DNA from: a virus
DNA length: 64,000 bases
Reading direction: 5' to 3' (one strand)
IMG/VR virus record: IMGVR_UViG_3300020411_000003
This document shows positions 1-64,000 of the stretch, in pieces. The stretch's first letter is position 1, and the number at the start of each line of letters is the position of its first letter. The notes under the pieces were generated by a model that saw only the letters and a list, made by a program, of their open reading frames with translations, had not been told where the DNA came from and did no database searches. A program made the position numbers and the translations under genes.

Positions 1-644
1 AATTTCTTATGCATACCACCCTTTCTACCATAGAGATTATCTTTAATATCATAGGGTGGATCCATGTATGTAAAGATCCCTTTATTATCCCAATCGTTAA
101 CTAACATTCTTTCGTATGTTAGATTTGTGATTGTCCAGTTTTCGATGAGCTCTTGGTATTCCACGAGTCTTTCAATACCTCTGATTGAGAAGTTGGAGTC
201 TGATGCTTGTGCAGAAAATGATGAAGACTCAGTGAGACCACTGAAGCTACACTTATTAACGATATAAAAAGCGAGGGCACGATCAAAGTTAGATTTTTCT
301 TCGTCATTAATTATCTCCTTCATTTCTTGGAACAGACATCTTGCTGAGTCTTGGTTACAATGTACCTCTTTAAGACTTAGCAATTCTTTCTGTAGTTTCT
401 CACCATCATGTTGTAATTCGCACCAGAAATTATACAGAGGTTCGTACAGGTCATTGACCCAGATCTCTATATGAGGATATCTCTTTGTAATTTCTATAGC
501 GACAGAACCGCCACCCAAGAAGGGTTCTCTATACTCTTTTACCTGGGTAAGGTCTGGGAGGAACTGCAACAGTTTTACTACTGCTCTGCTCTTCCCTCCT
601 GGATATCTTAGTGGTGTCTTCAGTGATTTTTGTGTTGTTGCCAT
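1..644 (-). CDS. dam: DNA adenine methyltransferase (Dam/D12 class), 3' end runs off the window
   Basis: Manual translation from ATG at 644: MATTQKSLKTPLRYPGGKSRA...EPFLGGGSV (motif I)...DPPY (motif IV). Absent from the ORF track because there is no stop inside the window. Confidence 0.9.
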   Translation of the reverse strand, partial: MATTQKSLKTPLRYPGGKSRAVVKLLQFLPDLTQVKEYREPFLGGGSVAIEITKRYPHIEIWVNDLYEPLYNFWCELQHDGEKLQKELLSLKEVHCNQDSARCLFQEMKEIINDEEKSNFDRALAFYIVNKCSFSGLTESSSFSAQASDSNFSIRGIERLVEYQELIENWTITNLTYERMLVNDWDNKGIFTYMDPPYDIKDNLYGRKGGMHKK

Positions 645-700
645 TATAAGGATTGGGTCGTTTTAACTCAGTCATGATTACCACCTGGTATCTGTACAAT

Positions 701-729
701 AATTTAGCATACTTTTATGGAATATGCAA
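701..729 (-). promoter_or_regulatory. sigma70-like promoter upstream of dam
   Basis: Minus strand TTGCAT-17 nt-TAAATT. Confidence 0.5.
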
Positions 730-730
730 C

Positions 731-922
731 TCAGTCATCTACTGCTGTGATATCCATTATATCTTGAGCAGGTACTTCATGCTCGTTTGCTATGAGATAC
801 CAATGATCACCCTCACGTAATCCAAGATACTTTATCTCGGTATCAGGAATAACATTCTCTCTCATTATTGCTTGTAGTTGCAAATGGATTAATTGGTTTC
901 TAGCAATCTTAGGTGTTATCAT
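731..922 (-). CDS. small hypothetical protein
   Basis: 63 aa ORF with ATGA overlap to the gp44 stop. Confidence 0.7.
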   Translation of the reverse strand: MITPKIARNQLIHLQLQAIMRENVIPDTEIKYLGLREGDHWYLIANEHEVPAQDIMDITAVDD

Positions 923-1863
923 TGAAACTCACAGGTCATCATAATTTCAGTCAAACATGCAAGCATATTGATCTCTTGATCAGGTACGTTTGAGATATCT
1001 CTCATATACTTTGCGATAACTAACACAGCTTCTGGAATTGAAGCAGGTTTTAACACGCCATATAAATTGTCATAAATCTTACGCATAATCATGCTAGGAT
1101 CATTATCCATGTGTTGAACTACCCATGTTTTTACAGTCTTGAAATCTTTCTTCTTCAATGCCGTAAGAAGATGATCAAAGTTAACATCAGCAACGTCCAC
1201 GAGGATAGCACTGTCAATGGATCCATTTGCAGCGTACCGTTGGCACTCGTTGATAAGACGACGATAATCGGGATAGTAACGGCTAATGAGCTTAGCAACA
1301 ACTTTGTCTTCAAATTTAACATCTTCAGTTTTTAAAATCCATCTTAGTCTATCGAAGAACTGCTTCTGCAATTCTAACTTCTGTCCATTCTTTACACGAA
1401 AATCGACAACTGTACACCTAGAGTGGAGTGGTTCAATAATCTTGTTAATAAAGTTGCAAGTAAATATAAACCTGCAATTGTTATGGAACTCCTCCACAGC
1501 ACTTCTGAGAGAGAGTTGGACATCGTTCGTTGTGTTATCTGCTTCATCTATAATAACGACCTTATGGGATGCTCCAGAGGTCAGTGAGACTGTTGAAGCG
1601 AATGTCCTGATCCTGTTCCTAACAGTATCGAGGAACCTACCCTCATCAGATCCATTGATCATGATGTAGGATGCACCAATCTCATCACATAGAGCTTTGG
1701 CAATTGTAGTTTTACCTACACCAGCAGAACCACTGAGCAATAGGTTAGGGAGTTCTCTTTGGAAGACGAACCCCTGAAAAACTTGTTTGATAGTGTCGGG
1801 AAGGATGCAGTCCTCTACAATCGTAGGACGATACTTCTCAACCCATAAAAAATCTTTGTTCAT
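919..1863 (-). CDS. gp44: clamp loader large subunit gp44
   Basis: WVEKYRP, Walker A GSAGVGKTT, IIDEAD, SRC motif; start moved to ATG 1863 (TAATG coupling). Confidence 0.97.
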   Translation of the reverse strand: MNKDFLWVEKYRPTIVEDCILPDTIKQVFQGFVFQRELPNLLLSGSAGVGKTTIAKALCDEIGASYIMINGSDEGRFLDTVRNRIRTFASTVSLTSGASHKVVIIDEADNTTNDVQLSLRSAVEEFHNNCRFIFTCNFINKIIEPLHSRCTVVDFRVKNGQKLELQKQFFDRLRWILKTEDVKFEDKVVAKLISRYYPDYRRLINECQRYAANGSIDSAILVDVADVNFDHLLTALKKKDFKTVKTWVVQHMDNDPSMIMRKIYDNLYGVLKPASIPEAVLVIAKYMRDISNVPDQEINMLACLTEIMMTCEFQ

Positions 1864-2438
1864 TAAACGCACCAGGTAACCCAAGAATAACGTATACCCC
1901 CTGTCACTGTCGTGACTTCGTGTGGGAATAAAAACACAGAAGGAAACGCAACAACGTCACCCTTCTTCAAATCAACCCGATACTCATTCCAGAAGAGTAG
2001 TTCTCCTCCTTCATAATCATCATTAAGTACACCAATAAGACTGGTGGTAGGAATCCCTCTAATGTTACCATCAAACATATCATGAATATGATCGTGGTGT
2101 GGTTCAATAGATTCACCAACAGAATACTTGTTGAACTTTATGTCACCTGTAGTTGACCAGAAAATATCCGAATTGGTATTCTCTTTAACAAAATAAGTTT
2201 TGTTATATTCGATACAAAGATCTCTAATATATGGGAAGATTTTCTGGCGACACTTTTCATTCTTTACTGTTTGAAAATCTCCTTTACTATAAGCAGATTC
2301 TTCCTTTGCATCGTACCAACCGTGATCTTCCCACTTAGGTTTTCTTTCTAATCGTTTTATTACATTATCACATACATCCTCTGGTAGAAGATTCATTTTG
2401 AAAATGTAATCTTTAAGATGAGGATATTTTAAACTCAA
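1863..2438 (-). CDS. 2OG-Fe(II) oxygenase (prolyl-4-hydroxylase-like)
   Basis: HHDH...LNDDYEGGEL...FPHEV...RYS motif set. Confidence 0.88.
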   Translation of the reverse strand: MSLKYPHLKDYIFKMNLLPEDVCDNVIKRLERKPKWEDHGWYDAKEESAYSKGDFQTVKNEKCRQKIFPYIRDLCIEYNKTYFVKENTNSDIFWSTTGDIKFNKYSVGESIEPHHDHIHDMFDGNIRGIPTTSLIGVLNDDYEGGELLFWNEYRVDLKKGDVVAFPSVFLFPHEVTTVTGGIRYSWVTWCV

Positions 2439-3106
2439 GGTTCCAATGCGATATAATATGTAAGATCTGTATCAAGATTAGTCCACTCAGAAATCAACTG
2501 AGAAGATACCTTCACAGCATAATTACCTGGTACCAATCTAATGTTCTCAATCTTAACATCAAGAGAGAACTCACCTTCGAATACAGCACCACCACTAACA
2601 TCTTGTTCAAATGTATTACTGGTGTCATTCTCCTTGTCTCTAAGAATCAATTTGATCTTTCCTTTAGTAGTATCAAATGTAAGATCAGGTAGATCATATA
2701 CAGATGATGCTTTCTGTAGAGCAAACAAATCTTCAGCAGTAATGTTGAAGGAGAGATCTCCACCAGGAAATTTTACATTCTTTTCTGGTGCAGACTTGAG
2801 CGTAATCTCAGGGTCACTAAAATAATACTTAGCAGAGCGACCACCGCCACGAATAGTGACAAAATCCCCAGAGGTGAAGTCCAGTTGAGGATTGTCAAAC
2901 AGAGAGATACCTGAAAGAAACTGGCCAAGATCATATATAGCGAAGTCAGTTGGAAAGCTTTCTTCGCTGGTGTACTTAGCGAGGATGTTCTCTGCATTGC
3001 TGATGGTTCTGATAACATTACCTTTCCTAAAAACAATAGAAGAATTGATCGTACTATAATTTTTAAGTACGTTTAATGTTTGTGTCGATAGAGTTACTTG
3101 ACTCAT
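2435..3106 (-). CDS. gp45: sliding clamp gp45
   Basis: LKNYSTINSSI, FAIYDLGQFL, YYIALEP; next to gp44. Confidence 0.95.
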   Translation of the reverse strand: MSQVTLSTQTLNVLKNYSTINSSIVFRKGNVIRTISNAENILAKYTSEESFPTDFAIYDLGQFLSGISLFDNPQLDFTSGDFVTIRGGGRSAKYYFSDPEITLKSAPEKNVKFPGGDLSFNITAEDLFALQKASSVYDLPDLTFDTTKGKIKLILRDKENDTSNTFEQDVSGGAVFEGEFSLDVKIENIRLVPGNYAVKVSSQLISEWTNLDTDLTYYIALEP

Positions 3107-3411
3107 TTGTCGTAATCAACTGTGAATGATGTGGATCCAGTATTCATGGATGCTGCTCTAGCAGCCTTGTCATTAAAGTGGAGCAATAGAAGACCATAAT
3201 GAATGATCTTAATAATGTCCTTTCGTGCTGTTCCTTTGCGATCATATCGTGAAGCATACTTAAGAACATTACTCCTACAGAATGCTTCAGCGTCACCTAC
3301 AGAATCAATAAGGTCAAGAGTCTGTACGTTACCTACAGAATAATGACCCCTGTAAGTTTGACTAATATAATCACCGATCTCTTTCAGCAGAGCATCTTCA
3401 TCGTATTTCAT
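3103..3411 (-). CDS. DUF3310/SaV-like protein
   Basis: HY...QTLDLI...F..SNVLKYASRY..K...D..K..HY pattern; start placed at ATG 3411 (TGATG overlap). Confidence 0.65.
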   Translation of the reverse strand: MKYDEDALLKEIGDYISQTYRGHYSVGNVQTLDLIDSVGDAEAFCRSNVLKYASRYDRKGTARKDIIKIIHYGLLLLHFNDKAARAASMNTGSTSFTVDYDK

Positions 3412-3578
3412 CAAGGTGTCCATACATAATTAATATCATTATAATAGCACTCTTTTAGAGAACCGTCAAGATCTACAATAGAAATCTTATCTTTGCGAAC
3501 CTTGATCACTCTAGCAGATGCACCTCCCTTAAGGGAGATGACACTGCCTATGAACCTACAATCACCTGTCTTCATCAT
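3411..3578 (-). CDS. 55 aa hypothetical protein (below ORF-track cutoff)
   Basis: MMKTGDCRFIGSVISLKGG...YVWTP*; overlaps the cobS stop (ATGA) and the next start. Confidence 0.65.
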   Translation of the reverse strand: MMKTGDCRFIGSVISLKGGASARVIKVRKDKISIVDLDGSLKECYYNDINYVWTP

Positions 3579-4660
3579 GACTCCTCCGTTTCAGTTGTAA
3601 CATCAGCATCAATTTTATCATAGAGATCTAGGAAAGACTGCTTTGTTTCATCATCGAAACGATTGATGCAAAGTTTGATTGCCTTCATACGATTCTGCCA
3701 GATAGCGAATGCACGAATAACATGCACCAACCTACGAGTAGAGATAACCTCATCGATACCACCATCCTTGAAAGTTCTACGGATGATGTCTGCCCAGTTA
3801 GCAAGATGCTCACAGAACTCTTCATCAAGAGCACCTAGATTACCAGCAACCTTCTCAAGAATCTTCTTCTCTGTTACAACAGATGGATATTCTTGCTCAA
3901 AGGTCAATGCGAACCTTTCGAGGAAAGCTTCATTAAGAACATTTGTACCAATAAACCTTCCATCATCAGACCCTTTACCTTTAGTATTTGCAGTTGCAAT
4001 AACATTGAATCCTGGTGCTCGTTTAACATACCTACCGATCTTCTTAAGGAAGACACCCTTACCTTCTAGGATAGATTGAAGACAAAGGATTTTATTTGAT
4101 GCAAGGTCAACTTCATCTAGAAGCAACACTGCTCCCCTCTCAAGAGCTTCAACCACAGGTCCGTTGTGCCAAGCAGTTTGACCATTAACAAGACGGAACC
4201 CACCAATAAGATCATCTTCATCAGTTTCAATGGTAATATTAACACGAATTAGTTCCCTATTTAGTTGAGCACATGCTTGCTCTACACCGAGAGTCTTACC
4301 ATTACCAGAGAGTCCAGTGATGAAGGTAGGATAGAAGAGTTTGCTGTTGATAATTTTCTTTACATCAGCAAAGTTACCGAAAGGAACAAAGTTTGGATCT
4401 TTTGCTGGTACAAGGTTCTGTACTTCCTGTGGGATAACAGCAGGAGCAGAGATCTGACGCTCAAGATTCTCTTTCACTTCTTCCAACGACCATGTTCCAC
4501 GCTTAACATAAAACTTACGAAGCCTTTTTACAGTAGAAGCATACTTAAGTCCGAAATGTGCTGCTGCTTCACGTACGTGATCTGCATTTACTTCTGTACC
4601 ATTTTTCTTGGTAAGGTACTTAACCAATGTTTGAGTTGTCAGTGGATTCTTCGCTGGCAT
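3575..4660 (-). CDS. cobS: CobS/MoxR-like AAA+ ATPase
   Basis: GLSGNGKT Walker A, LLLDEVD Walker B, ATANTKGKGS, NEAFLERF. Confidence 0.92.
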   Translation of the reverse strand: MPAKNPLTTQTLVKYLTKKNGTEVNADHVREAAAHFGLKYASTVKRLRKFYVKRGTWSLEEVKENLERQISAPAVIPQEVQNLVPAKDPNFVPFGNFADVKKIINSKLFYPTFITGLSGNGKTLGVEQACAQLNRELIRVNITIETDEDDLIGGFRLVNGQTAWHNGPVVEALERGAVLLLDEVDLASNKILCLQSILEGKGVFLKKIGRYVKRAPGFNVIATANTKGKGSDDGRFIGTNVLNEAFLERFALTFEQEYPSVVTEKKILEKVAGNLGALDEEFCEHLANWADIIRRTFKDGGIDEVISTRRLVHVIRAFAIWQNRMKAIKLCINRFDDETKQSFLDLYDKIDADVTTETEES

Positions 4661-4692
4661 TTTTCTTGAAGTTGTTTATTTGTTATGTACTA

Positions 4693-4749
4693 ATGATAGC
4701 AAGAAAAAACCCCCTGTGTAGGGGGTGTGTGTCACTTTTTCAACTGGAT
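4693..4749 (-). promoter_or_regulatory. early-type promoter with stem-loop and upstream dyad, upstream of cobS
   Basis: -10 TTGCTATCAT; hairpin ACCCCCT-acac-AGGGGGT followed by a T-run (4704-4726); dyad at 4730-4749. Confidence 0.6.
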
Positions 4750-5262
4750 CACTGTACCGTCTTTAGTGGTTACCGTTGCTTCAGTAAACCTATCTATGAT
4801 ACGATCAACAACAGAGAATGCAACGTCAGGTGACGGTGTAGTATCTGCCTTGAAAGCATAAGCAGGTTGAGGGATAGGTGCTCTCTTTTCTACAGGTAGA
4901 ACTACTTCATCGTAAATATCGAATGGTAGTTTAATCTGCTCTTCTGAAACCTGAGCACTCTCAGAAAAGTATGTTGGATAGTTAGTCCTATACTCTGCGA
5001 AGATAGGATCTTCGTTCTTAGTTGTGTTCCAGATATGACTTAAGCGTTTTGCTACGTCATCCCAGTCCTTTTCTTGCATCTCGTCAAATGCAGTAGGATA
5101 GTTTTCTCTGAAGTATGACTTAGCAGACTTCTTGATAAACCGTACCTGAGTACCATTTGGACGTTGACGGATTTGTTGTTTTAGTGCATGAACAAGTATC
5201 TTTCCAATATGTAAAGTTTCATATTGGCGAAACTCTCTGCACAACTGTTTGAGTTTTCTCAT
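4732..5262 (-). CDS. hypothetical protein
   Basis: Long ORF; likely start is ATG 5262, downstream of a consensus promoter. Confidence 0.7.
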   Translation of the reverse strand: MRKLKQLCREFRQYETLHIGKILVHALKQQIRQRPNGTQVRFIKKSAKSYFRENYPTAFDEMQEKDWDDVAKRLSHIWNTTKNEDPIFAEYRTNYPTYFSESAQVSEEQIKLPFDIYDEVVLPVEKRAPIPQPAYAFKADTTPSPDVAFSVVDRIIDRFTEATVTTKDGTVIQLKK

Positions 5263-5292
5263 AGATTGTGTGAGATTTGGCCTGTTTGGGTA

Positions 5293-5321
5293 AGTATAAT
5301 GCCGAAATGGGTAGTTGTCAA
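5293..5321 (-). promoter_or_regulatory. consensus sigma70 promoter
   Basis: TTGACA-17-TATACT. Confidence 0.75.
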
Positions 5322-7585
5322 GCAACGTACCCGACAAAGGAATTCAGCAGTTTCTTGTTTGTTGACTTTGACTTCAACATTTTTTTGAAAGCACGAGAGA
5401 TGTCTGCTTTCTTTGCTCCCGATTCTACCTTGAGATCTGTATCAGCGTCAAGTGCGGTTTGCTGTATAGCATAGAGAGCAGTGTATCCAAGTGGGTTTGG
5501 AACAATAACGGATTTGTTCTTTCTCCATTCTTGGAGGATCTTATCGTAGGAGTAAGTATTCTCAGAGTACCTATTGATGAATTCGCCAAGACGACTTCCA
5601 CTTAGGATTCTGAATCCAAGAACATTAACACCAGGATTACGATCCTTAACTTGAGTGATCAACTGATTAGTTACAGCACTGTAGCAATCTTCCATTGGTT
5701 TGTAAACAATACCAGTCTTACGATCACGCAATGCGTTCAAAGAACCAATTTTACTAACGTAAAGTTTTTCTTGAGGATCATAATCTGGAGTTCTTTTCCT
5801 ACCGTAACCACAACATGCTCCCTCACCATCTGTAAGAATGCATACGTTTACTTTCTCAAGATCATTCTTCTTTCTGAAAGATGGAATGATATAGTTAAGC
5901 ATAACTACTGCTTCATTCAATGGTGTTCCAGATAGTTGTAATCCTTCTGGAATCTGATAAGAATTTCCACGATGATCGAATGCATAAGTGCAACGATACA
6001 TGTTCTTACACTGCCTTTCGTAGTCACGTGTGTTACTACGAGAGGAGATAATATTCATAAGGTTGAACTCACCTTTACGGATATAAATCTCACCCTCTAC
6101 AGGTGGATTTGAATTACGATCTTCGTGATACCAGTAAGCACTTGCTTCAGGATTGTTGTCCCTAATCATTTGGACAACTCTCCACTCATTTGTGAAGGCA
6201 TATACTTCAAAAGGTATATTAACCTTTTTACAGAATGCTGTCAAGTTTAGGATCTGCTTCAAGGTTGCATGGATCTGATCACTCATAGAACCAGACCAGT
6301 CAAGAAGGAAAAGCAAACCATGATTCTTACCATCAGGTACTACAGAAATCTTTTTAAAGATGTCTTCATTGTACATGTAAGTATGAAGCTTTGTTGTATC
6401 AATAACTCCAGTCTTTGAAACAGAAGCACGTGCATATGCAGATGCTGATTTCTTACACTCAAATTCTTTTACAAGATAGTTTACTTCTTTCTGTGCTGAT
6501 TGCCTGTACTCTTTATAGTCAGCATCTGCATCAGCAAGACCTAGTTGCTTCCAGTATAGAGTACCATCAGCACCCCTAGATTCTTGTGGTTCTGGATAGT
6601 TAGAAAAACGATCATCGATCCACTCATGAACTTCTTCCCAGTCTACAATGTAATCATCCAACTTTAGTGTAGAAGGAATTTCTACATAACCAATGTTGTG
6701 CTTACTTTGTGTGCTGAGACCTGATGCAGCAGAGTCGAAAGACTGTTGTGTCTTAGCAGAATCAATATCTTGAGGACCAGCAGATCCTTCTGCACCAGCA
6801 GAACCACCAGAAGAACCAGAAGATGTTTGACCTTGCTCACCATCTTGCTCATCCTTCTTCTTATATGAAGGTGTATCTAGATCTGCTTTCTCTTGCTCAT
6901 CATCATTACCTTTCTTAGGTGTTTGATACTGCTGCTCTTCACCATCGTTAACATCACCTTCTTCCTGTCCACCATTTTGAGGTACAGGAACTTCTGTATT
7001 CTGAAGTTTCTCTTGCTCTTCTTTCTGCTTACCGTAAATCTCACCTGCTAGAGCACATACTTCTTCGAAGGTTTCTGTTTCTGCAACTCTATTAACAAAG
7101 ACCTTCTCTGCTTCAGTGAAAGGAACCATTGCAGAAGGACCAAGTTTGTAGTGAAGATTTATTCTATCGATGAATAAAATTGTAGTGTAATCTACACCTT
7201 CAACTTGGAAGAAATCTTGCTCATTAAGTTCTTTGTAACCTGCATTGAAACTCTTCTTAAGACCAGGATACTTACGCTTCATAAGTTTCTCGATGCGAAC
7301 ATCTTCAACGACATTCACATAATCCATTGGACACTGAACATAGTCAGTGTAATCACAGTTGGGAGTATAAAGAGCATGACCAACTTCATGACCAACTAAC
7401 ATGTCATAAACTTGACCAGATGCTTTATCCCACTGAGGAAGTTGAAGTACCCTACGATCTACATCAAAAGAAGCAGTAGGAATATCACTTCTGTGCTCAA
7501 CAATAAGGTTCTCTGTTGCGAGCAGACGTGCAAGGTTTCCTTTGATCTCTTGCTTTGATAAATCTCTTGAGTAGTAATCGTACAT
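5318..7585 (-). CDS. zincin-like peptidase plus vWA (CobT-like) protein
   Basis: HEVGH zinc motif, acidic low-complexity linker, MIDAS DWSGSM...SGTPL...ILTDGE; start placed at ATG 7585. Confidence 0.85.
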   Translation of the reverse strand: MYDYYSRDLSKQEIKGNLARLLATENLIVEHRSDIPTASFDVDRRVLQLPQWDKASGQVYDMLVGHEVGHALYTPNCDYTDYVQCPMDYVNVVEDVRIEKLMKRKYPGLKKSFNAGYKELNEQDFFQVEGVDYTTILFIDRINLHYKLGPSAMVPFTEAEKVFVNRVAETETFEEVCALAGEIYGKQKEEQEKLQNTEVPVPQNGGQEEGDVNDGEEQQYQTPKKGNDDEQEKADLDTPSYKKKDEQDGEQGQTSSGSSGGSAGAEGSAGPQDIDSAKTQQSFDSAASGLSTQSKHNIGYVEIPSTLKLDDYIVDWEEVHEWIDDRFSNYPEPQESRGADGTLYWKQLGLADADADYKEYRQSAQKEVNYLVKEFECKKSASAYARASVSKTGVIDTTKLHTYMYNEDIFKKISVVPDGKNHGLLFLLDWSGSMSDQIHATLKQILNLTAFCKKVNIPFEVYAFTNEWRVVQMIRDNNPEASAYWYHEDRNSNPPVEGEIYIRKGEFNLMNIISSRSNTRDYERQCKNMYRCTYAFDHRGNSYQIPEGLQLSGTPLNEAVVMLNYIIPSFRKKNDLEKVNVCILTDGEGACCGYGRKRTPDYDPQEKLYVSKIGSLNALRDRKTGIVYKPMEDCYSAVTNQLITQVKDRNPGVNVLGFRILSGSRLGEFINRYSENTYSYDKILQEWRKNKSVIVPNPLGYTALYAIQQTALDADTDLKVESGAKKADISRAFKKMLKSKSTNKKLLNSFVGYVA

Positions 7586-7607
7586 GCTTTTCTTTGTTTG
7601 TATACCT

Positions 7608-7664
7608 ATGATAGCAAACAAATACGTTAGCCAACCAGTGCGTGTGTCAGTTCGTGAACTGTCT
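7608..7664 (-). promoter_or_regulatory. second copy of the TTGCTATCAT plus dyad promoter
   Basis: Same -10 box and dyad, with identical 37-nt spacing to the copy at 4693. Confidence 0.6.
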
Positions 7665-9372
7665 CCTCTAGTCTGGAGAAGTTCTTTTCTTTCGATACAT
7701 TGATAGTTCTATCAAACTTATCATTCAATGCTTCCTTATGACTGATCACGAAAACATTAGAATTATCGTCGAAATTACGTAAGATCCAACCAAGATCAGA
7801 AGCACCAGATTGGTCAAGCGAGCTGTCAAAGATTTCATCTAGAATTAAAAGGTTAGTGTCTACACTATTCTTAAGTTTAGCAATACTTCTCCAAGTAAGC
7901 AATAGTGCAATATCAATACGTGCCTTCTCTCCTTCACTGAAGGACTCGTACGTAAAGACATCTCTATATCTAGACTTGATAGTCTCCTCAAAGTTCTCAT
8001 CTAAAGTAAAATTAACATAGAAGTCCATACTTTGTAGGTACTGATTGATCATCTTATTCATTGTGGGAAGATATGTCTTGATGATCCTGGTCTTAATACC
8101 ACTGTCTTTTAACAAAGCAGTAGCAGCATTAAGAACATCCCTATCCTTCTTGGAATTAGTATTGTTAGTCTTTACTTCTTTCTTCTCATTTACAAGAGTC
8201 TCAAGTTTTTTATACTCTGCTTTCTTATCTGGATTAGATCCTTCTAGTTCTTCAATCTCTTTTCGAATATCATCAATGGACTTACGAATTGAAACTAACT
8301 TATAGTTAACGTTAGTCATAGATGTATTCACTTCAGTACTTTGCTTAGACAGTTGAACAAACATCAAATTTCTTTCTTGTTCTTCTTCAATAGCTTTCTC
8401 TAACTCAGACTTTCCACTAGACATGTCATTGATCTTTGTATCAAGAATACCAATCCTTGCATTCTTAAATGCATTCTCGATTTGTTGAGAGCATGTAGGA
8501 CATTCATCATTCTCTTCAAAGAATTTGTGCTCCTTCTGACATGCCTGTAACTTTTGCTGTAGTTTTATTAAGATAGTATTTAATTTTTGCAACTTGTCAG
8601 CAGAAGCAGCGTAATCTTCTAGTTGTTTATGCAACAAGTGAGCTTCTTCTGCTAAAATCTTGATTTCTTCAGTTGCCTGTTCATTTTCTGTTTCATACTC
8701 TTTAATCTTTTCTTCTTTTTTCAATACCTCTTCTTGATTTTTCTTCTCCAATTCAAACATATATTTCTTTTGAAGATCAATCTTCTCATTAAGAAGATGG
8801 AGTTGATAATCTAAATCTTTAATCTCATTAGAATTCTCTCTGACCCTATCCTTCAATCTACCATTCATGATAGAGAAAACTTGAATGTCTAGGATGTCTT
8901 CAATGATCTCTCGGCGTTGCGGTAGTGGCAGACGCATGAAAGGAACAAAGGTACTAGATCCTAGCACCACAATCTGTGTGAAAGACTTGTAATTCATCTT
9001 CAACACATTCTGTTCTAGATTCTTCTGCTGTTCTACAACAGTGGATTCTTGATTCCACATCTGACCATTGCAAAAGATCTCAAACCTATTTGGTTTAGTA
9101 CCTCGTACAATCTTATATTCATTCTTACCAATAGAGAACTCAAGTTCTGCAATGAGGTTCCCTTGATTGACACTGTTAACCAGCATCCCTTTATTAATCT
9201 TACGAAAGGGTTTACCGAACAATGTATATGTCAGTGCATCTAGGATCGTACTCTTACCTGATCCATTAGTACCAACAATTAAAGTATTTCTTGTCGCAGA
9301 GAGATCTATCTCACTAAACGTGTTTCCCGTGCTCAGGAGGTTCTTCCAACGGATCTTGCGAAAAGTGATCAT
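7627..9372 (-). CDS. gp46: recombination endonuclease subunit gp46 (SbcC/Rad50-like)
   Basis: GTNGSGKS, coiled coil with CPTC hook, FSEGEKARID signature, LILDEIFD. Confidence 0.97.
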   Translation of the reverse strand: MITFRKIRWKNLLSTGNTFSEIDLSATRNTLIVGTNGSGKSTILDALTYTLFGKPFRKINKGMLVNSVNQGNLIAELEFSIGKNEYKIVRGTKPNRFEIFCNGQMWNQESTVVEQQKNLEQNVLKMNYKSFTQIVVLGSSTFVPFMRLPLPQRREIIEDILDIQVFSIMNGRLKDRVRENSNEIKDLDYQLHLLNEKIDLQKKYMFELEKKNQEEVLKKEEKIKEYETENEQATEEIKILAEEAHLLHKQLEDYAASADKLQKLNTILIKLQQKLQACQKEHKFFEENDECPTCSQQIENAFKNARIGILDTKINDMSSGKSELEKAIEEEQERNLMFVQLSKQSTEVNTSMTNVNYKLVSIRKSIDDIRKEIEELEGSNPDKKAEYKKLETLVNEKKEVKTNNTNSKKDRDVLNAATALLKDSGIKTRIIKTYLPTMNKMINQYLQSMDFYVNFTLDENFEETIKSRYRDVFTYESFSEGEKARIDIALLLTWRSIAKLKNSVDTNLLILDEIFDSSLDQSGASDLGWILRNFDDNSNVFVISHKEALNDKFDRTINVSKEKNFSRLEETVHELTHALVG

Positions 9373-9628
9373 AGGTATCGGGTGGGACTATGAAGTCGTC
9401 AGTGGTTATAATACTATATCTTTGACCAGACATCGAGCAGGCTTGGACCATTTGGTCAAGTTGCACAGTCACAACATCTAGTTTGGGGTTTTCTTCATCA
9501 ACACCTAAAAGATTTACATACCTATGGGCATCCTCTCTGTTCTCAAAGATAGGGATGATACGATCATCATCCTCATCCAGAACAGAATATACACCCTGTG
9601 GATGGTCTTTTAAAGTGATGACAAACAT
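9314..9628 (-). CDS. hypothetical protein (DUF3110-like)
   Basis: 104 aa ORF between gp47 and gp46; IFENREDAHRY resembles cyanobacterial DUF3110. Confidence 0.6.
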   Translation of the reverse strand: MFVITLKDHPQGVYSVLDEDDDRIIPIFENREDAHRYVNLLGVDEENPKLDVVTVQLDQMVQACSMSGQRYSIITTDDFIVPPDTYDHFSQDPLEEPPEHGKHV

Positions 9629-9637
9629 AGAAAGATG

Positions 9638-10678
9638 TCAAGATACTTCACACGCTTCTATGTATAGAGATTGCATCAGTGTCTTCAGGTCGGATTTATC
9701 TACCTGAATGTCCACCTCGTCAATATATTCACCCAATAAAGTTAGGGTGTCTTTTACGTTCAATTCTACATCATCATCTACCTTCGTGTCAACCAGTGTT
9801 TCAACAATCTTTACATCGTGAGCACCGTTGAGATAGAGTCCGTCAATTAAACTCTCGAATTCTTCCATTCGAGTTTTCTCTTCTACTACTACTTTAACAT
9901 ATTGATCCTTATGGACAGTAGTATCATACTTTCTATAATCATATGACTTATCATTATAGAATATCTTGGCAAACATCTCAAAAGGATTCTTGATGTATGT
10001 CAGTCTATCACTATCTGTATCATAGATATGAAATCCTCTGGTGTCAGCATAATCATTCCAGAACATCTGGTACGGATTACCCAAGTACTGAATGTTACCA
10101 TGCTTAGACTTATGATGAAAGTGTCCAGACCATACACGATTAAACTTTTTAAAGTCTGGGGGTTTGAATCCACCATTGAATCTATGACCTGCCATGACTT
10201 CAAAGCCGTCAATCTCTAAATGACCAGCACAGATACCAGCATCAGAATCTTCAATAGCTTTCTCTGCTTGTTCACGGTTACCAGAATTAATCCATGGTAA
10301 CATAAGAAAATCTCTGTTACCAAACTTGAGAGTAGTAGGTTCAGAGTAGATAGTTATGTTATCATATTCTTCCAATAATAGTTCGGGGGAATTGATCCTA
10401 TTGGTATTTTTATAATAGGTACAATGGTTCCCCAGAATCATGTGTACATCATACTTTCTAAGTCTGTCGAAATAATCAGTTTTAATCCTCGCAAGAGTAC
10501 TAAAATCCATAGACTTTCGATTATCAAATGTGTCACCAAGATCAAGGATGGTATCGATACCGTGTTTCTCAAGTGTTGGGAAAAATATTTCATCATAAAA
10601 TTTGTTAAAGTAATTCCAGAAGGCAAGCGAACCCTTCCTTCCATCCAGATGTTGATCTGTAATGACAGCAATCTTCAT
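9638..10678 (-). CDS. gp47: recombination endonuclease subunit gp47 (Mre11/SbcD-like)
   Basis: DQH, LGDTFD, GNH, GHLE, SGHFH phosphoesterase motifs. Confidence 0.96.
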   Translation of the reverse strand: MKIAVITDQHLDGRKGSLAFWNYFNKFYDEIFFPTLEKHGIDTILDLGDTFDNRKSMDFSTLARIKTDYFDRLRKYDVHMILGNHCTYYKNTNRINSPELLLEEYDNITIYSEPTTLKFGNRDFLMLPWINSGNREQAEKAIEDSDAGICAGHLEIDGFEVMAGHRFNGGFKPPDFKKFNRVWSGHFHHKSKHGNIQYLGNPYQMFWNDYADTRGFHIYDTDSDRLTYIKNPFEMFAKIFYNDKSYDYRKYDTTVHKDQYVKVVVEEKTRMEEFESLIDGLYLNGAHDVKIVETLVDTKVDDDVELNVKDTLTLLGEYIDEVDIQVDKSDLKTLMQSLYIEACEVS

Positions 10679-10767
10679 AGCATATATGTTTTGATTTTGT
10701 ATACTGCTCTATTTTGTGGATATAATTTCCTTAGTTTTCTAACTACTGCTAATTGTATTTCAAGCAT
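10675..10767 (-). CDS. 30 aa micro-ORF
   Basis: MLEIQLAVVRKLRKLYPQNRAVYKIKTYML*; fills the gap with overlaps at both ends. Confidence 0.5.
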   Translation of the reverse strand: MLEIQLAVVRKLRKLYPQNRAVYKIKTYML

Positions 10768-11320
10768 CATCTTCCTCACAGGCAGGGTTGAGGTCTTCTA
10801 CCATTGTACCACCAATTTCAGATCCTGCATCCATACCCATCATCGTAGCAGCACCAGCAGCGACCCAACCGACAAAAGGAATAGTGGCAAGAGAAGGAGC
10901 GACAGCAGCACCAACGCTAGCTCCGACAAGCCTTCCCGACTGCTCTCCTCCACCGACCGCCTTGATGCAGGCGACAGACTTTTTTCCTTCTTCTGTTGCT
11001 GCACCTCCTGCATCTTGTAGATGTTGGGAACCTTCCATTGTGTACTCTTCTGTTGTCTTAGTAATGTTGTTACCCAGTCCCAGAAAGCCACCTTTTCTTT
11101 TAAGATCCCTTTCCACACGCATCACTTTAGGATCATTAGATTTATATTTGATACTGTATCCATCTTCCCCTACGTTCGCTTCATAAGAAGTGTAAGGTCC
11201 AACTGGAAAATTAATTGTTGGTAACTTACTTGGTCTATTAGCAATCATACCAATCATACCAATATGGGACAATCCTAAGACTGCCCCTAAACTTATACCA
11301 ACCCACTTACCTGTATTCAT
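10760..11320 (-). CDS. membrane protein with glycine-zipper-like C-terminus
   Basis: N-terminal hydrophobic helix; GASVGAAVA...GAATMMG...GSEIGG. Confidence 0.75.
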   Translation of the reverse strand: MNTGKWVGISLGAVLGLSHIGMIGMIANRPSKLPTINFPVGPYTSYEANVGEDGYSIKYKSNDPKVMRVERDLKRKGGFLGLGNNITKTTEEYTMEGSQHLQDAGGAATEEGKKSVACIKAVGGGEQSGRLVGASVGAAVAPSLATIPFVGWVAAGAATMMGMDAGSEIGGTMVEDLNPACEEDDA

Positions 11321-11475
11321 TTCTTCTGTTGTATAATAATACGATTATTTTCGTAGTCTGCTTTAAACTCCAACTCTACATCATATGGCCACATGAGTTC
11401 TTCATACAATGCATTGAGACGATCCATGTCCTCCCAAAGATTATTAATATGCTCTGGCAGATGATCATCAGTCAT
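11317..11475 (-). CDS. 52 aa hypothetical protein
   Basis: MTDDHLPEHINNLWEDMDRLNALYEELMW...; ATGA overlap with the downstream gene. Confidence 0.65.
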   Translation of the reverse strand: MTDDHLPEHINNLWEDMDRLNALYEELMWPYDVELEFKADYENNRIIIQQKK

Positions 11476-11878
11476 GTTTCTTCCTCACTGGTACTTCAAT
11501 TGTCCATGAAGGACTAACTAATACTTTCATTTCGAAGTTCTTTTCAAACTCCGCTTGCCTCTTCCTTGCTTCAGCTTCACGTTTGTTTAGTTCCTTCTCA
11601 CGTCCTGGTTCTGGTTGAATCTCACCATAGTGAGGATCCCAGATCTCTGGGTGCTCATGACAATCATAGAACTCTAAGATACTTTGATCTACCATACTGT
11701 ATAGAGTATCCCATGTTAATGTTTCTCTAAGTCGTCCTGCTATATAGTCGATTTGATTGTCTGTCATAGACACATCATCATCTTTAAACAGATACTCACC
11801 TCTTACTGTGACTAACTCATTCAAATTAATGAGTATAGAATTGTCATTATATATTGCTCTAGGCATGCACCACCTCAT
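11468..11878 (-). CDS. hypothetical protein
   Basis: 136 aa ORF in operon context. Confidence 0.7.
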   Translation of the reverse strand: MRWCMPRAIYNDNSILINLNELVTVRGEYLFKDDDVSMTDNQIDYIAGRLRETLTWDTLYSMVDQSILEFYDCHEHPEIWDPHYGEIQPEPGREKELNKREAEARKRQAEFEKNFEMKVLVSPSWTIEVPVRKKHD

Positions 11879-12461
11879 CTAACAAGAACAATGAATGATA
11901 CTCAAGATTATTCTCTTTCCATACATCATGATTATCCATTCTATCTACGATAGCAACAACACGGTTCACAGTGTATCCTGCTTCACGTAGTACTCTGACT
12001 GCTGTTAATGCACTGCTGCCAGTAGTAGTGACATCTTCAAGGACTGTTACTACAGCACCTTTAGGTGGTTTTGGTCCTTCGATAACTTCCTTAGTACCAT
12101 ATCCTTTAGGGTTCTTACGAACGATCAAAGCATCGATAGGTTTTCTTCCTTTATAATATGATTTCTGTGCAATGCCACATACCAGTGGATCAGCACCTAG
12201 TGTGAGTCCTCCGACTGCTACAGCATCTTTCTCAATCAGTTTGATCATAAGATGTGCTAGGAGTGCATTGCCCTCACATGATAGAGTCACAGGTTTACAG
12301 TTAATATAATGCTCTGACTCTTGACCAGAGGATAAAGTAAACTGTCCATGACGATATGCTTTCTCATGTAATAGTTTAAGAAGAGTTTCCCGATGCTTCA
12401 TGTCCTCGTGAGGAATAGCATTCTTCCATTCGTGGGCGGTAAATTGAGATTCGAGTTTCAT
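11859..12461 (-). CDS. pyrE: orotate phosphoribosyltransferase
   Basis: FTLSSG.S..YIN, GLTLGADP, VRK..KGYGT, PRPP motif VLEDVTTTGSS. Confidence 0.95.
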   Translation of the reverse strand: MKLESQFTAHEWKNAIPHEDMKHRETLLKLLHEKAYRHGQFTLSSGQESEHYINCKPVTLSCEGNALLAHLMIKLIEKDAVAVGGLTLGADPLVCGIAQKSYYKGRKPIDALIVRKNPKGYGTKEVIEGPKPPKGAVVTVLEDVTTTGSSALTAVRVLREAGYTVNRVVAIVDRMDNHDVWKENNLEYHSLFLLDEVVHA

Positions 12462-12961
12462 TATCTGTTCATTTTAGTTTCGATGTTCTCCTTTATAGAT
12501 CCCATATCTGAGTGGGATGGATTCATCCCAGTCATTGTACCATCAAAAGTATCCGTATGCATAACTTCATCGTACCCTGATCTTTCTAGAATTTTATTTT
12601 TGATTTCAAGTTGCTTCTTCTCTTTTTGGATTCGACGAAGAAACGCATAATAAATGATCTGAGTAAAGTAGGCAAAAGGATTCTTAGATTTGTCTGGATC
12701 AAAGTTGTCTATGTATTGCAAGCAGTTCTCTATCCCGTCACAGATCATGTCCTCTCGGAACATGTAGTTGACAAAGTTTGGTTTATATGATAGATGTGTA
12801 GCAATCTTCAAGAAGCAGTCACCGATATAATTCGGGACACGGGGGCGGGTCTCACCAAGTTCTTTGGCAGCAATAACAGAGTTACGATAAACAGTAATCG
12901 CTTCTAGAAATTCTTTATTGTTGACGTAATACTCTGTTTTCTTTTTTACCATTGTCCTCAT
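12461..12961 (-). CDS. gp55: late sigma factor gp55
   Basis: YVNNKEFL, NFVNYMFREDMICDGIENC, NPFAYFTQI. Confidence 0.96.
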   Translation of the reverse strand: MRTMVKKKTEYYVNNKEFLEAITVYRNSVIAAKELGETRPRVPNYIGDCFLKIATHLSYKPNFVNYMFREDMICDGIENCLQYIDNFDPDKSKNPFAYFTQIIYYAFLRRIQKEKKQLEIKNKILERSGYDEVMHTDTFDGTMTGMNPSHSDMGSIKENIETKMNR

Positions 12962-12988
12962 GTCATATAATGCTTGCTACTCCTATCA

Positions 12989-13017
12989 AGTATACCACCG
13001 AATCGGAAGGTTGTCAA
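12989..13017 (-). promoter_or_regulatory. sigma70 promoter for gp55
   Basis: TTGACA-17-TATACT. Confidence 0.8.
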
Positions 13018-13026
13018 TACAGGGGG

Positions 13027-13055
13027 TTGACAAGGTATCGAATTAGGTGTAGACT
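13027..13055 (+). promoter_or_regulatory. divergent sigma70-like promoter firing antisense into the uvsW operon
   Basis: TTGACA-17-TAGACT on the plus strand; no credible plus-strand gene downstream. Confidence 0.55.
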
Positions 13056-13070
13056 AACTCTGTCAAGGGT

Positions 13071-13469
13071 TCAAGGGGATGGTAGCTTATATATTTTCTC
13101 TAGAAACTTCTTGGTCTCTACGACGGATCCCAACCGTCCCATCTGTCTGGTGAACTTATTATTGTCCAGACCCATATGCATTTTCTTGAGTGTCTTCAAA
13201 TAGAAGTGCTCTATTTTTTTGTCTGTCTCAGTCATAGTAAGCACATGCTTACGAGGTAATACAAACATTTGATCAAACGTCGATTTAATCCATTCCTGGA
13301 GGGCGAACCCGTTGACTTGTATTTCTGGAGACCTCTGCTGTTGTACAGGGATCACTTCCAAAGGATTATCTAGCACAAGACTGTCATCATCTGGCATGTA
13401 AGAGACCTTAGCAACGATCTCTTCCCCAGTTGTTAACTTTATTGTAGCGTAGAATTCATCTTCCATCAT
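13071..13469 (-). CDS. conserved hypothetical protein (possible Sm-like fold)
   Basis: ATIKLTTGEEIVAKV...L.NP pattern; between uvsW and gp55. Confidence 0.7.
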   Translation of the reverse strand: MMEDEFYATIKLTTGEEIVAKVSYMPDDDSLVLDNPLEVIPVQQQRSPEIQVNGFALQEWIKSTFDQMFVLPRKHVLTMTETDKKIEHFYLKTLKKMHMGLDNNKFTRQMGRLGSVVETKKFLEKIYKLPSP

Positions 13470-14938
13470 AATTGTTTACTTGCTGTAAGGTTTACCTTGA
13501 TAACTTCATATTTAAAATTTTCCTCGTTGTATATGGTCACTCTTTCGTTTAAATGACGAAGTGTATAGTTCTGACCGCCGATGTCGTCAGAGATATCGTA
13601 TAATGTTGCTAATGATTTTCCTTCTCCTCTACGTAGGACTCTTCCAATGGATTGTAAGTTTCGTATTCGTGATTTGGATGGGCTTGCAAAGATGATATTG
13701 TGCAAACGCTTAATATTGATGCCAGTACTAAAAGTCCCATAGGACGCAACGATAATAGCATTGTCTTCTTGCTCCGTTATTAGTCGAACTTCTTCACGGT
13801 CTTGAACTTCCGTGCCTCCGTGAACAAAGAATGTTTTCCTTTGCTCATCTACAGAATTATTTATGATTTCAAATAAAGGTTCTCCATGCTTCTCGATATA
13901 ATTAAAGAGGACAAGGGTATTACCACGTAAGTCCTTGACTAGGTTTTTGATCAGATTGTTCCTACCCCTGTGACCAATCAGGTACTCCATCTCATCATGA
14001 TATGTTTCAAAATATTGTGGAGGGTGTTTACAGAGTAGGATTTTGATCCTAAACTTAGACAGGTAACCACGTTTGATGAGGTCATCCGTCTTAGTTACTT
14101 GATCACAGGAACCAAAGAGACCTTCAAGCACCCACTTGTGGGTCTTGGTTCCATTCAGAGTACCAGTGAAACCAAACCTGTACTTAGCATTATGCAATTT
14201 AGTCATGATGCCAGTCAGTGATTTGCTTTTGAATAGATGTGCTTCATCACCAATGACACATTCTATATCGTCAAAGTATCTCTTAGGAAATTTGTAGATA
14301 GATTGCCAAGTAGATATAATGACAGGTTTATCAGTTACTTTATCCTTACCACCATATATTTTATGAACATGATCATCCGCATTCCAACCATAGTCACAGA
14401 AGTCATTAACCATTTGTTCTACGAGGGACGTAGTAGGGACGATGATGAGCGTCTTCTTTCTGGTGGCGCAATAGTATCTGACGAGGGCATAAATCATAAG
14501 AGACTTGCCAGATCCCGTAGGAGAAAGTAGCAACTTACGATTGTTTTTTATTGCTGAGTATACTGCTGCATACTGATAGTCTCTAGGTTTCACATGAGTG
14601 ATACTATCCATAAAGACTTTGATTCCAGCAGGTGATACAAAATCATTTACTTCAAGAGGATGACCATACCAGTCATCCTTTTTTAGTTCCATGGTATAAT
14701 CACGATCAAAGGCAAACCCTTTCAGATGCGTGAATAATCCAGCATACAAATCACCAGTGGCAGGAGAGTACAACCTAATGGTTCCATCCCAGTGTCTGTA
14801 TCTTGGATTCTTTTTTAAATATTTTGCTTCAGGTACTTCAAATGTAAAGTAGTCTGCTAACTCGTGATGGACATGTGCTTCTGGAGATTCTATGGTAACA
14901 TAGACCTCGTTCTTCTTCTTTACTGAGAGGTGTGTCAT
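13466..14938 (-). CDS. uvsW: RNA-DNA/DNA helicase UvsW
   Basis: SPTGSGKS, GDEAH, GFTGT, QSIGRVLR. Confidence 0.96.
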   Translation of the reverse strand: MTHLSVKKKNEVYVTIESPEAHVHHELADYFTFEVPEAKYLKKNPRYRHWDGTIRLYSPATGDLYAGLFTHLKGFAFDRDYTMELKKDDWYGHPLEVNDFVSPAGIKVFMDSITHVKPRDYQYAAVYSAIKNNRKLLLSPTGSGKSLMIYALVRYYCATRKKTLIIVPTTSLVEQMVNDFCDYGWNADDHVHKIYGGKDKVTDKPVIISTWQSIYKFPKRYFDDIECVIGDEAHLFKSKSLTGIMTKLHNAKYRFGFTGTLNGTKTHKWVLEGLFGSCDQVTKTDDLIKRGYLSKFRIKILLCKHPPQYFETYHDEMEYLIGHRGRNNLIKNLVKDLRGNTLVLFNYIEKHGEPLFEIINNSVDEQRKTFFVHGGTEVQDREEVRLITEQEDNAIIVASYGTFSTGINIKRLHNIIFASPSKSRIRNLQSIGRVLRRGEGKSLATLYDISDDIGGQNYTLRHLNERVTIYNEENFKYEVIKVNLTASKQL

Positions 14939-15411
14939 TACTGTCCATTAATAAATTTCTCCCACTCGATAGCACTCTTAATTTGAAATCCTCTATTGGA
15001 AATCTGTTTCATTACTTGATCTAACCAATAGATCATTGATTCTAGGTACTTAAGCTTGGATTCTAAATTGATGATTTCATCATCAGACTCAACATAGACT
15101 TTCATCTTATCTTGAGTTGAGATCCTACCACCAAAAGGTTTTTCAGCATAAGTTTTAGCGTCAGCTTCACCTCCATAATACTCACGCTTTTCTTTGACCA
15201 ATTTCCTGAGTTTAAACTCTAATGAGGTTTTTAATTGTGAGATATCTGTGTAGTGGTTTAAGTATTTATTATGGCAAAATGGAATGTCAAGAGCCAACTG
15301 ACCTAGATCAGCACTGTACTCTTTGTTTTTAAATTGAAAGTCTACTTGACTATCTTCTGCCCACTCTGCTTTTAGTTTGTCAAATTTATTACGAAGGGTT
15401 TCAAAATTCAT
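14938..15411 (-). CDS. uvsY: recombination mediator UvsY
   Basis: K..YY.G, KMKVYVESD, RGFQIKSAIEWEKF. Confidence 0.9.
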   Translation of the reverse strand: MNFETLRNKFDKLKAEWAEDSQVDFQFKNKEYSADLGQLALDIPFCHNKYLNHYTDISQLKTSLEFKLRKLVKEKREYYGGEADAKTYAEKPFGGRISTQDKMKVYVESDDEIINLESKLKYLESMIYWLDQVMKQISNRGFQIKSAIEWEKFINGQ

Positions 15412-15920
15412 AAATTAGTGCCAGTTTCTGTCTGTACTTTATATCTTGTGTATTTGAATGTTGCGGTTGCGGTTACATAATCAATATCAGATGGAGTTGC
15501 ATCAAATTGTACACCTGTCAATCCGACGGGAAAGAGTTCTTCGAAGTTAACGTAGAAATTTCCATTAAAAGAGGAGGTAAGTACCTGTAAGGTTCCCCTT
15601 GATTTTGTATCCAACCCAGATGAATGACCTTCTGTGAGGCCGTACTGCCTGATCCAATTTTGAATAGACATGTAGTTCTTGAGATCTTCATCTATCAGAA
15701 AGGTAACGTTTAAATCACCAAACTGCACACCACCACTACCTGCTATAGGTATGGATCGAAACTTGTTAGGAATCTCAGCAACAGTCATTGTAATGTCAGG
15801 AAGGTTTACTGACTGACAGAAAAAATCTACCCCCGCAAAGAGTTCCAGATCAAACTGAAACCCTACTGGAGATAGATAGTTCCTATTTACAGGTTGTTCT
15901 TTATACCATTCAGCAGCCAC
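15408..15920 (-). CDS. gp3: tail tube terminator/completion gp3
   Basis: FFCQSVNLP, FLIDEDLKNY..I.NW, ATFKY; GTG start. Confidence 0.9.
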   Translation of the reverse strand: MAAEWYKEQPVNRNYLSPVGFQFDLELFAGVDFFCQSVNLPDITMTVAEIPNKFRSIPIAGSGGVQFGDLNVTFLIDEDLKNYMSIQNWIRQYGLTEGHSSGLDTKSRGTLQVLTSSFNGNFYVNFEELFPVGLTGVQFDATPSDIDYVTATATFKYTRYKVQTETGTNL

Positions 15921-15941
15921 GTCAACTTCCCAAGCTACTTA

Positions 15942-16115
15942 CTATTTAGTGTACCACCAATATGGACCTTCACCAGGACCTCCAAAATCATCGTCATCGT
16001 CATCATCAAAAGTAACTTTAGTTGGTTTCTTCTTCATAGCATTGTAAACCAATACCACAGATGCAACTGTGCCTGGTATTCCCAGACCCATCAATAATTT
16101 ATAGATTGGATTCAT
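15942..16115 (-). CDS. 57 aa membrane micro-protein with poly-Asp tail
   Basis: MNPIYKLLMGLGIPGTVASVVLVYNAMKKK...FDDDDDDDFGG; TAATG overlap; its 3' end contains the TAAATA late promoter for gp3. Confidence 0.6.
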   Translation of the reverse strand: MNPIYKLLMGLGIPGTVASVVLVYNAMKKKPTKVTFDDDDDDDFGGPGEGPYWWYTK

Positions 16116-16306
16116 TAAGCATTGAGTACCCAGTTTTCAGCAAAATTCTCTGCTTCATCTGTATGTATAAAATCTTTAGAATCTGCACAATCAGAATCAG
16201 TAGTGAATACTCTAAACTGATACGGTCTCTGATCAAAATCTTCAATTTCAAATACTTTTGCGTGGCGTACTTCATCGTCGCTGAAGTAACTACTTAAAAG
16301 TCTCAT
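16115..16306 (-). CDS. hypothetical protein
   Basis: 63 aa ORF ending AENFAENWVL. Confidence 0.65.
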   Translation of the reverse strand: MRLLSSYFSDDEVRHAKVFEIEDFDQRPYQFRVFTTDSDCADSKDFIHTDEAENFAENWVLNA

Positions 16307-16529
16307 AAGCCTCCTTAATCAATGTGTCTGCGTTTTCTTTAGATGCAATGTCTCGATCATTGTTAATGATCCAGTGATCACAGAATCGGTATGCCTTATC
16401 TGTGATAGTAATTTCGTTACGCCAAAAAGATCCGAGCAAGAATGCTCTTAGATTGAGTAGGTCTTCTGTTAGTACAGTACCTGGTTCAATGTATTGATCT
16501 TTGACGTGAGGTTTAGTAATGATACTCAT
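16290..16529 (-). CDS. hypothetical protein
   Basis: 79 aa ORF. Confidence 0.6.
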   Translation of the reverse strand: MSIITKPHVKDQYIEPGTVLTEDLLNLRAFLLGSFWRNEITITDKAYRFCDHWIINNDRDIASKENADTLIKEAYETFK

Positions 16530-16677
16530 CGAGAATGTCCAATGCGTTGTTTAGAGCTTGTTGAGCAGCCCACCTTTCTTTGTCATCCCAGTCGGGATAC
16601 CATTGCTTGTCGGCAATACCCTTCTTGATTTTCAAAAGTCGTGATGTCATATCAACTTTAGATAGTCTACCATTCAT
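16513..16677 (-). CDS. 54 aa hypothetical protein
   Basis: MNGRLSKVDMTSRLLKIKKGI...WYPDWDDKERWAAQQALNNALDILDEYHY*. Confidence 0.7.
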   Translation of the reverse strand: MNGRLSKVDMTSRLLKIKKGIADKQWYPDWDDKERWAAQQALNNALDILDEYHY

Positions 16678-16742
16678 ATTGTTGTTTCAGTATTCGAGTA
16701 TGCCAGTTCGCACACTGGCATTTCCATTATAGTATGTATCAT

Positions 16743-16768
16743 AAAAAAAGGGAACCTTTCGGTTCCCT
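16743..16768 (-). terminator. intrinsic terminator after gp23
   Basis: AGGGAACC-GAAA-GGTTCCCT followed by T7. Confidence 0.9.
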
Positions 16769-16792
16769 CTGTCATTGTTCTCAAACTGAGAT

Positions 16793-18175
16793 TTACATAA
16801 GGTTTTCAACCTGTACACGTCTGTAGTACTGGTTTCTATTCGCTGTAAGAGCTTCAGCATCAGGTGTGCCGTTAGCCTGTGTAACGAATGGGTTAGCAAC
16901 CATACCATAACGTGTCTTAAATCCAATCTTGGGCTGGAAGGTGTCTGGACCTATGCTTCTTACCATTTGGAGAGGAACATAAGGACAGTAGAACAGACCA
17001 GCGTCATAAGGAGAAGTTCCTTTGTATCCTACAACGTAGTAATGCTTGTCAGCAATGTTTGCAGAATAAGGATCAACGTATACCTTAATACGTCCGTTCA
17101 TTGTACCTACAAGAAGGTTTCCAGTGTCATCGACTTCACCGATGGAAGGACCACCAGCACCAGTAAGACCTGAAGAGTAGTCTAGAGTACCAGACATAGC
17201 AAGAGCACTAGCAACGTCAGCAGATGTGACGATGAAGTTACCCTTTCCTCTACGAGTTTCCTGTGCGATTGCGTTGGCATCTCTTTCAACTTGGAACATC
17301 AGTCCTTTGAATTTCTCAACTGACCATCTTCCATTACTGTCAACGTCTAAGTCAAAACGACCAGCGTTTGCAACGTTGTTAGCAGCACCAGGTTTTGCAA
17401 TTGTGTATACAGTACGTACAACCTCACGGTTGATTTCAGCAAGGATCTCACTAGACAAGATGTTAGCAAGTTCTTGCTCTGCATCAAGACCGTGAATTGC
17501 TTTCAAGTCTTGAGCAAGTTCTAAGGTGTACTCTGCTTTGAGGGCTCTGGACTGTGCAGTCACAGCAGTCTTCTCAATGCTGAATGCCATCTCACGGAAC
17601 TGAGTTGTTTCACCCAATTCTTCAGCAACGTTTCTTGCCATTGGCTTAACGCCACGCTCGTATGTTCCTGGAGAAGCATCGTTAAGAAGCGCAGGGTTGC
17701 TTCCGTCTGTAGCATCAGTTGAAGGATCGTAAGCACCCTTAGTGTTATCAGATCCAGCAGAGAAGTTGGAATCTGGCTCGTTGAATAGTGCTTCGGGGCC
17801 AGTACGATTCTCGTAATGCGCCTTCATTGCGAAGATAAGTCCTGTAGGACCACTCATTGGTTGAACACCGCAGATATCGTAAGCAACAAGGTTAGGCATT
17901 GCACGACGAATCAAGCTGATGAGTACAGGGTCGAAACCTGCTAATCCACCAGTTTTAGTGTCGAGTCCACTACCAGAAAGTGCGTTAGTTCCGATAGCAC
18001 CAGCAGCGTTAACTGCTACCTCGTTTAACATCCCACGCTCTTCACGTAAGAATTTTTCTTGGTTCTCTAACAGAACAGCAGTTACAGCCTTTCTATAATT
18101 GTCTTTGATGGGGGTAGACCCTTCATGACCCAGAACAGGTGACCACTTTTCTGTGAGAGCTTGTGCATTAAACAT
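16793..18175 (-). CDS. gp23: major capsid protein gp23
   Basis: KWSPVL, GVQPMSGPTGLIFAM, SRALKAEYTLELAQDLKAIHGLDAE, FQPKIGFKTRYG. Confidence 0.99.
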   Translation of the reverse strand: MFNAQALTEKWSPVLGHEGSTPIKDNYRKAVTAVLLENQEKFLREERGMLNEVAVNAAGAIGTNALSGSGLDTKTGGLAGFDPVLISLIRRAMPNLVAYDICGVQPMSGPTGLIFAMKAHYENRTGPEALFNEPDSNFSAGSDNTKGAYDPSTDATDGSNPALLNDASPGTYERGVKPMARNVAEELGETTQFREMAFSIEKTAVTAQSRALKAEYTLELAQDLKAIHGLDAEQELANILSSEILAEINREVVRTVYTIAKPGAANNVANAGRFDLDVDSNGRWSVEKFKGLMFQVERDANAIAQETRRGKGNFIVTSADVASALAMSGTLDYSSGLTGAGGPSIGEVDDTGNLLVGTMNGRIKVYVDPYSANIADKHYYVVGYKGTSPYDAGLFYCPYVPLQMVRSIGPDTFQPKIGFKTRYGMVANPFVTQANGTPDAEALTANRNQYYRRVQVENLM

Positions 18176-18215
18176 TTGTTTATACTCTTTTAGAAATGTG
18201 TGTTAATTATATAAA

Positions 18216-19379
18216 TCACTTCCAGCGATTCAATGCATCAACATAAGATCCCATTGAGGGAGAAATGTCTTCTGCTTCGACTGGAGTTTCGTCAGACACT
18301 TCGCTGACTTGAGTCTTTTCTTTAGGGAAATATGACTCCTTAATTGTATTGAGTTTCTTGGAATACTCTTCCTCAGATTTAAACTCAACACCCTCAGCTA
18401 GTGCTGATAATTTGTCCTTCTGAGTATCTGCCAATCCTTCTGAAACTTGTTTCAGAATAACAGTTTTTGCAGACTCGTTAAGACGATTCTGAAGTTTCAC
18501 ATTAGCTTTGACCTGTTCGTCTAAGCGTCCTTCCATTTCACGAATAGATTCAGCCATACTCTCTACCGCATCCACTTTATCATCGGGGATAGAGATGTAG
18601 TGCTCTTCAAAGAGATTCTTCAGACCTGCAATGAAGTCTTCTGTAATCTCATTTCTGATTCCACGATCAACAGCGAGTTGGTTCTCTTCGAGCCATTGAT
18701 TCACGGCGTAGTTAACTGTGCCATTAACTTCCTCGTTAAGATCTGCCTTAGCAGCAGCGAGTTTCTCTTCAGTTTGCTTGGCAAAGTGCTCTACAAGCTT
18801 GTCGTACTCTTCAGAAAGTTTTGCTTTAACAGCAGCCTCAAAGATTGTCTTGGCTTTGTCAGCAAACTCTTCAGAGAGTTCTGTTCCCTCAAGGAGGGCT
18901 TTTACGTCGTCAGATAATTCAACTTCTTCAAACGATGGTTTGATAGGATACTGGACATCAGGACCTTTAGAGGTTCCGTGAGTAATCTCAGCACCGAGTG
19001 AGTTAGCACCAGCTTCGTCACCACCCTTACCAGATGGAGATGATGCACTGCTATCTTGAGAGATAGGTGCAGATGCTTTAGCACCAGGATTTTCTTCACC
19101 CTTTTCTTTCTTAGCATGAAGAGGAGGTGAGGAACTTCCACCTAAGTCATTTCTAGACTGTCCATTAGCAACTGCCTCTGGAACTTTAGGATCCGAACCA
19201 GATGGTTCATCCTTTCCGCTACTCTTCTGTTGGGGATCACCCGAAACCTGAGTTGGGTCGCTACCTGTACCAGGAATTACAGTTGCGGTAACTGTAGGCA
19301 TAGGATCTTGGTATTCTTTGAGAACATCCTTCTGCTCAGATGCGAATTCCTCAAACTTTTCGTTTAACATGTCTGACAT
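18216..19379 (-). CDS. gp22: prohead core scaffold gp22
   Basis: LSEEFADKAKTIFEAAV, LKNLFEEHYI; position between gp21 and gp23. Confidence 0.93.
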   Translation of the reverse strand: MSDMLNEKFEEFASEQKDVLKEYQDPMPTVTATVIPGTGSDPTQVSGDPQQKSSGKDEPSGSDPKVPEAVANGQSRNDLGGSSSPPLHAKKEKGEENPGAKASAPISQDSSASSPSGKGGDEAGANSLGAEITHGTSKGPDVQYPIKPSFEEVELSDDVKALLEGTELSEEFADKAKTIFEAAVKAKLSEEYDKLVEHFAKQTEEKLAAAKADLNEEVNGTVNYAVNQWLEENQLAVDRGIRNEITEDFIAGLKNLFEEHYISIPDDKVDAVESMAESIREMEGRLDEQVKANVKLQNRLNESAKTVILKQVSEGLADTQKDKLSALAEGVEFKSEEEYSKKLNTIKESYFPKEKTQVSEVSDETPVEAEDISPSMGSYVDALNRWK

Positions 19380-19416
19380 TTTAAGTCTTCCCGTAAATTG
19401 ATGAATTATCTATGTT

Positions 19417-19422
19417 TATTTA
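19417..19422 (-). promoter_or_regulatory. T4-type late promoter (TAAATA)
   Basis: TAAATA upstream of gp22. The same hexamer precedes other genes at 20305, 22053, 22681, 25135, 37880, 46378, 47304, 48244, 50501, 50874, 55881, 62864, 62881 and 63959. Confidence 0.8.
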
Positions 19423-19426
19423 TTAA

Positions 19427-20071
19427 TTACAAGCCTTGTAGGAAGTTCTTGAACACATCAAGTGTTCTTTCCTCTAGGTTCTGACGAGTTGCATCGTCAA
19501 TGTAACTCTTATATTTAGCAACCTTAGTCTCCCTAAGTATTCCATTATCCCAAGCCCACTCTTTACCTTCCATGATTCCATTCACGAATGCATCGGGTGC
19601 GGAGGGGTCAGCAACAATGTCTGCTGCTGTGGCAAGCATGAAGTCATCCATGACTACATTAACGTCTTCACGCTTATCAATAGAACCCATACCTCTAGAT
19701 GAAACTCCTAGTTTCACACCTTCTTCAAGGAGTGACTTAGCAATTTGACCCATAGGGGTGTCTAGGATTTGTGCTCTTCCGATGAAGTTAGTACCTTCAG
19801 CAGTAAGCGATGTGATTCTGTGGGAAACACGGTCAAGGTTAACAGTAGGACCATCAGGATGACCCAACTCACCAAGAGCACGTGATGTTTTAATGTACTC
19901 CTCATTGTATCTGTTAACTTCCTTCTCAAGAACTGAGAATGGATACATACGTCCATTGCGATTCTTTAGTTCTGACTGAAGGAATACTCCTTCAATATAC
20001 AACTTCTTAGAATCACCTTTACCTTCGGTAATTACGTTGACGTTTTCAATCTGTTCCGTTATCAGTTTCAT
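19427..20071 (-). CDS. gp21: prohead protease gp21
   Basis: NRNGRMYP, ALGELGHP, GVSSRGMGS, DIVADPSAPDA. Confidence 0.97.
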   Translation of the reverse strand: MKLITEQIENVNVITEGKGDSKKLYIEGVFLQSELKNRNGRMYPFSVLEKEVNRYNEEYIKTSRALGELGHPDGPTVNLDRVSHRITSLTAEGTNFIGRAQILDTPMGQIAKSLLEEGVKLGVSSRGMGSIDKREDVNVVMDDFMLATAADIVADPSAPDAFVNGIMEGKEWAWDNGILRETKVAKYKSYIDDATRQNLEERTLDVFKNFLQGL

Positions 20072-20282
20072 TCTTTGGTTCCTCTACCTCGTTTGGTTCG
20101 TCGAAATAAGTGCTAGCTACAGTCTTCTTATAAGAACCTATAGCATCTGCTGCACGAGCATAAAGTAGATCCTGAATAGCATCAATTGCTTCTGCTCTTT
20201 TATTATTCGATATCAAATCAGCAGTGTTCAATACTGCCTCTGGGGGTTGCTCCACTGGATCTGTTGTTACTGGATCTGCCAT
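20046..20282 (-). CDS. small prohead core-like protein
   Basis: 78 aa acidic helical ORF between gp20 and gp21. Confidence 0.65.
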   Translation of the reverse strand: MADPVTTDPVEQPPEAVLNTADLISNNKRAEAIDAIQDLLYARAADAIGSYKKTVASTYFDEPNEVEEPKNETDNGTD

Positions 20283-20303
20283 GATATTTACATAGTGTGT
20301 TTA

Positions 20304-22025
20304 TTATTTAGTTGTTTTCTTAGGTTTAGATGCGGAAGCTAACTGTGGCTTGGGTTGTGCCTTAATCTTTTGAAGTTCTTTCTTGTGATCATCATCTGCT
20401 CTTGCTTGATCTAGAGCAGCTTGATTGTCCTGTGCCTGTGCATCTATTTCAGGTTGATAAGCAACGTTCTGACGCTCCATTGTATCCAATGTAGTGACAT
20501 CGATTGGATCCATAGTAAGACCTGCTTCGATCTCTGCCTTCATTTGTTTATCAAGCTCTTTATATTCCTTCTCAGTCTGTTGAAGAATATCTCTACGGAT
20601 ATGTTCGATTGAGAAATACTTACCTACGAATGGATCCATCTGTGTGACCATTGCCATTCTCTGAGTAACCATTTCAAGTTCTTTTAACTCATTGAAATGA
20701 TTATCAAACAGATAGTCAAATTGGATATGCTCTTGCATATCATCCCAATCTTCAGGAGTGATTACTCCCTTAAGAATGAGTTGCGTCTTGAGAATGTCGT
20801 GGAATAACTCTCCAAATCTTTTACGTAAACGTCCGATGAACTTGGTGAACTTAAGTTCGTCTCTAAGGACTTCAGTGGTTTTACCAAGATTGAATCCCTT
20901 GTTATCATCTGTGAGACGGGAAGGAGGAAGATTGAGACTGTTATAAAGTTTCTTCCTAAAATACTCAACATCCTTGAGCTCTCCTAGATTCTGTCCACCA
21001 GGTAAGGTGGTGATCTCAGTTCCACGACCACCCTCTCTACGAGGTAACCAGAAATCCTCAAGCATACTCATATGCTTTTTATCATCACGGATCTCACCAG
21101 TCTTTGCATCATAGACTAGTTTATTCCTGTAACGAGACATCACATCACGTAGGTACTGTTCCGCTTTAACCTTTGGAAGATTACCTACGTCAATGTAAAA
21201 GATTCTTCTTTCAGGTGCTCTTGATAATCTGTAGATAACCAAAGCATCTTCAATCATCCTTAATTGGTTTAAGGATTTAATTGCTTTATGTAAGAAACTT
21301 AGTACAAGTCTTTTGTTTAAATCTTGCAGTCCAGAATTAACAAAGGTGATGGAATCTACCGCCATCTTGACACCTTGATTGTTGGACATGTCTCCAACTG
21401 GACCTAATGCACCACCTCTAAGGTATCCTTTGGGATTATATAACCAGTAGTCTACGAACTCACCCCACTCATATGCCTTAGCAGATTGCTTCTCGTCTGG
21501 GGTTAGTTGTCTATTATTGCTTGAAAGTTTTTGTCTGACCTTTTTGATCTTAAGAGGATCAATGTAACGTAGTTCTAGAATGCCCTTCTTAGGGTTAGCA
21601 AGGTCGATTACTTTGTGATAGATTAGTTTACCATCAACGTACCAATTACGAATGATCTCGTGAGATCTTTTCTCAAAGTTTAGTAGTTGTTTAATATAAT
21701 CAAACTCATCACGGATCTTGTTCTTGACTCCTTTTCCAACGTCAAGATTATCCAGATTGATTTCGACACAACTATCGTTAGTGTCATTAACAACAAACTC
21801 ATTCACGATTTCGTCAACAGCACTATCCACTTCTGGATGGAGTGCCATGTCTCGATAACGTCGAATGAGTTCGAATTCATCTCTGGCACTATTGTCCATA
21901 TCGACATAAGTACCAAAATAACCCCCTGCAGCTACTGCAACGGGTTCGTCAGCAGAAGGAGGAACGGGGGACTGACCCTTACGTTCCGCCTTCCTATTAA
22001 TTTGAAAGCCAAATAACTGACTCAT
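20304..22025 (-). CDS. gp20: portal protein gp20
   Basis: LIRRYRDMALHPEVD, RAPERRIFYIDVGNLPKVKAEQY, EDFWLPRREGGRGTEITTLPGGQNLG. Confidence 0.99.
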   Translation of the reverse strand: MSQLFGFQINRKAERKGQSPVPPSADEPVAVAAGGYFGTYVDMDNSARDEFELIRRYRDMALHPEVDSAVDEIVNEFVVNDTNDSCVEINLDNLDVGKGVKNKIRDEFDYIKQLLNFEKRSHEIIRNWYVDGKLIYHKVIDLANPKKGILELRYIDPLKIKKVRQKLSSNNRQLTPDEKQSAKAYEWGEFVDYWLYNPKGYLRGGALGPVGDMSNNQGVKMAVDSITFVNSGLQDLNKRLVLSFLHKAIKSLNQLRMIEDALVIYRLSRAPERRIFYIDVGNLPKVKAEQYLRDVMSRYRNKLVYDAKTGEIRDDKKHMSMLEDFWLPRREGGRGTEITTLPGGQNLGELKDVEYFRKKLYNSLNLPPSRLTDDNKGFNLGKTTEVLRDELKFTKFIGRLRKRFGELFHDILKTQLILKGVITPEDWDDMQEHIQFDYLFDNHFNELKELEMVTQRMAMVTQMDPFVGKYFSIEHIRRDILQQTEKEYKELDKQMKAEIEAGLTMDPIDVTTLDTMERQNVAYQPEIDAQAQDNQAALDQARADDDHKKELQKIKAQPKPQLASASKPKKTTK

Positions 22026-22077
22026 AACAATAATAATTTTTACTACCGCAAGTATTTATACGATAGGAAAAAGTGGA

Positions 22078-22659
22078 TTATGCAATAGCGTCAGAGTTCT
22101 TTGCGTCTGTAGATTCAACTGTCCAATATGAATATTGGAATTCAACTGAAAATTCTTCAATCTGATCGTTGCTGTCGTAAGCAAGGTCAATCTGTGAAAC
22201 AGATACTGGGAACGCATACCAGAGTTTGTATCTCCTTAAGTTTGTTCCATAATCACCAGAATCTTTTTCTAGTTGAGTAACAAAGATGTCAGCACTGTAT
22301 CTAGAATCTCCAGCAGCAGGGTTGAACAGTTCAGCAGTGTTGCCCTTATGAGAATTCATTTGGTTTAACCACTTCTCGAACATGCCACGAATCTTCATGT
22401 CCTTATCGTTGATGAAGGTTGCAGTCCAGTTATCGAATGTTCTGTCTCCAGCAATCTTTACAGTTCTACCTCTGAAGGGAACTTCAATAGTTCCCAAACT
22501 TGAAGCAGGTAAAGCAGCTGACTTACATAACGTGTTAACCAGTACTGAACTTTCTGCATCTTGAGATGGAAAGTTTATCTCCACCTCAAACATATTAGGC
22601 TTAACGCCCTGAGCAACCTTAGCCAGGAAATCCGAGACGTTACTTCTTATGTTTGCCAT
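22078..22659 (-). CDS. gp19: tail tube protein gp19
   Basis: VPFRGRTVKIAGDRTFDNWTATF, IEEFSVEFQY. Confidence 0.96.
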   Translation of the reverse strand: MANIRSNVSDFLAKVAQGVKPNMFEVEINFPSQDAESSVLVNTLCKSAALPASSLGTIEVPFRGRTVKIAGDRTFDNWTATFINDKDMKIRGMFEKWLNQMNSHKGNTAELFNPAAGDSRYSADIFVTQLEKDSGDYGTNLRRYKLWYAFPVSVSQIDLAYDSNDQIEEFSVEFQYSYWTVESTDAKNSDAIA

Positions 22660-22696
22660 TAGTCTTGTCCTTTGTGTTTATATTTAGTGTAACGAA

Positions 22697-25096
22697 TTAG
22701 CGTCCGACTACTTCAGCGAACGAAACACCAGTACGTGTTGCAGTAAAGGTTACTGTTACGTAGTTGATGGAACGAGTTGGCTTCAGGAATAATTCTGCAA
22801 CAAACTCATTGCGGTCGATAACATCAGGTGTGTTATTAGATGTATCACAAACAACCAAGAAGTCAGTTAAACCTTGTCTTGCTTGAACTTCATTCAAGTA
22901 AGAGTTAACAGCAGAACTGAAGTTTGAACGTGTGAGTTCATCATTGAGTTCGAATAGAACACCCTTAGCAAGGTTCTCTACACGCTTCTCAATGTTGAGG
23001 AACAATCTACGAACATTGATTCTATCGAATGCAGATGGTGAAGCGAGAGCAGTCTTATCACCGAAGAGTGTAATACCACTTCCAGAAATAGAAACAACAG
23101 GGTTGATTCTGTTCTGATAGAGCTCGTCTCTATCTGCCTTAGATGGGTTGTATGCTAACTTAACAGCATTACGGATTCCACCTCTGCTGAGTCCAGCAGG
23201 TGAGAACCAGTCATCTAATGCTGTAGATGTAGACACACATAGACCAGCAATGTCACCGTTAGTTGGGATGTAACGATAAACATCGTTAAAGCGGTCATAG
23301 ATGTACTTGTATCCACTATCGAATACTGCGTACGATGTGGAAGTTAATCCACTAAAGAATCCAAGAGTGTTATCCTTCTGCTGTCTAGCAGTTAGAGAAC
23401 CAGATGTACCGATTTGGTTTCCTCTGAAAGGAGAGACAAATGCAATTGCGTCTCTGCGACCAGCAGCAACAGCAATAACCTTTTGTGCCTTACTCTTAGT
23501 ATCAGATTCGTTACCTAATGATCCACCCATAAGGATGAAGTTAACATTAGTGTTTTCACTGTCAGCAAACTCATCGTATGCTGCACTAATCTCACCAGCA
23601 GTATAACTGTAGTCATCTGTACCAGCTGAGAGATCTGTTTCAATAACACCACCAATAGCAAGTGCTCCAGATACACTACCAGAACCAGCGTTCCAGACAG
23701 CACCAGATACTGTTGTTGCTAAAGCAGCACCATGATAGACATAACCAGATTCTGCGTTGATGATTGACTTGTAGTATACATTTCCACCCTCAGTTGATTT
23801 TGCATCAGAGAGTTTTGAAAGATATGTAAGACGTTCAACGATTGTGCTAGAAGCACCAGACACATCACCAGTTGTGTCAATCACTGCTACGTGTACTTCG
23901 TCTCCAGAAAGACTTCTATCAGCAGCGAATGCAGATGTACCAGGACGAGGACCAATTGCACTTAACTTAAGTCCAGTACCAGTAATTTCTGTGTTGGTAT
24001 ACCAGTCACTAACAGAAGAGATTGCAATCTGTGTATCAGTTACAGAAGCGATGTCAAATGTTGCATCAGCACCACCACCAGAAACTGTGATTGTATCTCC
24101 TACAAGATATCCAGTACCACCAGCGTTGATTGTAACACCAGTTACAGCACCAACTGCTCCATCAATTGTGAAGGTTGCGTTTGAACCACCACCAACGATT
24201 GTTACAGTTGCACCAACAGTGTATCCTGTACCAGCGTTATTGATTGCTACAGTCTGAACAACACCACCAGCGACAACAACGTCAACTGTTAATCCTGTAC
24301 CGCCACCACCTGTGGTTGCGATTCCAGCACCTGTTGCATAAGCAGAACCACCAGATGTAAGTGTGATTGCATTAGGAACACCAGCTCCAACTGCTACATC
24401 AACTGTCAATCCAGATCCAGAACCACCTGTTGTAGCAACTGCTGAACCAGCAGTGTATCCAGAACCACCAGCAAGTCCAGTAACAGATGCACCAACACCT
24501 GTGTCAGGAATGTCTAGTGTATCAGTAGTTGTGAGTTTAGTTGAAGGGTCTGATAAAACTATAGCAGCAGTTTTAGTTGAAGGAACCCAAGAAAGAACCT
24601 TTCCTGTTGCTCCACCTGTAAATGTAACTGTGTCATCAACACCAATACCAGCAGGTGTTGCTGCGAATGTAACGTACTGATCAGCACCGCTATCAACGAC
24701 GACGACCTTAAGTGAGTTACCTAGTGTTCCAGCACCACGTGCTACGAACTTCTTAGACGAGCCTGTGCCTCCTTCCCAGTCAGCAGTATTCTTAACTAGA
24801 ACTGCTGCACCGCTATCTACCGCATTGAGTGCTCCTGTTTCTGCACGAACAACTGCTAACTTTCCACCGTACCCTAGAAATTCAGATGCAACAAACCAAT
24901 CTTCTGCATTAGCATCAGTTGGTTTACCGAATACACTGAGTAAATCCTTTTGATCAGAGATTGAAACAACCTCACCAATTGGACCTTTCTGGAAAGTTGA
25001 AGCAAACGCTGCTGTTTGGCTTGAAGTGCCAACAATAACTGCGTTGGACAGATCACGTTCTCTAAGAACTACACCAGGCGAGATTTGACTTGCCAT
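22697..25096 (-). CDS. gp18: tail sheath protein gp18 with repeat insertion
   Basis: SPGVVLRERD, WFSPAG..RG, FDRINVRRLF, KPTRSINYV. Confidence 0.98.
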   Translation of the reverse strand: MASQISPGVVLRERDLSNAVIVGTSSQTAAFASTFQKGPIGEVVSISDQKDLLSVFGKPTDANAEDWFVASEFLGYGGKLAVVRAETGALNAVDSGAAVLVKNTADWEGGTGSSKKFVARGAGTLGNSLKVVVVDSGADQYVTFAATPAGIGVDDTVTFTGGATGKVLSWVPSTKTAAIVLSDPSTKLTTTDTLDIPDTGVGASVTGLAGGSGYTAGSAVATTGGSGSGLTVDVAVGAGVPNAITLTSGGSAYATGAGIATTGGGGTGLTVDVVVAGGVVQTVAINNAGTGYTVGATVTIVGGGSNATFTIDGAVGAVTGVTINAGGTGYLVGDTITVSGGGADATFDIASVTDTQIAISSVSDWYTNTEITGTGLKLSAIGPRPGTSAFAADRSLSGDEVHVAVIDTTGDVSGASSTIVERLTYLSKLSDAKSTEGGNVYYKSIINAESGYVYHGAALATTVSGAVWNAGSGSVSGALAIGGVIETDLSAGTDDYSYTAGEISAAYDEFADSENTNVNFILMGGSLGNESDTKSKAQKVIAVAAGRRDAIAFVSPFRGNQIGTSGSLTARQQKDNTLGFFSGLTSTSYAVFDSGYKYIYDRFNDVYRYIPTNGDIAGLCVSTSTALDDWFSPAGLSRGGIRNAVKLAYNPSKADRDELYQNRINPVVSISGSGITLFGDKTALASPSAFDRINVRRLFLNIEKRVENLAKGVLFELNDELTRSNFSSAVNSYLNEVQARQGLTDFLVVCDTSNNTPDVIDRNEFVAELFLKPTRSINYVTVTFTATRTGVSFAEVVGR
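24040..24480 (-). repeat. four ~38-aa Gly/Thr-rich repeats inside gp18
   Basis: GGSGYTAG../GGSAYATG../AGTGYTVG../GGTGYLVG.. units. Confidence 0.8.
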
Positions 25097-25182
25097 GTTT
25101 TTAACCCCTATAGATGATTCAAATTACCTGAAATTATTTATCTCTAGGAGTATTTTGAGAGGGGAAACAATGCATGAACATA

Positions 25183-25422
25183 CTACCAGTCTGGATATGA
25201 CTCATCTACAGTAGGTTTCCTCTTTCTATTTCGTACAATCCTTTCTATAGTACACACCTTGCATTCATAGGAGTATGCAGATGGGTTACCTTTTTTATTC
25301 TTTCTTATCAAATAGAAATCACTCAATAAGTCTTTGTCTCTACCACAGACTCGACATGTCCTTTCTCTGAATAGCAGGTGTTCTAAACCGAACTGTTCAT
25401 CGAGATCCATCAGTAGTTCCAC
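25183..25422 (-). CDS. small zinc-finger protein
   Basis: CRVC...ECKVC; between gp17 and gp18. Confidence 0.75.
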   Translation of the reverse strand: MELLMDLDEQFGLEHLLFRERTCRVCGRDKDLLSDFYLIRKNKKGNPSAYSYECKVCTIERIVRNRKRKPTVDESYPDW

Positions 25423-27059
25423 ATATAGGATACTTCTTCTTGTGTTTCACCATAAGCCCATAACTCACCATCACCATCCATAAAGGTGTCATCACCTAGA
25501 CCATCATCAATGAATCCAAATGGAGCCATGTCTTGCTCAATCTGATTTCTCTGTTCTTCGTATATCCTTCTTCTGACATCTTGGTCAGTCATCTCTTTGA
25601 AATAGTCTTGTAATACTAACCAAGAGAATAGAACCAAACACATCACTAAGTCATCATGGTAACCTTCGTCTGCTTCCCATGCTTGTTTCTTTTGAATGAA
25701 TGTTGTTAGTTCTTGTAATATATGAAAATCACAGAAGGTTAATTTATCTTCTTCTAAAACTGCTTTAAGGTTTGCACAACCTTGCTTCTTAACTGTGATA
25801 CTCATCTTGACACCAAGTTGAGTCTTAGTACCAGAGAATCCCTGACCAACTATCTGGCCAGCTCTACCTCTCATAGCACACATGAGTACGTTAGGATACT
25901 CAAGATCATAATTTAATGTTGCTGCAATACTGTCACCAATATCATTTACCTCTACTAAGATGTATGGTAAATTATATTCCTTTGCTACTTGGAAGATGAC
26001 AGAGGGAAACATGATAGGTTTGATCTCATTATCTCTGTACTTGGCAACGACTTTATACGGAAGCGTGGTAATATCAAACACGATAAAAGCACTGTAGTCG
26101 CCACCGATACCTCTGGCAACATCGACAGTAATAATATATTCATGACCTTCTTGTGATCTTTCGTAAACATCAAGTCCAGCATTGCTCTGTATGGGATCTT
26201 TAAATGGTATAGCCTGAAGCTTTGCAGGAGATATAAGAGTGTCAGCAGATCCAAGAAAGTCGCATTCAAACTCTTGAGCGAACTGTCTCTTGGACGTGTT
26301 CTTCATAGTCTCCTCTTTCCATTTAGCATCTCTGCCTGGAACTTGAGACCAATGTACTTCATTCGTAACATATCCATTCTTACCATTTCTGGCATCTTCC
26401 CACATCTTATAGAAGTGGTTCATACCATTAGGTGTAGATATGATTATGACTTTCGTTGACCTACCAGAAGTAATAGTAGGATAAACAGAAGCAAAAAACT
26501 GTTCTGCAACATGGTTGGGAACAAAAGCAAATTCATCCAAGAAAAGGATATTGAAAGACATACCCCTAACAGCACTAGCGGAAGTAGACGCAGCCATAAT
26601 TTTAGATCCATTTTCTAACTCCAAACTACCTTTGTTCCAAACAAGGACACCATGCTGCATCCACTTAGGTAAATTCTCATATGCTAATTGAAGACGACCG
26701 AGTAATTCCCTTGCGGTAGAAGCTTTGTTAGCAAGAATACCAATGTTAACACTGTCATTAAAGATAGCGTAATGTAAGAGGTAAGCAACAACAGTGGTCG
26801 ATTTGCCAGTCTGTCTAGGAAGTTTGGCGATGTTGAATCTGTTCTCATGAAAGTCAGTTAAAATCTTTTGCTGAAAATCATACATCTTAAAAGGTACAAG
26901 ACCTTCATCGAGGTTGATGATCTGCATATATGTCATAGCAAAATAAAGTGGATCTTCTTTACATTTGATCCACTCTTCTACTTGCTTCTTTGTGAATTGT
27001 ATCTCAGTACCTGCCTTCTTCAGGTTGGGGTTACCAAGATATACCTCAGTCTTAGCCAT
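25410..27059 (-). CDS. gp17: terminase large subunit gp17
   Basis: YLGNPNLK, PRQTGKST, LDEFAF, DVARG, HDDLVM. Confidence 0.98.
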   Translation of the reverse strand: MAKTEVYLGNPNLKKAGTEIQFTKKQVEEWIKCKEDPLYFAMTYMQIINLDEGLVPFKMYDFQQKILTDFHENRFNIAKLPRQTGKSTTVVAYLLHYAIFNDSVNIGILANKASTARELLGRLQLAYENLPKWMQHGVLVWNKGSLELENGSKIMAASTSASAVRGMSFNILFLDEFAFVPNHVAEQFFASVYPTITSGRSTKVIIISTPNGMNHFYKMWEDARNGKNGYVTNEVHWSQVPGRDAKWKEETMKNTSKRQFAQEFECDFLGSADTLISPAKLQAIPFKDPIQSNAGLDVYERSQEGHEYIITVDVARGIGGDYSAFIVFDITTLPYKVVAKYRDNEIKPIMFPSVIFQVAKEYNLPYILVEVNDIGDSIAATLNYDLEYPNVLMCAMRGRAGQIVGQGFSGTKTQLGVKMSITVKKQGCANLKAVLEEDKLTFCDFHILQELTTFIQKKQAWEADEGYHDDLVMCLVLFSWLVLQDYFKEMTDQDVRRRIYEEQRNQIEQDMAPFGFIDDGLGDDTFMDGDGELWAYGETQEEVSYMWNY

Positions 27060-27516
27060 TTAATAAAGTACCATTCTTTCTACGAATCTCACGTAGTTCT
27101 TCAAAGTCTTTCTTCTTAGTTCCACCTGAGTACGACCAAGCATACCCTAACTGAATCATTTGTTCGTTGATTGACAAGTTGCTGTCCCCAATGTATAACC
27201 AACCAAGAAGACGGCCGTACTTACCCACGCCACCGACAAGTTCAGTACGAATGACAAGATCATCAGCACTCTTAATAACACCTTCCAATTTTTGCTTGAG
27301 CCAATTCGTTGCGTCAATTCCAAGAGCTTTCTCCTCTTTGTCTCTAGTACGTTTTTCAGGAGTGTCCACACCAGCTATGCGAACTCTTTCTTTTTTTGTT
27401 AAATCAAATCCTAAGTCGATAGTGACATCGATAGTGTCACCGTCAACCACTCTGTTCACTTTCGTCACTCGGAAGTTGTAACAACTCTTCCTTGACGGTG
27501 GTTTCATTTCGGTCAT
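27052..27516 (-). CDS. SNase/thermonuclease-like nuclease
   Basis: VVDGDTID, RVRIAGVDTPE, GKYGRLLG. Confidence 0.88.
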   Translation of the reverse strand: MTEMKPPSRKSCYNFRVTKVNRVVDGDTIDVTIDLGFDLTKKERVRIAGVDTPEKRTRDKEEKALGIDATNWLKQKLEGVIKSADDLVIRTELVGGVGKYGRLLGWLYIGDSNLSINEQMIQLGYAWSYSGGTKKKDFEELREIRRKNGTLLNG

Positions 27517-27604
27517 CGTAAGTAAATATCCAATAAATTGTTATCGATACTCCTATTAATAGTATCATTATCATTATATTTATAGACCAAATTACATCAT
27601 TCAT
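27443..27604 (-). CDS. small membrane protein
   Basis: MNDVIWSINIMIMILLIGVSITIYWIFTYD; start moved to ATG 27604. Confidence 0.55.
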   Translation of the reverse strand: MNDVIWSINIMIMILLIGVSITIYWIFTYDDRNETTVKEELLQLPSDESEQSG

Positions 27605-27878
27605 AATGATCCTCCAATCCTTCAACTGGTGTAGGTTTCCAATCCTTACCATAATATTTTTCTAGTATATTATGATGTGGTGCATCTGTTCCTACCTTTA
27701 TCTTCTTAGGTGGTTCAGGTGGAAACATCTCTAGTTGTATTTCAGGTATAGAAAAAGTGTCACCATCTTTTCGATGATGACACATATAGAACGAACCGTC
27801 TTCTTTTTTATATAAGAAATCTGCTTCGTGAGAATTTAGCAGAAGCATCTGCATTATCTTGTCGCCTTTTTCAATCAC
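27597..27878 (-). CDS. hypothetical protein
   Basis: 93 aa ORF in operon context. Confidence 0.65.
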   Translation of the reverse strand: MIEKGDKIMQMLLLNSHEADFLYKKEDGSFYMCHHRKDGDTFSIPEIQLEMFPPEPPKKIKVGTDAPHHNILEKYYGKDWKPTPVEGLEDHYE

Positions 27879-28170
27879 GTTGTCGCCAATCGTCTGAACG
27901 TTCTTGGTGGAACCATTCCACTACTTCATCTGGCGAACCGAAACCCCTCTTATGATGAGTTGGATCGGGGTCTCCTATATTCAACTCATTCAGAAAAGAC
28001 TCGTTAGGATTTGTTGCCATTCTTCTAGCAGTCTTTAGCATACCTCTAGCAGAAGTATTTGCTTTTGATAATTTTTCTGCCCATATCATATCTTGTATCG
28101 ATACATCAGTTCCTGAAGCAATATCTTTACAGATTGCTTCTAAACGTAAACGGTATTGGGTTGATAACAT
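27871..28170 (-). CDS. conserved hypothetical protein
   Basis: MLSTQYRLRLEAIC...DMIWAEKL...IGDPDP...DDWRQRD. Confidence 0.75.
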   Translation of the reverse strand: MLSTQYRLRLEAICKDIASGTDVSIQDMIWAEKLSKANTSARGMLKTARRMATNPNESFLNELNIGDPDPTHHKRGFGSPDEVVEWFHQERSDDWRQRD

Positions 28171-28175
28171 ATAAA

Positions 28176-28493
28176 TTAATGTCTCTGTAATTTACTTATA
28201 CCTGATTTAATCAGGTCATTTTCAACGATTGTTTTAGTTTTCTCTGCAATATCATCCAGGATATTAACGTCAATATCCATGAATGGTGGAATGATACCAA
28301 GTATGCGAAGTAATCCATCTACGAACAATGCCAAACATGTGAAACCTAGAATCATTGAAATAATCGTAGCGTCACGATTATGCTTACGCATGGATTCTTC
28401 ATCGATAGCACGTGCTTCTGCAACAGCAGCAGCAATCATTTCATCGACTTCCTCCTTCGTATAACATAAAGATTTAATTGTATCTTCAGTCAT
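28176..28493 (-). CDS. single-TM hypothetical protein
   Basis: HNRDATIISMILGFTCLALFVDGLLRILGIIPPF. Confidence 0.75.
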   Translation of the reverse strand: MTEDTIKSLCYTKEEVDEMIAAAVAEARAIDEESMRKHNRDATIISMILGFTCLALFVDGLLRILGIIPPFMDIDVNILDDIAEKTKTIVENDLIKSGISKLQRH

Positions 28494-28672
28494 GAGCTAC
28501 TTTCAGAGAACGAACAATACCCTTGTTCACAGAGACGATTAATTTTCTCTATGAGCAACTGATATTGATCCCACATATATTCTGAACCAGTATGTTCCTG
28601 ATACAGTTTGCAAGCTGTGGTAAGACGGTATACGTCTGCTTCGTTAAGTCTCATGTTTTTCAAGTCATCCAT
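28490..28672 (-). CDS. hypothetical protein
   Basis: 60 aa ORF with ATGA overlap to the next gene. Confidence 0.65.
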   Translation of the reverse strand: MDDLKNMRLNEADVYRLTTACKLYQEHTGSEYMWDQYQLLIEKINRLCEQGYCSFSESSS

Positions 28673-28677
28673 AGTAT

Positions 28678-28705
28678 ATTATAATGTTTTTTAAAATTTA
28701 TGCAA
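28678..28705 (-). promoter_or_regulatory. sigma70-like promoter heading the block between gp16 and gp17
   Basis: TTGCAT-16-TATAAT. Confidence 0.55.
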
Positions 28706-28716
28706 TCGCTGACAGA

Positions 28717-29133
28717 CTACCGTTTACCATTGTTCATCTGCTTTAACATCTTTTGTAACTCAGCAGTACTACCTACAAACATAGCATTGTTAGTTACCTT
28801 AGTTGGACCTTTCTTTTCTTCATCAAGATCAGCAACTTTCTTCTGAAGATCCATCAGTTTATCAGTCATGTCTGCTACCTGCTTCATAGCGTTTGTAGCA
28901 ACTTCATATGCTCTTGGATGCCCTGACTCCTGTGCGACCTCTAACGCACCTTGTACCGCCTCCTGACCTTTAGAGATTAAATTATAAAGTTCACCTCTAG
29001 TGTATTCATAGTCTTTCTCTCTATCTTCTGTGACATCTTTAGTTTGATCCTTTCTGGTAGCACAACCATTCTCAGGAGTATTAGAGACATCGATGTCTAA
29101 CATCTCTTCCATATTTTTTTCTAGTTTACTCAT
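28717..29133 (-). CDS. gp16: terminase small subunit gp16
   Basis: DYEYTR..LY, HPRAYEV, NNAMFVGST.EL. Confidence 0.93.
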   Translation of the reverse strand: MSKLEKNMEEMLDIDVSNTPENGCATRKDQTKDVTEDREKDYEYTRGELYNLISKGQEAVQGALEVAQESGHPRAYEVATNAMKQVADMTDKLMDLQKKVADLDEEKKGPTKVTNNAMFVGSTAELQKMLKQMNNGKR

Positions 29134-29945
29134 AGTATCTCAATTCCTTCATTGAAACCGAAGTCATCGGTAGAGATTACCAATGCATCATCTGCTGCAT
29201 CGATCACACCATCTGCATTCTTATCTTCTTTAGCCTTAGGTGTATAAGATCTCTCAACATTTCTCTTGCTGACATTCTTATCACCAATAGTTTCAATAAC
29301 ACGTGCTTTACGAATAACATCTGCCTTGCTGTAAGGACCGTAGATGTAAGACTTAACAGTAAACTGTAACGTCCAAACTATACTTCTCCTATCTAAGAAA
29401 CTATCATCCCAGTCATCTGCATAATCAACACTGTTAAGAATGCATGCTATATCACGTTTCTCATTCATATCTGGAATGAAGTTCAGTGTGATATTAAATG
29501 ATGGTTGAAAATAGGGTAAGATCTGTTCTAATATTTGTAGAGCATCATCAGATGACTTAGCAATAATGCCAAGTTCAAATGACATGTCATAAGGTACTGG
29601 AACAAATTGTGTTTGAATTGCTTTGGCGTTCTCTGCATCACCAGCAGCAGGAATAGCAGCCTTAATCTTTTTGATGGCACTAGTCTTTCTAGTACTATCA
29701 TATGTTACATTAGTTAATTCAAAATACAAACGTGGAAGTTTTATTGCTACCTTCTTCGTTACGTCTGGACTTTGATCTAATCTATAAAGAAATTTATTCT
29801 TAGGACCATATGCTAGAGGTACTTTCTCTGCTTCTATAACAGTACCTGCATTATCCTTTTTTACAATCTCTATGTTATTGAAAAGCGTACCGAAACCAAT
29901 AACTGTTTTCCGTATCGCTTCATTATAAAAATGTGGTCCTAACAT
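29130..29945 (-). CDS. gp15: tail sheath stabiliser gp15
   Basis: FGTLFNNI, VPLAYGPK, PVPY, QILEQILPYFQP. Confidence 0.95.
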   Translation of the reverse strand: MLGPHFYNEAIRKTVIGFGTLFNNIEIVKKDNAGTVIEAEKVPLAYGPKNKFLYRLDQSPDVTKKVAIKLPRLYFELTNVTYDSTRKTSAIKKIKAAIPAAGDAENAKAIQTQFVPVPYDMSFELGIIAKSSDDALQILEQILPYFQPSFNITLNFIPDMNEKRDIACILNSVDYADDWDDSFLDRRSIVWTLQFTVKSYIYGPYSKADVIRKARVIETIGDKNVSKRNVERSYTPKAKEDKNADGVIDAADDALVISTDDFGFNEGIEIL

Positions 29946-30826
29946 TAGAAGTCACCTGTTGTAAAATTACCAAACTCTCCAAAGGGGTTAACCTCACCCC
30001 AATCTATCAAATCATCAGCAGCATCTTCGATTGCTCTGTTATCTGCTGCTGCTGTTTCACCCATTGTCAAATTGTCAATGGTAGTGATACTTCTTGCTGT
30101 AGTACTAGTACCACCAGTAAGAGTCTCACCAGTTAAGAAGTTTCCTGTTCTATTTATGATGGTCAGTATATCGGTTGATCGATCCCAATATGCAACCTCA
30201 CCTGTAACACCAGTAGTAGAACCAGTTACAGTCTCACTTAATGAATACTCACCTGTACCAGCAGTATCCATCTGTATAGAAATTGAAGTAGAATATACTT
30301 CTTCTACTACATCAACTTCTGGAATACCAGTTTCAAACTGGTCATCACCCATCTCGTAGATCTCAGCAGTCATCTGATAGATGTATGTCTGACCTAACTG
30401 ATAGAAAGGTGCTTCTCTTTCTACAAATTTAATTTCATATAATGCTTTTGTTAGTGGATAGTAGATCAAATCTCCTTCATTAGGTCTACCATCTACAGTT
30501 GTAATATCTGCAAACTCTTGAAATATCTGACTCCATCTATTCTTTGATACAACAAAAGTAATTTCGTCTGTAATTCTTAAACCAAACTTACTAATAAATT
30601 CTGATGGTGATCCAAATCCTTCAACGTTAATTAAGAACATCTCAATCATGTACTGATTCTTGAATTCAGAATACAGAACATCATCAAGGGTTGTGTCCTT
30701 GATCATCTTACGAGGAAGATAGTAGCAGTCAGTACCAAATAATTTTATTTGCTCATCAACCAATGACTGAATAAGAGCTTGTTCAGTACCAACTCCACCA
30801 TGTTGAGGGAAGTATATACTTTTCAT
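29945..30826 (-). CDS. gp14: neck protein gp14
   Basis: YYLPR, SKFG, RPNEGDLIY.P, FEIKFVE-like, FYQLG. Confidence 0.93.
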   Translation of the reverse strand: MKSIYFPQHGGVGTEQALIQSLVDEQIKLFGTDCYYLPRKMIKDTTLDDVLYSEFKNQYMIEMFLINVEGFGSPSEFISKFGLRITDEITFVVSKNRWSQIFQEFADITTVDGRPNEGDLIYYPLTKALYEIKFVEREAPFYQLGQTYIYQMTAEIYEMGDDQFETGIPEVDVVEEVYSTSISIQMDTAGTGEYSLSETVTGSTTGVTGEVAYWDRSTDILTIINRTGNFLTGETLTGGTSTTARSITTIDNLTMGETAAADNRAIEDAADDLIDWGEVNPFGEFGNFTTGDF

Positions 30827-31626
30827 CCTATCATATCCATAGGTGGTAGTTCATAGGTGCTTGAAGACATTTCCATTAGTCGTGCAATTTCATCGTTAGC
30901 ATCATTGAACAACTCTCTACCATTGAGTTGTACACCACCTGGTAGATTTACACCTTGAAACTTAATTAAGTTTTGACCCCATTGTCTTTTAATTTTTGCA
31001 GTAGCATATTGTTTGACAAATGGATCGTTATAAGTCTGAGTAAATGTATCTGGTTCTAATGCTCTATAACATTGAATGATGAGATACAATTCTTCTGTCA
31101 ACATAGTATCATCTATATCAAGATATAATCTATCTTGCCTTTGATTAAATCTAAACTCAACAAACGATCCATTGTTAAGTACCATATCAATAGTTTCTAA
31201 CCATTGCTTAACCATAAAGTAGTTAAGCATATCAAGAGAACCAAAAGCATACAGGTCATTCAAGAAGATCTGATACTCAATACCAAATAAGTTGTTACGA
31301 ATAGCATTACTTGCTAATCCAAATACTTTAGATATTCCCATCACATGTGGAGGGATATCAATATAGTTATCTGAGCGTTCCCACTCAGCACCGTTGATAA
31401 TCTCTGTTGATTTTTGACTATCAAACCTTGTCACATCTGCTGCTGTGATCTTATGTTTTAGGTACATCAATTCCATACCATCATAATGACGCTCCCTGTA
31501 ATATTGGAGAGCGTCATCTATGGCATCATCTACTTGATCATCATCAACATTGACTTCAAGTACAGGAGCACCTAATTGTCTTTTGCAGTAATCTGCTAAT
31601 TCTGTTCTACTAGCTGGTTGTGCCAT
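30823..31626 (-). CDS. gp13: neck protein gp13
   Basis: LGAPVLEVNV, K.YATA.IK.QWG.NL.KF.G..LPGGV.LNG. Confidence 0.95.
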   Translation of the reverse strand: MAQPASRTELADYCKRQLGAPVLEVNVDDDQVDDAIDDALQYYRERHYDGMELMYLKHKITAADVTRFDSQKSTEIINGAEWERSDNYIDIPPHVMGISKVFGLASNAIRNNLFGIEYQIFLNDLYAFGSLDMLNYFMVKQWLETIDMVLNNGSFVEFRFNQRQDRLYLDIDDTMLTEELYLIIQCYRALEPDTFTQTYNDPFVKQYATAKIKRQWGQNLIKFQGVNLPGGVQLNGRELFNDANDEIARLMEMSSSTYELPPMDMIG

Positions 31627-31634
31627 GCGACCTC

Positions 31635-34600
31635 CTATGCTTGTGCTTCACCCCATCTGAGGTTGATCGTGCTGTTGAATGCGTTACCTGATGTACAATA
31701 AACGTTGATCGCTAGAACGTCAGGTCCATTCGGGAATGTACCTCGACCACCAATAGGAGTATTAGTTAACTCTTTAAGTTCGGTCAAGTCAATACCATCC
31801 CTTTGTCCTGGTGCTGCCACGAAGGAGAAGATTCGTTCACCTGGCTGAGCATATGGAGGAACAATGAATGTATATGTTGTACTACCAGCAGTTCCTGGAT
31901 ACGTGTTCTGAGAGAAGACGATCCAGACTTGAGTACTAGTAGCATTTCTAATCTGTGATACAGTAGAACCACCAGGTAGTTGTCCACCAGTCGCCTGCAT
32001 ACCTACCTCAACTCCCTGAACGTCAGTCTTGTTGAATCGAACCCACCTAGTCCAGAAGTTTCTAGTAGTAGCGTTGGTAGCAGTAATGTTAGAACCACCA
32101 GCACTCCAGTTAGCACTAGATCCAGATGCAATCTGAGCAAATGATGGTTGTCCACCTTCACCAGATGTATTCAAACCACCCCAAGTAATGTCAGCAGGGT
32201 TTGTTGGATAGTTAATCGGGTTTAGAATTCCTTCAACGATAACTCCCTGAGAAGAACTACCACCCTGTGTAGTAATTTCTACACTCTTCAGTAGCAACTG
32301 CGCCCTGTTGATTAGTTCTCTCTCACCCAAGTCACCAGTCAGTGCGTTAGACACACTAGGTGATAGACGGATTAGGAAGACCGTATACGGCGTAACTGAG
32401 ATTTCAATCTCAGATTCCTGATAGTTGAAGAGGTATCCTCTATCTTCATCGAAGCCACCGTCTGTTAGATATGCAGAACCCCAGTGGTTAATCTGTGGTG
32501 TTGCAGTAGTGGTGAGTAGGATAACACCCTCGTTCTTAGTATAACTAGCTGCTGCACCAGCAGTGTATGTTCTGTTTGCTCCAGCAGTATAGTTGTTTAA
32601 GTTTGCTTCTCTTGTAAGACCAACAAGTCTATTAAGTGATGTATTTCTAGAAGAATAACGAATCAATTCGTTACCGACATAAACAACACCTGTTTCTGGG
32701 AATAGAGTTACATCTTGAATTGGAAGATACTCAACCATTGTATCTGCTACAGCAGTTGTCAACTTAGATCTTGGTCCTTCATTCAGAACCTCATACCTAA
32801 CAGGTAAGTTACCTGAACGCATGAAAGCTTCTCTGTTTCTGTTGTTGTTCTTAAGTCTGTGTGCGAACACGAAGTTACCAGACGGACCTCTAAACATCCA
32901 GTCAATAAATCCTGCACCATACCATGTATACTGGAATCCGATCATCTGCATGGTGTTGATCTGTAGTTGATATCCTGATTTACCAGTACCATCACACTTG
33001 TCAATGTTCCACTGTGATTGTGGAATAATAATATCCTTAGTCAATGCTGCCTTTGTATTAACTGCACCAACCGCACCTCTATAGTCAGGGTTGACCGTTA
33101 ATGCTGTATCACTAATAATAGAACTAACAACATGACTCATTCCACGAATAACCAATCTGTCACCAGTAGTTAACTGTTCAGTAAATTTGGTATTGTTTCC
33201 TTGTATAAGGTTACTATCTGGAGTAGCACTTACAGTACCAGCAATCTGGAATGTAGAAGATCTTAGACCAACAGATAGGTTAGTTCCATCATACTGGAAG
33301 AAGATACCATTCTGATCATCAAATGCACCAGATCTTACAGTAGAACCTTTCCACTTATACAAAGATATACTTGGTTGTTGACCGAATTCACCAGTAGTAC
33401 CACCAAGTGTTTGTACTGCTAGAACTGTTAATGTAATTTCATTAACGATACTTGCAACAATATAATGACCATTATATCCAGAAGTTGTTATACCATTAAG
33501 AGCGATCTCAGCACCAACTTGTAGACCATGATCAACGTCATCAGTAGTTACAGTAATAATACTACCTACAGCAGTACCATCAGCAGTAACTGATCTCAAG
33601 TCATATGAAGGAGCGAATAAAGCACCAGTAGTATACTGAATACCTTTACCTGACTGGTATCTAATGTACTTCTTAGATTGACGAATCGCCTGAGCACCAT
33701 GTGAAGGTGAACCTGTTCCTAGTTGCACACCACCGTCAAATGGTCTGTGTGTATAGAAACAGTCTGGTCTAGTATAGAGTTCACCAGCTAAAGTAACACC
33801 AGTATCAATAGTACCAGTTGATCTTGTAGTATAAACAAACTTGTCTAAACTTGGAACTTCTTCAATAAAGAATGGTCCTGAAGCAAGATCATGGTTATTA
33901 CCATTAGAACTAATAGCAGCAAGAATTGTATTTCCTGGAACCAATCCATGATTACTAGAGAAGGTTGCACTAATTCTTGCAATAGCAGAGTAGGTTATAT
34001 TGCTACCATTATTAATAGCAGCAGATGTAGTTGAAGATAAAGATACAGCTGGATAGAATGCAATACTCTCTCCTGATACTGGACTACCAGAAGCACTGAT
34101 AGCAGTGATCTCTCCAGTTAAGTAATCGATGTTGGTGACAGTGATAGTCATATCGTTGACACCAGCAATACCACCAAGTTCTTGACCACCTATACTGAAC
34201 TGATAACCAATCTGGTATCCACTACCACCATTGGCAATTTCAGGAGCATAGTTACCGCCAATAATCTTAGGTAAGAATGTTGCGTTAAATGCTGTGTTGT
34301 TTGCAGTAAGTGACTGGAATGTTGCATTACCATCTGCTGCTGTACCACCAATACTGAATGCAGTGATCTCACCAGATGCACCAACACTGGTTACAGTAAC
34401 AGTCAAATCGTTAGTAGCAGTTTCACCACCTAAGATTCCACCATCAATAATAACAGTGTCATTTGGTTGGAAACTAGAACCTGGATTGGTTATAACAGCA
34501 CTATATGTTGGAGTAGTTGTTGTGTTCTCGTTAGGAGTAAAGTTTGTTGTGGTTATTGTTTGACCATCAGCACTTCCACCACCACCTTCTGCTGTAGCAA

Positions 34601-36695
34601 CACCTATTGTAAATTCTTGACCTGGTGTTTTTGCTGTGAGTGATAACTTAGCATAAGTTTCATCAGTTGGGTTAGCAGCAGCTGCAAATACAAATTGGCT
34701 TCCAGTTGTCAGATCATTAATGAGATTAATCAATCCATTTCTAACTTCTATAATACCATCACCAATCACAGCAGTATAAACAAGTGTTTGAACTGTACTT
34801 GTTGTTACATCTGTTATTGTAACTGAGAAAGTATCATCAGTTTCAATATCTCCACCAATTTCAACCCAATCTATCTGAGCAATCTTACTACCAGAACCTA
34901 CTCTAGTAACATTGAACGATGCGTTAATACCTACACCAGTTCCAACAGCTCCAGATACGTTGGTGTATTCTTGAGTAGAGAATATACCTTGACCAATAGA
35001 AGTGAAGGTAAGAATCTCACCAGCAGCACCAACAGTATTAATAAAGATATTCAAATCGTTTGTTGGAGATTGTCCACCAAGAACGTTACCGTAAATAACA
35101 ATCTTTTCACCAACTTCATATCCAGTACCAGCATAAGGAGTTCCTTCTGCTGCTGTACCACTAGGAGTAATAGTTTGAATCTGACCATTAACATCGACCG
35201 CATCGATTGTAATCGTCAAGTCGTTAGCTGGTGAAGTACCACCTAAGTTAGTACCTAAGATAACAATTGTTTCTGACTGAGAGTAGGTAGTACCAGTGTT
35301 AGATACAAATACATTCGAATAAGATGCTGAACCAGGTGTACCATCTCTTTCAATGTTAAAGGTAGCATTGCTTCCTAATCCAGAATATGTATCTCCTTGT
35401 ACATCGTTATAATATACTGTCTGGTTAATATCTACACCGTTGTATGCACCAGAAGTTCTAGTAATATTAAATGTTGCTCCATTACCATTACCAAAGTTGA
35501 CTGTACTTGGTGATGTCGGTGTGGAGATGAAACTGTTACCAGTTCTGTCTGCTGTATATGGTGCAGATAGAGATATAGTATTTGTTTCAATGTTTGTAAC
35601 AAAGATTGTAGTTCCATTACCATTATCTAAAGCAGCACCGATATCGATTCCTGTTGTATCGTTAAGAACGATCTGAGAAACAGGTGCTGTAAATGATGTT
35701 GTAATATTAATAGATGTATTGGAAGCTACGTAACCAGTTACCTGTGTACCAGCTTGTAATCCAGATCCAGAAAGAGGAGCACCAATAGGAGGAGGAGATC
35801 CTGGAACAGTAATACCAATTCTTCCAGATCCAGCTGCTGTATTACCTCTAGTGGTTATCTGACCAGAAGCACCATTAGATTCTACTGCTAGAGTAGGGTT
35901 TCCTAATGAAGCACCAGTATAGAAACCTGCTTTTCTTAATTGTACAAATCCAGATAATAGACTGGTAGCAGGGGATGTACCTACTTTACCTTTTGCATAG
36001 AAGGTAAACTGTGACGGATCTGGTACAGTACTGATAATGAAAGAACCTTCTGCTTTAGCAAATCCTTCTACACCATCATTAACACCCTTAAGTGTAATAG
36101 GATCTCCAACAACAAATCCATGTTCCAACTCAGTATCTACTGTAATAAGAGAAGGACCTATGCCACCACTACCTTGTGAAGCATCTGTTGTGAGAGCAGA
36201 AACAGAAACATCAGCACCTGGATACTCGAAGGAAGATGGATATCCACGTACTAAGTCAATGGTCTGCCATTTAGTTGGCTGAATACCATACTCAAAGTCA
36301 GCATCAAGCATACTAAGAGGCTCAGCAAAACGCATACGTTCGATAGCGTCTGTACCGAAGTCGTATGGTCTCATCTTAACTTCATCACCTTCGATGAAGA
36401 TCATCATCTCATCGGAAGATGAATACGTTGAAGTATCAAACAGGAATGTAATCGTAGTTACACCGTTTGATAACGTACTAGCGAAGGGGAAGTCTGGATC
36501 TTGTCCATCAGATGTCTCTGTGAATGCTGCCGATATCTGATTAACACTATCAGCAAAGTTGTACATTACAACGTTGGCAGTCGCATTGGTGATCAAGAGA
36601 ATCTGATCAGCACTGACTTTATCCAGAACTTTTAATGTTCCAACACCAGAAAGACCAGGTGAAAAAACATAGTCTCTTATTTGCCTTTTAGCCAT
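31635..36695 (-). CDS. 1686 aa virion structural/fibre-like protein
   Basis: Thr/Gly-rich; four G..Y..G..I.I.G..LGG...NDL.I repeats; follows the neck genes in genome order. Confidence 0.8.
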   Translation of the reverse strand: MAKRQIRDYVFSPGLSGVGTLKVLDKVSADQILLITNATANVVMYNFADSVNQISAAFTETSDGQDPDFPFASTLSNGVTTITFLFDTSTYSSSDEMMIFIEGDEVKMRPYDFGTDAIERMRFAEPLSMLDADFEYGIQPTKWQTIDLVRGYPSSFEYPGADVSVSALTTDASQGSGGIGPSLITVDTELEHGFVVGDPITLKGVNDGVEGFAKAEGSFIISTVPDPSQFTFYAKGKVGTSPATSLLSGFVQLRKAGFYTGASLGNPTLAVESNGASGQITTRGNTAAGSGRIGITVPGSPPPIGAPLSGSGLQAGTQVTGYVASNTSINITTSFTAPVSQIVLNDTTGIDIGAALDNGNGTTIFVTNIETNTISLSAPYTADRTGNSFISTPTSPSTVNFGNGNGATFNITRTSGAYNGVDINQTVYYNDVQGDTYSGLGSNATFNIERDGTPGSASYSNVFVSNTGTTYSQSETIVILGTNLGGTSPANDLTITIDAVDVNGQIQTITPSGTAAEGTPYAGTGYEVGEKIVIYGNVLGGQSPTNDLNIFINTVGAAGEILTFTSIGQGIFSTQEYTNVSGAVGTGVGINASFNVTRVGSGSKIAQIDWVEIGGDIETDDTFSVTITDVTTSTVQTLVYTAVIGDGIIEVRNGLINLINDLTTGSQFVFAAAANPTDETYAKLSLTAKTPGQEFTIGVATAEGGGGSADGQTITTTNFTPNENTTTTPTYSAVITNPGSSFQPNDTVIIDGGILGGETATNDLTVTVTSVGASGEITAFSIGGTAADGNATFQSLTANNTAFNATFLPKIIGGNYAPEIANGGSGYQIGYQFSIGGQELGGIAGVNDMTITVTNIDYLTGEITAISASGSPVSGESIAFYPAVSLSSTTSAAINNGSNITYSAIARISATFSSNHGLVPGNTILAAISSNGNNHDLASGPFFIEEVPSLDKFVYTTRSTGTIDTGVTLAGELYTRPDCFYTHRPFDGGVQLGTGSPSHGAQAIRQSKKYIRYQSGKGIQYTTGALFAPSYDLRSVTADGTAVGSIITVTTDDVDHGLQVGAEIALNGITTSGYNGHYIVASIVNEITLTVLAVQTLGGTTGEFGQQPSISLYKWKGSTVRSGAFDDQNGIFFQYDGTNLSVGLRSSTFQIAGTVSATPDSNLIQGNNTKFTEQLTTGDRLVIRGMSHVVSSIISDTALTVNPDYRGAVGAVNTKAALTKDIIIPQSQWNIDKCDGTGKSGYQLQINTMQMIGFQYTWYGAGFIDWMFRGPSGNFVFAHRLKNNNRNREAFMRSGNLPVRYEVLNEGPRSKLTTAVADTMVEYLPIQDVTLFPETGVVYVGNELIRYSSRNTSLNRLVGLTREANLNNYTAGANRTYTAGAAASYTKNEGVILLTTTATPQINHWGSAYLTDGGFDEDRGYLFNYQESEIEISVTPYTVFLIRLSPSVSNALTGDLGERELINRAQLLLKSVEITTQGGSSSQGVIVEGILNPINYPTNPADITWGGLNTSGEGGQPSFAQIASGSSANWSAGGSNITATNATTRNFWTRWVRFNKTDVQGVEVGMQATGGQLPGGSTVSQIRNATSTQVWIVFSQNTYPGTAGSTTYTFIVPPYAQPGERIFSFVAAPGQRDGIDLTELKELTNTPIGGRGTFPNGPDVLAINVYCTSGNAFNSTINLRWGEAQA

Positions 36696-36716
36696 TTAAA
36701 ATTTCCCTCGATCTTT

Positions 36717-37850
36717 TTATGAAAGCGCAATTGCTAATGCAGTTACTTGGGAGTCTACAGCACTCTTGGACATTGCATCTCCTGGCGCAGTAGCTCTACC
36801 TAGATTCGTTATTTTATTATTTAGAAGACTTAGATCAGCACCAACTCCAGTATTGACACCTAAAGTCCCTGCTACGATAGTGTTACCGTTAGCATCAACT
36901 GTAAACTTATTACTACCAACACCAAACGTAGTACCAGCAGCGACAGCAGCGTTAAATGCAGCACTCTCTCCTATGACAGCACCAGCAGCATCAACACTGA
37001 ATGTGGGAGCAGTTAGATCAGCACCAGCTTTGATACCATTATTAACTCCAAGTTCCCCTTCCACAGTTGTGTTAGTACCCTTAAGAGTTGCGTCTCCCAC
37101 AACTTCAAGATCTCCACCAACATCAACATTACCCTGTAGATCTGAATCTTGTACAACAGTGAAGTTACCGTTAACAGAGAAGTCAGTAGCAATGATGTTA
37201 TACTTAAACTTACCATATACAGCAAAACTCAGACAGTTTGCATCCTCTGCCCATACTATGATTTGATCATCACCTGTTGCTTTTATGTCAGTTCTTTGAT
37301 AGAATGTGCGTGGAAATAGTTTTGTGTTATAATTTAAGTAGTTAGATGTTGGTAAAGTAGCCTGTCCAGCCTCCAAGATTCCAATTCTGAATCTAGTTGG
37401 TTGTGAACTCTGGTTAGAGATGAAGATCGAAAGTTCTACATCCTCTCCAGTAGGTACTGTATACAAACTTGTATTCGTTTTGGCATTCGTGACCAATAAA
37501 GAATTTAAGAATCCAGAAGAAACTGGGTTATCTACTACCTCTCCATGCACCAAGAAGGACGTAGACTCGAAATCACTATATACAACTAGACTTTGCTCAT
37601 TGGCATAGTACATAGTTTGTGTTTCGTATGTCTCTCCTGCTGCAATCTCTAAATCATATAAGATATAATTAGATGGAGCAAATGCTAACAATGCACCACT
37701 AGAAACCCCAACTCTGACTCGTACAGGATACGGACTCTGGTGTGCAATTGAAATCTTCGCTTCTACTAGCTTGCCAGCTGGAGCAACATGGAGAACTGTT
37801 CTGGTTTTAACCTGTGGAACAATTGCTGCTAGAGCACCATAAGTAGCCAT
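36717..37850 (-). CDS. 377 aa structural protein with two N-terminal beta-sandwich-like repeats
   Basis: TATAAATA late promoter; two ~95-aa repeats; C-terminal ITNL..AT..GDA..K..VD fibre motif. Confidence 0.75.
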   Translation of the reverse strand: MATYGALAAIVPQVKTRTVLHVAPAGKLVEAKISIAHQSPYPVRVRVGVSSGALLAFAPSNYILYDLEIAAGETYETQTMYYANEQSLVVYSDFESTSFLVHGEVVDNPVSSGFLNSLLVTNAKTNTSLYTVPTGEDVELSIFISNQSSQPTRFRIGILEAGQATLPTSNYLNYNTKLFPRTFYQRTDIKATGDDQIIVWAEDANCLSFAVYGKFKYNIIATDFSVNGNFTVVQDSDLQGNVDVGGDLEVVGDATLKGTNTTVEGELGVNNGIKAGADLTAPTFSVDAAGAVIGESAAFNAAVAAGTTFGVGSNKFTVDANGNTIVAGTLGVNTGVGADLSLLNNKITNLGRATAPGDAMSKSAVDSQVTALAIALS

Positions 37851-37899
37851 AACTTTAGGGTTTATATTACAATCATGTTTATTTATAAGTTAGACTGAA

Positions 37900-38724
37900 A
37901 TGAAAATTCTTACTGGATTTAATGGATTTATTGGAAAGAAGTTTGCCGATAAGCTTGGAAGAGACTATATCGGAATTGAACAGAAGAATTGTTTTCAGTT
38001 AATTGATAGTTTACCTATCTGGGATAAGGTCACAGAGATCATCCACATGGGAGCAATCTCCTCGACAACTGAAAACAACATCGCAGACCTCACAGTATAT
38101 AACGTAGAGTTCACTCTTCGTCTGTTCAACAAAGCAATTGAATATGGTATCCCTGTCAAGTATGCTTCCTCCGCATCAGTATATGGAAACCAACCAGGTG
38201 AGATGAATCCATTAAACTTCTATGCAATTTCAAAATTGCAAGTTGATTACTGGGTTTATGACAATATTGAAAAATTTAAAAACATTCAAGGGTTTAGATT
38301 CTTTAATGTATATGGAGAAGGTGAAGAGCATAAAGGAAACCAACGTAGTCCTATTAGCAAATTTGTCTCCGAAGCAAAGATGTCAAAGAAAATTAAAATC
38401 TTCAAGAATTCTGAGAAGATGGTGAGAGACTTTATCTACGTAGATGATGTAGTGGATCTTGTTCTAAACAACAAGGGAGGATCAGGAATGTATGATGTTG
38501 GTACAGGACACCCACACTCCTTTAGAGATATTGCTGAAATTGTTTCAAAGAAATATGGTGCAAAGATAGAAGAGATTGATTTCCCAGAACATTTACAAGG
38601 AAAGTATCAATACTATACCTGTGCAGATATGAACTGGGTAGATGGTTATGAGTTTACTAATGTAGAGGAATATATCAATCGCCCCGAACCACCCGATACG
38701 AGTCTTCTTCAAAGTGCTCGGTAG
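37900..38724 (+). CDS. hldD: ADP-L-glycero-D-manno-heptose 6-epimerase-like SDR
   Basis: TGFNGFIG, HMGAISSTTE, YASSASVYG, YAISK, RFFNVYG.GE.HKG, RDFIYVDD. Confidence 0.88.
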   Translation: MKILTGFNGFIGKKFADKLGRDYIGIEQKNCFQLIDSLPIWDKVTEIIHMGAISSTTENNIADLTVYNVEFTLRLFNKAIEYGIPVKYASSASVYGNQPGEMNPLNFYAISKLQVDYWVYDNIEKFKNIQGFRFFNVYGEGEEHKGNQRSPISKFVSEAKMSKKIKIFKNSEKMVRDFIYVDDVVDLVLNNKGGSGMYDVGTGHPHSFRDIAEIVSKKYGAKIEEIDFPEHLQGKYQYYTCADMNWVDGYEFTNVEEYINRPEPPDTSLLQSAR

Positions 38725-39016
38725 AAAATTCGAATAGTTCTACGTCTGTGATGCCTTCCATCATATGTCTAAGACCAGGAGGTATGTAAAACTTATCTCC
38801 TGGTTTTAATATAATGGTGTCTGCATCAATGAAATCATCTCTATAACCATAGGTCATCTTTAATTCACCACTATGGACATAGAATGTTTCATCTTTAATT
38901 TTGTGATAATGGTATGAGCACTTCTTACCAGCATTAAAAAATAGAAGTTTTCCGCAATACTTTTCAGAATTGCAGATCCACTTCTCATATCCCCAACCTT
39001 TCTGTACAATTTTCAT
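38675..39016 (-). CDS. cupin (sugar-phosphate isomerase-like)
   Basis: KGWGYEKW, SYHYHKIKDETFYV, IPPGLRH. Confidence 0.8.
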   Translation of the reverse strand: MKIVQKGWGYEKWICNSEKYCGKLLFFNAGKKCSYHYHKIKDETFYVHSGELKMTYGYRDDFIDADTIILKPGDKFYIPPGLRHMMEGITDVELFEFSTEHFEEDSYRVVRGD

Positions 39017-39330
39017 GCAAAGAAGTCCTCAGAATTAATACCTTTGTCATCAATGAAATAAGTTGCATGGAATTTACCCATGTGCAACTCATCAAACTTA
39101 CAACCCCATGACTTAAGTTGATTATAGGTTAGGTCATAAAATGCTTCGTGTGCTTTAATCCCATCACCTTTAAATCTACCCATGCCTCTGGCAGTATAGA
39201 AAATAATACTATTACCTTCGTCGTATATTTTATTTAACTTCTCTATCCGATCCATCATTGGTTCGGATTTTTCGTACTGTCCTACAGGAGTATCACAGAT
39301 AGTCCCATCAATATCAACTACGTATATCAT
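39013..39330 (-). CDS. short HAD phosphatase (capsule-biosynthesis phosphatase-like)
   Basis: VDIDGTIC, YTARGM, MGK, FIDDK. Confidence 0.85.
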   Translation of the reverse strand: MIYVVDIDGTICDTPVGQYEKSEPMMDRIEKLNKIYDEGNSIIFYTARGMGRFKGDGIKAHEAFYDLTYNQLKSWGCKFDELHMGKFHATYFIDDKGINSEDFFA

Positions 39331-40153
39331 CTATGTCATCTCCAGAAAGAACGTATGTACCATGATTTTGAACTGCTATAGCAGCAGCCTTATTAGCATA
39401 AGGAATTGCTTTTTCTATTTTACCATACTCTAAGTAAAAGTAAACCAAAGCACAAAGGAATGTATCTCCTGCACCTGCTACATCAAAACAAGGAACTGCT
39501 TCACCTGGATATATCTTTCCTTTATACTCAGCACCAGCAGAACCTTTAGTAACAATTTTATTTCTGTATATACCTTTTAACTTAGAATCTTCTAACTCAT
39601 TGATCTTGATGAAGCATCCTTTCTTAGGAAGTTTATTTTTCTTACTGTCTATGAATACAGGACCATTGAATGCTTCTACCAATTCAAAGATCTTTTCTTC
39701 TGATAAAAATCCTTTGTCATAATCAGATATGATCATGGCATCAAATGGTTCACCAATAGGTTCTGTATGTGGTGTGCTAGTAGGATAAGTATCACCAGTT
39801 GGTAACTCCCATCCATAGTCAGCAACTTCATCATTTTCATCCAATCTCATTAGTTGTTGATTTGAACGTTCATCAACATACCTAGTCTTGACTGGTTTTA
39901 ATTCATTGGTCATCAAATATACATTCACACCAAATGACAAGAGGTTTTGTCTTACGTTACTTGCCATTCCGTCTGCTGTTTCAGTACGAATGTATTCCAT
40001 TACTGGTACAGGTGCTTCAGGACTTAACCTAGTACACCTACCATAAACATATTTGTCAATACATGTCTCGCCTATAACGATGACCTTGTATTGTTTTTGT
40101 TGTGGAATATTCTCCGATCCTATCGAAGAACTCAACTCTTTTTGCATACTCAC
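39314..40153 (-). CDS. rfaE: HldE/RfaE kinase domain (PfkB family)
   Basis: GRCTRLSPEAPVPV, KTRY, ISDYDKG, DVAGAGDTF. Confidence 0.9.
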   Translation of the reverse strand: MSMQKELSSSIGSENIPQQKQYKVIVIGETCIDKYVYGRCTRLSPEAPVPVMEYIRTETADGMASNVRQNLLSFGVNVYLMTNELKPVKTRYVDERSNQQLMRLDENDEVADYGWELPTGDTYPTSTPHTEPIGEPFDAMIISDYDKGFLSEEKIFELVEAFNGPVFIDSKKNKLPKKGCFIKINELEDSKLKGIYRNKIVTKGSAGAEYKGKIYPGEAVPCFDVAGAGDTFLCALVYFYLEYGKIEKAIPYANKAAAIAVQNHGTYVLSGDDIDDIRS

Positions 40154-40463
40154 GTCCTACTACGTCTCCGTTTTTCCAGTCGGAACCTACTACTAGTATA
40201 TCAGGGTTTATGATTTTAATCAATTCTTCAAGCTCTTGTCTTGAATCGAACGTATGGATTACGTCCACTGCTTTCAAAGAACTCAGTTGATACTTTCTAT
40301 CCTCTAATGGATAGATGGGTCTATCTGGTCCTTTGTCTTGCCTGACCTTTCTATCAGTATCGATACCCACTATAAGCATAGATCCTAAAGATCTAGCATA
40401 GTTTAGCAATTCAAAATGTCCTCTATGAAGAACATCAAAGCAACCATTAACCCAAATAATCAT
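40056..40463 (-). CDS. HldE/RfaE nucleotidyltransferase domain
   Basis: NGCFDVLHRGH, KGPDRPI, GSDW, YSTT. Confidence 0.9.
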   Translation of the reverse strand: MIIWVNGCFDVLHRGHFELLNYARSLGSMLIVGIDTDRKVRQDKGPDRPIYPLEDRKYQLSSLKAVDVIHTFDSRQELEELIKIINPDILVVGSDWKNGDVVGREYAKRVEFFDRIGEYSTTKTIQGHRYRRDMY

Positions 40464-41098
40464 GTGTATTTTTTGTAAAGATTGCCATGCATTTGATTTG
40501 GATGCTGATTTTGTTTTAGATGTGGTGCATCAATATCAGCACAGAAGAAAGCAGTTACGATATGCTTTGAATCCATTGTAGATTTGTTACCTCTGTGTGG
40601 ATATAACTGATTGCAGGGGAAGATTAAAAGTTTACCTTGTTCAGCTTCACATTTGTAATCTAGATCAGGAAACTCAGTTTCCCCACCACCTCTGACATTA
40701 TCCAAGTAAATGATCATGGCATAGAGTCTTGATAATAATAGTGGATCCATTGGGGATATGTCAATATGATCCCTAAACCATCCATTATTTTTATCATAGC
40801 ATCTAATAGAATGATCGTAAGATACTAGAGGTGCTCTCCAAAGAAGTTTGTCTTTAGCACCCCATTTATAGAAATGATTAATAGCACGATCAGTTTCAAT
40901 TGCTAACTGACACCAAAAATCTTGTCCAACGATAGGAACTACTTGTCTACATTTTTTATGTACATGGTCAACTTCACCCATTCCAACACCACCTTCCTCA
41001 TGGAATCTAGTATTAGTCCAGAACCAATCTTTCCATGCTTCACAATCTTCTGCTGGCAGAAAATTCTTTTCTTCGTATATAAGATCTGTTAATTTCAT
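40460..41098 (-). CDS. 2OG-Fe(II) oxygenase
   Basis: HID...IYLDNVRGGGETEF...HRG. Confidence 0.85.
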   Translation of the reverse strand: MKLTDLIYEEKNFLPAEDCEAWKDWFWTNTRFHEEGGVGMGEVDHVHKKCRQVVPIVGQDFWCQLAIETDRAINHFYKWGAKDKLLWRAPLVSYDHSIRCYDKNNGWFRDHIDISPMDPLLLSRLYAMIIYLDNVRGGGETEFPDLDYKCEAEQGKLLIFPCNQLYPHRGNKSTMDSKHIVTAFFCADIDAPHLKQNQHPNQMHGNLYKKYT

Positions 41099-42798
41099 AG
41101 TAGTTGTTTTAGGTCTCTTTTAGATAATCTTTCTTCTGATCTTTCCACTGAATTTGGAATGAATAACAGTTCTGCTCTTTCTGGTAAGTAGAGATATTGA
41201 ATCTCACTTTCTCGCATAGTTTTTAATGCATCGTCTATAGTTTCAACTATAGTATCTCCAGCTAGATTGAAAGATGTGTTAAACAATATAGGCACATCTG
41301 TTATGTGATAGAATGCCTCTATTAATTTATAGTAGTTTGGATTCTGTTCTTCTGATAAAGTTTGAATCCTACATGTATCATCAACATGAGTAATACAAGG
41401 TATCCTTTCAGGTTGTAATACATCTACTGCATACATCATATATGGTGATTCAGATAATCTATCCATATCAAACCATTCATGTGCATGGTCAGCAAGTACT
41501 GTTCCAGCAAAAGGTCTCCAGTGTTCTCTCTTCTTTACTGTATTGACTTTATCCTTTCCAGTAGGATCACGAGGATCATATAATATAGATCTGTTACCAA
41601 GAGCACGAGGACCATTCTCAGATCTACCTTGAGCAATAGCAACTATATGACCTTGACTAATTAAATCAGCAACACTTTCAGGAACAACCTCAGATACTTT
41701 AAACTCATCATCTTTTAACTGATAATCATATTCCAATGATTGTCCAAAGTATACATTGGTCAATGGTTTTATTTTTTTCTTTCTATATTGTTTGGGGCAT
41801 TCTCTTGCATAGGTTATATACGCTGCACCCATAGAAGTACCACAGTCACTAGACATAGGTTCTACATATAGATTAATATCTTTAGGTAGTCTTTTTAATA
41901 CTCTATAGTTACCAACACAATTTAAAGCACAACCACCAGTAAAGATAACATTAGAACATTTAGTTAATTCAACTGCTTTTAAAATATTTCTATAGATATA
42001 TTCTTCAAAATCTTTTTGTAATTTATAACAAAGATCTGCATGACGTTGAAACTTATCTTGTTCATTCTTAGAATATGAAATGTAATCCCATGGCCGTACT
42101 CTTGCCATAACATTCTTATGCTCATTATAATCTGCTAGAGCAAATACTTCTGGGTTACCACCCATCTCAGAAAGTATAGGTTTAATTCTATCATTAGTAT
42201 TTCCATAAGAGGAAAGACCCATTGTTTTACCACACTCTAAACTATCCCATCCTAAAAATTCTGTAATACCAGAATAAGCAAAACCTACACCAATACTTTT
42301 TGTGGGATGTACAAATGGTGGTGCTCCTTTGACAGTTTGATTATTATATCCAATAACTTTTTGATGTAAACATCTTGTAGCATTAGGATCTTGATTGAAA
42401 TAAAAGATACTTTCATTCTCCTTACCCCAATCATAATCAGCACCTGCACCATCTATAACAAGAACAGCTGCATCATTAAATCCTGAATTATAAAACGCAC
42501 ATGAGGCATGTAGAGAATGGTGGTAGTCCTTTGCTTCTACATACCTCTTAACTTTAATCCCGATCTTTTTAATATATTTAAAGTATGGACCAAAATCATT
42601 CTTGGTATTGTACAAATGTGTGTAAGCACATAAGTCAATCTCCTTAGTGTATTTGGCTACTAGATCCAGAGCATGAAATACTTCTCTGTCATATTTGACA
42701 TGTGTTAATCTCTCTTCTTGTATTGACAATACAACTTCATTGTCTTTCATGAGACAAATAGAAGCATCATGAGATCTATTAACACCAAGTATCCACAT
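41095..42798 (-). CDS. NodU/CmcH-family carbamoyltransferase 1
   Basis: HDAS, HHSLHA, IDGAG, GKTMGL, GPRALGNRSIL, K.RE.WRPFA, NTSFN. Confidence 0.93.
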   Translation of the reverse strand: MWILGVNRSHDASICLMKDNEVVLSIQEERLTHVKYDREVFHALDLVAKYTKEIDLCAYTHLYNTKNDFGPYFKYIKKIGIKVKRYVEAKDYHHSLHASCAFYNSGFNDAAVLVIDGAGADYDWGKENESIFYFNQDPNATRCLHQKVIGYNNQTVKGAPPFVHPTKSIGVGFAYSGITEFLGWDSLECGKTMGLSSYGNTNDRIKPILSEMGGNPEVFALADYNEHKNVMARVRPWDYISYSKNEQDKFQRHADLCYKLQKDFEEYIYRNILKAVELTKCSNVIFTGGCALNCVGNYRVLKRLPKDINLYVEPMSSDCGTSMGAAYITYARECPKQYRKKKIKPLTNVYFGQSLEYDYQLKDDEFKVSEVVPESVADLISQGHIVAIAQGRSENGPRALGNRSILYDPRDPTGKDKVNTVKKREHWRPFAGTVLADHAHEWFDMDRLSESPYMMYAVDVLQPERIPCITHVDDTCRIQTLSEEQNPNYYKLIEAFYHITDVPILFNTSFNLAGDTIVETIDDALKTMRESEIQYLYLPERAELLFIPNSVERSEERLSKRDLKQLL

Positions 42799-42800
42799 AA

Positions 42801-43442
42801 TTAAGCAGGATTAAAATTAATATTTAAAACTATACGTTCAGTTGTGCTCTCTGGATAGCGAGAGGCATGATATCTTCGACCATCAAATAAGACTAATCTA
42901 CCTTGTTTAGGTTTAACAGTCTTAGCAACAGTAAAGAGACTGGGGTCATACCCATTAATAAACCTCTTGACCTCAAGATCTAGAAATTCATTAAAGAAAT
43001 GTGTTTCTCCATCACTATCATTAAGGTAATAAATTGCCGTGTATTTCAATCCATCACCTTGATAATCAACATGTGGAACATGATGAGGTTGTTTGTTCTT
43101 GTTCAATGTAAAGAGACCCAATCTTAATTGAACAAGATCCTTGATAGTCATGTTAATTTTTTCTTCCATCGAATACAGAAGAGGAACGAAGATATCATAC
43201 CACTCAGAATCTTTTCCCTCTCTGCCCCAAAGGATGTGCATGAACCCAGTAAACGAAGAATCCTCCACATCAATCTTAGAATCATTAAGTTTATTCTGTT
43301 CCCAGTACCATAATGGTGATGTTATGTCACGATTAAAGTACCATGGAAACTTAGAATCCATGACTGTTTGCTTCAGATGCTCCTGATATCTAGGATTGAT
43401 TACATCATCAATAACTAGTATATCTTCAAAGTGGTCAGTCAT
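42801..43442 (-). CDS. 2OG-Fe(II) oxygenase-like protein
   Basis: PHVDY...IYYLNDSDGET...FDGRRYHAS...RIVLN. Confidence 0.8.
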   Translation of the reverse strand: MTDHFEDILVIDDVINPRYQEHLKQTVMDSKFPWYFNRDITSPLWYWEQNKLNDSKIDVEDSSFTGFMHILWGREGKDSEWYDIFVPLLYSMEEKINMTIKDLVQLRLGLFTLNKNKQPHHVPHVDYQGDGLKYTAIYYLNDSDGETHFFNEFLDLEVKRFINGYDPSLFTVAKTVKPKQGRLVLFDGRRYHASRYPESTTERIVLNINFNPA

Positions 43443-45135
43443 CAGACTTGTTAGGAACCTTGACTAACTTTTGAATTTCTGGGAGATACATATATTCGAT
43501 CTCGCTTGTTTCTAATGTCTCTAACGCATCATGAATTGTTTCAACCAGAGGTTCACCTCCAAGATTGAAACTAGTGTTAAAGAGTATAGGTACACCTGTA
43601 ATCTTATCGAAAGCATCAATAAGTTTATAGTAGTGATCATTCTGTTCCTCCGTCACAGTTTGAATACGACATGTTCCATCAACATGAATAACTGACGGAA
43701 TCTTGTCTTCCACACCTTCATGACATCTAACTGCATACATCATGTGTGGAGTTTCTTCTCTTCCTTGAAGATCAAACCAATCATGAACATTCTCTTTCTT
43801 AATAGAACATGCAAATGGTCTAAACCACTCACGATGTTTAACACCATTAACAATATCCTTACCATCTTTAACAGTAGGATCAAAGAGAATAGATCTATTA
43901 CCTAAAGCACGAGGACCACCTTCAGATCTTCCTTGGAAGATAGTTACAATATTACCTTCACGAATAAGTGCAGCAACATCATCATAGGTAGTATCTTTTA
44001 CATCTAAACCAGCAATAGCTTCTTCATAAGTTGCAGGATCATACTGAGGACCATAGTAAACAGATGCTTGCTTTCTAGGTTCTTCATTATCAGTAAGTTG
44101 ATGTAACTTATAAAGTGCTCCACCGATAGATGTACCACCATCATGTGAGATAGGTTCACAATAGATGTTTAGATCAGGGAAGCGTTCCCAATACTTATAG
44201 TTTGCAACACAGTTAAGACCATAACCACCACAAACTACAATATTCTTTTCACCAGTTAACTCAACTGCTTTCTCAATCAACTGACACATACGTTCAGAAG
44301 TTTCTTCTTGAATCTTATATGCCATATCCTTTTGGATATCTGTATGATCAAGTCTCTCACCCTTTTGATGATATTTCATATCCTCAGAAAGGATAGGGAA
44401 TCTTGCTGCATTGATTTGAGCAGCATTAGGATATGTCGGTACAATTAGATCTCTATTACCCCAACCATCCCTAAAGAATGAAGGTAACTTATCATTTGGT
44501 TTACCATATGGAGCAAGACCCATAAGTTTACCTGCTTCAATAGCAGGGAACCCACAATACTGTGTTACTGCTTCATACATTTTAGTATGACCAGGATATT
44601 CAGTAATGAATGTATTAGGTTCTGGTTCATGGAAACCAATAGCAGCTTTAGTTCCTACATGCTTCCATACTTGCTCAAACTCTTCTGGATACTCTGCATG
44701 GAATATAGTTTCAAATTCATACAAGGTATCTGGAACCTCACTCATTTGTAAGAAACTTCCAGCACCATCAGCAATGACACAAGCAGCAGTTTCAAAACCA
44801 GAATTATAGAAACCACATGCAGCATGCATTTCATGGTGGTTTAAATCAATGTAAGTTGTTTCAAACGTAAATTTCTTACGAGCAATCTTCCTTACAAGAC
44901 CCTCATACATATGTTCACCAGTCCAATCAAGATTAGGACCAGATCTATGTGTATGGCAAACAACTAAGTGATCAATATGATCAACATATTCAAATGCCTT
45001 GAGGATACCTAACATAGGAGATCCATCATACTTAAATCTACTAAGTCTTTCTTCTTCGAGATAGAAAACTATCTCACCGTCTACCATTAGACAGGTACTA
45101 CCGTTGTGTCCACGTGCAACCGCTAAAATAATCAT
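43435..45135 (-). CDS. NodU/CmcH-family carbamoyltransferase 2
   Basis: HHEMHA, ADGAG, GKLMGLAPYG, GPRALGNRSIL, KHREWFRPFA, NTSFN. Confidence 0.93.
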   Translation of the reverse strand: MIILAVARGHNGSTCLMVDGEIVFYLEEERLSRFKYDGSPMLGILKAFEYVDHIDHLVVCHTHRSGPNLDWTGEHMYEGLVRKIARKKFTFETTYIDLNHHEMHAACGFYNSGFETAACVIADGAGSFLQMSEVPDTLYEFETIFHAEYPEEFEQVWKHVGTKAAIGFHEPEPNTFITEYPGHTKMYEAVTQYCGFPAIEAGKLMGLAPYGKPNDKLPSFFRDGWGNRDLIVPTYPNAAQINAARFPILSEDMKYHQKGERLDHTDIQKDMAYKIQEETSERMCQLIEKAVELTGEKNIVVCGGYGLNCVANYKYWERFPDLNIYCEPISHDGGTSIGGALYKLHQLTDNEEPRKQASVYYGPQYDPATYEEAIAGLDVKDTTYDDVAALIREGNIVTIFQGRSEGGPRALGNRSILFDPTVKDGKDIVNGVKHREWFRPFACSIKKENVHDWFDLQGREETPHMMYAVRCHEGVEDKIPSVIHVDGTCRIQTVTEEQNDHYYKLIDAFDKITGVPILFNTSFNLGGEPLVETIHDALETLETSEIEYMYLPEIQKLVKVPNKSDD

Positions 45136-45141
45136 GTTACC

Positions 45142-46329
45142 TCACTTAGTTTTTATTACATCAGCAAACCCTGAAGGGGTCTTACTCAATGGTTTAATAT
45201 CACATTGATCAGCCATCAATGCTGGAATCAGATTTGGATTGTTAGATTTCTTTGGTTCTTTTGAACCTAAAGATGGCATAGGCATCATCCCGTTAGCCTT
45301 CTGTTTCTTCATCTCTTCTTCCATCTGTAGAGTATAATCTACTTGTTGCTGCATCTCATCAGGAAGTCTGATAACTTTATCAGAAGCTTTATAATACTTC
45401 TTCATAAGTTTATCAACCTCTTGCATGATAACAGCTTCAACCTTATCATTCATCGCCATAATACGATCATTGACTCTGTTGGTGTATTCATCAATGGTGA
45501 TACGAATGGGATCGTATACTCTTAAACCTTCACCCATATCAAGAACAGTGAACTTCTTATCATCTGGGTAACTAATGTTTTCTTTGAATGTAGATCCAAC
45601 AACTACAACTGCTGGTTTATCAAATGCTTTCGCAATGTGTTGTCCAACAGAATCACAACCAACAAACAAATCAGCTGCTTTAATAGCACCAGCAAGTTCC
45701 CTTAAAGATCTACCTTGAGGATGAGATACAGTTTCTGTAAATCCTTCCTTCTCAAAATCAATTGTTAATTCTGATAGAAGAATAAGAGAATATTTCTTCT
45801 GTAACTTCTTCATGATACTGATTACATTATTAAATTCGAAACTTCTTCCAGAAGTATCCATAATAATATTACCAGCAGTCTGAACTCCTCTACCAAATGG
45901 TTGGAAGACTACAGTTTTCTTTTTCTTAGTTCTTTGTCTGACCTCTTCTACAATAAAGATTCCAGTTGTTTCTTCTTCTCTGGAAAGTTTAATTGTTGGT
46001 TTAGGCAACTCTCTTGGTTCAGACAAACCATTGATCTCAATATCAAATGCTTGAGAGAGGTTGCATTTTTGATTATAGTAATGCCAGATTCTATATGGTT
46101 CTGGTGTAACTATATCTGTGTGTTTAATCTTGTCTTCGAAAAGATCTTTATGCCAATGGTCGTAGCATTTCCTGTGTAGAGAAGGATGACCTTTAAAAAA
46201 ATCTGTACCACCTTCACAGACAATTACAAAGTCTTCGTCTGGGTGTTCTTCTTGATATTTTTCGAAAGCAGGGATGGAGCAGAGTACACGTCCTGCACCA
46301 CCATTTATAAAAAATGATTTGGGTCTCAT
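45142..46329 (-). CDS. GT9-like glycosyltransferase (heptosyltransferase family)
   Basis: GGAGRVLCSIP at N-terminus; IKAADLFVGCDSVGQHIAKAFDKPAVVVVGST matches the GT9 donor-binding signature; start placed at ATG 46329. Confidence 0.75.
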   Translation of the reverse strand: MRPKSFFINGGAGRVLCSIPAFEKYQEEHPDEDFVIVCEGGTDFFKGHPSLHRKCYDHWHKDLFEDKIKHTDIVTPEPYRIWHYYNQKCNLSQAFDIEINGLSEPRELPKPTIKLSREEETTGIFIVEEVRQRTKKKKTVVFQPFGRGVQTAGNIIMDTSGRSFEFNNVISIMKKLQKKYSLILLSELTIDFEKEGFTETVSHPQGRSLRELAGAIKAADLFVGCDSVGQHIAKAFDKPAVVVVGSTFKENISYPDDKKFTVLDMGEGLRVYDPIRITIDEYTNRVNDRIMAMNDKVEAVIMQEVDKLMKKYYKASDKVIRLPDEMQQQVDYTLQMEEEMKKQKANGMMPMPSLGSKEPKKSNNPNLIPALMADQCDIKPLSKTPSGFADVIKTK

Positions 46330-46390
46330 AATATGTTTAATATAGAATGATATAGAAGATTTATTCAACTTCGCTACTATTTATACGCAT

Positions 46391-46418
46391 AAAAAAGGAC
46401 GGATATTACTCCGTCCTT
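46391..46418 (-). terminator. intrinsic terminator immediately upstream of the cassette's late promoter
   Basis: AAGGACGGA-gtaata-TCCGTCCTT running into a T-tract. Confidence 0.85.
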
Positions 46419-46439
46419 CCGATCCATCTCGAACTTTTT

Positions 46440-47279
46440 TTAACCTCTCAGAACCTGTGGTTGTGCGTTCTCAATATTTGTAGGATCTGGAGTCTCTAGA
46501 GACTTGGTTAATCCTGTAGCAGCATCGATCAACTCATCGTAGTCAGTAACACGATAGTCATATCCATCGATCCAAGGAGTACGAGGATCATCAGGGAATG
46601 GAATCATGTGAGGTCCCCAACCATCAGCAGCAGGGAACTTAGTATAGAGTTGATTTAATTCTGCAATGAAAGATGTAAGAGCAGCTCTTTGCTGATCAGT
46701 AAGGTTACCCTGACCACCATTTTCAGTTGCTTCTGCATCTAAGACTGCTTGAGCATCATTCATTAATGTATCACGAGCAGCTTGATGTTGCTCCATTGTG
46801 ATCCAAGGCTTGAACCAAGGAAGAGGAGACTTCCAAGCACCTGCTGCTTGATCATACTCAATCTCGTCAGCTGCATAGGCATGGTCAGGTGAGATAGGGT
46901 CAGGACGCTCATAATAAACTGTGTCATCACCAGCAATTTTATATTCTTTCTGAGGATAACCAGCTGCTTTACCAGTATCTTTACCGAAGTAAATTGCACC
47001 GATGATTGCTTCCTCATCAGTAGGAGAGTTCATATCAATGAGAACTGCAATCTCATCTACTCCAGCACGAATGTTTGCATTCTCTGTATCTTCAGCAGAT
47101 GGTTGTCTGTTGAATGCGATGCAAGACTGAGATGGAAGCAACTTACCACTTGCTTTATCGACAAACACAAACATCCAACGTGGACCTTCGTATGTCCAAC
47201 TAGCAGTAAGACCTAGTGCATCCGTTTGCGCCAAGTAATCGTCTGGCACTTTATAAGTGAATGTTTTTGAAAAAGCCAT
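46440..47279 (-). CDS. putative fibre assembly chaperone
   Basis: C-terminal RAAL..FIAEL..L...P....W.P..IPFP..P resembles tail-fibre assembly chaperones. Confidence 0.5.
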   Translation of the reverse strand: MAFSKTFTYKVPDDYLAQTDALGLTASWTYEGPRWMFVFVDKASGKLLPSQSCIAFNRQPSAEDTENANIRAGVDEIAVLIDMNSPTDEEAIIGAIYFGKDTGKAAGYPQKEYKIAGDDTVYYERPDPISPDHAYAADEIEYDQAAGAWKSPLPWFKPWITMEQHQAARDTLMNDAQAVLDAEATENGGQGNLTDQQRAALTSFIAELNQLYTKFPAADGWGPHMIPFPDDPRTPWIDGYDYRVTDYDELIDAATGLTKSLETPDPTNIENAQPQVLRG

Positions 47280-47319
47280 AACCTTAGTTTACCTATACCT
47301 TGTTATTTATACAATTTGA

Positions 47320-48222
47320 TTAGTTTTCGTCGTACTTGTAATTGATACGGATCATACCAGAAGTACCATTTTGACCGTAGCAGCATCCACCACCACAAGT
47401 CCATCCAGAAGGACCACCAACACCAGGAACAAAGTTGTGATCAGAGAATGATCCACCCCATCCTAATTGTGCAGTTGACCAATGAAGTAAGCAATAACCA
47501 CATCCACTGTTTTCACATTGGATACCAGTCATCCATCCACCCTTACCGTTAACTAATCCAGCAGGATAAGGAACATGTTGCTTATTATAGCAATGCTGAT
47601 TATAACAGAAGAGATAAGCAGCACCAGGAACACCATATGCTCCACCGTCTGCACCGTGATAAGTTGCACAGCAACCACCAGGACAACTACTTAAACACAT
47701 ACTATTCCATGTGCAGCAGCATTGGAAGCAGCAAGAGCATCCTCCTCCACCACCTCTAGCACAGAAGTTACTTAAGTTTGGTCCAGTAATGTAGGTTGAG
47801 TTACCTTGATTACCACACTGACTACCAGTTCTACCGCAACCAGGAGTACCAACGCAAAGATCGTAAACGCAATTTGCTAATACGTTCTTATCACATTGAA
47901 TACGTTTCCAAGCATATGCACCAGCACCAGCAGGAATACCACGTGAGCAGCAGCATGAAGAACCACCGCCTCCACCAGCACCCCAGATCTCAAAGATAAC
48001 ATCACAAACCCCAGTTGGAACACACCATTGAGGATATCTATAGTAGTTGTAATTTGTAGAAAATTCACTACATGTAGATCCACAAGCACCAACAAAGTAC
48101 TGAACACAATAACCTTCAGAAGGTAATTTTGCTAGTTTTGTTGTAGCGTCAGGAGCAGAAAGTCCTTCTAACGAATCTGACGTGACGAATCCTAATAGAT
48201 CTCGTAAATTAGTGTTTGGCAT
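47320..48222 (-). CDS. Cys/Gly-rich protein A
   Basis: W.VP.GV...FEIWGAGGGGG glycine-rich fibre motif; 32 Cys in 300 aa (manual count). Confidence 0.8.
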   Translation of the reverse strand: MPNTNLRDLLGFVTSDSLEGLSAPDATTKLAKLPSEGYCVQYFVGACGSTCSEFSTNYNYYRYPQWCVPTGVCDVIFEIWGAGGGGGSSCCCSRGIPAGAGAYAWKRIQCDKNVLANCVYDLCVGTPGCGRTGSQCGNQGNSTYITGPNLSNFCARGGGGGCSCCFQCCCTWNSMCLSSCPGGCCATYHGADGGAYGVPGAAYLFCYNQHCYNKQHVPYPAGLVNGKGGWMTGIQCENSGCGYCLLHWSTAQLGWGGSFSDHNFVPGVGGPSGWTCGGGCCYGQNGTSGMIRINYKYDEN

Positions 48223-48246
48223 TCTTAAGTTCCTCTATCCTCTTAT

Positions 48247-49185
48247 TTAGTTAAAGTAGTACCAAGCGCAGTCTTCATTCGAAGTTTCTGACTTTAACCA
48301 GCAGGAGCAGTAAGTGATTCTAATTAGACCACCGCCTCCACGCCATCCGTAACAGCATCCACCGCCACAAGCAGTAGCAGAAGGTGAACCAACACCAGGA
48401 AGACCTGGACCACCGTTACAGTTAATGTTGTATGCCCAAGGAGTTGTACCTGTGCAATACATGTATTCATGGATGCATGCATTACCCTGATAGTTCTGAG
48501 TAATATGTCCACCCAAGTTGTTAATCAAACCAGCAGGATAAGGCATCATACCTTTAGCCCAACAGTTATTACCATCACAAGCATTGTACATAAATCCAGG
48601 TTTACCCTTGATCATGCAATCTCCACCGTAGGAACATGCACCATCACTATGGAGGTTCCATCCACCACATCCACCCCAAGAAACTTTATCTTGGCATCTA
48701 TATGTTGAGTTCCAGAATGCCCAGCAGCATGTCTTACCAGGAAGTCCACCATCAGCACAGAGGTTACTTAAGTTGCAACCACCAACCCATGTCTTACATC
48801 CTCTAATACCACAGCAGCATCTAGAGCAACAAGTTGTTGATGCAACGCAAAGTTGATAACACCAACCACCTCGTATTTGGGGATACTCTAAAGTCTTACG
48901 TACATATCCACCAGCACCACCAGGAATACCCTGTTGACAGCAGCAAGCACCACCGCCTGAACCGCCACCACCCCACAACTCGAAGGTTGCTTGAGTAGTT
49001 CCACAAGGAACGCACCAATATTGAATACAATAGTTTCTGTAACTATTGTCACAGTTACCTTGTGTACAATAAGGGTGGAATAAGAACACCCTACCTTCGT
49101 GATTCCTTTCTAACGCAGTATTTTCTGCTACGGTTTGATCGATTGTTGAGGCAAACTCTCTGCCTAATAGTTCTCGTAAATTCAT
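48247..49185 (-). CDS. Cys/Gly-rich protein B
   Basis: Paralog of A; 35 Cys in 312 aa. Confidence 0.8.
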   Translation of the reverse strand: MNLRELLGREFASTIDQTVAENTALERNHEGRVFLFHPYCTQGNCDNSYRNYCIQYWCVPCGTTQATFELWGGGGSGGGACCCQQGIPGGAGGYVRKTLEYPQIRGGWCYQLCVASTTCCSRCCCGIRGCKTWVGGCNLSNLCADGGLPGKTCCWAFWNSTYRCQDKVSWGGCGGWNLHSDGACSYGGDCMIKGKPGFMYNACDGNNCWAKGMMPYPAGLINNLGGHITQNYQGNACIHEYMYCTGTTPWAYNINCNGGPGLPGVGSPSATACGGGCCYGWRGGGGLIRITYCSCWLKSETSNEDCAWYYFN

Positions 49186-49204
49186 TGTACTCTTATATCT
49201 CCTA

Positions 49205-50131
49205 TTAGGTCTTGCAGAATAATGTTACTCTCACGAGACCGTGAGCACCCTCAGAGGAGCAGCAGCAACCGCCACCAAACACCTGAGCAGATGTACCACC
49301 AGAACCAGGAACACCGTTTCTCCAACAGTCTCCTGATAGTCCACCATTGTTACCACTCATCCATAATGTTTGTCTTCTACCACAAGATGCCATATCAGGT
49401 TTTCTTGCAGCATTAACAACACCATAACGAGCACCAAACATAGGAGGGTTAGGATGATAATCCTTCTTCATGCACCAGTTACCGCAACCAGGGTTGCAAT
49501 CATAATGAATGTATGGTGAAAGACCGTTCCAATACCACTTACCAGCTCTCTCACATGATTCCATGCAATCGCTGCTCTTAAGGTCATAATGCTCATACTG
49601 TCCTCTACAGCAAGCAGGACCACATTGATGTATCCTTGTCCTACAAGCGAAGTATGAATCAACCCAGTGACAACAGTTCCAACCGTGACAACCACCACAA
49701 GCACAGAAGTCACTTAATCCAGGACCACTAATGTATGACTTACATCCGTCAAAACCACCTCTAGATGGGTGACGACATGTACCACCTGCTACACAGATGT
49801 CATAACAGCATCCATCTAATTGGGAGACTCCTTGTACTTGAGCACAAACTGTACATGATTGATACTGTCCAGAGAACCCGTTCCAAGCAATTGAACAACA
49901 ACATGTACCAGAGCCTCCTCCTCCACCGCCCCAGAGTTCGAACTTAACTTTACAAATGCAGCAGTTTGGAACGCACCATCTTATACGCTGCCAGTCATAG
50001 TTGTAAGAACTTCCGAACTCCCAACAGTGGTTGCCTCTGTAATATAATTGATGTTGCCCACCACCCATATAAGTCTGAATAGGGACTATATTGGCATCAG
50101 GTACATCTAATAAATCTCGTAAACTTGACAT
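49205..50131 (-). CDS. Cys/Gly-rich protein C
   Basis: Paralog of A and B; 35 Cys in 308 aa. Confidence 0.8.
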   Translation of the reverse strand: MSSLRDLLDVPDANIVPIQTYMGGGQHQLYYRGNHCWEFGSSYNYDWQRIRWCVPNCCICKVKFELWGGGGGGSGTCCCSIAWNGFSGQYQSCTVCAQVQGVSQLDGCCYDICVAGGTCRHPSRGGFDGCKSYISGPGLSDFCACGGCHGWNCCHWVDSYFACRTRIHQCGPACCRGQYEHYDLKSSDCMESCERAGKWYWNGLSPYIHYDCNPGCGNWCMKKDYHPNPPMFGARYGVVNAARKPDMASCGRRQTLWMSGNNGGLSGDCWRNGVPGSGGTSAQVFGGGCCCSSEGAHGLVRVTLFCKT

Positions 50132-50152
50132 TTCGGCTACCCGTTATTTTTA

Positions 50153-50476
50153 TTAGTTGGACAGTATGGACCATCCGTAAGCAGAGCCTGTATAGATCAG
50201 TTCAAGTGAAGCATTTTTAATGTCGAAATCTAAGTTTTCTGCTAAGTTAGCAATTTTGTGACCATTGCGATCAACTGTTACTTTATTAGTGTCACAATTT
50301 CCAGCAGCATCAATTAAATTGATACGATCACCAATCTTACCATTTGCAGGTAAAGTAATTGTGAATGCTGATCCTGTTGTGTCAAGTAATAATATTTGTC
50401 CAGCTAAAACTGAATGAGCAGATGTAACTGCTACAGTTTCTCTTGTGTCAGATACTGGTGTAAGGTTGCGTCCCAT
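50153..50476 (-). CDS. small structural protein
   Basis: DTT..AFTITLP....GD.I...D motif shared with 55396-55857; late promoter at 50501. Confidence 0.7.
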   Translation of the reverse strand: MGRNLTPVSDTRETVAVTSAHSVLAGQILLLDTTGSAFTITLPANGKIGDRINLIDAAGNCDTNKVTVDRNGHKIANLAENLDFDIKNASLELIYTGSAYGWSILSN

Positions 50477-50510
50477 TTTTCTAATATCTCCGTGTGTTTC
50501 TATTTATTAA

Positions 50511-50834
50511 TTAGGAAGTTGTTTCTTCAACACCGTAAGCAGAGATACTCACGCCAGTTGTGTCTGAGAAAGCAACAAGTTTCTTACCCGTTTGCATGGC
50601 GAATCCCGTTCTTTCAAGAACTCCATATCCTCCAATCTCAGCATTGTACTCAACATACTCAGCAGCAGTTGGTGTATCAGCAGCCGCAATAGCGACTCTT
50701 ACATCAACTGGGGTTGCATTAGTATTAACAATGTTGAAATTACAATATGCTACTGTACTTGCTGGTACAGTATATATTGTTGTTAATGTGTTTGCGGCTA
50801 GGGATGCTTGAGTCCCCAAAATTCCAGAAGCCAT
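50511..50834 (-). CDS. small structural protein
   Basis: Single copy of the repeat found twice in 36717-37850; late promoter at 50874. Confidence 0.7.
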   Translation of the reverse strand: MASGILGTQASLAANTLTTIYTVPASTVAYCNFNIVNTNATPVDVRVAIAAADTPTAAEYVEYNAEIGGYGVLERTGFAMQTGKKLVAFSDTTGVSISAYGVEETTS

Positions 50835-50891
50835 TTATCTATTCTCCGTGTAGCAGATGTAGTGGTTATATGATATTTATAAAGTGGGGGA

Positions 50892-53800
50892 TCAAACAGA
50901 CCCTGCCCAGAAGACGTATCCTTTAGTCGTACGTGTTGTATCGACGTAAGTCTTAACAGCACGTTGTGTAGGAACTTTTTGGTTTGAGTTAGCAGAAAGT
51001 GTAACGTCAGAAGAGAATTCTGTGATACTTTCACCCAACTGAGCACCGATAGAACCCAATCTCAAGGATGACAGACCAGATAGGTCAAAGGATGATGCGT
51101 TCAATGTAGTTGAACCAGTTGCCTGGTTGACCTTGAAGTAACGTCCAACAGTGAAGTTACCATCTTGGTCTGTTGATACAAAGAATACACGTCCTGGGAA
51201 GTCCTCAGTAACTTCATTACCTGGTGCTGGATCCACTAATGGATCTCCAGGCCAGTTAGTTTGTATTTTGTTTCCTGTACCTAAGTCTAGGAAGTCATGA
51301 CCAGTTAGACGAACCTGACTGTAACCATATCTGATCTTATAGTCCTGTCCATCAAAGGTTCTTGTAGGTTTCTCAGCAGCAAGAACAATTAGTGCAGTAC
51401 CAGTTGTATCTGTCTGTGAGTTTGTCACCTGCATGAACTCATTATCAATCTTGATGTAGTCGTTGATATTGAAACCAGAAGCATCAGTGATACGGATATC
51501 TGTCTGAGAGTTATTAATATCTCTCAAGGTATCTGTCTGATCGACAACTTTAATTTCAATAGCACGAACTGAATCGCCACTGGTATGAGCAGTAGCATTA
51601 GTTCCTTCAACTCCACGAGTAACATCCATAGATGTTGCTGTTGGGAATGAAGTGATTGACATCATTTCATCATTGATAATACAATATGCTCCGATTGAGA
51701 ATCCACTAATTGTATTAACATAGATTGTTGTGTCTGAAGCACTGTTAACAGCAGAACTCAAGTTAGTAGCACCACCGTACTGATATCTGGTAATTAATTC
51801 CAAACCATCATGTGCAGCAGCTGCACTACCTAGAAGTCCTCTAGTAGCAGTCAAGTTACCTCTTCCAGCAGGAGCAGTGTAAGAAGAGTTAGCAATAACG
51901 AATGTAAATGGTTCTTCACCAAGTCCACCAGCACCAGTAACGAATTCAACTGAACCACCTGGAACAGGAGCAGATCCTCTACCAGTTATGGCAAGTACGA
52001 ATCCATTCTGTCCACCGACAGCATCAGCATTGTTAACTAGGTTACCTTGAACTCCAGAAGTTTGACCATCAATAACTTCGTTTTGTACGAATGTTCCTTT
52101 GAAAGGTCTATAAAGAATCTTAGAAACACCTGCTTGTACTGAGATGATTTCTCCCACAGCACCAGATGTTAATCCGATAACTCTTTCACCTGTCAACCAA
52201 ATACCATCGGTTGCACCAGGAACGATTGTTGATTCATCATATTCAAGTGATAAACCATCGATCTTACCATCGAGAGTTGTTTCATTAGTATCGAATCCAG
52301 AAGAAACAATACCGTATGTACCCCAAGAACTGTTACCAGCAAGAGATCTGATTCTTCCACCTCTGGTAGAAGCATAAGAAACATGACAGTAGTAAGTGAA
52401 GCAAGATACAATTTCAGCACCTGCCTTGTTAGTACACCAGAAACCAACTCCACCATCTTCGTGGATTTGTGTCCAAGAGTCAAACACCATTGTTTTGTTT
52501 GATCTATTATCAAACGTAACAGCATTTGCAGAAGCACTTACAAATGTATGTGCATACTGATCAGCAGGAGCAGCAATACCTACGTTAACTGTAATAGTTG
52601 TTGCATCTGCTGCGGTGATTAGAAGTTCCTTACCAAATGCAGGGTCAGTTGTACGTGGATATGCATGGTTAGATGCACCACCGTTCTTAGTACAATTGAA
52701 TGTAATAGATGCTTGTGCTAACTGAATACTAGATCCAGTAGTAAGTCCATGACCTGAACCAAGAGTAAGAGTTAAATCACCAGTCGAAGGATTGTAAGTA
52801 GCACCAGTTGGTGTAAACTGTGCGGTATTATCCCACTTAGCGTGAACGTCACCATCAATAACAGCACCAACACCTGTTGCACCGAAGCAAGAACAGTTAG
52901 AGACATAAGGTGATCTCTTAATTGGTGAGTTAGGATCTAGACGTACATAAACACCACCAATTGTAGCAGTGTTAAGATCTTTAGGATCAGACAAAGAAGG
53001 AACGAATCCAACCATTCCGTCCATAACCATGTCCTTAAGCATAGTGGTGCTTCCTAGCATCCACATAGTTAAGTTTTCGTTGTTGATAGGTGTTACACTA
53101 CTGATAGCGATATCTGTAGCACCTGCTTCATATGTGTCTGAAGTTGTCCAGAGGTTAGCATTAGCTTCTCTAGTTACACTTCCAAGTCCTGAAGATAATC
53201 CAGTTGTTGCAACTGTAACTAATGTGTTAATAGCAGCATCTTGAACAACACAGGTTGCCTGTCCATAATTATTGATATCTGTAATAGTCTCGTTCTTAAC
53301 CTGACCTAATCCATGTGTACCTTGTACAGTAATGGTTGTATTGTTAATTACATCTTGAGCAAGAGGAGTAAAGTATCCTAAGACAGAAACAACTTCTGCT
53401 TCGTTACCATTCCAGTAGTTAGTAGTAATCCAATCATCAACTGTATCATAAACACGGTCGTTACCACCATAACCTAAGTTAGCAGTGATATCCTGAACAA
53501 GAGTAGCAAGTTTGCTCTCAAATACAGAAGCATCTCCACCAGGAGGGTTAGTAATAGTAACACCACCAGCAGCAGCTTGTGCAATAGTTTCTTTGACAAG
53601 GAACTGTGTGTTAGATGTTAATAAGTTATATGCGTCACCAGTTTTGTTATTAACAAATCCATCGGTCTGAACATAAATGTCAGAACCACCTTCTCTAACG
53701 TCAATAACTTCACCAGTCTTACTTCCATCACCAGATGTGATACTAGAACCAAGAACTCTATACTGAGCATCAGGTACTTGTGCAAGAGTAAGTTTAACAA

Positions 53801-54983
53801 CACTTGAAGGTTCACCAGCTCTTGCTTGAATCCTTGAGGTTCTTAGGTTATCACCAACGATACCTACACCTTCAGGAACCCTCATTGGAAGGATTTCGTT
53901 ATATGTACCTGCTTTAACGTAAATTGTTGCAGGACCAGTTACATTATCTACAGCGTGACGAACTGTTTTCCATGCTGCTGTAATACTATTACCAGCATTA
54001 AGGTCAGAACCTTCTGGAGTAACATAATAAACTTTATGTGTAACGTGACTCTCTTTCCATGATGGATATCCTGTTGAGTCAACAGTTAAAACTTTATTCT
54101 CTGTACCAATAGGCAATCTAGCAGGACCAGCACCACCTTGATAAAGAACGTCACCAGATGTTGTTAGAACGTTTGCTGATGCTCCTTCTGCTAATGAATT
54201 CCAATATGTACCATTAGTATCTGTTTCTGGAGCCTGTGCAGAGTTTTCTGTAACACAAATATGTGAGTTACTATTTCTAGTAACAGCATCACCTGGATAA
54301 TAAGTTGTACCTACATCCCAAGTACCTCTCCATGTGAATCCTCCAACAATGAAATCCCAATCACTTGGATTACTGGAAGGAGAACTATTAATGTTTGTTG
54401 TTTTAGCAACGTAAGAGTTACCACCTAAGAGAACAACATCACCTGGAGCATATGTTGTAGTAGAATTCCAGTTACCAACAACCTTGAAACCTGTGGTTAG
54501 GATATCCCACTGGACACCGATACCGTTATTTGGCTGAATAGCGGTACTAGTTTGAAGAGCGATGTATGAATAACCACCGTATGTTACGATGTCACCTTTC
54601 TGATACTCTGTGGCAGAATCCCAAGTATCTTCAAACTTAAGACCATCCAAGTAGGCAGAGAACTTAGCAGGATCGAAAGTTGCCGTTGATGTGTGAGGAG
54701 TAGTAGTTCGATAAAGAACGTTACCGTATTTTACGATATCATTGTTTTTATAGAACGTAGTAGCAGCCCATTCACCAGCATTGTAAATCCCTTCGGTGTG
54801 AAGCGACCAACTTCCAGCGTCAGTTCCGTACCATTGAGATGCCGTCGAAACCGATGTGTGGTTTACGGTAGCAACATAAGTGTTAGCACCAAATTTAACA
54901 ATGTCATCGATGACATAAGCAGTGTTAGCTGCCCAGTCACCTCGCCAGTTAAATTTTAGTCTTCCAAGTCTAAAATCTGCCAT
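50892..54983 (-). CDS. 1363 aa tail-fibre/receptor-binding-like protein
   Basis: About six N-terminal W...T.Y..GD.V..G..Y (CBM5/12-like) repeats; YYV..EGSD.N.G...AWKT beta-helix start; C-terminal VPTQRAVKTYVD. Confidence 0.8.
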   Translation of the reverse strand: MADFRLGRLKFNWRGDWAANTAYVIDDIVKFGANTYVATVNHTSVSTASQWYGTDAGSWSLHTEGIYNAGEWAATTFYKNNDIVKYGNVLYRTTTPHTSTATFDPAKFSAYLDGLKFEDTWDSATEYQKGDIVTYGGYSYIALQTSTAIQPNNGIGVQWDILTTGFKVVGNWNSTTTYAPGDVVLLGGNSYVAKTTNINSSPSSNPSDWDFIVGGFTWRGTWDVGTTYYPGDAVTRNSNSHICVTENSAQAPETDTNGTYWNSLAEGASANVLTTSGDVLYQGGAGPARLPIGTENKVLTVDSTGYPSWKESHVTHKVYYVTPEGSDLNAGNSITAAWKTVRHAVDNVTGPATIYVKAGTYNEILPMRVPEGVGIVGDNLRTSRIQARAGEPSSVVKLTLAQVPDAQYRVLGSSITSGDGSKTGEVIDVREGGSDIYVQTDGFVNNKTGDAYNLLTSNTQFLVKETIAQAAAGGVTITNPPGGDASVFESKLATLVQDITANLGYGGNDRVYDTVDDWITTNYWNGNEAEVVSVLGYFTPLAQDVINNTTITVQGTHGLGQVKNETITDINNYGQATCVVQDAAINTLVTVATTGLSSGLGSVTREANANLWTTSDTYEAGATDIAISSVTPINNENLTMWMLGSTTMLKDMVMDGMVGFVPSLSDPKDLNTATIGGVYVRLDPNSPIKRSPYVSNCSCFGATGVGAVIDGDVHAKWDNTAQFTPTGATYNPSTGDLTLTLGSGHGLTTGSSIQLAQASITFNCTKNGGASNHAYPRTTDPAFGKELLITAADATTITVNVGIAAPADQYAHTFVSASANAVTFDNRSNKTMVFDSWTQIHEDGGVGFWCTNKAGAEIVSCFTYYCHVSYASTRGGRIRSLAGNSSWGTYGIVSSGFDTNETTLDGKIDGLSLEYDESTIVPGATDGIWLTGERVIGLTSGAVGEIISVQAGVSKILYRPFKGTFVQNEVIDGQTSGVQGNLVNNADAVGGQNGFVLAITGRGSAPVPGGSVEFVTGAGGLGEEPFTFVIANSSYTAPAGRGNLTATRGLLGSAAAAHDGLELITRYQYGGATNLSSAVNSASDTTIYVNTISGFSIGAYCIINDEMMSITSFPTATSMDVTRGVEGTNATAHTSGDSVRAIEIKVVDQTDTLRDINNSQTDIRITDASGFNINDYIKIDNEFMQVTNSQTDTTGTALIVLAAEKPTRTFDGQDYKIRYGYSQVRLTGHDFLDLGTGNKIQTNWPGDPLVDPAPGNEVTEDFPGRVFFVSTDQDGNFTVGRYFKVNQATGSTTLNASSFDLSGLSSLRLGSIGAQLGESITEFSSDVTLSANSNQKVPTQRAVKTYVDTTRTTKGYVFWAGSV

Positions 54984-54994
54984 TTGTTTTTCCT

Positions 54995-55399
54995 TTACTT
55001 AGGTCCCTCGGTTGTATAATCGTAAGTTTCATTAAAACGAACAGTAAAATATCCGTTATCATCTATAAAGTAGGTTACTTTTCTACTGTCAAATCTGTAT
55101 TGTTGATATTGATCTTGTGGATGATTCACATATGATTTAGATTCTGTAGTTTCTTCTACGTAATCTGTCATTCCAGTTGCAATATCTAGGTACGGAGTAC
55201 CGTCTTTACGATGGAAAGTTACTACATCGTCATCAATACTTCTGATTTTAGTGTAGTTAAGCATGCCATCAGCATCTCTGCTTAAAGCATGTATGGTGAA
55301 ATCGTTTCCAAGATCATAGTTGTTGCTGGCAAAACCGCCACCACCACCGCCAGTGCTAGTGCCACCGCCTCTAAAACTATCGCTAATGTACATTGTCAT
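54995..55399 (-). CDS. hypothetical structural-region protein
   Basis: ATG 55399 overlaps the upstream stop (ATGA). Confidence 0.7.
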   Translation of the reverse strand: MTMYISDSFRGGGTSTGGGGGGFASNNYDLGNDFTIHALSRDADGMLNYTKIRSIDDDVVTFHRKDGTPYLDIATGMTDYVEETTESKSYVNHPQDQYQQYRFDSRKVTYFIDDNGYFTVRFNETYDYTTEGPK

Positions 55400-55857
55400 G
55401 TGACAATAACCCTCCAGTAAACTCCTTCCCAAATAAGTTGAACACCTGCGCCTTTAACGTCAAATACCAGTGGCGATGAAATTACACCAAACGTATTTTG
55501 AAATTGTCGTCCGATAGGGTCCGTCAGAGTAACATTATTTATATCCCAACTAAACTTTACATCAATAAACTCAATTACGTCTCCAGACTTAGGGACTAAT
55601 TGATTATTGTAAAGTGGAAGTGTTAACGAGAGAGGACCGTTAGATGAATCAACGAGATAACGAAGGCTTGTTCCTAGAGTTTGATTAGAATTAATATATT
55701 CCCATCGTGCTCTAAAAACGTCAAATCCACCAGTGGTGGTTCCGTCATGAATGACGGCCATATTTTTATCAGTATCAATCGTCAGTTCACCTTGCGCACC
55801 AGTAAAAAGTGCATGTTCAGCTGTAGTACCTCTTCGGAATTGAACCTGAGTTGTCAT
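55396..55857 (-). CDS. Mtd-N/hyaluronidase-N-like domain structural protein
   Basis: QVQFRRGTTAEH..FTGA.GELTIDTDK...HDG.T.GG. Confidence 0.8.
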   Translation of the reverse strand: MTTQVQFRRGTTAEHALFTGAQGELTIDTDKNMAVIHDGTTTGGFDVFRARWEYINSNQTLGTSLRYLVDSSNGPLSLTLPLYNNQLVPKSGDVIEFIDVKFSWDINNVTLTDPIGRQFQNTFGVISSPLVFDVKGAGVQLIWEGVYWRVIVT

Positions 55858-55899
55858 CAGTGATTATTCGATACCAAGTATATTTATGAGATATTTATA

Positions 55900-58800
55900 T
55901 TAGATGATCCAACCATAAGATCTTGGTGGTGCAACTTGTATGCGTCTTGTGTCAGCATCACCAACGTGTAGAATAATTCCACCTTCGGATACAAATCTCT
56001 GATAAGGTGCAATAACTGTAGTTGAAACGTCAATCTCAATTGGGCAGTGTCCGTCGTAACTGAAGACACGGAGGACTTCTGCACTTGAGAGAGAAGGTAT
56101 GTTGCCTGAACCAACAAATGCCTTGACAATAAGAGGAACATTGTCCTCTTCGAAGACATCGATTCTTCCTGTACCCTCTTCGATTCTTGTGATACTGGAA
56201 GCAGATTCTCCATAAATTTGTGCGGAACCTTCTCCAACATATCCTTTCCTTGTGAAGGATTCTGCACCTGATCCTCTGACCTCGACAGTAACATCTGTAA
56301 GAATGTTTCTTGTAACTGCCTGTCTTGCAACACCCAAGAAGTCGAAGATTGCAACATTCTCGACTGCAATTGCTCTGGATTCGGATGCATTGTTCCATGT
56401 GAAGAATGATCCAGTTCCAACTGTGACTCTTGTTCTTGGAGTATCCGCAGCACCAAATACATGTACAACTCCATAGAGTTCTGGAGAGAATGTAATTGTT
56501 TCTGCTGCACCAGAGAAGTTGTATAGATTTCCAAATCCTGAGTATGCTTCTGTATGTTTCTCGTCTGCAACACCAGAAATAGTAAGATTGACTTGAGAAG
56601 TCCAGTCAAATGTGCGACGTTCAATACTAGTGACGAAGTTGAATAGATTTCCGAATCCAACTTCTGCGTATGTTGTTGCTTCCTCTGCACGACCCTTGAA
56701 TGTAAAGAGTCCTGTTGCTTCTGGTACAACTCCAACACTTTCCGAAGCACCAGAGAATGCAAAGAGTGTACCAAATACAATCTCTCTTCTGACAACAACC
56801 TGACTTGAAACACCACCAATAGAGAATAGTGCGGTAGTCTCGTCTGGGTTGACAGTGAAACTCTCTGAAGCACCACTGATGTTGAAGATACGTCCTTCTC
56901 CAACAAAGTCCTTTGCAATACGTTCGGATGTATCGACATCGACGTAGATAGTACCAGAACCAATATTGTTTGGTGTAAATCTCTCGAATGCCTCTCCAGT
57001 AATATCGAGTGGTACTGGTACTTCGTCTGGACTCCATACAACATTTTCTGTTGCCCTTGTGCCACCAATAGAGAATAGTAACTGTCTCTCTTCTGGATTG
57101 AAGGTAACACTTTCGGATGCACCACTGATATTGAAGATGCGTCCTTCTCCAATAAAGATTTTGGTACGAGAGAATGTTGAAGTAACATCGATTGTTGTAG
57201 TACCAGAACCAATCCAGTTTGGAATGTACTTGACACTTGCTGTACCACGTACTTTGGATTCGATGGTGAATCTTTCGCTGAAGGTTTGTTTGAATGAACC
57301 AAACCCTTTGAACACCATGTCTGCCTGGAATTCTGGCAGAACGAATGTAACAGACTCTGATGCACCACTGATACTGAAGATTCGACCTTCGCCAACCCAA
57401 ACCTTCGTCTTGGATGAAGTACCAGCACCATAGATATCGACTTCGATTCTTGGTTGCTCTGCAAATGTGAGGATTGGTTCTGTAACTTCTCCAAAGATTT
57501 GAAGATTTGCTTGACCAATCTCTCTGTATGTGGCACTGATACCTGCTTTCTCTGGACGGAATGCAATATCTGCTTGGAATGCAGGTATCTTGATTGTAAT
57601 AGCTTCGTCTGCTGCTCCAATAGAGAACAGTCCACCTTCTCCAAAGTGAATATCGACGTTGACAACAATCGCATCTCCACTGAGATAGATGTCTCCAAGT
57701 GGTTGTTCTGCGAATGTAAGTAGTGGATCCGCAATCTCTCCAAAGACTGTGAACGAACCAAATCCAATATTGCCACCAAAGGTGAAGCTCTGAGTGACAG
57801 CACCCTTGAGAACTGCGTCTGCTGTAAACTCTGGAAGTTTGAGAGTAAAGGATTCTGCTGCACCACCAACAGAGAAGACCTGACCATCTCCTGTGTAAGC
57901 GTGTGTCCTGAGAATATCTGCTTGACCGTATACTTCTGTACGACCAAATGGTTGCTCTGCGAATGTAAGTATTGCAGGACTTGCTGTTCCACGTACTTCT
58001 GTGTGAACCAGACCAGCAATAGCAATTGCACGACTCTCGTCGAGACGACCTGTAAAGTCGAATAGTGCTCCAAGTTCGAGTGGGTTGAATGTAACCGCTT
58101 CGACTGCACCACTGAAGTTGAAGATTCGACCTTCGCCAGTCCAATGCTTCGTAATAAGTGGTACGACAGAAACGTTGAATATCTCTGTATGAGATTGACC
58201 AACCCAATCGTCTGTCTGTCTTTCGATTGCAGTACCAGAAAGATCGATATCGACAGTAAACTGTTCTGAAGCAGTAAACTTCTGACTTGCAAGTCCACCA
58301 AATGTAAGATCTGCTTGGAATGCAGGTATGTCGATTGTAATCGCTTCTGCACTCTGACCAATAGTGAATAGGTTTCCAGATCCATGGAAGTGGAGACTGA
58401 AACTTTCGGCCGCAGTACCAGAAACATCTGTAACAACGAATCTGAATACGTCTGATACAACTGCCTCTTGACAAGTACCAGATAGTTCCATATGAGCAGA
58501 ACCAACTTCTGCTGTGATGAACTTGAGATCTGTGTAACCACCAGCAAACTTGAATAATGGTGGTGTTGTTGGAGGAATAACAACAGTACATTCTGCTGCA
58601 CCACTCCAAGTCCAAAGTGTTGGATCGTTGGTAACCCACTGAGGTGGTACACGAACTTCTCCTTCGGCACGAATCTTGATCGCATGATCCCATTCGGTAG
58701 CATCCGATATAAAGATCTTGGTCTGAGAATCGTGTGCAAGAGAAGTAAAGCTGACAAGTTTTCCAAATGGGTATTCGGAAACTTTTGTACGGATGGAACT

Positions 58801-61353
58801 GATGACAGAAGTAAATCCGTAATCCTCTCTTACCGTTGCACCAGGATCTGTAATCGATCCACAATCGTGGATTGTTGTTGCTCCACCTGAGAGCCAAGGA
58901 TCGATTTCGTATGTCTGACCAAGAGGTATGGTTGCAACAACACCATTGAGACCAATTCTGATAATAGAAGTTGGTGATGTACCAGAGATATTCTGACTTG
59001 GTGTGATCTCGGTAATAGTACCGACACCAGGTAGACTTGCATAATCTCTGTACTCGTATAGATTCGTGGAAGAATCGTTGTAAGAGTAAGTTCTTCTCTT
59101 CTCTGTACTGATAAGAGTAGGTAGAACACCTGTACCTTCGTAAGCAAAGGATCTAAGTACAGGTTCTGCCGTTCCATCAGAAGCCCAAAGAGTACCAAAG
59201 GCATTCCAGTTAGGTGCGAATCTAACGTCAGCAACACCTCTAATTGGGAATAGAGCCTGTTTCTCATCTGGATTGAAGGATACAGATTCAACTGCTCCAC
59301 CAATCTTGTAAATCTGACCTTCACCAACGTAGTCAAATACACGTGAAGCTTCAGCATATACAATACTAAAGGCACGACCTTCACCGATGTATGGTCTAGT
59401 AACACTATAGGTTGCCTCACCAGTAACATCAATTGGAATAAATCCATTCCACTGTGGGTTGATACGTACCCAAGTCTCGGAACGAATCTTGATCGCTGCA
59501 TCGAATGTAATCTCTGCAACAAATCCTTTGGTTTGTGATGTATGTGTATTGCCAGTATAAAGGAATCCACCAAAAGGATACTGCCATACTGTCTGAGAAA
59601 TATATCCCCAATCAATATTTCCAGAGTAACCTTCAGCAACACTACCGTAATCAAAGGTAGAACCTGGTGTGTAATTAGATACAAGAGATACAGTGTATTC
59701 TGGATCTACTACCGCAACAACACCAACGTTGATTCTGACAACGGATCCTGTAGATGTACCTGAGAGGATCGTATTTGTAGTGATCTCCTCGATAGTAGCA
59801 GTTCCTGGTAACGGACCGAAGTCTGTATAACCAAATGGAACGATAGAACTATCGTTGTAATCCCATGTAACTCTCTCGTGGTATGCATCTCCAGTAAATA
59901 CAGGAATGACACCAAATGGTTGCTCACCAAATGTTCTCTTGACATTAGTGACTTCACCTGTGACAGGTATAGTACCAGAACCTCTCCAGTTAGGTACAAA
60001 GTTAACCTTGACGTTAGATTGTAGTGGAGCAATACCACCAGTACCAACGTAATCTGTGGTAACTCTCTCTTCACCACCACCAATTTTGTATAGGTTACCA
60101 GTACCCTCATAAGAGAATACAAATGCCTCGTCTGCTCTGGAGAAGTTGAACAGTACACCAGATCCAATTTCATTAGCAGTGATTCTCTCTGTGAGAACAC
60201 CACGAACCATACTCCTGACGAATCCATTCCATCTAGGTTTGGTTCTTCCTCTACCTTCACCCTGTACCTTGATTTCACCACGACCAATCCAATTAGGTAC
60301 GTAGTTTTGTTTAGCAGTACCCTTAAGTTGACCGATACCGTATGGGAACAGAGTACCAGTGATACTAAGATAACCCCAGTCAAGGTTGGTTGTCTTACCA
60401 ACAGATACTGGAGCATGTTCAATCGCAGTGGTATATGTACCAGAATGCGGTGCAACCTTAAATCCACCTGGATCTACAGTTGCAGTTATTGTAGGATTAA
60501 CTTGTACAACAGAACCAGTACTTATACCTGACAGTACTTGGTTTGTAGTAATGATTTGATAGGACTGTATCGGAATCGTTCCGTAGTCCTCATATTCGAA
60601 TGGAACAACAGCAGAACTATTATATGCGTATGTTCTTCTGTTATCTTCGCTATTAATATTAGGTAGAGTACCTGAACCCTCAAATCCAAATGTACGCTTA
60701 ACTTCTGAGACTTCTCCAGATATCTGGGCTGTACCTGATCCCACCCAGTTAGGTCTAAAGGAAACCCCTGCGTTACTTCTGAATCTGAATAGTCCTTTGG
60801 ACTCAATAGCAATACTTCTAGTAACTGTACCAGAACCAATCTTGTACAGTTCACCTTCACCAACTTCATTCTTCGCAAAAGATTCAGTAGTGAGGGACTG
60901 GATCCCAAACAGTCCAAAGACTTCGATGTCTGGAACCCAGTGTGTAACCGCACTGCCTGTAACTCGTACTGTACCAGTAACGATCCAAGGAGCCACCAGA
61001 CGATAGTAGGTGTCTCCCATTTCGAAGACAGTACCAGAACCAACCCATGCATGTAGTACTGTCCACTGTGTCGCAGTTTTCGGTCTGATAGTACCGAACG
61101 GACGGACAATATCCGTGTAAATTATTCTACCCCAATCATCAACTTCTACAGCTTCTACATCGTTGATAGATCCACCGTCAATAACGGTAGTGGGTGTTAA
61201 TGCTAATGAATTTAAACCGTAATCAAGTTCTATAAACGGTTCAATGCATGAAGGATCCCATGTATATGATGCTCTCTCACCACTAAAAATACGCAGCGCA
61301 AAACTAGACCCATAAGGTCCACCTATACCAGTTGTATAGACATGCGTTGCCAT
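55900..61353 (-). CDS. 1817 aa beta-repeat protein; distal half has all three sense frames open
   Basis: Recurrent G.G.I...G...E..TF units; SD-like GGAGGG upstream; protein-like composition only in this frame. Confidence 0.85.
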   Translation of the reverse strand: MATHVYTTGIGGPYGSSFALRIFSGERASYTWDPSCIEPFIELDYGLNSLALTPTTVIDGGSINDVEAVEVDDWGRIIYTDIVRPFGTIRPKTATQWTVLHAWVGSGTVFEMGDTYYRLVAPWIVTGTVRVTGSAVTHWVPDIEVFGLFGIQSLTTESFAKNEVGEGELYKIGSGTVTRSIAIESKGLFRFRSNAGVSFRPNWVGSGTAQISGEVSEVKRTFGFEGSGTLPNINSEDNRRTYAYNSSAVVPFEYEDYGTIPIQSYQIITTNQVLSGISTGSVVQVNPTITATVDPGGFKVAPHSGTYTTAIEHAPVSVGKTTNLDWGYLSITGTLFPYGIGQLKGTAKQNYVPNWIGRGEIKVQGEGRGRTKPRWNGFVRSMVRGVLTERITANEIGSGVLFNFSRADEAFVFSYEGTGNLYKIGGGEERVTTDYVGTGGIAPLQSNVKVNFVPNWRGSGTIPVTGEVTNVKRTFGEQPFGVIPVFTGDAYHERVTWDYNDSSIVPFGYTDFGPLPGTATIEEITTNTILSGTSTGSVVRINVGVVAVVDPEYTVSLVSNYTPGSTFDYGSVAEGYSGNIDWGYISQTVWQYPFGGFLYTGNTHTSQTKGFVAEITFDAAIKIRSETWVRINPQWNGFIPIDVTGEATYSVTRPYIGEGRAFSIVYAEASRVFDYVGEGQIYKIGGAVESVSFNPDEKQALFPIRGVADVRFAPNWNAFGTLWASDGTAEPVLRSFAYEGTGVLPTLISTEKRRTYSYNDSSTNLYEYRDYASLPGVGTITEITPSQNISGTSPTSIIRIGLNGVVATIPLGQTYEIDPWLSGGATTIHDCGSITDPGATVREDYGFTSVISSIRTKVSEYPFGKLVSFTSLAHDSQTKIFISDATEWDHAIKIRAEGEVRVPPQWVTNDPTLWTWSGAAECTVVIPPTTPPLFKFAGGYTDLKFITAEVGSAHMELSGTCQEAVVSDVFRFVVTDVSGTAAESFSLHFHGSGNLFTIGQSAEAITIDIPAFQADLTFGGLASQKFTASEQFTVDIDLSGTAIERQTDDWVGQSHTEIFNVSVVPLITKHWTGEGRIFNFSGAVEAVTFNPLELGALFDFTGRLDESRAIAIAGLVHTEVRGTASPAILTFAEQPFGRTEVYGQADILRTHAYTGDGQVFSVGGAAESFTLKLPEFTADAVLKGAVTQSFTFGGNIGFGSFTVFGEIADPLLTFAEQPLGDIYLSGDAIVVNVDIHFGEGGLFSIGAADEAITIKIPAFQADIAFRPEKAGISATYREIGQANLQIFGEVTEPILTFAEQPRIEVDIYGAGTSSKTKVWVGEGRIFSISGASESVTFVLPEFQADMVFKGFGSFKQTFSERFTIESKVRGTASVKYIPNWIGSGTTTIDVTSTFSRTKIFIGEGRIFNISGASESVTFNPEERQLLFSIGGTRATENVVWSPDEVPVPLDITGEAFERFTPNNIGSGTIYVDVDTSERIAKDFVGEGRIFNISGASESFTVNPDETTALFSIGGVSSQVVVRREIVFGTLFAFSGASESVGVVPEATGLFTFKGRAEEATTYAEVGFGNLFNFVTSIERRTFDWTSQVNLTISGVADEKHTEAYSGFGNLYNFSGAAETITFSPELYGVVHVFGAADTPRTRVTVGTGSFFTWNNASESRAIAVENVAIFDFLGVARQAVTRNILTDVTVEVRGSGAESFTRKGYVGEGSAQIYGESASSITRIEEGTGRIDVFEEDNVPLIVKAFVGSGNIPSLSSAEVLRVFSYDGHCPIEIDVSTTVIAPYQRFVSEGGIILHVGDADTRRIQVAPPRSYGWII

Positions 61354-61378
61354 TAATTCAAATACCCTCCACTAAAAT

Positions 61379-61407
61379 AAAAAAGGGGATCCAGTAATGA
61401 ATCCCCT
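61379..61407 (-). terminator. intrinsic terminator after the 462-aa gene
   Basis: GGGGATT-cattactg-GATCCCC followed by T6. Confidence 0.75.
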
Positions 61408-61438
61408 CACACATAATAATGAATTCAATTCGAACCAA

Positions 61439-62827
61439 TCAGTCGAGGCTGACGTTCAAGGTTACTTTAATTTGGTCACCTGCGTTCTGAATAGCGTAAG
61501 GACCATTCGTGAATCTCTCAGCGAAGAATATCGCATCATAGAGCGTCACAGAACCTGTACCATCAAGTGCTTTAGTAGTTGTGAAGGTATTTGCATCAGG
61601 TACTTCAAATACAATGTAAGTACCAGCAGTAGTTGTGGTATTACCTGTTCCCTGATCGATATAAACTGCATCGCCAGGAACTAATCCATGACCTGTAGCA
61701 GTTACTTTACTAAAGTCAAACTTAACAACATCATTACCGTTAGAAGTCTGAATGTTTTCAATCAGAACGTTATTGAGGTAAACAGTAACTGTTCCGTCTG
61801 CGTCATCAGTCTCATAATCGATACCAGTAATGACTGTGTTGGCATCAATACCATTAGGTGTAGTTGTTTGAGAAACTCTCATTCCAAGAGCAAGGTCTTC
61901 AGCGACATTTGCTTGGAATACTAAGTCACCACTAACAGCACCACCGTTTGCTTTGCTTAGATAAACTGTAGTACCAACGATTCCAGTAACACGTGCTCCC
62001 TGAGCAACGTTAGTTCCTGTAACACGCTGATCAACAGCAACACCAGTTGTAGATGTAACAACAACTTCGAACTCACCAGCAGTACCAGTAGCAGCAGTAG
62101 TAGCAGCAACAGCAGCAAGAGTAATGTAGTTGTTACCGATAGTTCCTCTTACACCAGACTTAGAAATCTGTGTTCCAGTAGCAGCAGTACCAGCATCAGC
62201 CACACCGTGAATGGTTGTAGGCATGTTGTTAGCACGTGAGAGGAAATAACCGTATACGTTACCAGCAGGACCATCAAAGGTAAATGTTTGCTCAGGATAA
62301 GAAGCAGTTGTTCTACCTCTACCAAAACTCAATGGTTGTGCAGTGAAGTTACCAGTGTTCTTAACACTTAAGTTAAGTGTAGTACCATCAATGTCTACAA
62401 CGTATGCACCAGTGCCGACAGAACCACCAGTAACATAGTCACCTTTTTTAATACCTGTGTTAGAAGCAACCGTAACTAGGTATGTACCAGATGTACCATC
62501 ACCATTAGTTGTAGTGACCGCAGTAGGCTCAGTTTCGATGCCCCAACGGTTACCGTTTAAAAGGATACCATACTGCTGTGCATAATCCTGATCAGTTCTA
62601 TTATTGATGATGCCAGGATAACCTGTAGTAGGTGCTCCACCATAACCGTTAGTGTTATTTTCGGTGTATGGTTCGAAATATCTTGTTTGAGAGGGAGTAT
62701 CACTCTCAGCAGGATATGTATCTGTTGTAAACAGCTTCAGAATAAGGTTTCTGGGAATGTTTTGAGAATAATTCAGCAGATTCCTTAAAGAATCAATTTC
62801 GCCGTTGTCGGTTACTAAGAGTGCCAT
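61439..62827 (-). CDS. 462 aa virion structural protein with internal Thr/Gly repeats
   Basis: Late promoter at 62864; repeated V.VGxxVTG...GA.V..I.GTT..LS units. Confidence 0.75.
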   Translation of the reverse strand: MALLVTDNGEIDSLRNLLNYSQNIPRNLILKLFTTDTYPAESDTPSQTRYFEPYTENNTNGYGGAPTTGYPGIINNRTDQDYAQQYGILLNGNRWGIETEPTAVTTTNGDGTSGTYLVTVASNTGIKKGDYVTGGSVGTGAYVVDIDGTTLNLSVKNTGNFTAQPLSFGRGRTTASYPEQTFTFDGPAGNVYGYFLSRANNMPTTIHGVADAGTAATGTQISKSGVRGTIGNNYITLAAVAATTAATGTAGEFEVVVTSTTGVAVDQRVTGTNVAQGARVTGIVGTTVYLSKANGGAVSGDLVFQANVAEDLALGMRVSQTTTPNGIDANTVITGIDYETDDADGTVTVYLNNVLIENIQTSNGNDVVKFDFSKVTATGHGLVPGDAVYIDQGTGNTTTTAGTYIVFEVPDANTFTTTKALDGTGSVTLYDAIFFAERFTNGPYAIQNAGDQIKVTLNVSLD

Positions 62828-62883
62828 TGGTTAACCTTTCCTAATTACGTTGCTATGTATGATTATTTATAACCACGAGGTAT

Positions 62884-63603
62884 TTATAGTTTTATCCTTA
62901 GTGCAACGCTAGCTTTACTGATGTTCAGCACATGGTTTACGTTGAATCTAAAGATGTCACCAGCATTAACTGTGGTGTTCCAAGTCGAAAGATTATCATC
63001 TTTCGCTTTTATTTCTGTAGAGGTATTTAGTACACCTAACTTTGGTGTTTCTGTACCTGTTATTGAAGTGAAATTCGGATAATCATCATACGCACACTTC
63101 AATATATCTATCTCAATATTACCTGCAATGTCTGCTACTAGAATCCAAGACTCGATAGTACCAGTAACATCAATTGCCATATCACCCTTTGGTCCAATTG
63201 CCATTGGGAATGATCCAGCATCGATAACAAAATTGAGAGTTCTAGTTAAATCTGCTGTTGTAACTAAAGCAACACCAGAAAATCTATGACCAGAAGTAGG
63301 AGGAGTACTAAAAACAATTTGATCGTTTGAAACGATATAGTCTGTATTTGGTTTCAGAACTACATCATTAATAGAGATCAATAATTGTTGTTCATCTATT
63401 GGTGTATATGGTGATCCGTCAACGGAAAGACTGAATGTGTCTTGTGTACCATCAAATCCACCAGAGATATCATCAAGAATTAAGTTTGTATACTGTGTAG
63501 ACTTGGTTGGAATCTGATAATTAACATCCAAGTTATACGCAGGGTTCTCTCTTAGAGCAACACTATGTTGCTGAGATCCAACTCTGACGGTATACTCTGC
63601 CAT
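62884..63603 (-). CDS. structural protein with baseplate/fibre-associated domain
   Basis: LDDIS..FDG...TF.L, LLISINDVVL.P..DY, IVFSTPP. Confidence 0.7.
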   Translation of the reverse strand: MAEYTVRVGSQQHSVALRENPAYNLDVNYQIPTKSTQYTNLILDDISGGFDGTQDTFSLSVDGSPYTPIDEQQLLISINDVVLKPNTDYIVSNDQIVFSTPPTSGHRFSGVALVTTADLTRTLNFVIDAGSFPMAIGPKGDMAIDVTGTIESWILVADIAGNIEIDILKCAYDDYPNFTSITGTETPKLGVLNTSTEIKAKDDNLSTWNTTVNAGDIFRFNVNHVLNISKASVALRIKL

Positions 63604-63938
63604 TAGGAAGATACTCCAGGAGTTACTTCAACTAATCCTTCAATAACTCTTGTCTTATATCCAGTTGGAGCAGTCAAGAGAATGTCATAGACATATCTTC
63701 TACGGTCTAACGCACCTGTTTCTGTACTATTCATGGAGATACCAATCTCACCTGAAGTTCTATTAACAAAAACAAGAGGTACAGCAATAGCATTCGCTGA
63801 TGCATGACTAGTTTTAAAATTAGCCTCACCAGTATATCCTGTCATGTTTAGTGGCGTACCATCTTTATTTGTGATAAAGAAAGTCACGTCAAAATTTGCA
63901 TGACGGTCAACGACTATATTTACAGGTATCGCTGCCAT
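63603..63938 (-). CDS. BppU-like small baseplate/adaptor protein
   Basis: PLNMTGYT, G.I.ISM....T..L...RYVYDILL, RVIEG.V.V.PGV; late promoter at 63959. Confidence 0.7.
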   Translation of the reverse strand: MAAIPVNIVVDRHANFDVTFFITNKDGTPLNMTGYTGEANFKTSHASANAIAVPLVFVNRTSGEIGISMNSTETGALDRRRYVYDILLTAPTGYKTRVIEGLVEVTPGVSS

Positions 63939-64000
63939 TAGACTCTAGAATTTAATCTTATTTAGTAGGTTTTTTAGGCGGTAATGGTTTTCCACCATTA

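What the first reader, a model, noticed from the sequence alone, without database searches (positions are those of the whole stretch)
56039..59152. Multi-kilobase tract with no stop trinucleotide in any sense frame inside the 1817-aa gene
Seen directly: from 56630 to 58829 (2200 nt) the coding strand has no TAA, TAG or TGA in any frame. The real ORF, a 960-codon +1 ORF (55884-58766) and a 756-codon +2 ORF (56627-58897, open upstream to 59152) all overlap. Across 56039-59152 only four stop triplets occur (58830, 56627, 56621, 56606). The adjacent 5' part of the same gene has about one per 18 nt (about 8 in 59153-59290), so on the order of 100 would be expected. The avoidance depends on context, not on general codon bias. 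T-ending codons stay common (GGT GCT, ATT GGT GGT GTT) but are swapped before AA/AG/GA (GGC GAA, GGA GAA, GTC GAA, ACG AAG, TCG GAA, GTC AGA), whereas the 5' half writes the same dipeptide as GGT GAA. TAC, TAT, TGG and TGT remain, and the antisense strand keeps its stops, so the stop triplets themselves are being avoided. Inference: selection keeps frameshifted ribosomes, or frameshifted gene copies, translating. Possible reasons are programmed or stochastic frameshifting that gives alternative C-termini, tolerance of paired compensating indels as a diversification reservoir in a virion protein, true triple-coding, or ribosome coverage of a long mRNA. The alternative-frame products (R/W/C/S/Y-rich and L/V/Q/S-rich) do not look like ordinary folded proteins. 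I know of no described phage system like this.
Basis: partly seen in the sequence, partly recalled or inferred. Interest (0 to 1): 0.95.

Follow-up and report, generated by a model that had tools for sequence, protein, structure and literature searches.

The report
Off-frame stops purged from fibre gene
A giant repeat-protein gene of marine cyanobacterial viruses has, by ongoing natural selection, lost almost every stop triplet from its two unused reading frames, most likely so that ribosomes that slip by accident add a long junk tail instead of releasing a short stub that would spoil the virus particle, which is the reverse of the textbook expectation.

Summary
Observation confirmed. The tract 56039-59152 has 4 off-frame stops against 106±7 in synonymous shuffles; 56630-58829 has none in any frame. 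The gene is a Kyanoviridae (S-CAM1-like) tail-region repeat protein.

The purge holds in 52 homologues down to about 30% identity and is ongoing: 0/95 stop-creating silent sites are polymorphic versus 28/94 controls. The +1 frame is also purged in the 5' half.

The extra frames do not behave like genes: no conserved starts, no amino-acid constraint, no frame-swapped blocks, no programmed slippery site.

What I add: (i) tRNA-slip contexts (T|TTC, TTT|C, A|AAG) are purged too. (ii) A stop's cost depends on its distance to neighbouring same-frame stops, saturating at 32-36 codons in both frames. (iii) -1 slip sites are rarer when a +2 stop follows within 30 codons (odds ratio 0.63, 7/7 lineages), not when one precedes.

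Best reading (about 0.5): "anti-ambush" error control. Accidental frameshift products with short tails poison assembly; tails beyond about 35 residues neutralise them. Translation and harm are inferred, not shown. The scan noted this constraint earlier in a related genome (e1-5362478, e1-5362470). I found no paper on it.

The parts
55900..61353 (-). 1817-aa virion-module protein (phrog_11522): about 20-aa Gly-x-Gly beta-repeats (83-aa higher period) interrupted in the N-terminal half by DYG..DWG insert domains; conserved C-terminal tip; probable oligomeric fibre (inferred)
   Evidence: about 30% identical to S-CAM1 N330309_099 and 25-33% to the S-CAM3 homologue; AlphaFold monomers failed
56630..58829 (-). 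core tract with no stop triplet in any of the three sense frames (2200 nt)
   Evidence: 2142-2209 nt in 13 close relatives with a complete tract
55884..58829 (-). +1 frame open for 981 codons, ending just past the gene's stop in the AT-rich spacer
   Evidence: expected about 25 stops in codons 841-1574 alone
56627..59152 (-). +2 (= -1) frame open for 841 codons; its 5' edge wanders between codons 733 and 859 among close relatives
56036..56605 (-). second open block of the +2 frame (189 codons)
56606..56629 (-). cluster of three +2-frame stops; other lineages carry the cluster about 510 codons from the end instead, or both
58830..59705 (-). +1-frame open tile (291 codons) ending at the single stop 58830-58832 inside the last insert domain
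59709..60473 (-). +1-frame open tile (254 codons) ending in an insert domain
60522..61121 (-). +1-frame open tile (199 codons); upstream of it (first 77-90 codons) off-frame stops and slip contexts are at normal frequency
55892..55899 (-). T4-type late promoter consensus TATAAATA directly after the stop codon; serves the downstream genes and, with the AT-rich spacer, closes both alt frames
   Evidence: ATAAATA within 40 nt of the stop in 52/52 homologues
61373..61408 (-). intrinsic-terminator-like G-C hairpin plus U-run just before the gene's start; suggests low expression by read-through (inferred)
   Evidence: present in 19/19 homologues checked
55396..55857 (-). downstream 153-aa tail protein (phrog_9648; Mtd_N domain in homologues)
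50892..54983 (-). downstream 1363-aa tail-fibre gene; control with normal off-frame stop density
61439..62827 (-). upstream 462-aa conserved gene (phrog_10467); control with normal off-frame stop density

Best explanation
Anti-ambush error control. Ribosomes slip out of frame at low rate anywhere along this 5.4-kb mRNA (inferred). If they meet a stop within a few codons they release a correctly made N-terminal piece of the repeat fibre with almost no foreign tail; such a stub can still co-assemble and spoils a multi-copy virion part (inferred). If they run on for more than about 35 codons, roughly the length of the ribosome exit tunnel and of the loose tail AAA+ proteases need (own knowledge), the junk tail blocks assembly or marks the chain for removal (inferred). 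Selection therefore removes slip-prone codon pairs (shown) and isolated off-frame stops (shown). A stop next to another stop costs almost nothing, so stops survive only in clusters, and the gaps between clusters grow to kilobases as a by-product (pattern shown, cause inferred). The sequence of the alt-frame products does not matter.
For: Ongoing purge: 0/95 silent sites carry a stop-creating T in any of 13 genomes versus 28/94 free sites (p=3e-10), while the 5' half shows 13/37 versus 31/84. Met followed by an A-codon, a forced +1 TGA, is 0/33 versus 292/996 elsewhere. Slip contexts: T before TTC 0.03-0.08 versus 0.31-0.39 in other genes, while T before TTA/TTG, TCT or CTT is not purged; TTT before C 5/191 versus TTT before G about 0.70, which points to tRNA re-pairing, not DNA runs. 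Both purges start only after about codon 90. A cost of the form c*L*(1-exp(-a/L))*(1-exp(-b/L)), with a and b the distances to the neighbouring stops, fits best in both frames with L=36 and 32 codons and c=0.16 and 0.13, symmetric, absent in 30 control long genes; a discrete-zone simulation gives L=81-101 for +2 and 0.8-0.9 instead of the observed 0.40 for medium-spaced stops. -1 slip sites are rarer when a +2 stop follows within 30 codons (odds ratio 0.63, all 7 lineage groups below 1; logistic 0.72, bootstrap 0.43-1.14) but not when it precedes (1.23).
Against: No translation of the alt frames and no harmful stub has been observed. The protein's structure and oligomeric state are unknown. 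The same cost formula also follows from an out-and-back excursion model. For the +1 frame a two-state model fits almost as well (1694 vs 1685). The fits treat related genomes as independent. It is unexplained why other long structural genes of the same phages do not do this, why +1 stops gather in the insert domains, and why a single +2 stop persists about 511 codons from the end in six S-CAM1-like genomes where the model says removal pays.
Confidence: 0.5

Rival explanations
1. The alt frames make useful products (overprinted genes or programmed alternative C-termini, for example length-matched partners, tethers or protease decoys) whose length matters more than their sequence.
For: Blocks of 300-1100 open codons recur in distant lineages; the main +2 block ends in a narrow zone about 500-550 codons from the stop in many of them; alt-frame translations align at 25-35% between lineages, though the shared main frame can explain that.
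Against: No conserved ribosome-binding site plus start, no internal late promoter; no slippery heptamer in the 3' half, slip contexts purged; third-base usage in permitted contexts equals other genes; silent polymorphism 28/94 versus 31/84, p=0.34; terminal stops are not retained above controls; block edges wander and gap sizes are continuous; no family match.
Confidence: 0.17
2. Out-and-back rescue: a ribosome that slips returns to frame within about 35 codons, and the fibre tolerates a short junk patch of the right length, so open frames rescue full-length chains.
For: Gives the same saturating two-sided cost formula; the protein tolerates change (pN/pS 0.31-0.42 versus 0.02-0.08 in four neighbours and 0.20 in the tail fibre); stops are tolerated in the globular inserts.
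Against: Needs two rare errors, so it should not make one slip site measurably cheaper when the frame ahead is open, yet that coupling is seen; slip sites are not favoured where they could act as return sites; repeat glycines are conserved.
Confidence: 0.12
3. Ribosome coverage: off-frame ribosomes must stay on the mRNA to protect it or to couple translation of downstream genes.
For: The +1 frame runs past the gene end in most homologues and stops close to the next start codon; narnavirus reverse ORFs are a precedent for translation mattering more than product (PMC8316113, title and abstract only).
Against: Downstream genes have their own late-promoter core in 52/52 homologues; in-frame ribosomes already cover the mRNA; does not explain the 35-codon scale, the slip-site purge or why upstream long genes are normal.
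Confidence: 0.08
4. Diversification reservoir: open frames let paired genomic indels rewrite stretches of a host-recognition protein.
For: The protein evolves fast; off-frame stops do limit indel outcomes in a Bacillus loop experiment (PMC13006647).
Against: No compensated frameshift block in 1.74 Mb of alignments (four chance hits of 15-16 nt); no alt-frame match to any of 120 homologous proteins or to the main frames of the fetched loci; only a 3-nt indel among close relatives.
Confidence: 0.03
5. Chance, base composition, assembly artefact or avoidance of a nuclease motif unrelated to translation.
For: The effect is weaker in low-GC lineages.
Against: 4 versus 106±7; present in cultured S-CAM1 and S-CAM3; strand-specific; exactly the three stop triplets with TGG, TAC, TAT kept; differs between frames in the 5' half.
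Confidence: 0.01

Closest known systems
Ambush hypothesis for out-of-frame stops (Abrahams and Hurst 2018, PMC5909447; Poehls et al. 2025, bioRxiv 10.1101/2025.10.02.679949)
   Same: Selection on off-frame stops and on slippery codon contexts as a defence against accidental frameshifts.
   Different: The sign is reversed. Those papers report stop excesses typically in AT-rich genomes and selection for shorter frameshift products; here an AT-rich gene loses about 96% of off-frame stops, and slip sites avoid having a stop just ahead.
Ambigrammatic narnaviruses (DeRisi et al. 2019, PMC6884476; PMC8316113)
   Same: Kilobases kept free of stops in an extra frame across diverged viruses by silent changes, with no known protein function.
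   Different: There it is one frame on the reverse strand of an RNA virus. Here it is both shifted frames of the same strand in a dsDNA phage, including +1, which DeRisi et al. show cannot be fully cleared by single silent changes; the antisense strand is normal.
Overprinted genes and programmed frameshift products of viruses (review PMC5009743; e.g. about 300 nt of bovine parainfluenza virus 3 P gene read in all three frames)
   Same: Long overlapping open frames on one strand.
   Different: No conserved entry signal, no protein-level constraint, graded rather than discrete blocks, slippery sites purged; length is about ten times greater.
Mycobacterial PE_PGRS genes low in off-frame stops (PMC13328622)
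   Same: Gly-rich repeat surface proteins with few off-frame stops.
   Different: That paper attributes the loss largely to GC pressure. Here GC is 43-48%, the null controls for codon usage, and purifying selection is seen in polymorphism.
T4-like tail and collar fibres (gp34, gp12, fibritin; own knowledge)
   Same: Long repeat protein between baseplate and neck genes, beside Mtd_N and tail-fibre genes.
   Different: No sequence match to any solved structure; T4 fibres assemble from a C-terminal trimerisation domain, whereas my model needs N-terminal stubs to be assembly-competent.

Membership tests
Overprinted (dual/triple-coding) gene | Long alternative ORF conserved across diverged homologues | tested here: met
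Overprinted (dual/triple-coding) gene | Conserved initiation signal or promoter for the alt ORF | tested here: not met
   best shared SD+ATG/GTG column holds 5 closely related genomes of 35; no internal late promoter
Overprinted (dual/triple-coding) gene | Suppressed silent variation and amino-acid constraint in the alt frame | tested here: not met
   28/94 vs 31/84, p=0.34; third-base usage as in other genes where no stop or slip is at stake
Overprinted (dual/triple-coding) gene | Detected protein product | not testable with these tools
   needs mass spectrometry or ribosome profiling
Programmed ribosomal frameshift cassette | Conserved slippery site at the entry of the open frame | tested here: not met
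   0 X XXY YYZ heptamers in the 3' half (4 expected), no run of 5 or more bases; remaining slip contexts are scattered, the one small peak being Arg-Lys pairs
Programmed ribosomal frameshift cassette | Fixed 5' edge of the open frame | tested here: not met
   last +2 stop varies from codon 733 to 859 among 90%-identical relatives; such stops are poorly retained
Programmed ribosomal frameshift cassette | Stimulatory RNA structure or internal Shine-Dalgarno | not tested
   no candidate shift site to anchor the test
Ambigrammatic ORF (narnavirus type) | Stop-free codon-aligned ORF on the reverse strand | tested here: not met
   opposite strand keeps 404 stops in 55-62 kb, longest gap in the window 125 nt
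Ambigrammatic ORF (narnavirus type) | Absence of stops conserved without conservation of the encoded protein | tested here: met
Ambush-type error control | Excess of off-frame stops, especially after slip sites | tested here: not met
   strong deficit; odds ratio 0.63 for slip site with stop just ahead
Trimeric beta-helical phage fibre | Regular beta-repeat sequence in a tail/neck gene module | tested here: met
   Gly period 20 and 83 residues; gene context
Trimeric beta-helical phage fibre | Oligomeric intertwined fold | tested here: inconclusive
   monomer models pLDDT 29-30; no PDB relative
Trimeric beta-helical phage fibre | Presence in the virion | not testable with these tools
   no S-CAM1/S-CAM3 virion proteome found in the searched library

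The most novel reading that the evidence does not exclude
Both shifted frames are translated at meaningful levels and their sequence-indifferent products have a role in building or protecting the fibre, making this a natural three-frame coding system nearly 3 kb long in a dsDNA phage.
Probability: 0.15. Interest if true: 0.97.

Novelty: categorically new. Interest (0 to 1): 0.82.

Why it matters
The standing view is that off-frame stops are neutral or favoured because they cut errors short. This family shows the opposite at extreme strength, in a cultured, testable phage (S-CAM1 on Synechococcus WH7803). If the best explanation holds, it reveals a bacterial-side substitute for surveillance of truncated subunits, written into silent sites, and gives a measured length scale (about 35 residues) for when a junk tail makes an error product harmless. 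It would also mean the sequence records natural frameshift rates: stop loss and slip-site loss can be read as a population-genetic measure of translation errors. Practically, recoding long structural genes could add hidden costs, and long overlapping ORFs in viruses need not be genes.

Tried and rejected
AlphaFold on the last 666 and last 300 residues gave unusable models (pLDDT 29 and 30), so no fold search was run. No PDB sequence match; ESM Atlas gave only unnamed viral clusters below 0.9. No whole genome is held for the window. No tRNA or tmRNA in the window, so no local recoding tRNA. Defined exits: tested by retention of terminal stops, not above controls; no shared peptide or start codon at exits; last five residues of long +1 products are no more hydrophobic than those of short ones. 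Apparent alt-frame amino-acid biases vanished with context-matched controls. Return sites near exits: none. Circular or spliced RNA: contigs from three RNA libraries laid on the S-CAM1 gene showed no indel and no credible joint, but cover was patchy and contigs cannot show absence. UV-dimer or homopolymer avoidance as cause of the T|TTC purge: T|TCT, T|CTT, TTT|G are not purged. Ten literature searches found no description of this feature; subscription journals are largely not covered.

Full report
Observation. On the coding (minus) strand, 56630-58829 has no TAA, TAG or TGA in any frame, and 56039-59152 has four. Shuffling synonymous codons within the tract gives 105.8±6.6 off-frame stops, never fewer than 85 in 5000 runs, and never a gap above 393 nt. 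Twenty-two other genes of the window match their nulls within about 3 SD, and the opposite strand is normal.

What the gene is. The 1817-aa product belongs to phrog_11522. Among annotated phages it matches only Synechococcus phages S-CAM1 and S-CAM3, Kyanoviridae, but a profile search finds 462 proteins in the 50%-identity library, up to 3800 aa long. It lies between baseplate and neck genes, next to an Mtd_N protein and a tail fibre. It is built of about 20-residue Gly-x-Gly repeats, with globular-looking DYG..DWG inserts in the front half. It evolves fast (pN/pS 0.31-0.42 against 0.02-0.08 for four neighbours). A terminator-like hairpin precedes it in 19/19 homologues checked and a late-promoter core follows it in 52/52. 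That it is an oligomeric virion fibre is inference; structure prediction failed.

Conservation and selection. Thirteen close relatives with a complete tract (88-90% nucleotide identity) keep a 2142-2209 nt desert; S-CAM1 has 1684+1473 nt and S-CAM3 1303+1203 nt. In 52 distinct homologues the last 800 codons hold 0-6 stops in +1 against 10-26 expected; +2 ranges from 1 of 54 to normal, weakest in low-GC lineages. Five of six more distant homologues show a graded deficit; the sixth (52% GC) shows little or none. In S-CAM1 it is the only one of 22 genes tested with long gaps. Selection is current: no stop-creating T allele at 95 silent sites in 13 genomes, against 28 of 94 free sites (p=3e-10); in the 5' half the two classes are equal. 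Even the protein is bent to it: Met is never followed by an A-starting codon in open blocks (0/33 versus 292/996).

The extra frames are not genes. Where no stop is at stake, third-base usage equals that of other genes and silent polymorphism is not reduced (p=0.34). There is no conserved start or internal promoter, no family match, no match of alt frames to any homologue's main frame, and no compensated frameshift block in 1.74 Mb of alignments. Entry edges wander and terminal stops are not kept above control rates.

Three clues to mechanism. First, slip-prone codon pairs are purged as well: T before TTC occurs at 0.03 in open blocks and 0.08 in the rest of the gene, against 0.31-0.39 elsewhere, while T before TTA, TTG, TCT or CTT is left alone; TTT before C is 5/191 while TTT before G is about 0.70. 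TTT before C or T is also rare in other long genes, so only the -1 contexts are special to this gene. These contrasts fit tRNA re-pairing, the main determinant of frameshifting in Poehls et al., and not DNA runs. So frameshifting is unwanted here. Second, the chance that a possible stop is realised depends on both neighbours: about 1.0 of control when both are within 15 codons, 0.40 when both are 15-40 away, 0.01-0.05 when both are over 40 away (+2 frame). A saturating two-sided cost fits best, with a length scale of 36 codons in +2 and 32 in +1, though the two frames differ about threefold in natural stop density and entirely in composition; control genes show nothing. Simulated discrete ORFs do not reproduce the +2 pattern; for +1 the test is not decisive. 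Third, the coupling has a direction: -1 slip sites are rarer when a +2 stop lies within 30 codons ahead (odds ratio 0.63, all seven lineage groups), not behind (1.23). Both purges begin only after about codon 90.

Best explanation (0.5). A slip followed soon by a stop is what selection removes. The simplest cause is a poison stub: a correct N-terminal piece of the fibre with almost no tail that still co-assembles. A tail beyond about 35 residues would have left the exit tunnel and offers a handle to proteases or blocks packing (own knowledge; not tested). Under this rule an isolated stop is costly and a stop beside another is nearly free, so stops persist as clusters and the gaps grow to kilobases without any function for their full length. 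The statistical patterns are shown; off-frame translation, the stub and its harm are inferred. Open points: related genomes were treated as independent in the fits; the out-and-back model shares the formula; a lone +2 stop persists in six S-CAM1-like genomes; and other long structural genes lack the feature.

Rivals. Functional alt-frame products (0.17) are favoured by the recurring block that ends 500-550 codons before the stop but lack entry signals. Out-and-back rescue (0.12) needs two errors and does not predict the directional coupling. Ribosome coverage (0.08) is weakened by the downstream promoter. An indel reservoir (0.03) and artefact (0.01) are close to excluded. About 0.09 is left for causes not thought of.

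Comparison with what is known. It works like an inverted ambush system: PMC5909447 finds stop excesses typically in AT-rich genomes, and Poehls et al. report selection for shorter frameshift products. It resembles ambigrammatic narnaviruses in keeping a frame open without a known product, but fails their defining reverse-strand feature. It fails the membership tests for overprinted genes and programmed frameshifts. PE_PGRS genes are low in such stops mainly through GC pressure. I found no paper describing this case. The scan itself recorded the constraint before in a related genome; those notes are not independent support, and I re-tested their claims here. The slip-site purge, the 35-codon scale and the directional coupling are not in the excerpts I was shown.

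Verdict. Real, conserved, under ongoing selection, and unlike any described system; mechanism plausible and directly testable in a cultured phage. Interest 0.82.

Noticed in passing
window 61373-61408 (-): Strong G-C hairpin plus U-run between the 462-aa gene and the fibre gene, with a similar stem in 19/19 homologues checked; probably throttles fibre-gene expression.
   Followed up: partly
L152 28922-37042 (S-CAM1 76921-85041, VrlC-like 2706 aa): Mild +2-frame stop deficit (269 vs 336, z=-6.5) without long gaps; may be a weak form of the same selection or a codon-context effect.
   Followed up: no
window 31635-36695, 50892-54983, 22697-25096 (-): Long structural genes avoid TTTT runs (4/36, 2/19, 1/12 observed/expected), and long genes as a class avoid TTT before pyrimidine more than short genes do.
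   Followed up: partly
window 41095-42798 and 43435-45135 (-): Two neighbouring Nol-like carbamoyltransferase genes, about 640 nt apart, inside the tail-fibre region.
   Followed up: no
window 47320-50131 (-): Three tandem paralogues of phrog_4205 (300, 312, 308 aa), preceded by two 107-aa genes.
   Followed up: no
window 62864-62888 (-): Two late-promoter consensus copies 17 nt apart in front of the 462-aa gene.
   Followed up: no
L019 and L029, fibre gene codons 1853 and 1744: Single +2 stops inside the second open block of S-CAM1-like genomes: rare polymorphisms or assembly errors, useful for measuring selection strength.
   Followed up: no
L150 6001-14793: A distant 2930-aa homologue with laminin-G domains, 52% GC and a different gene context shows little or no stop deficit; a natural outgroup.
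   Followed up: partly
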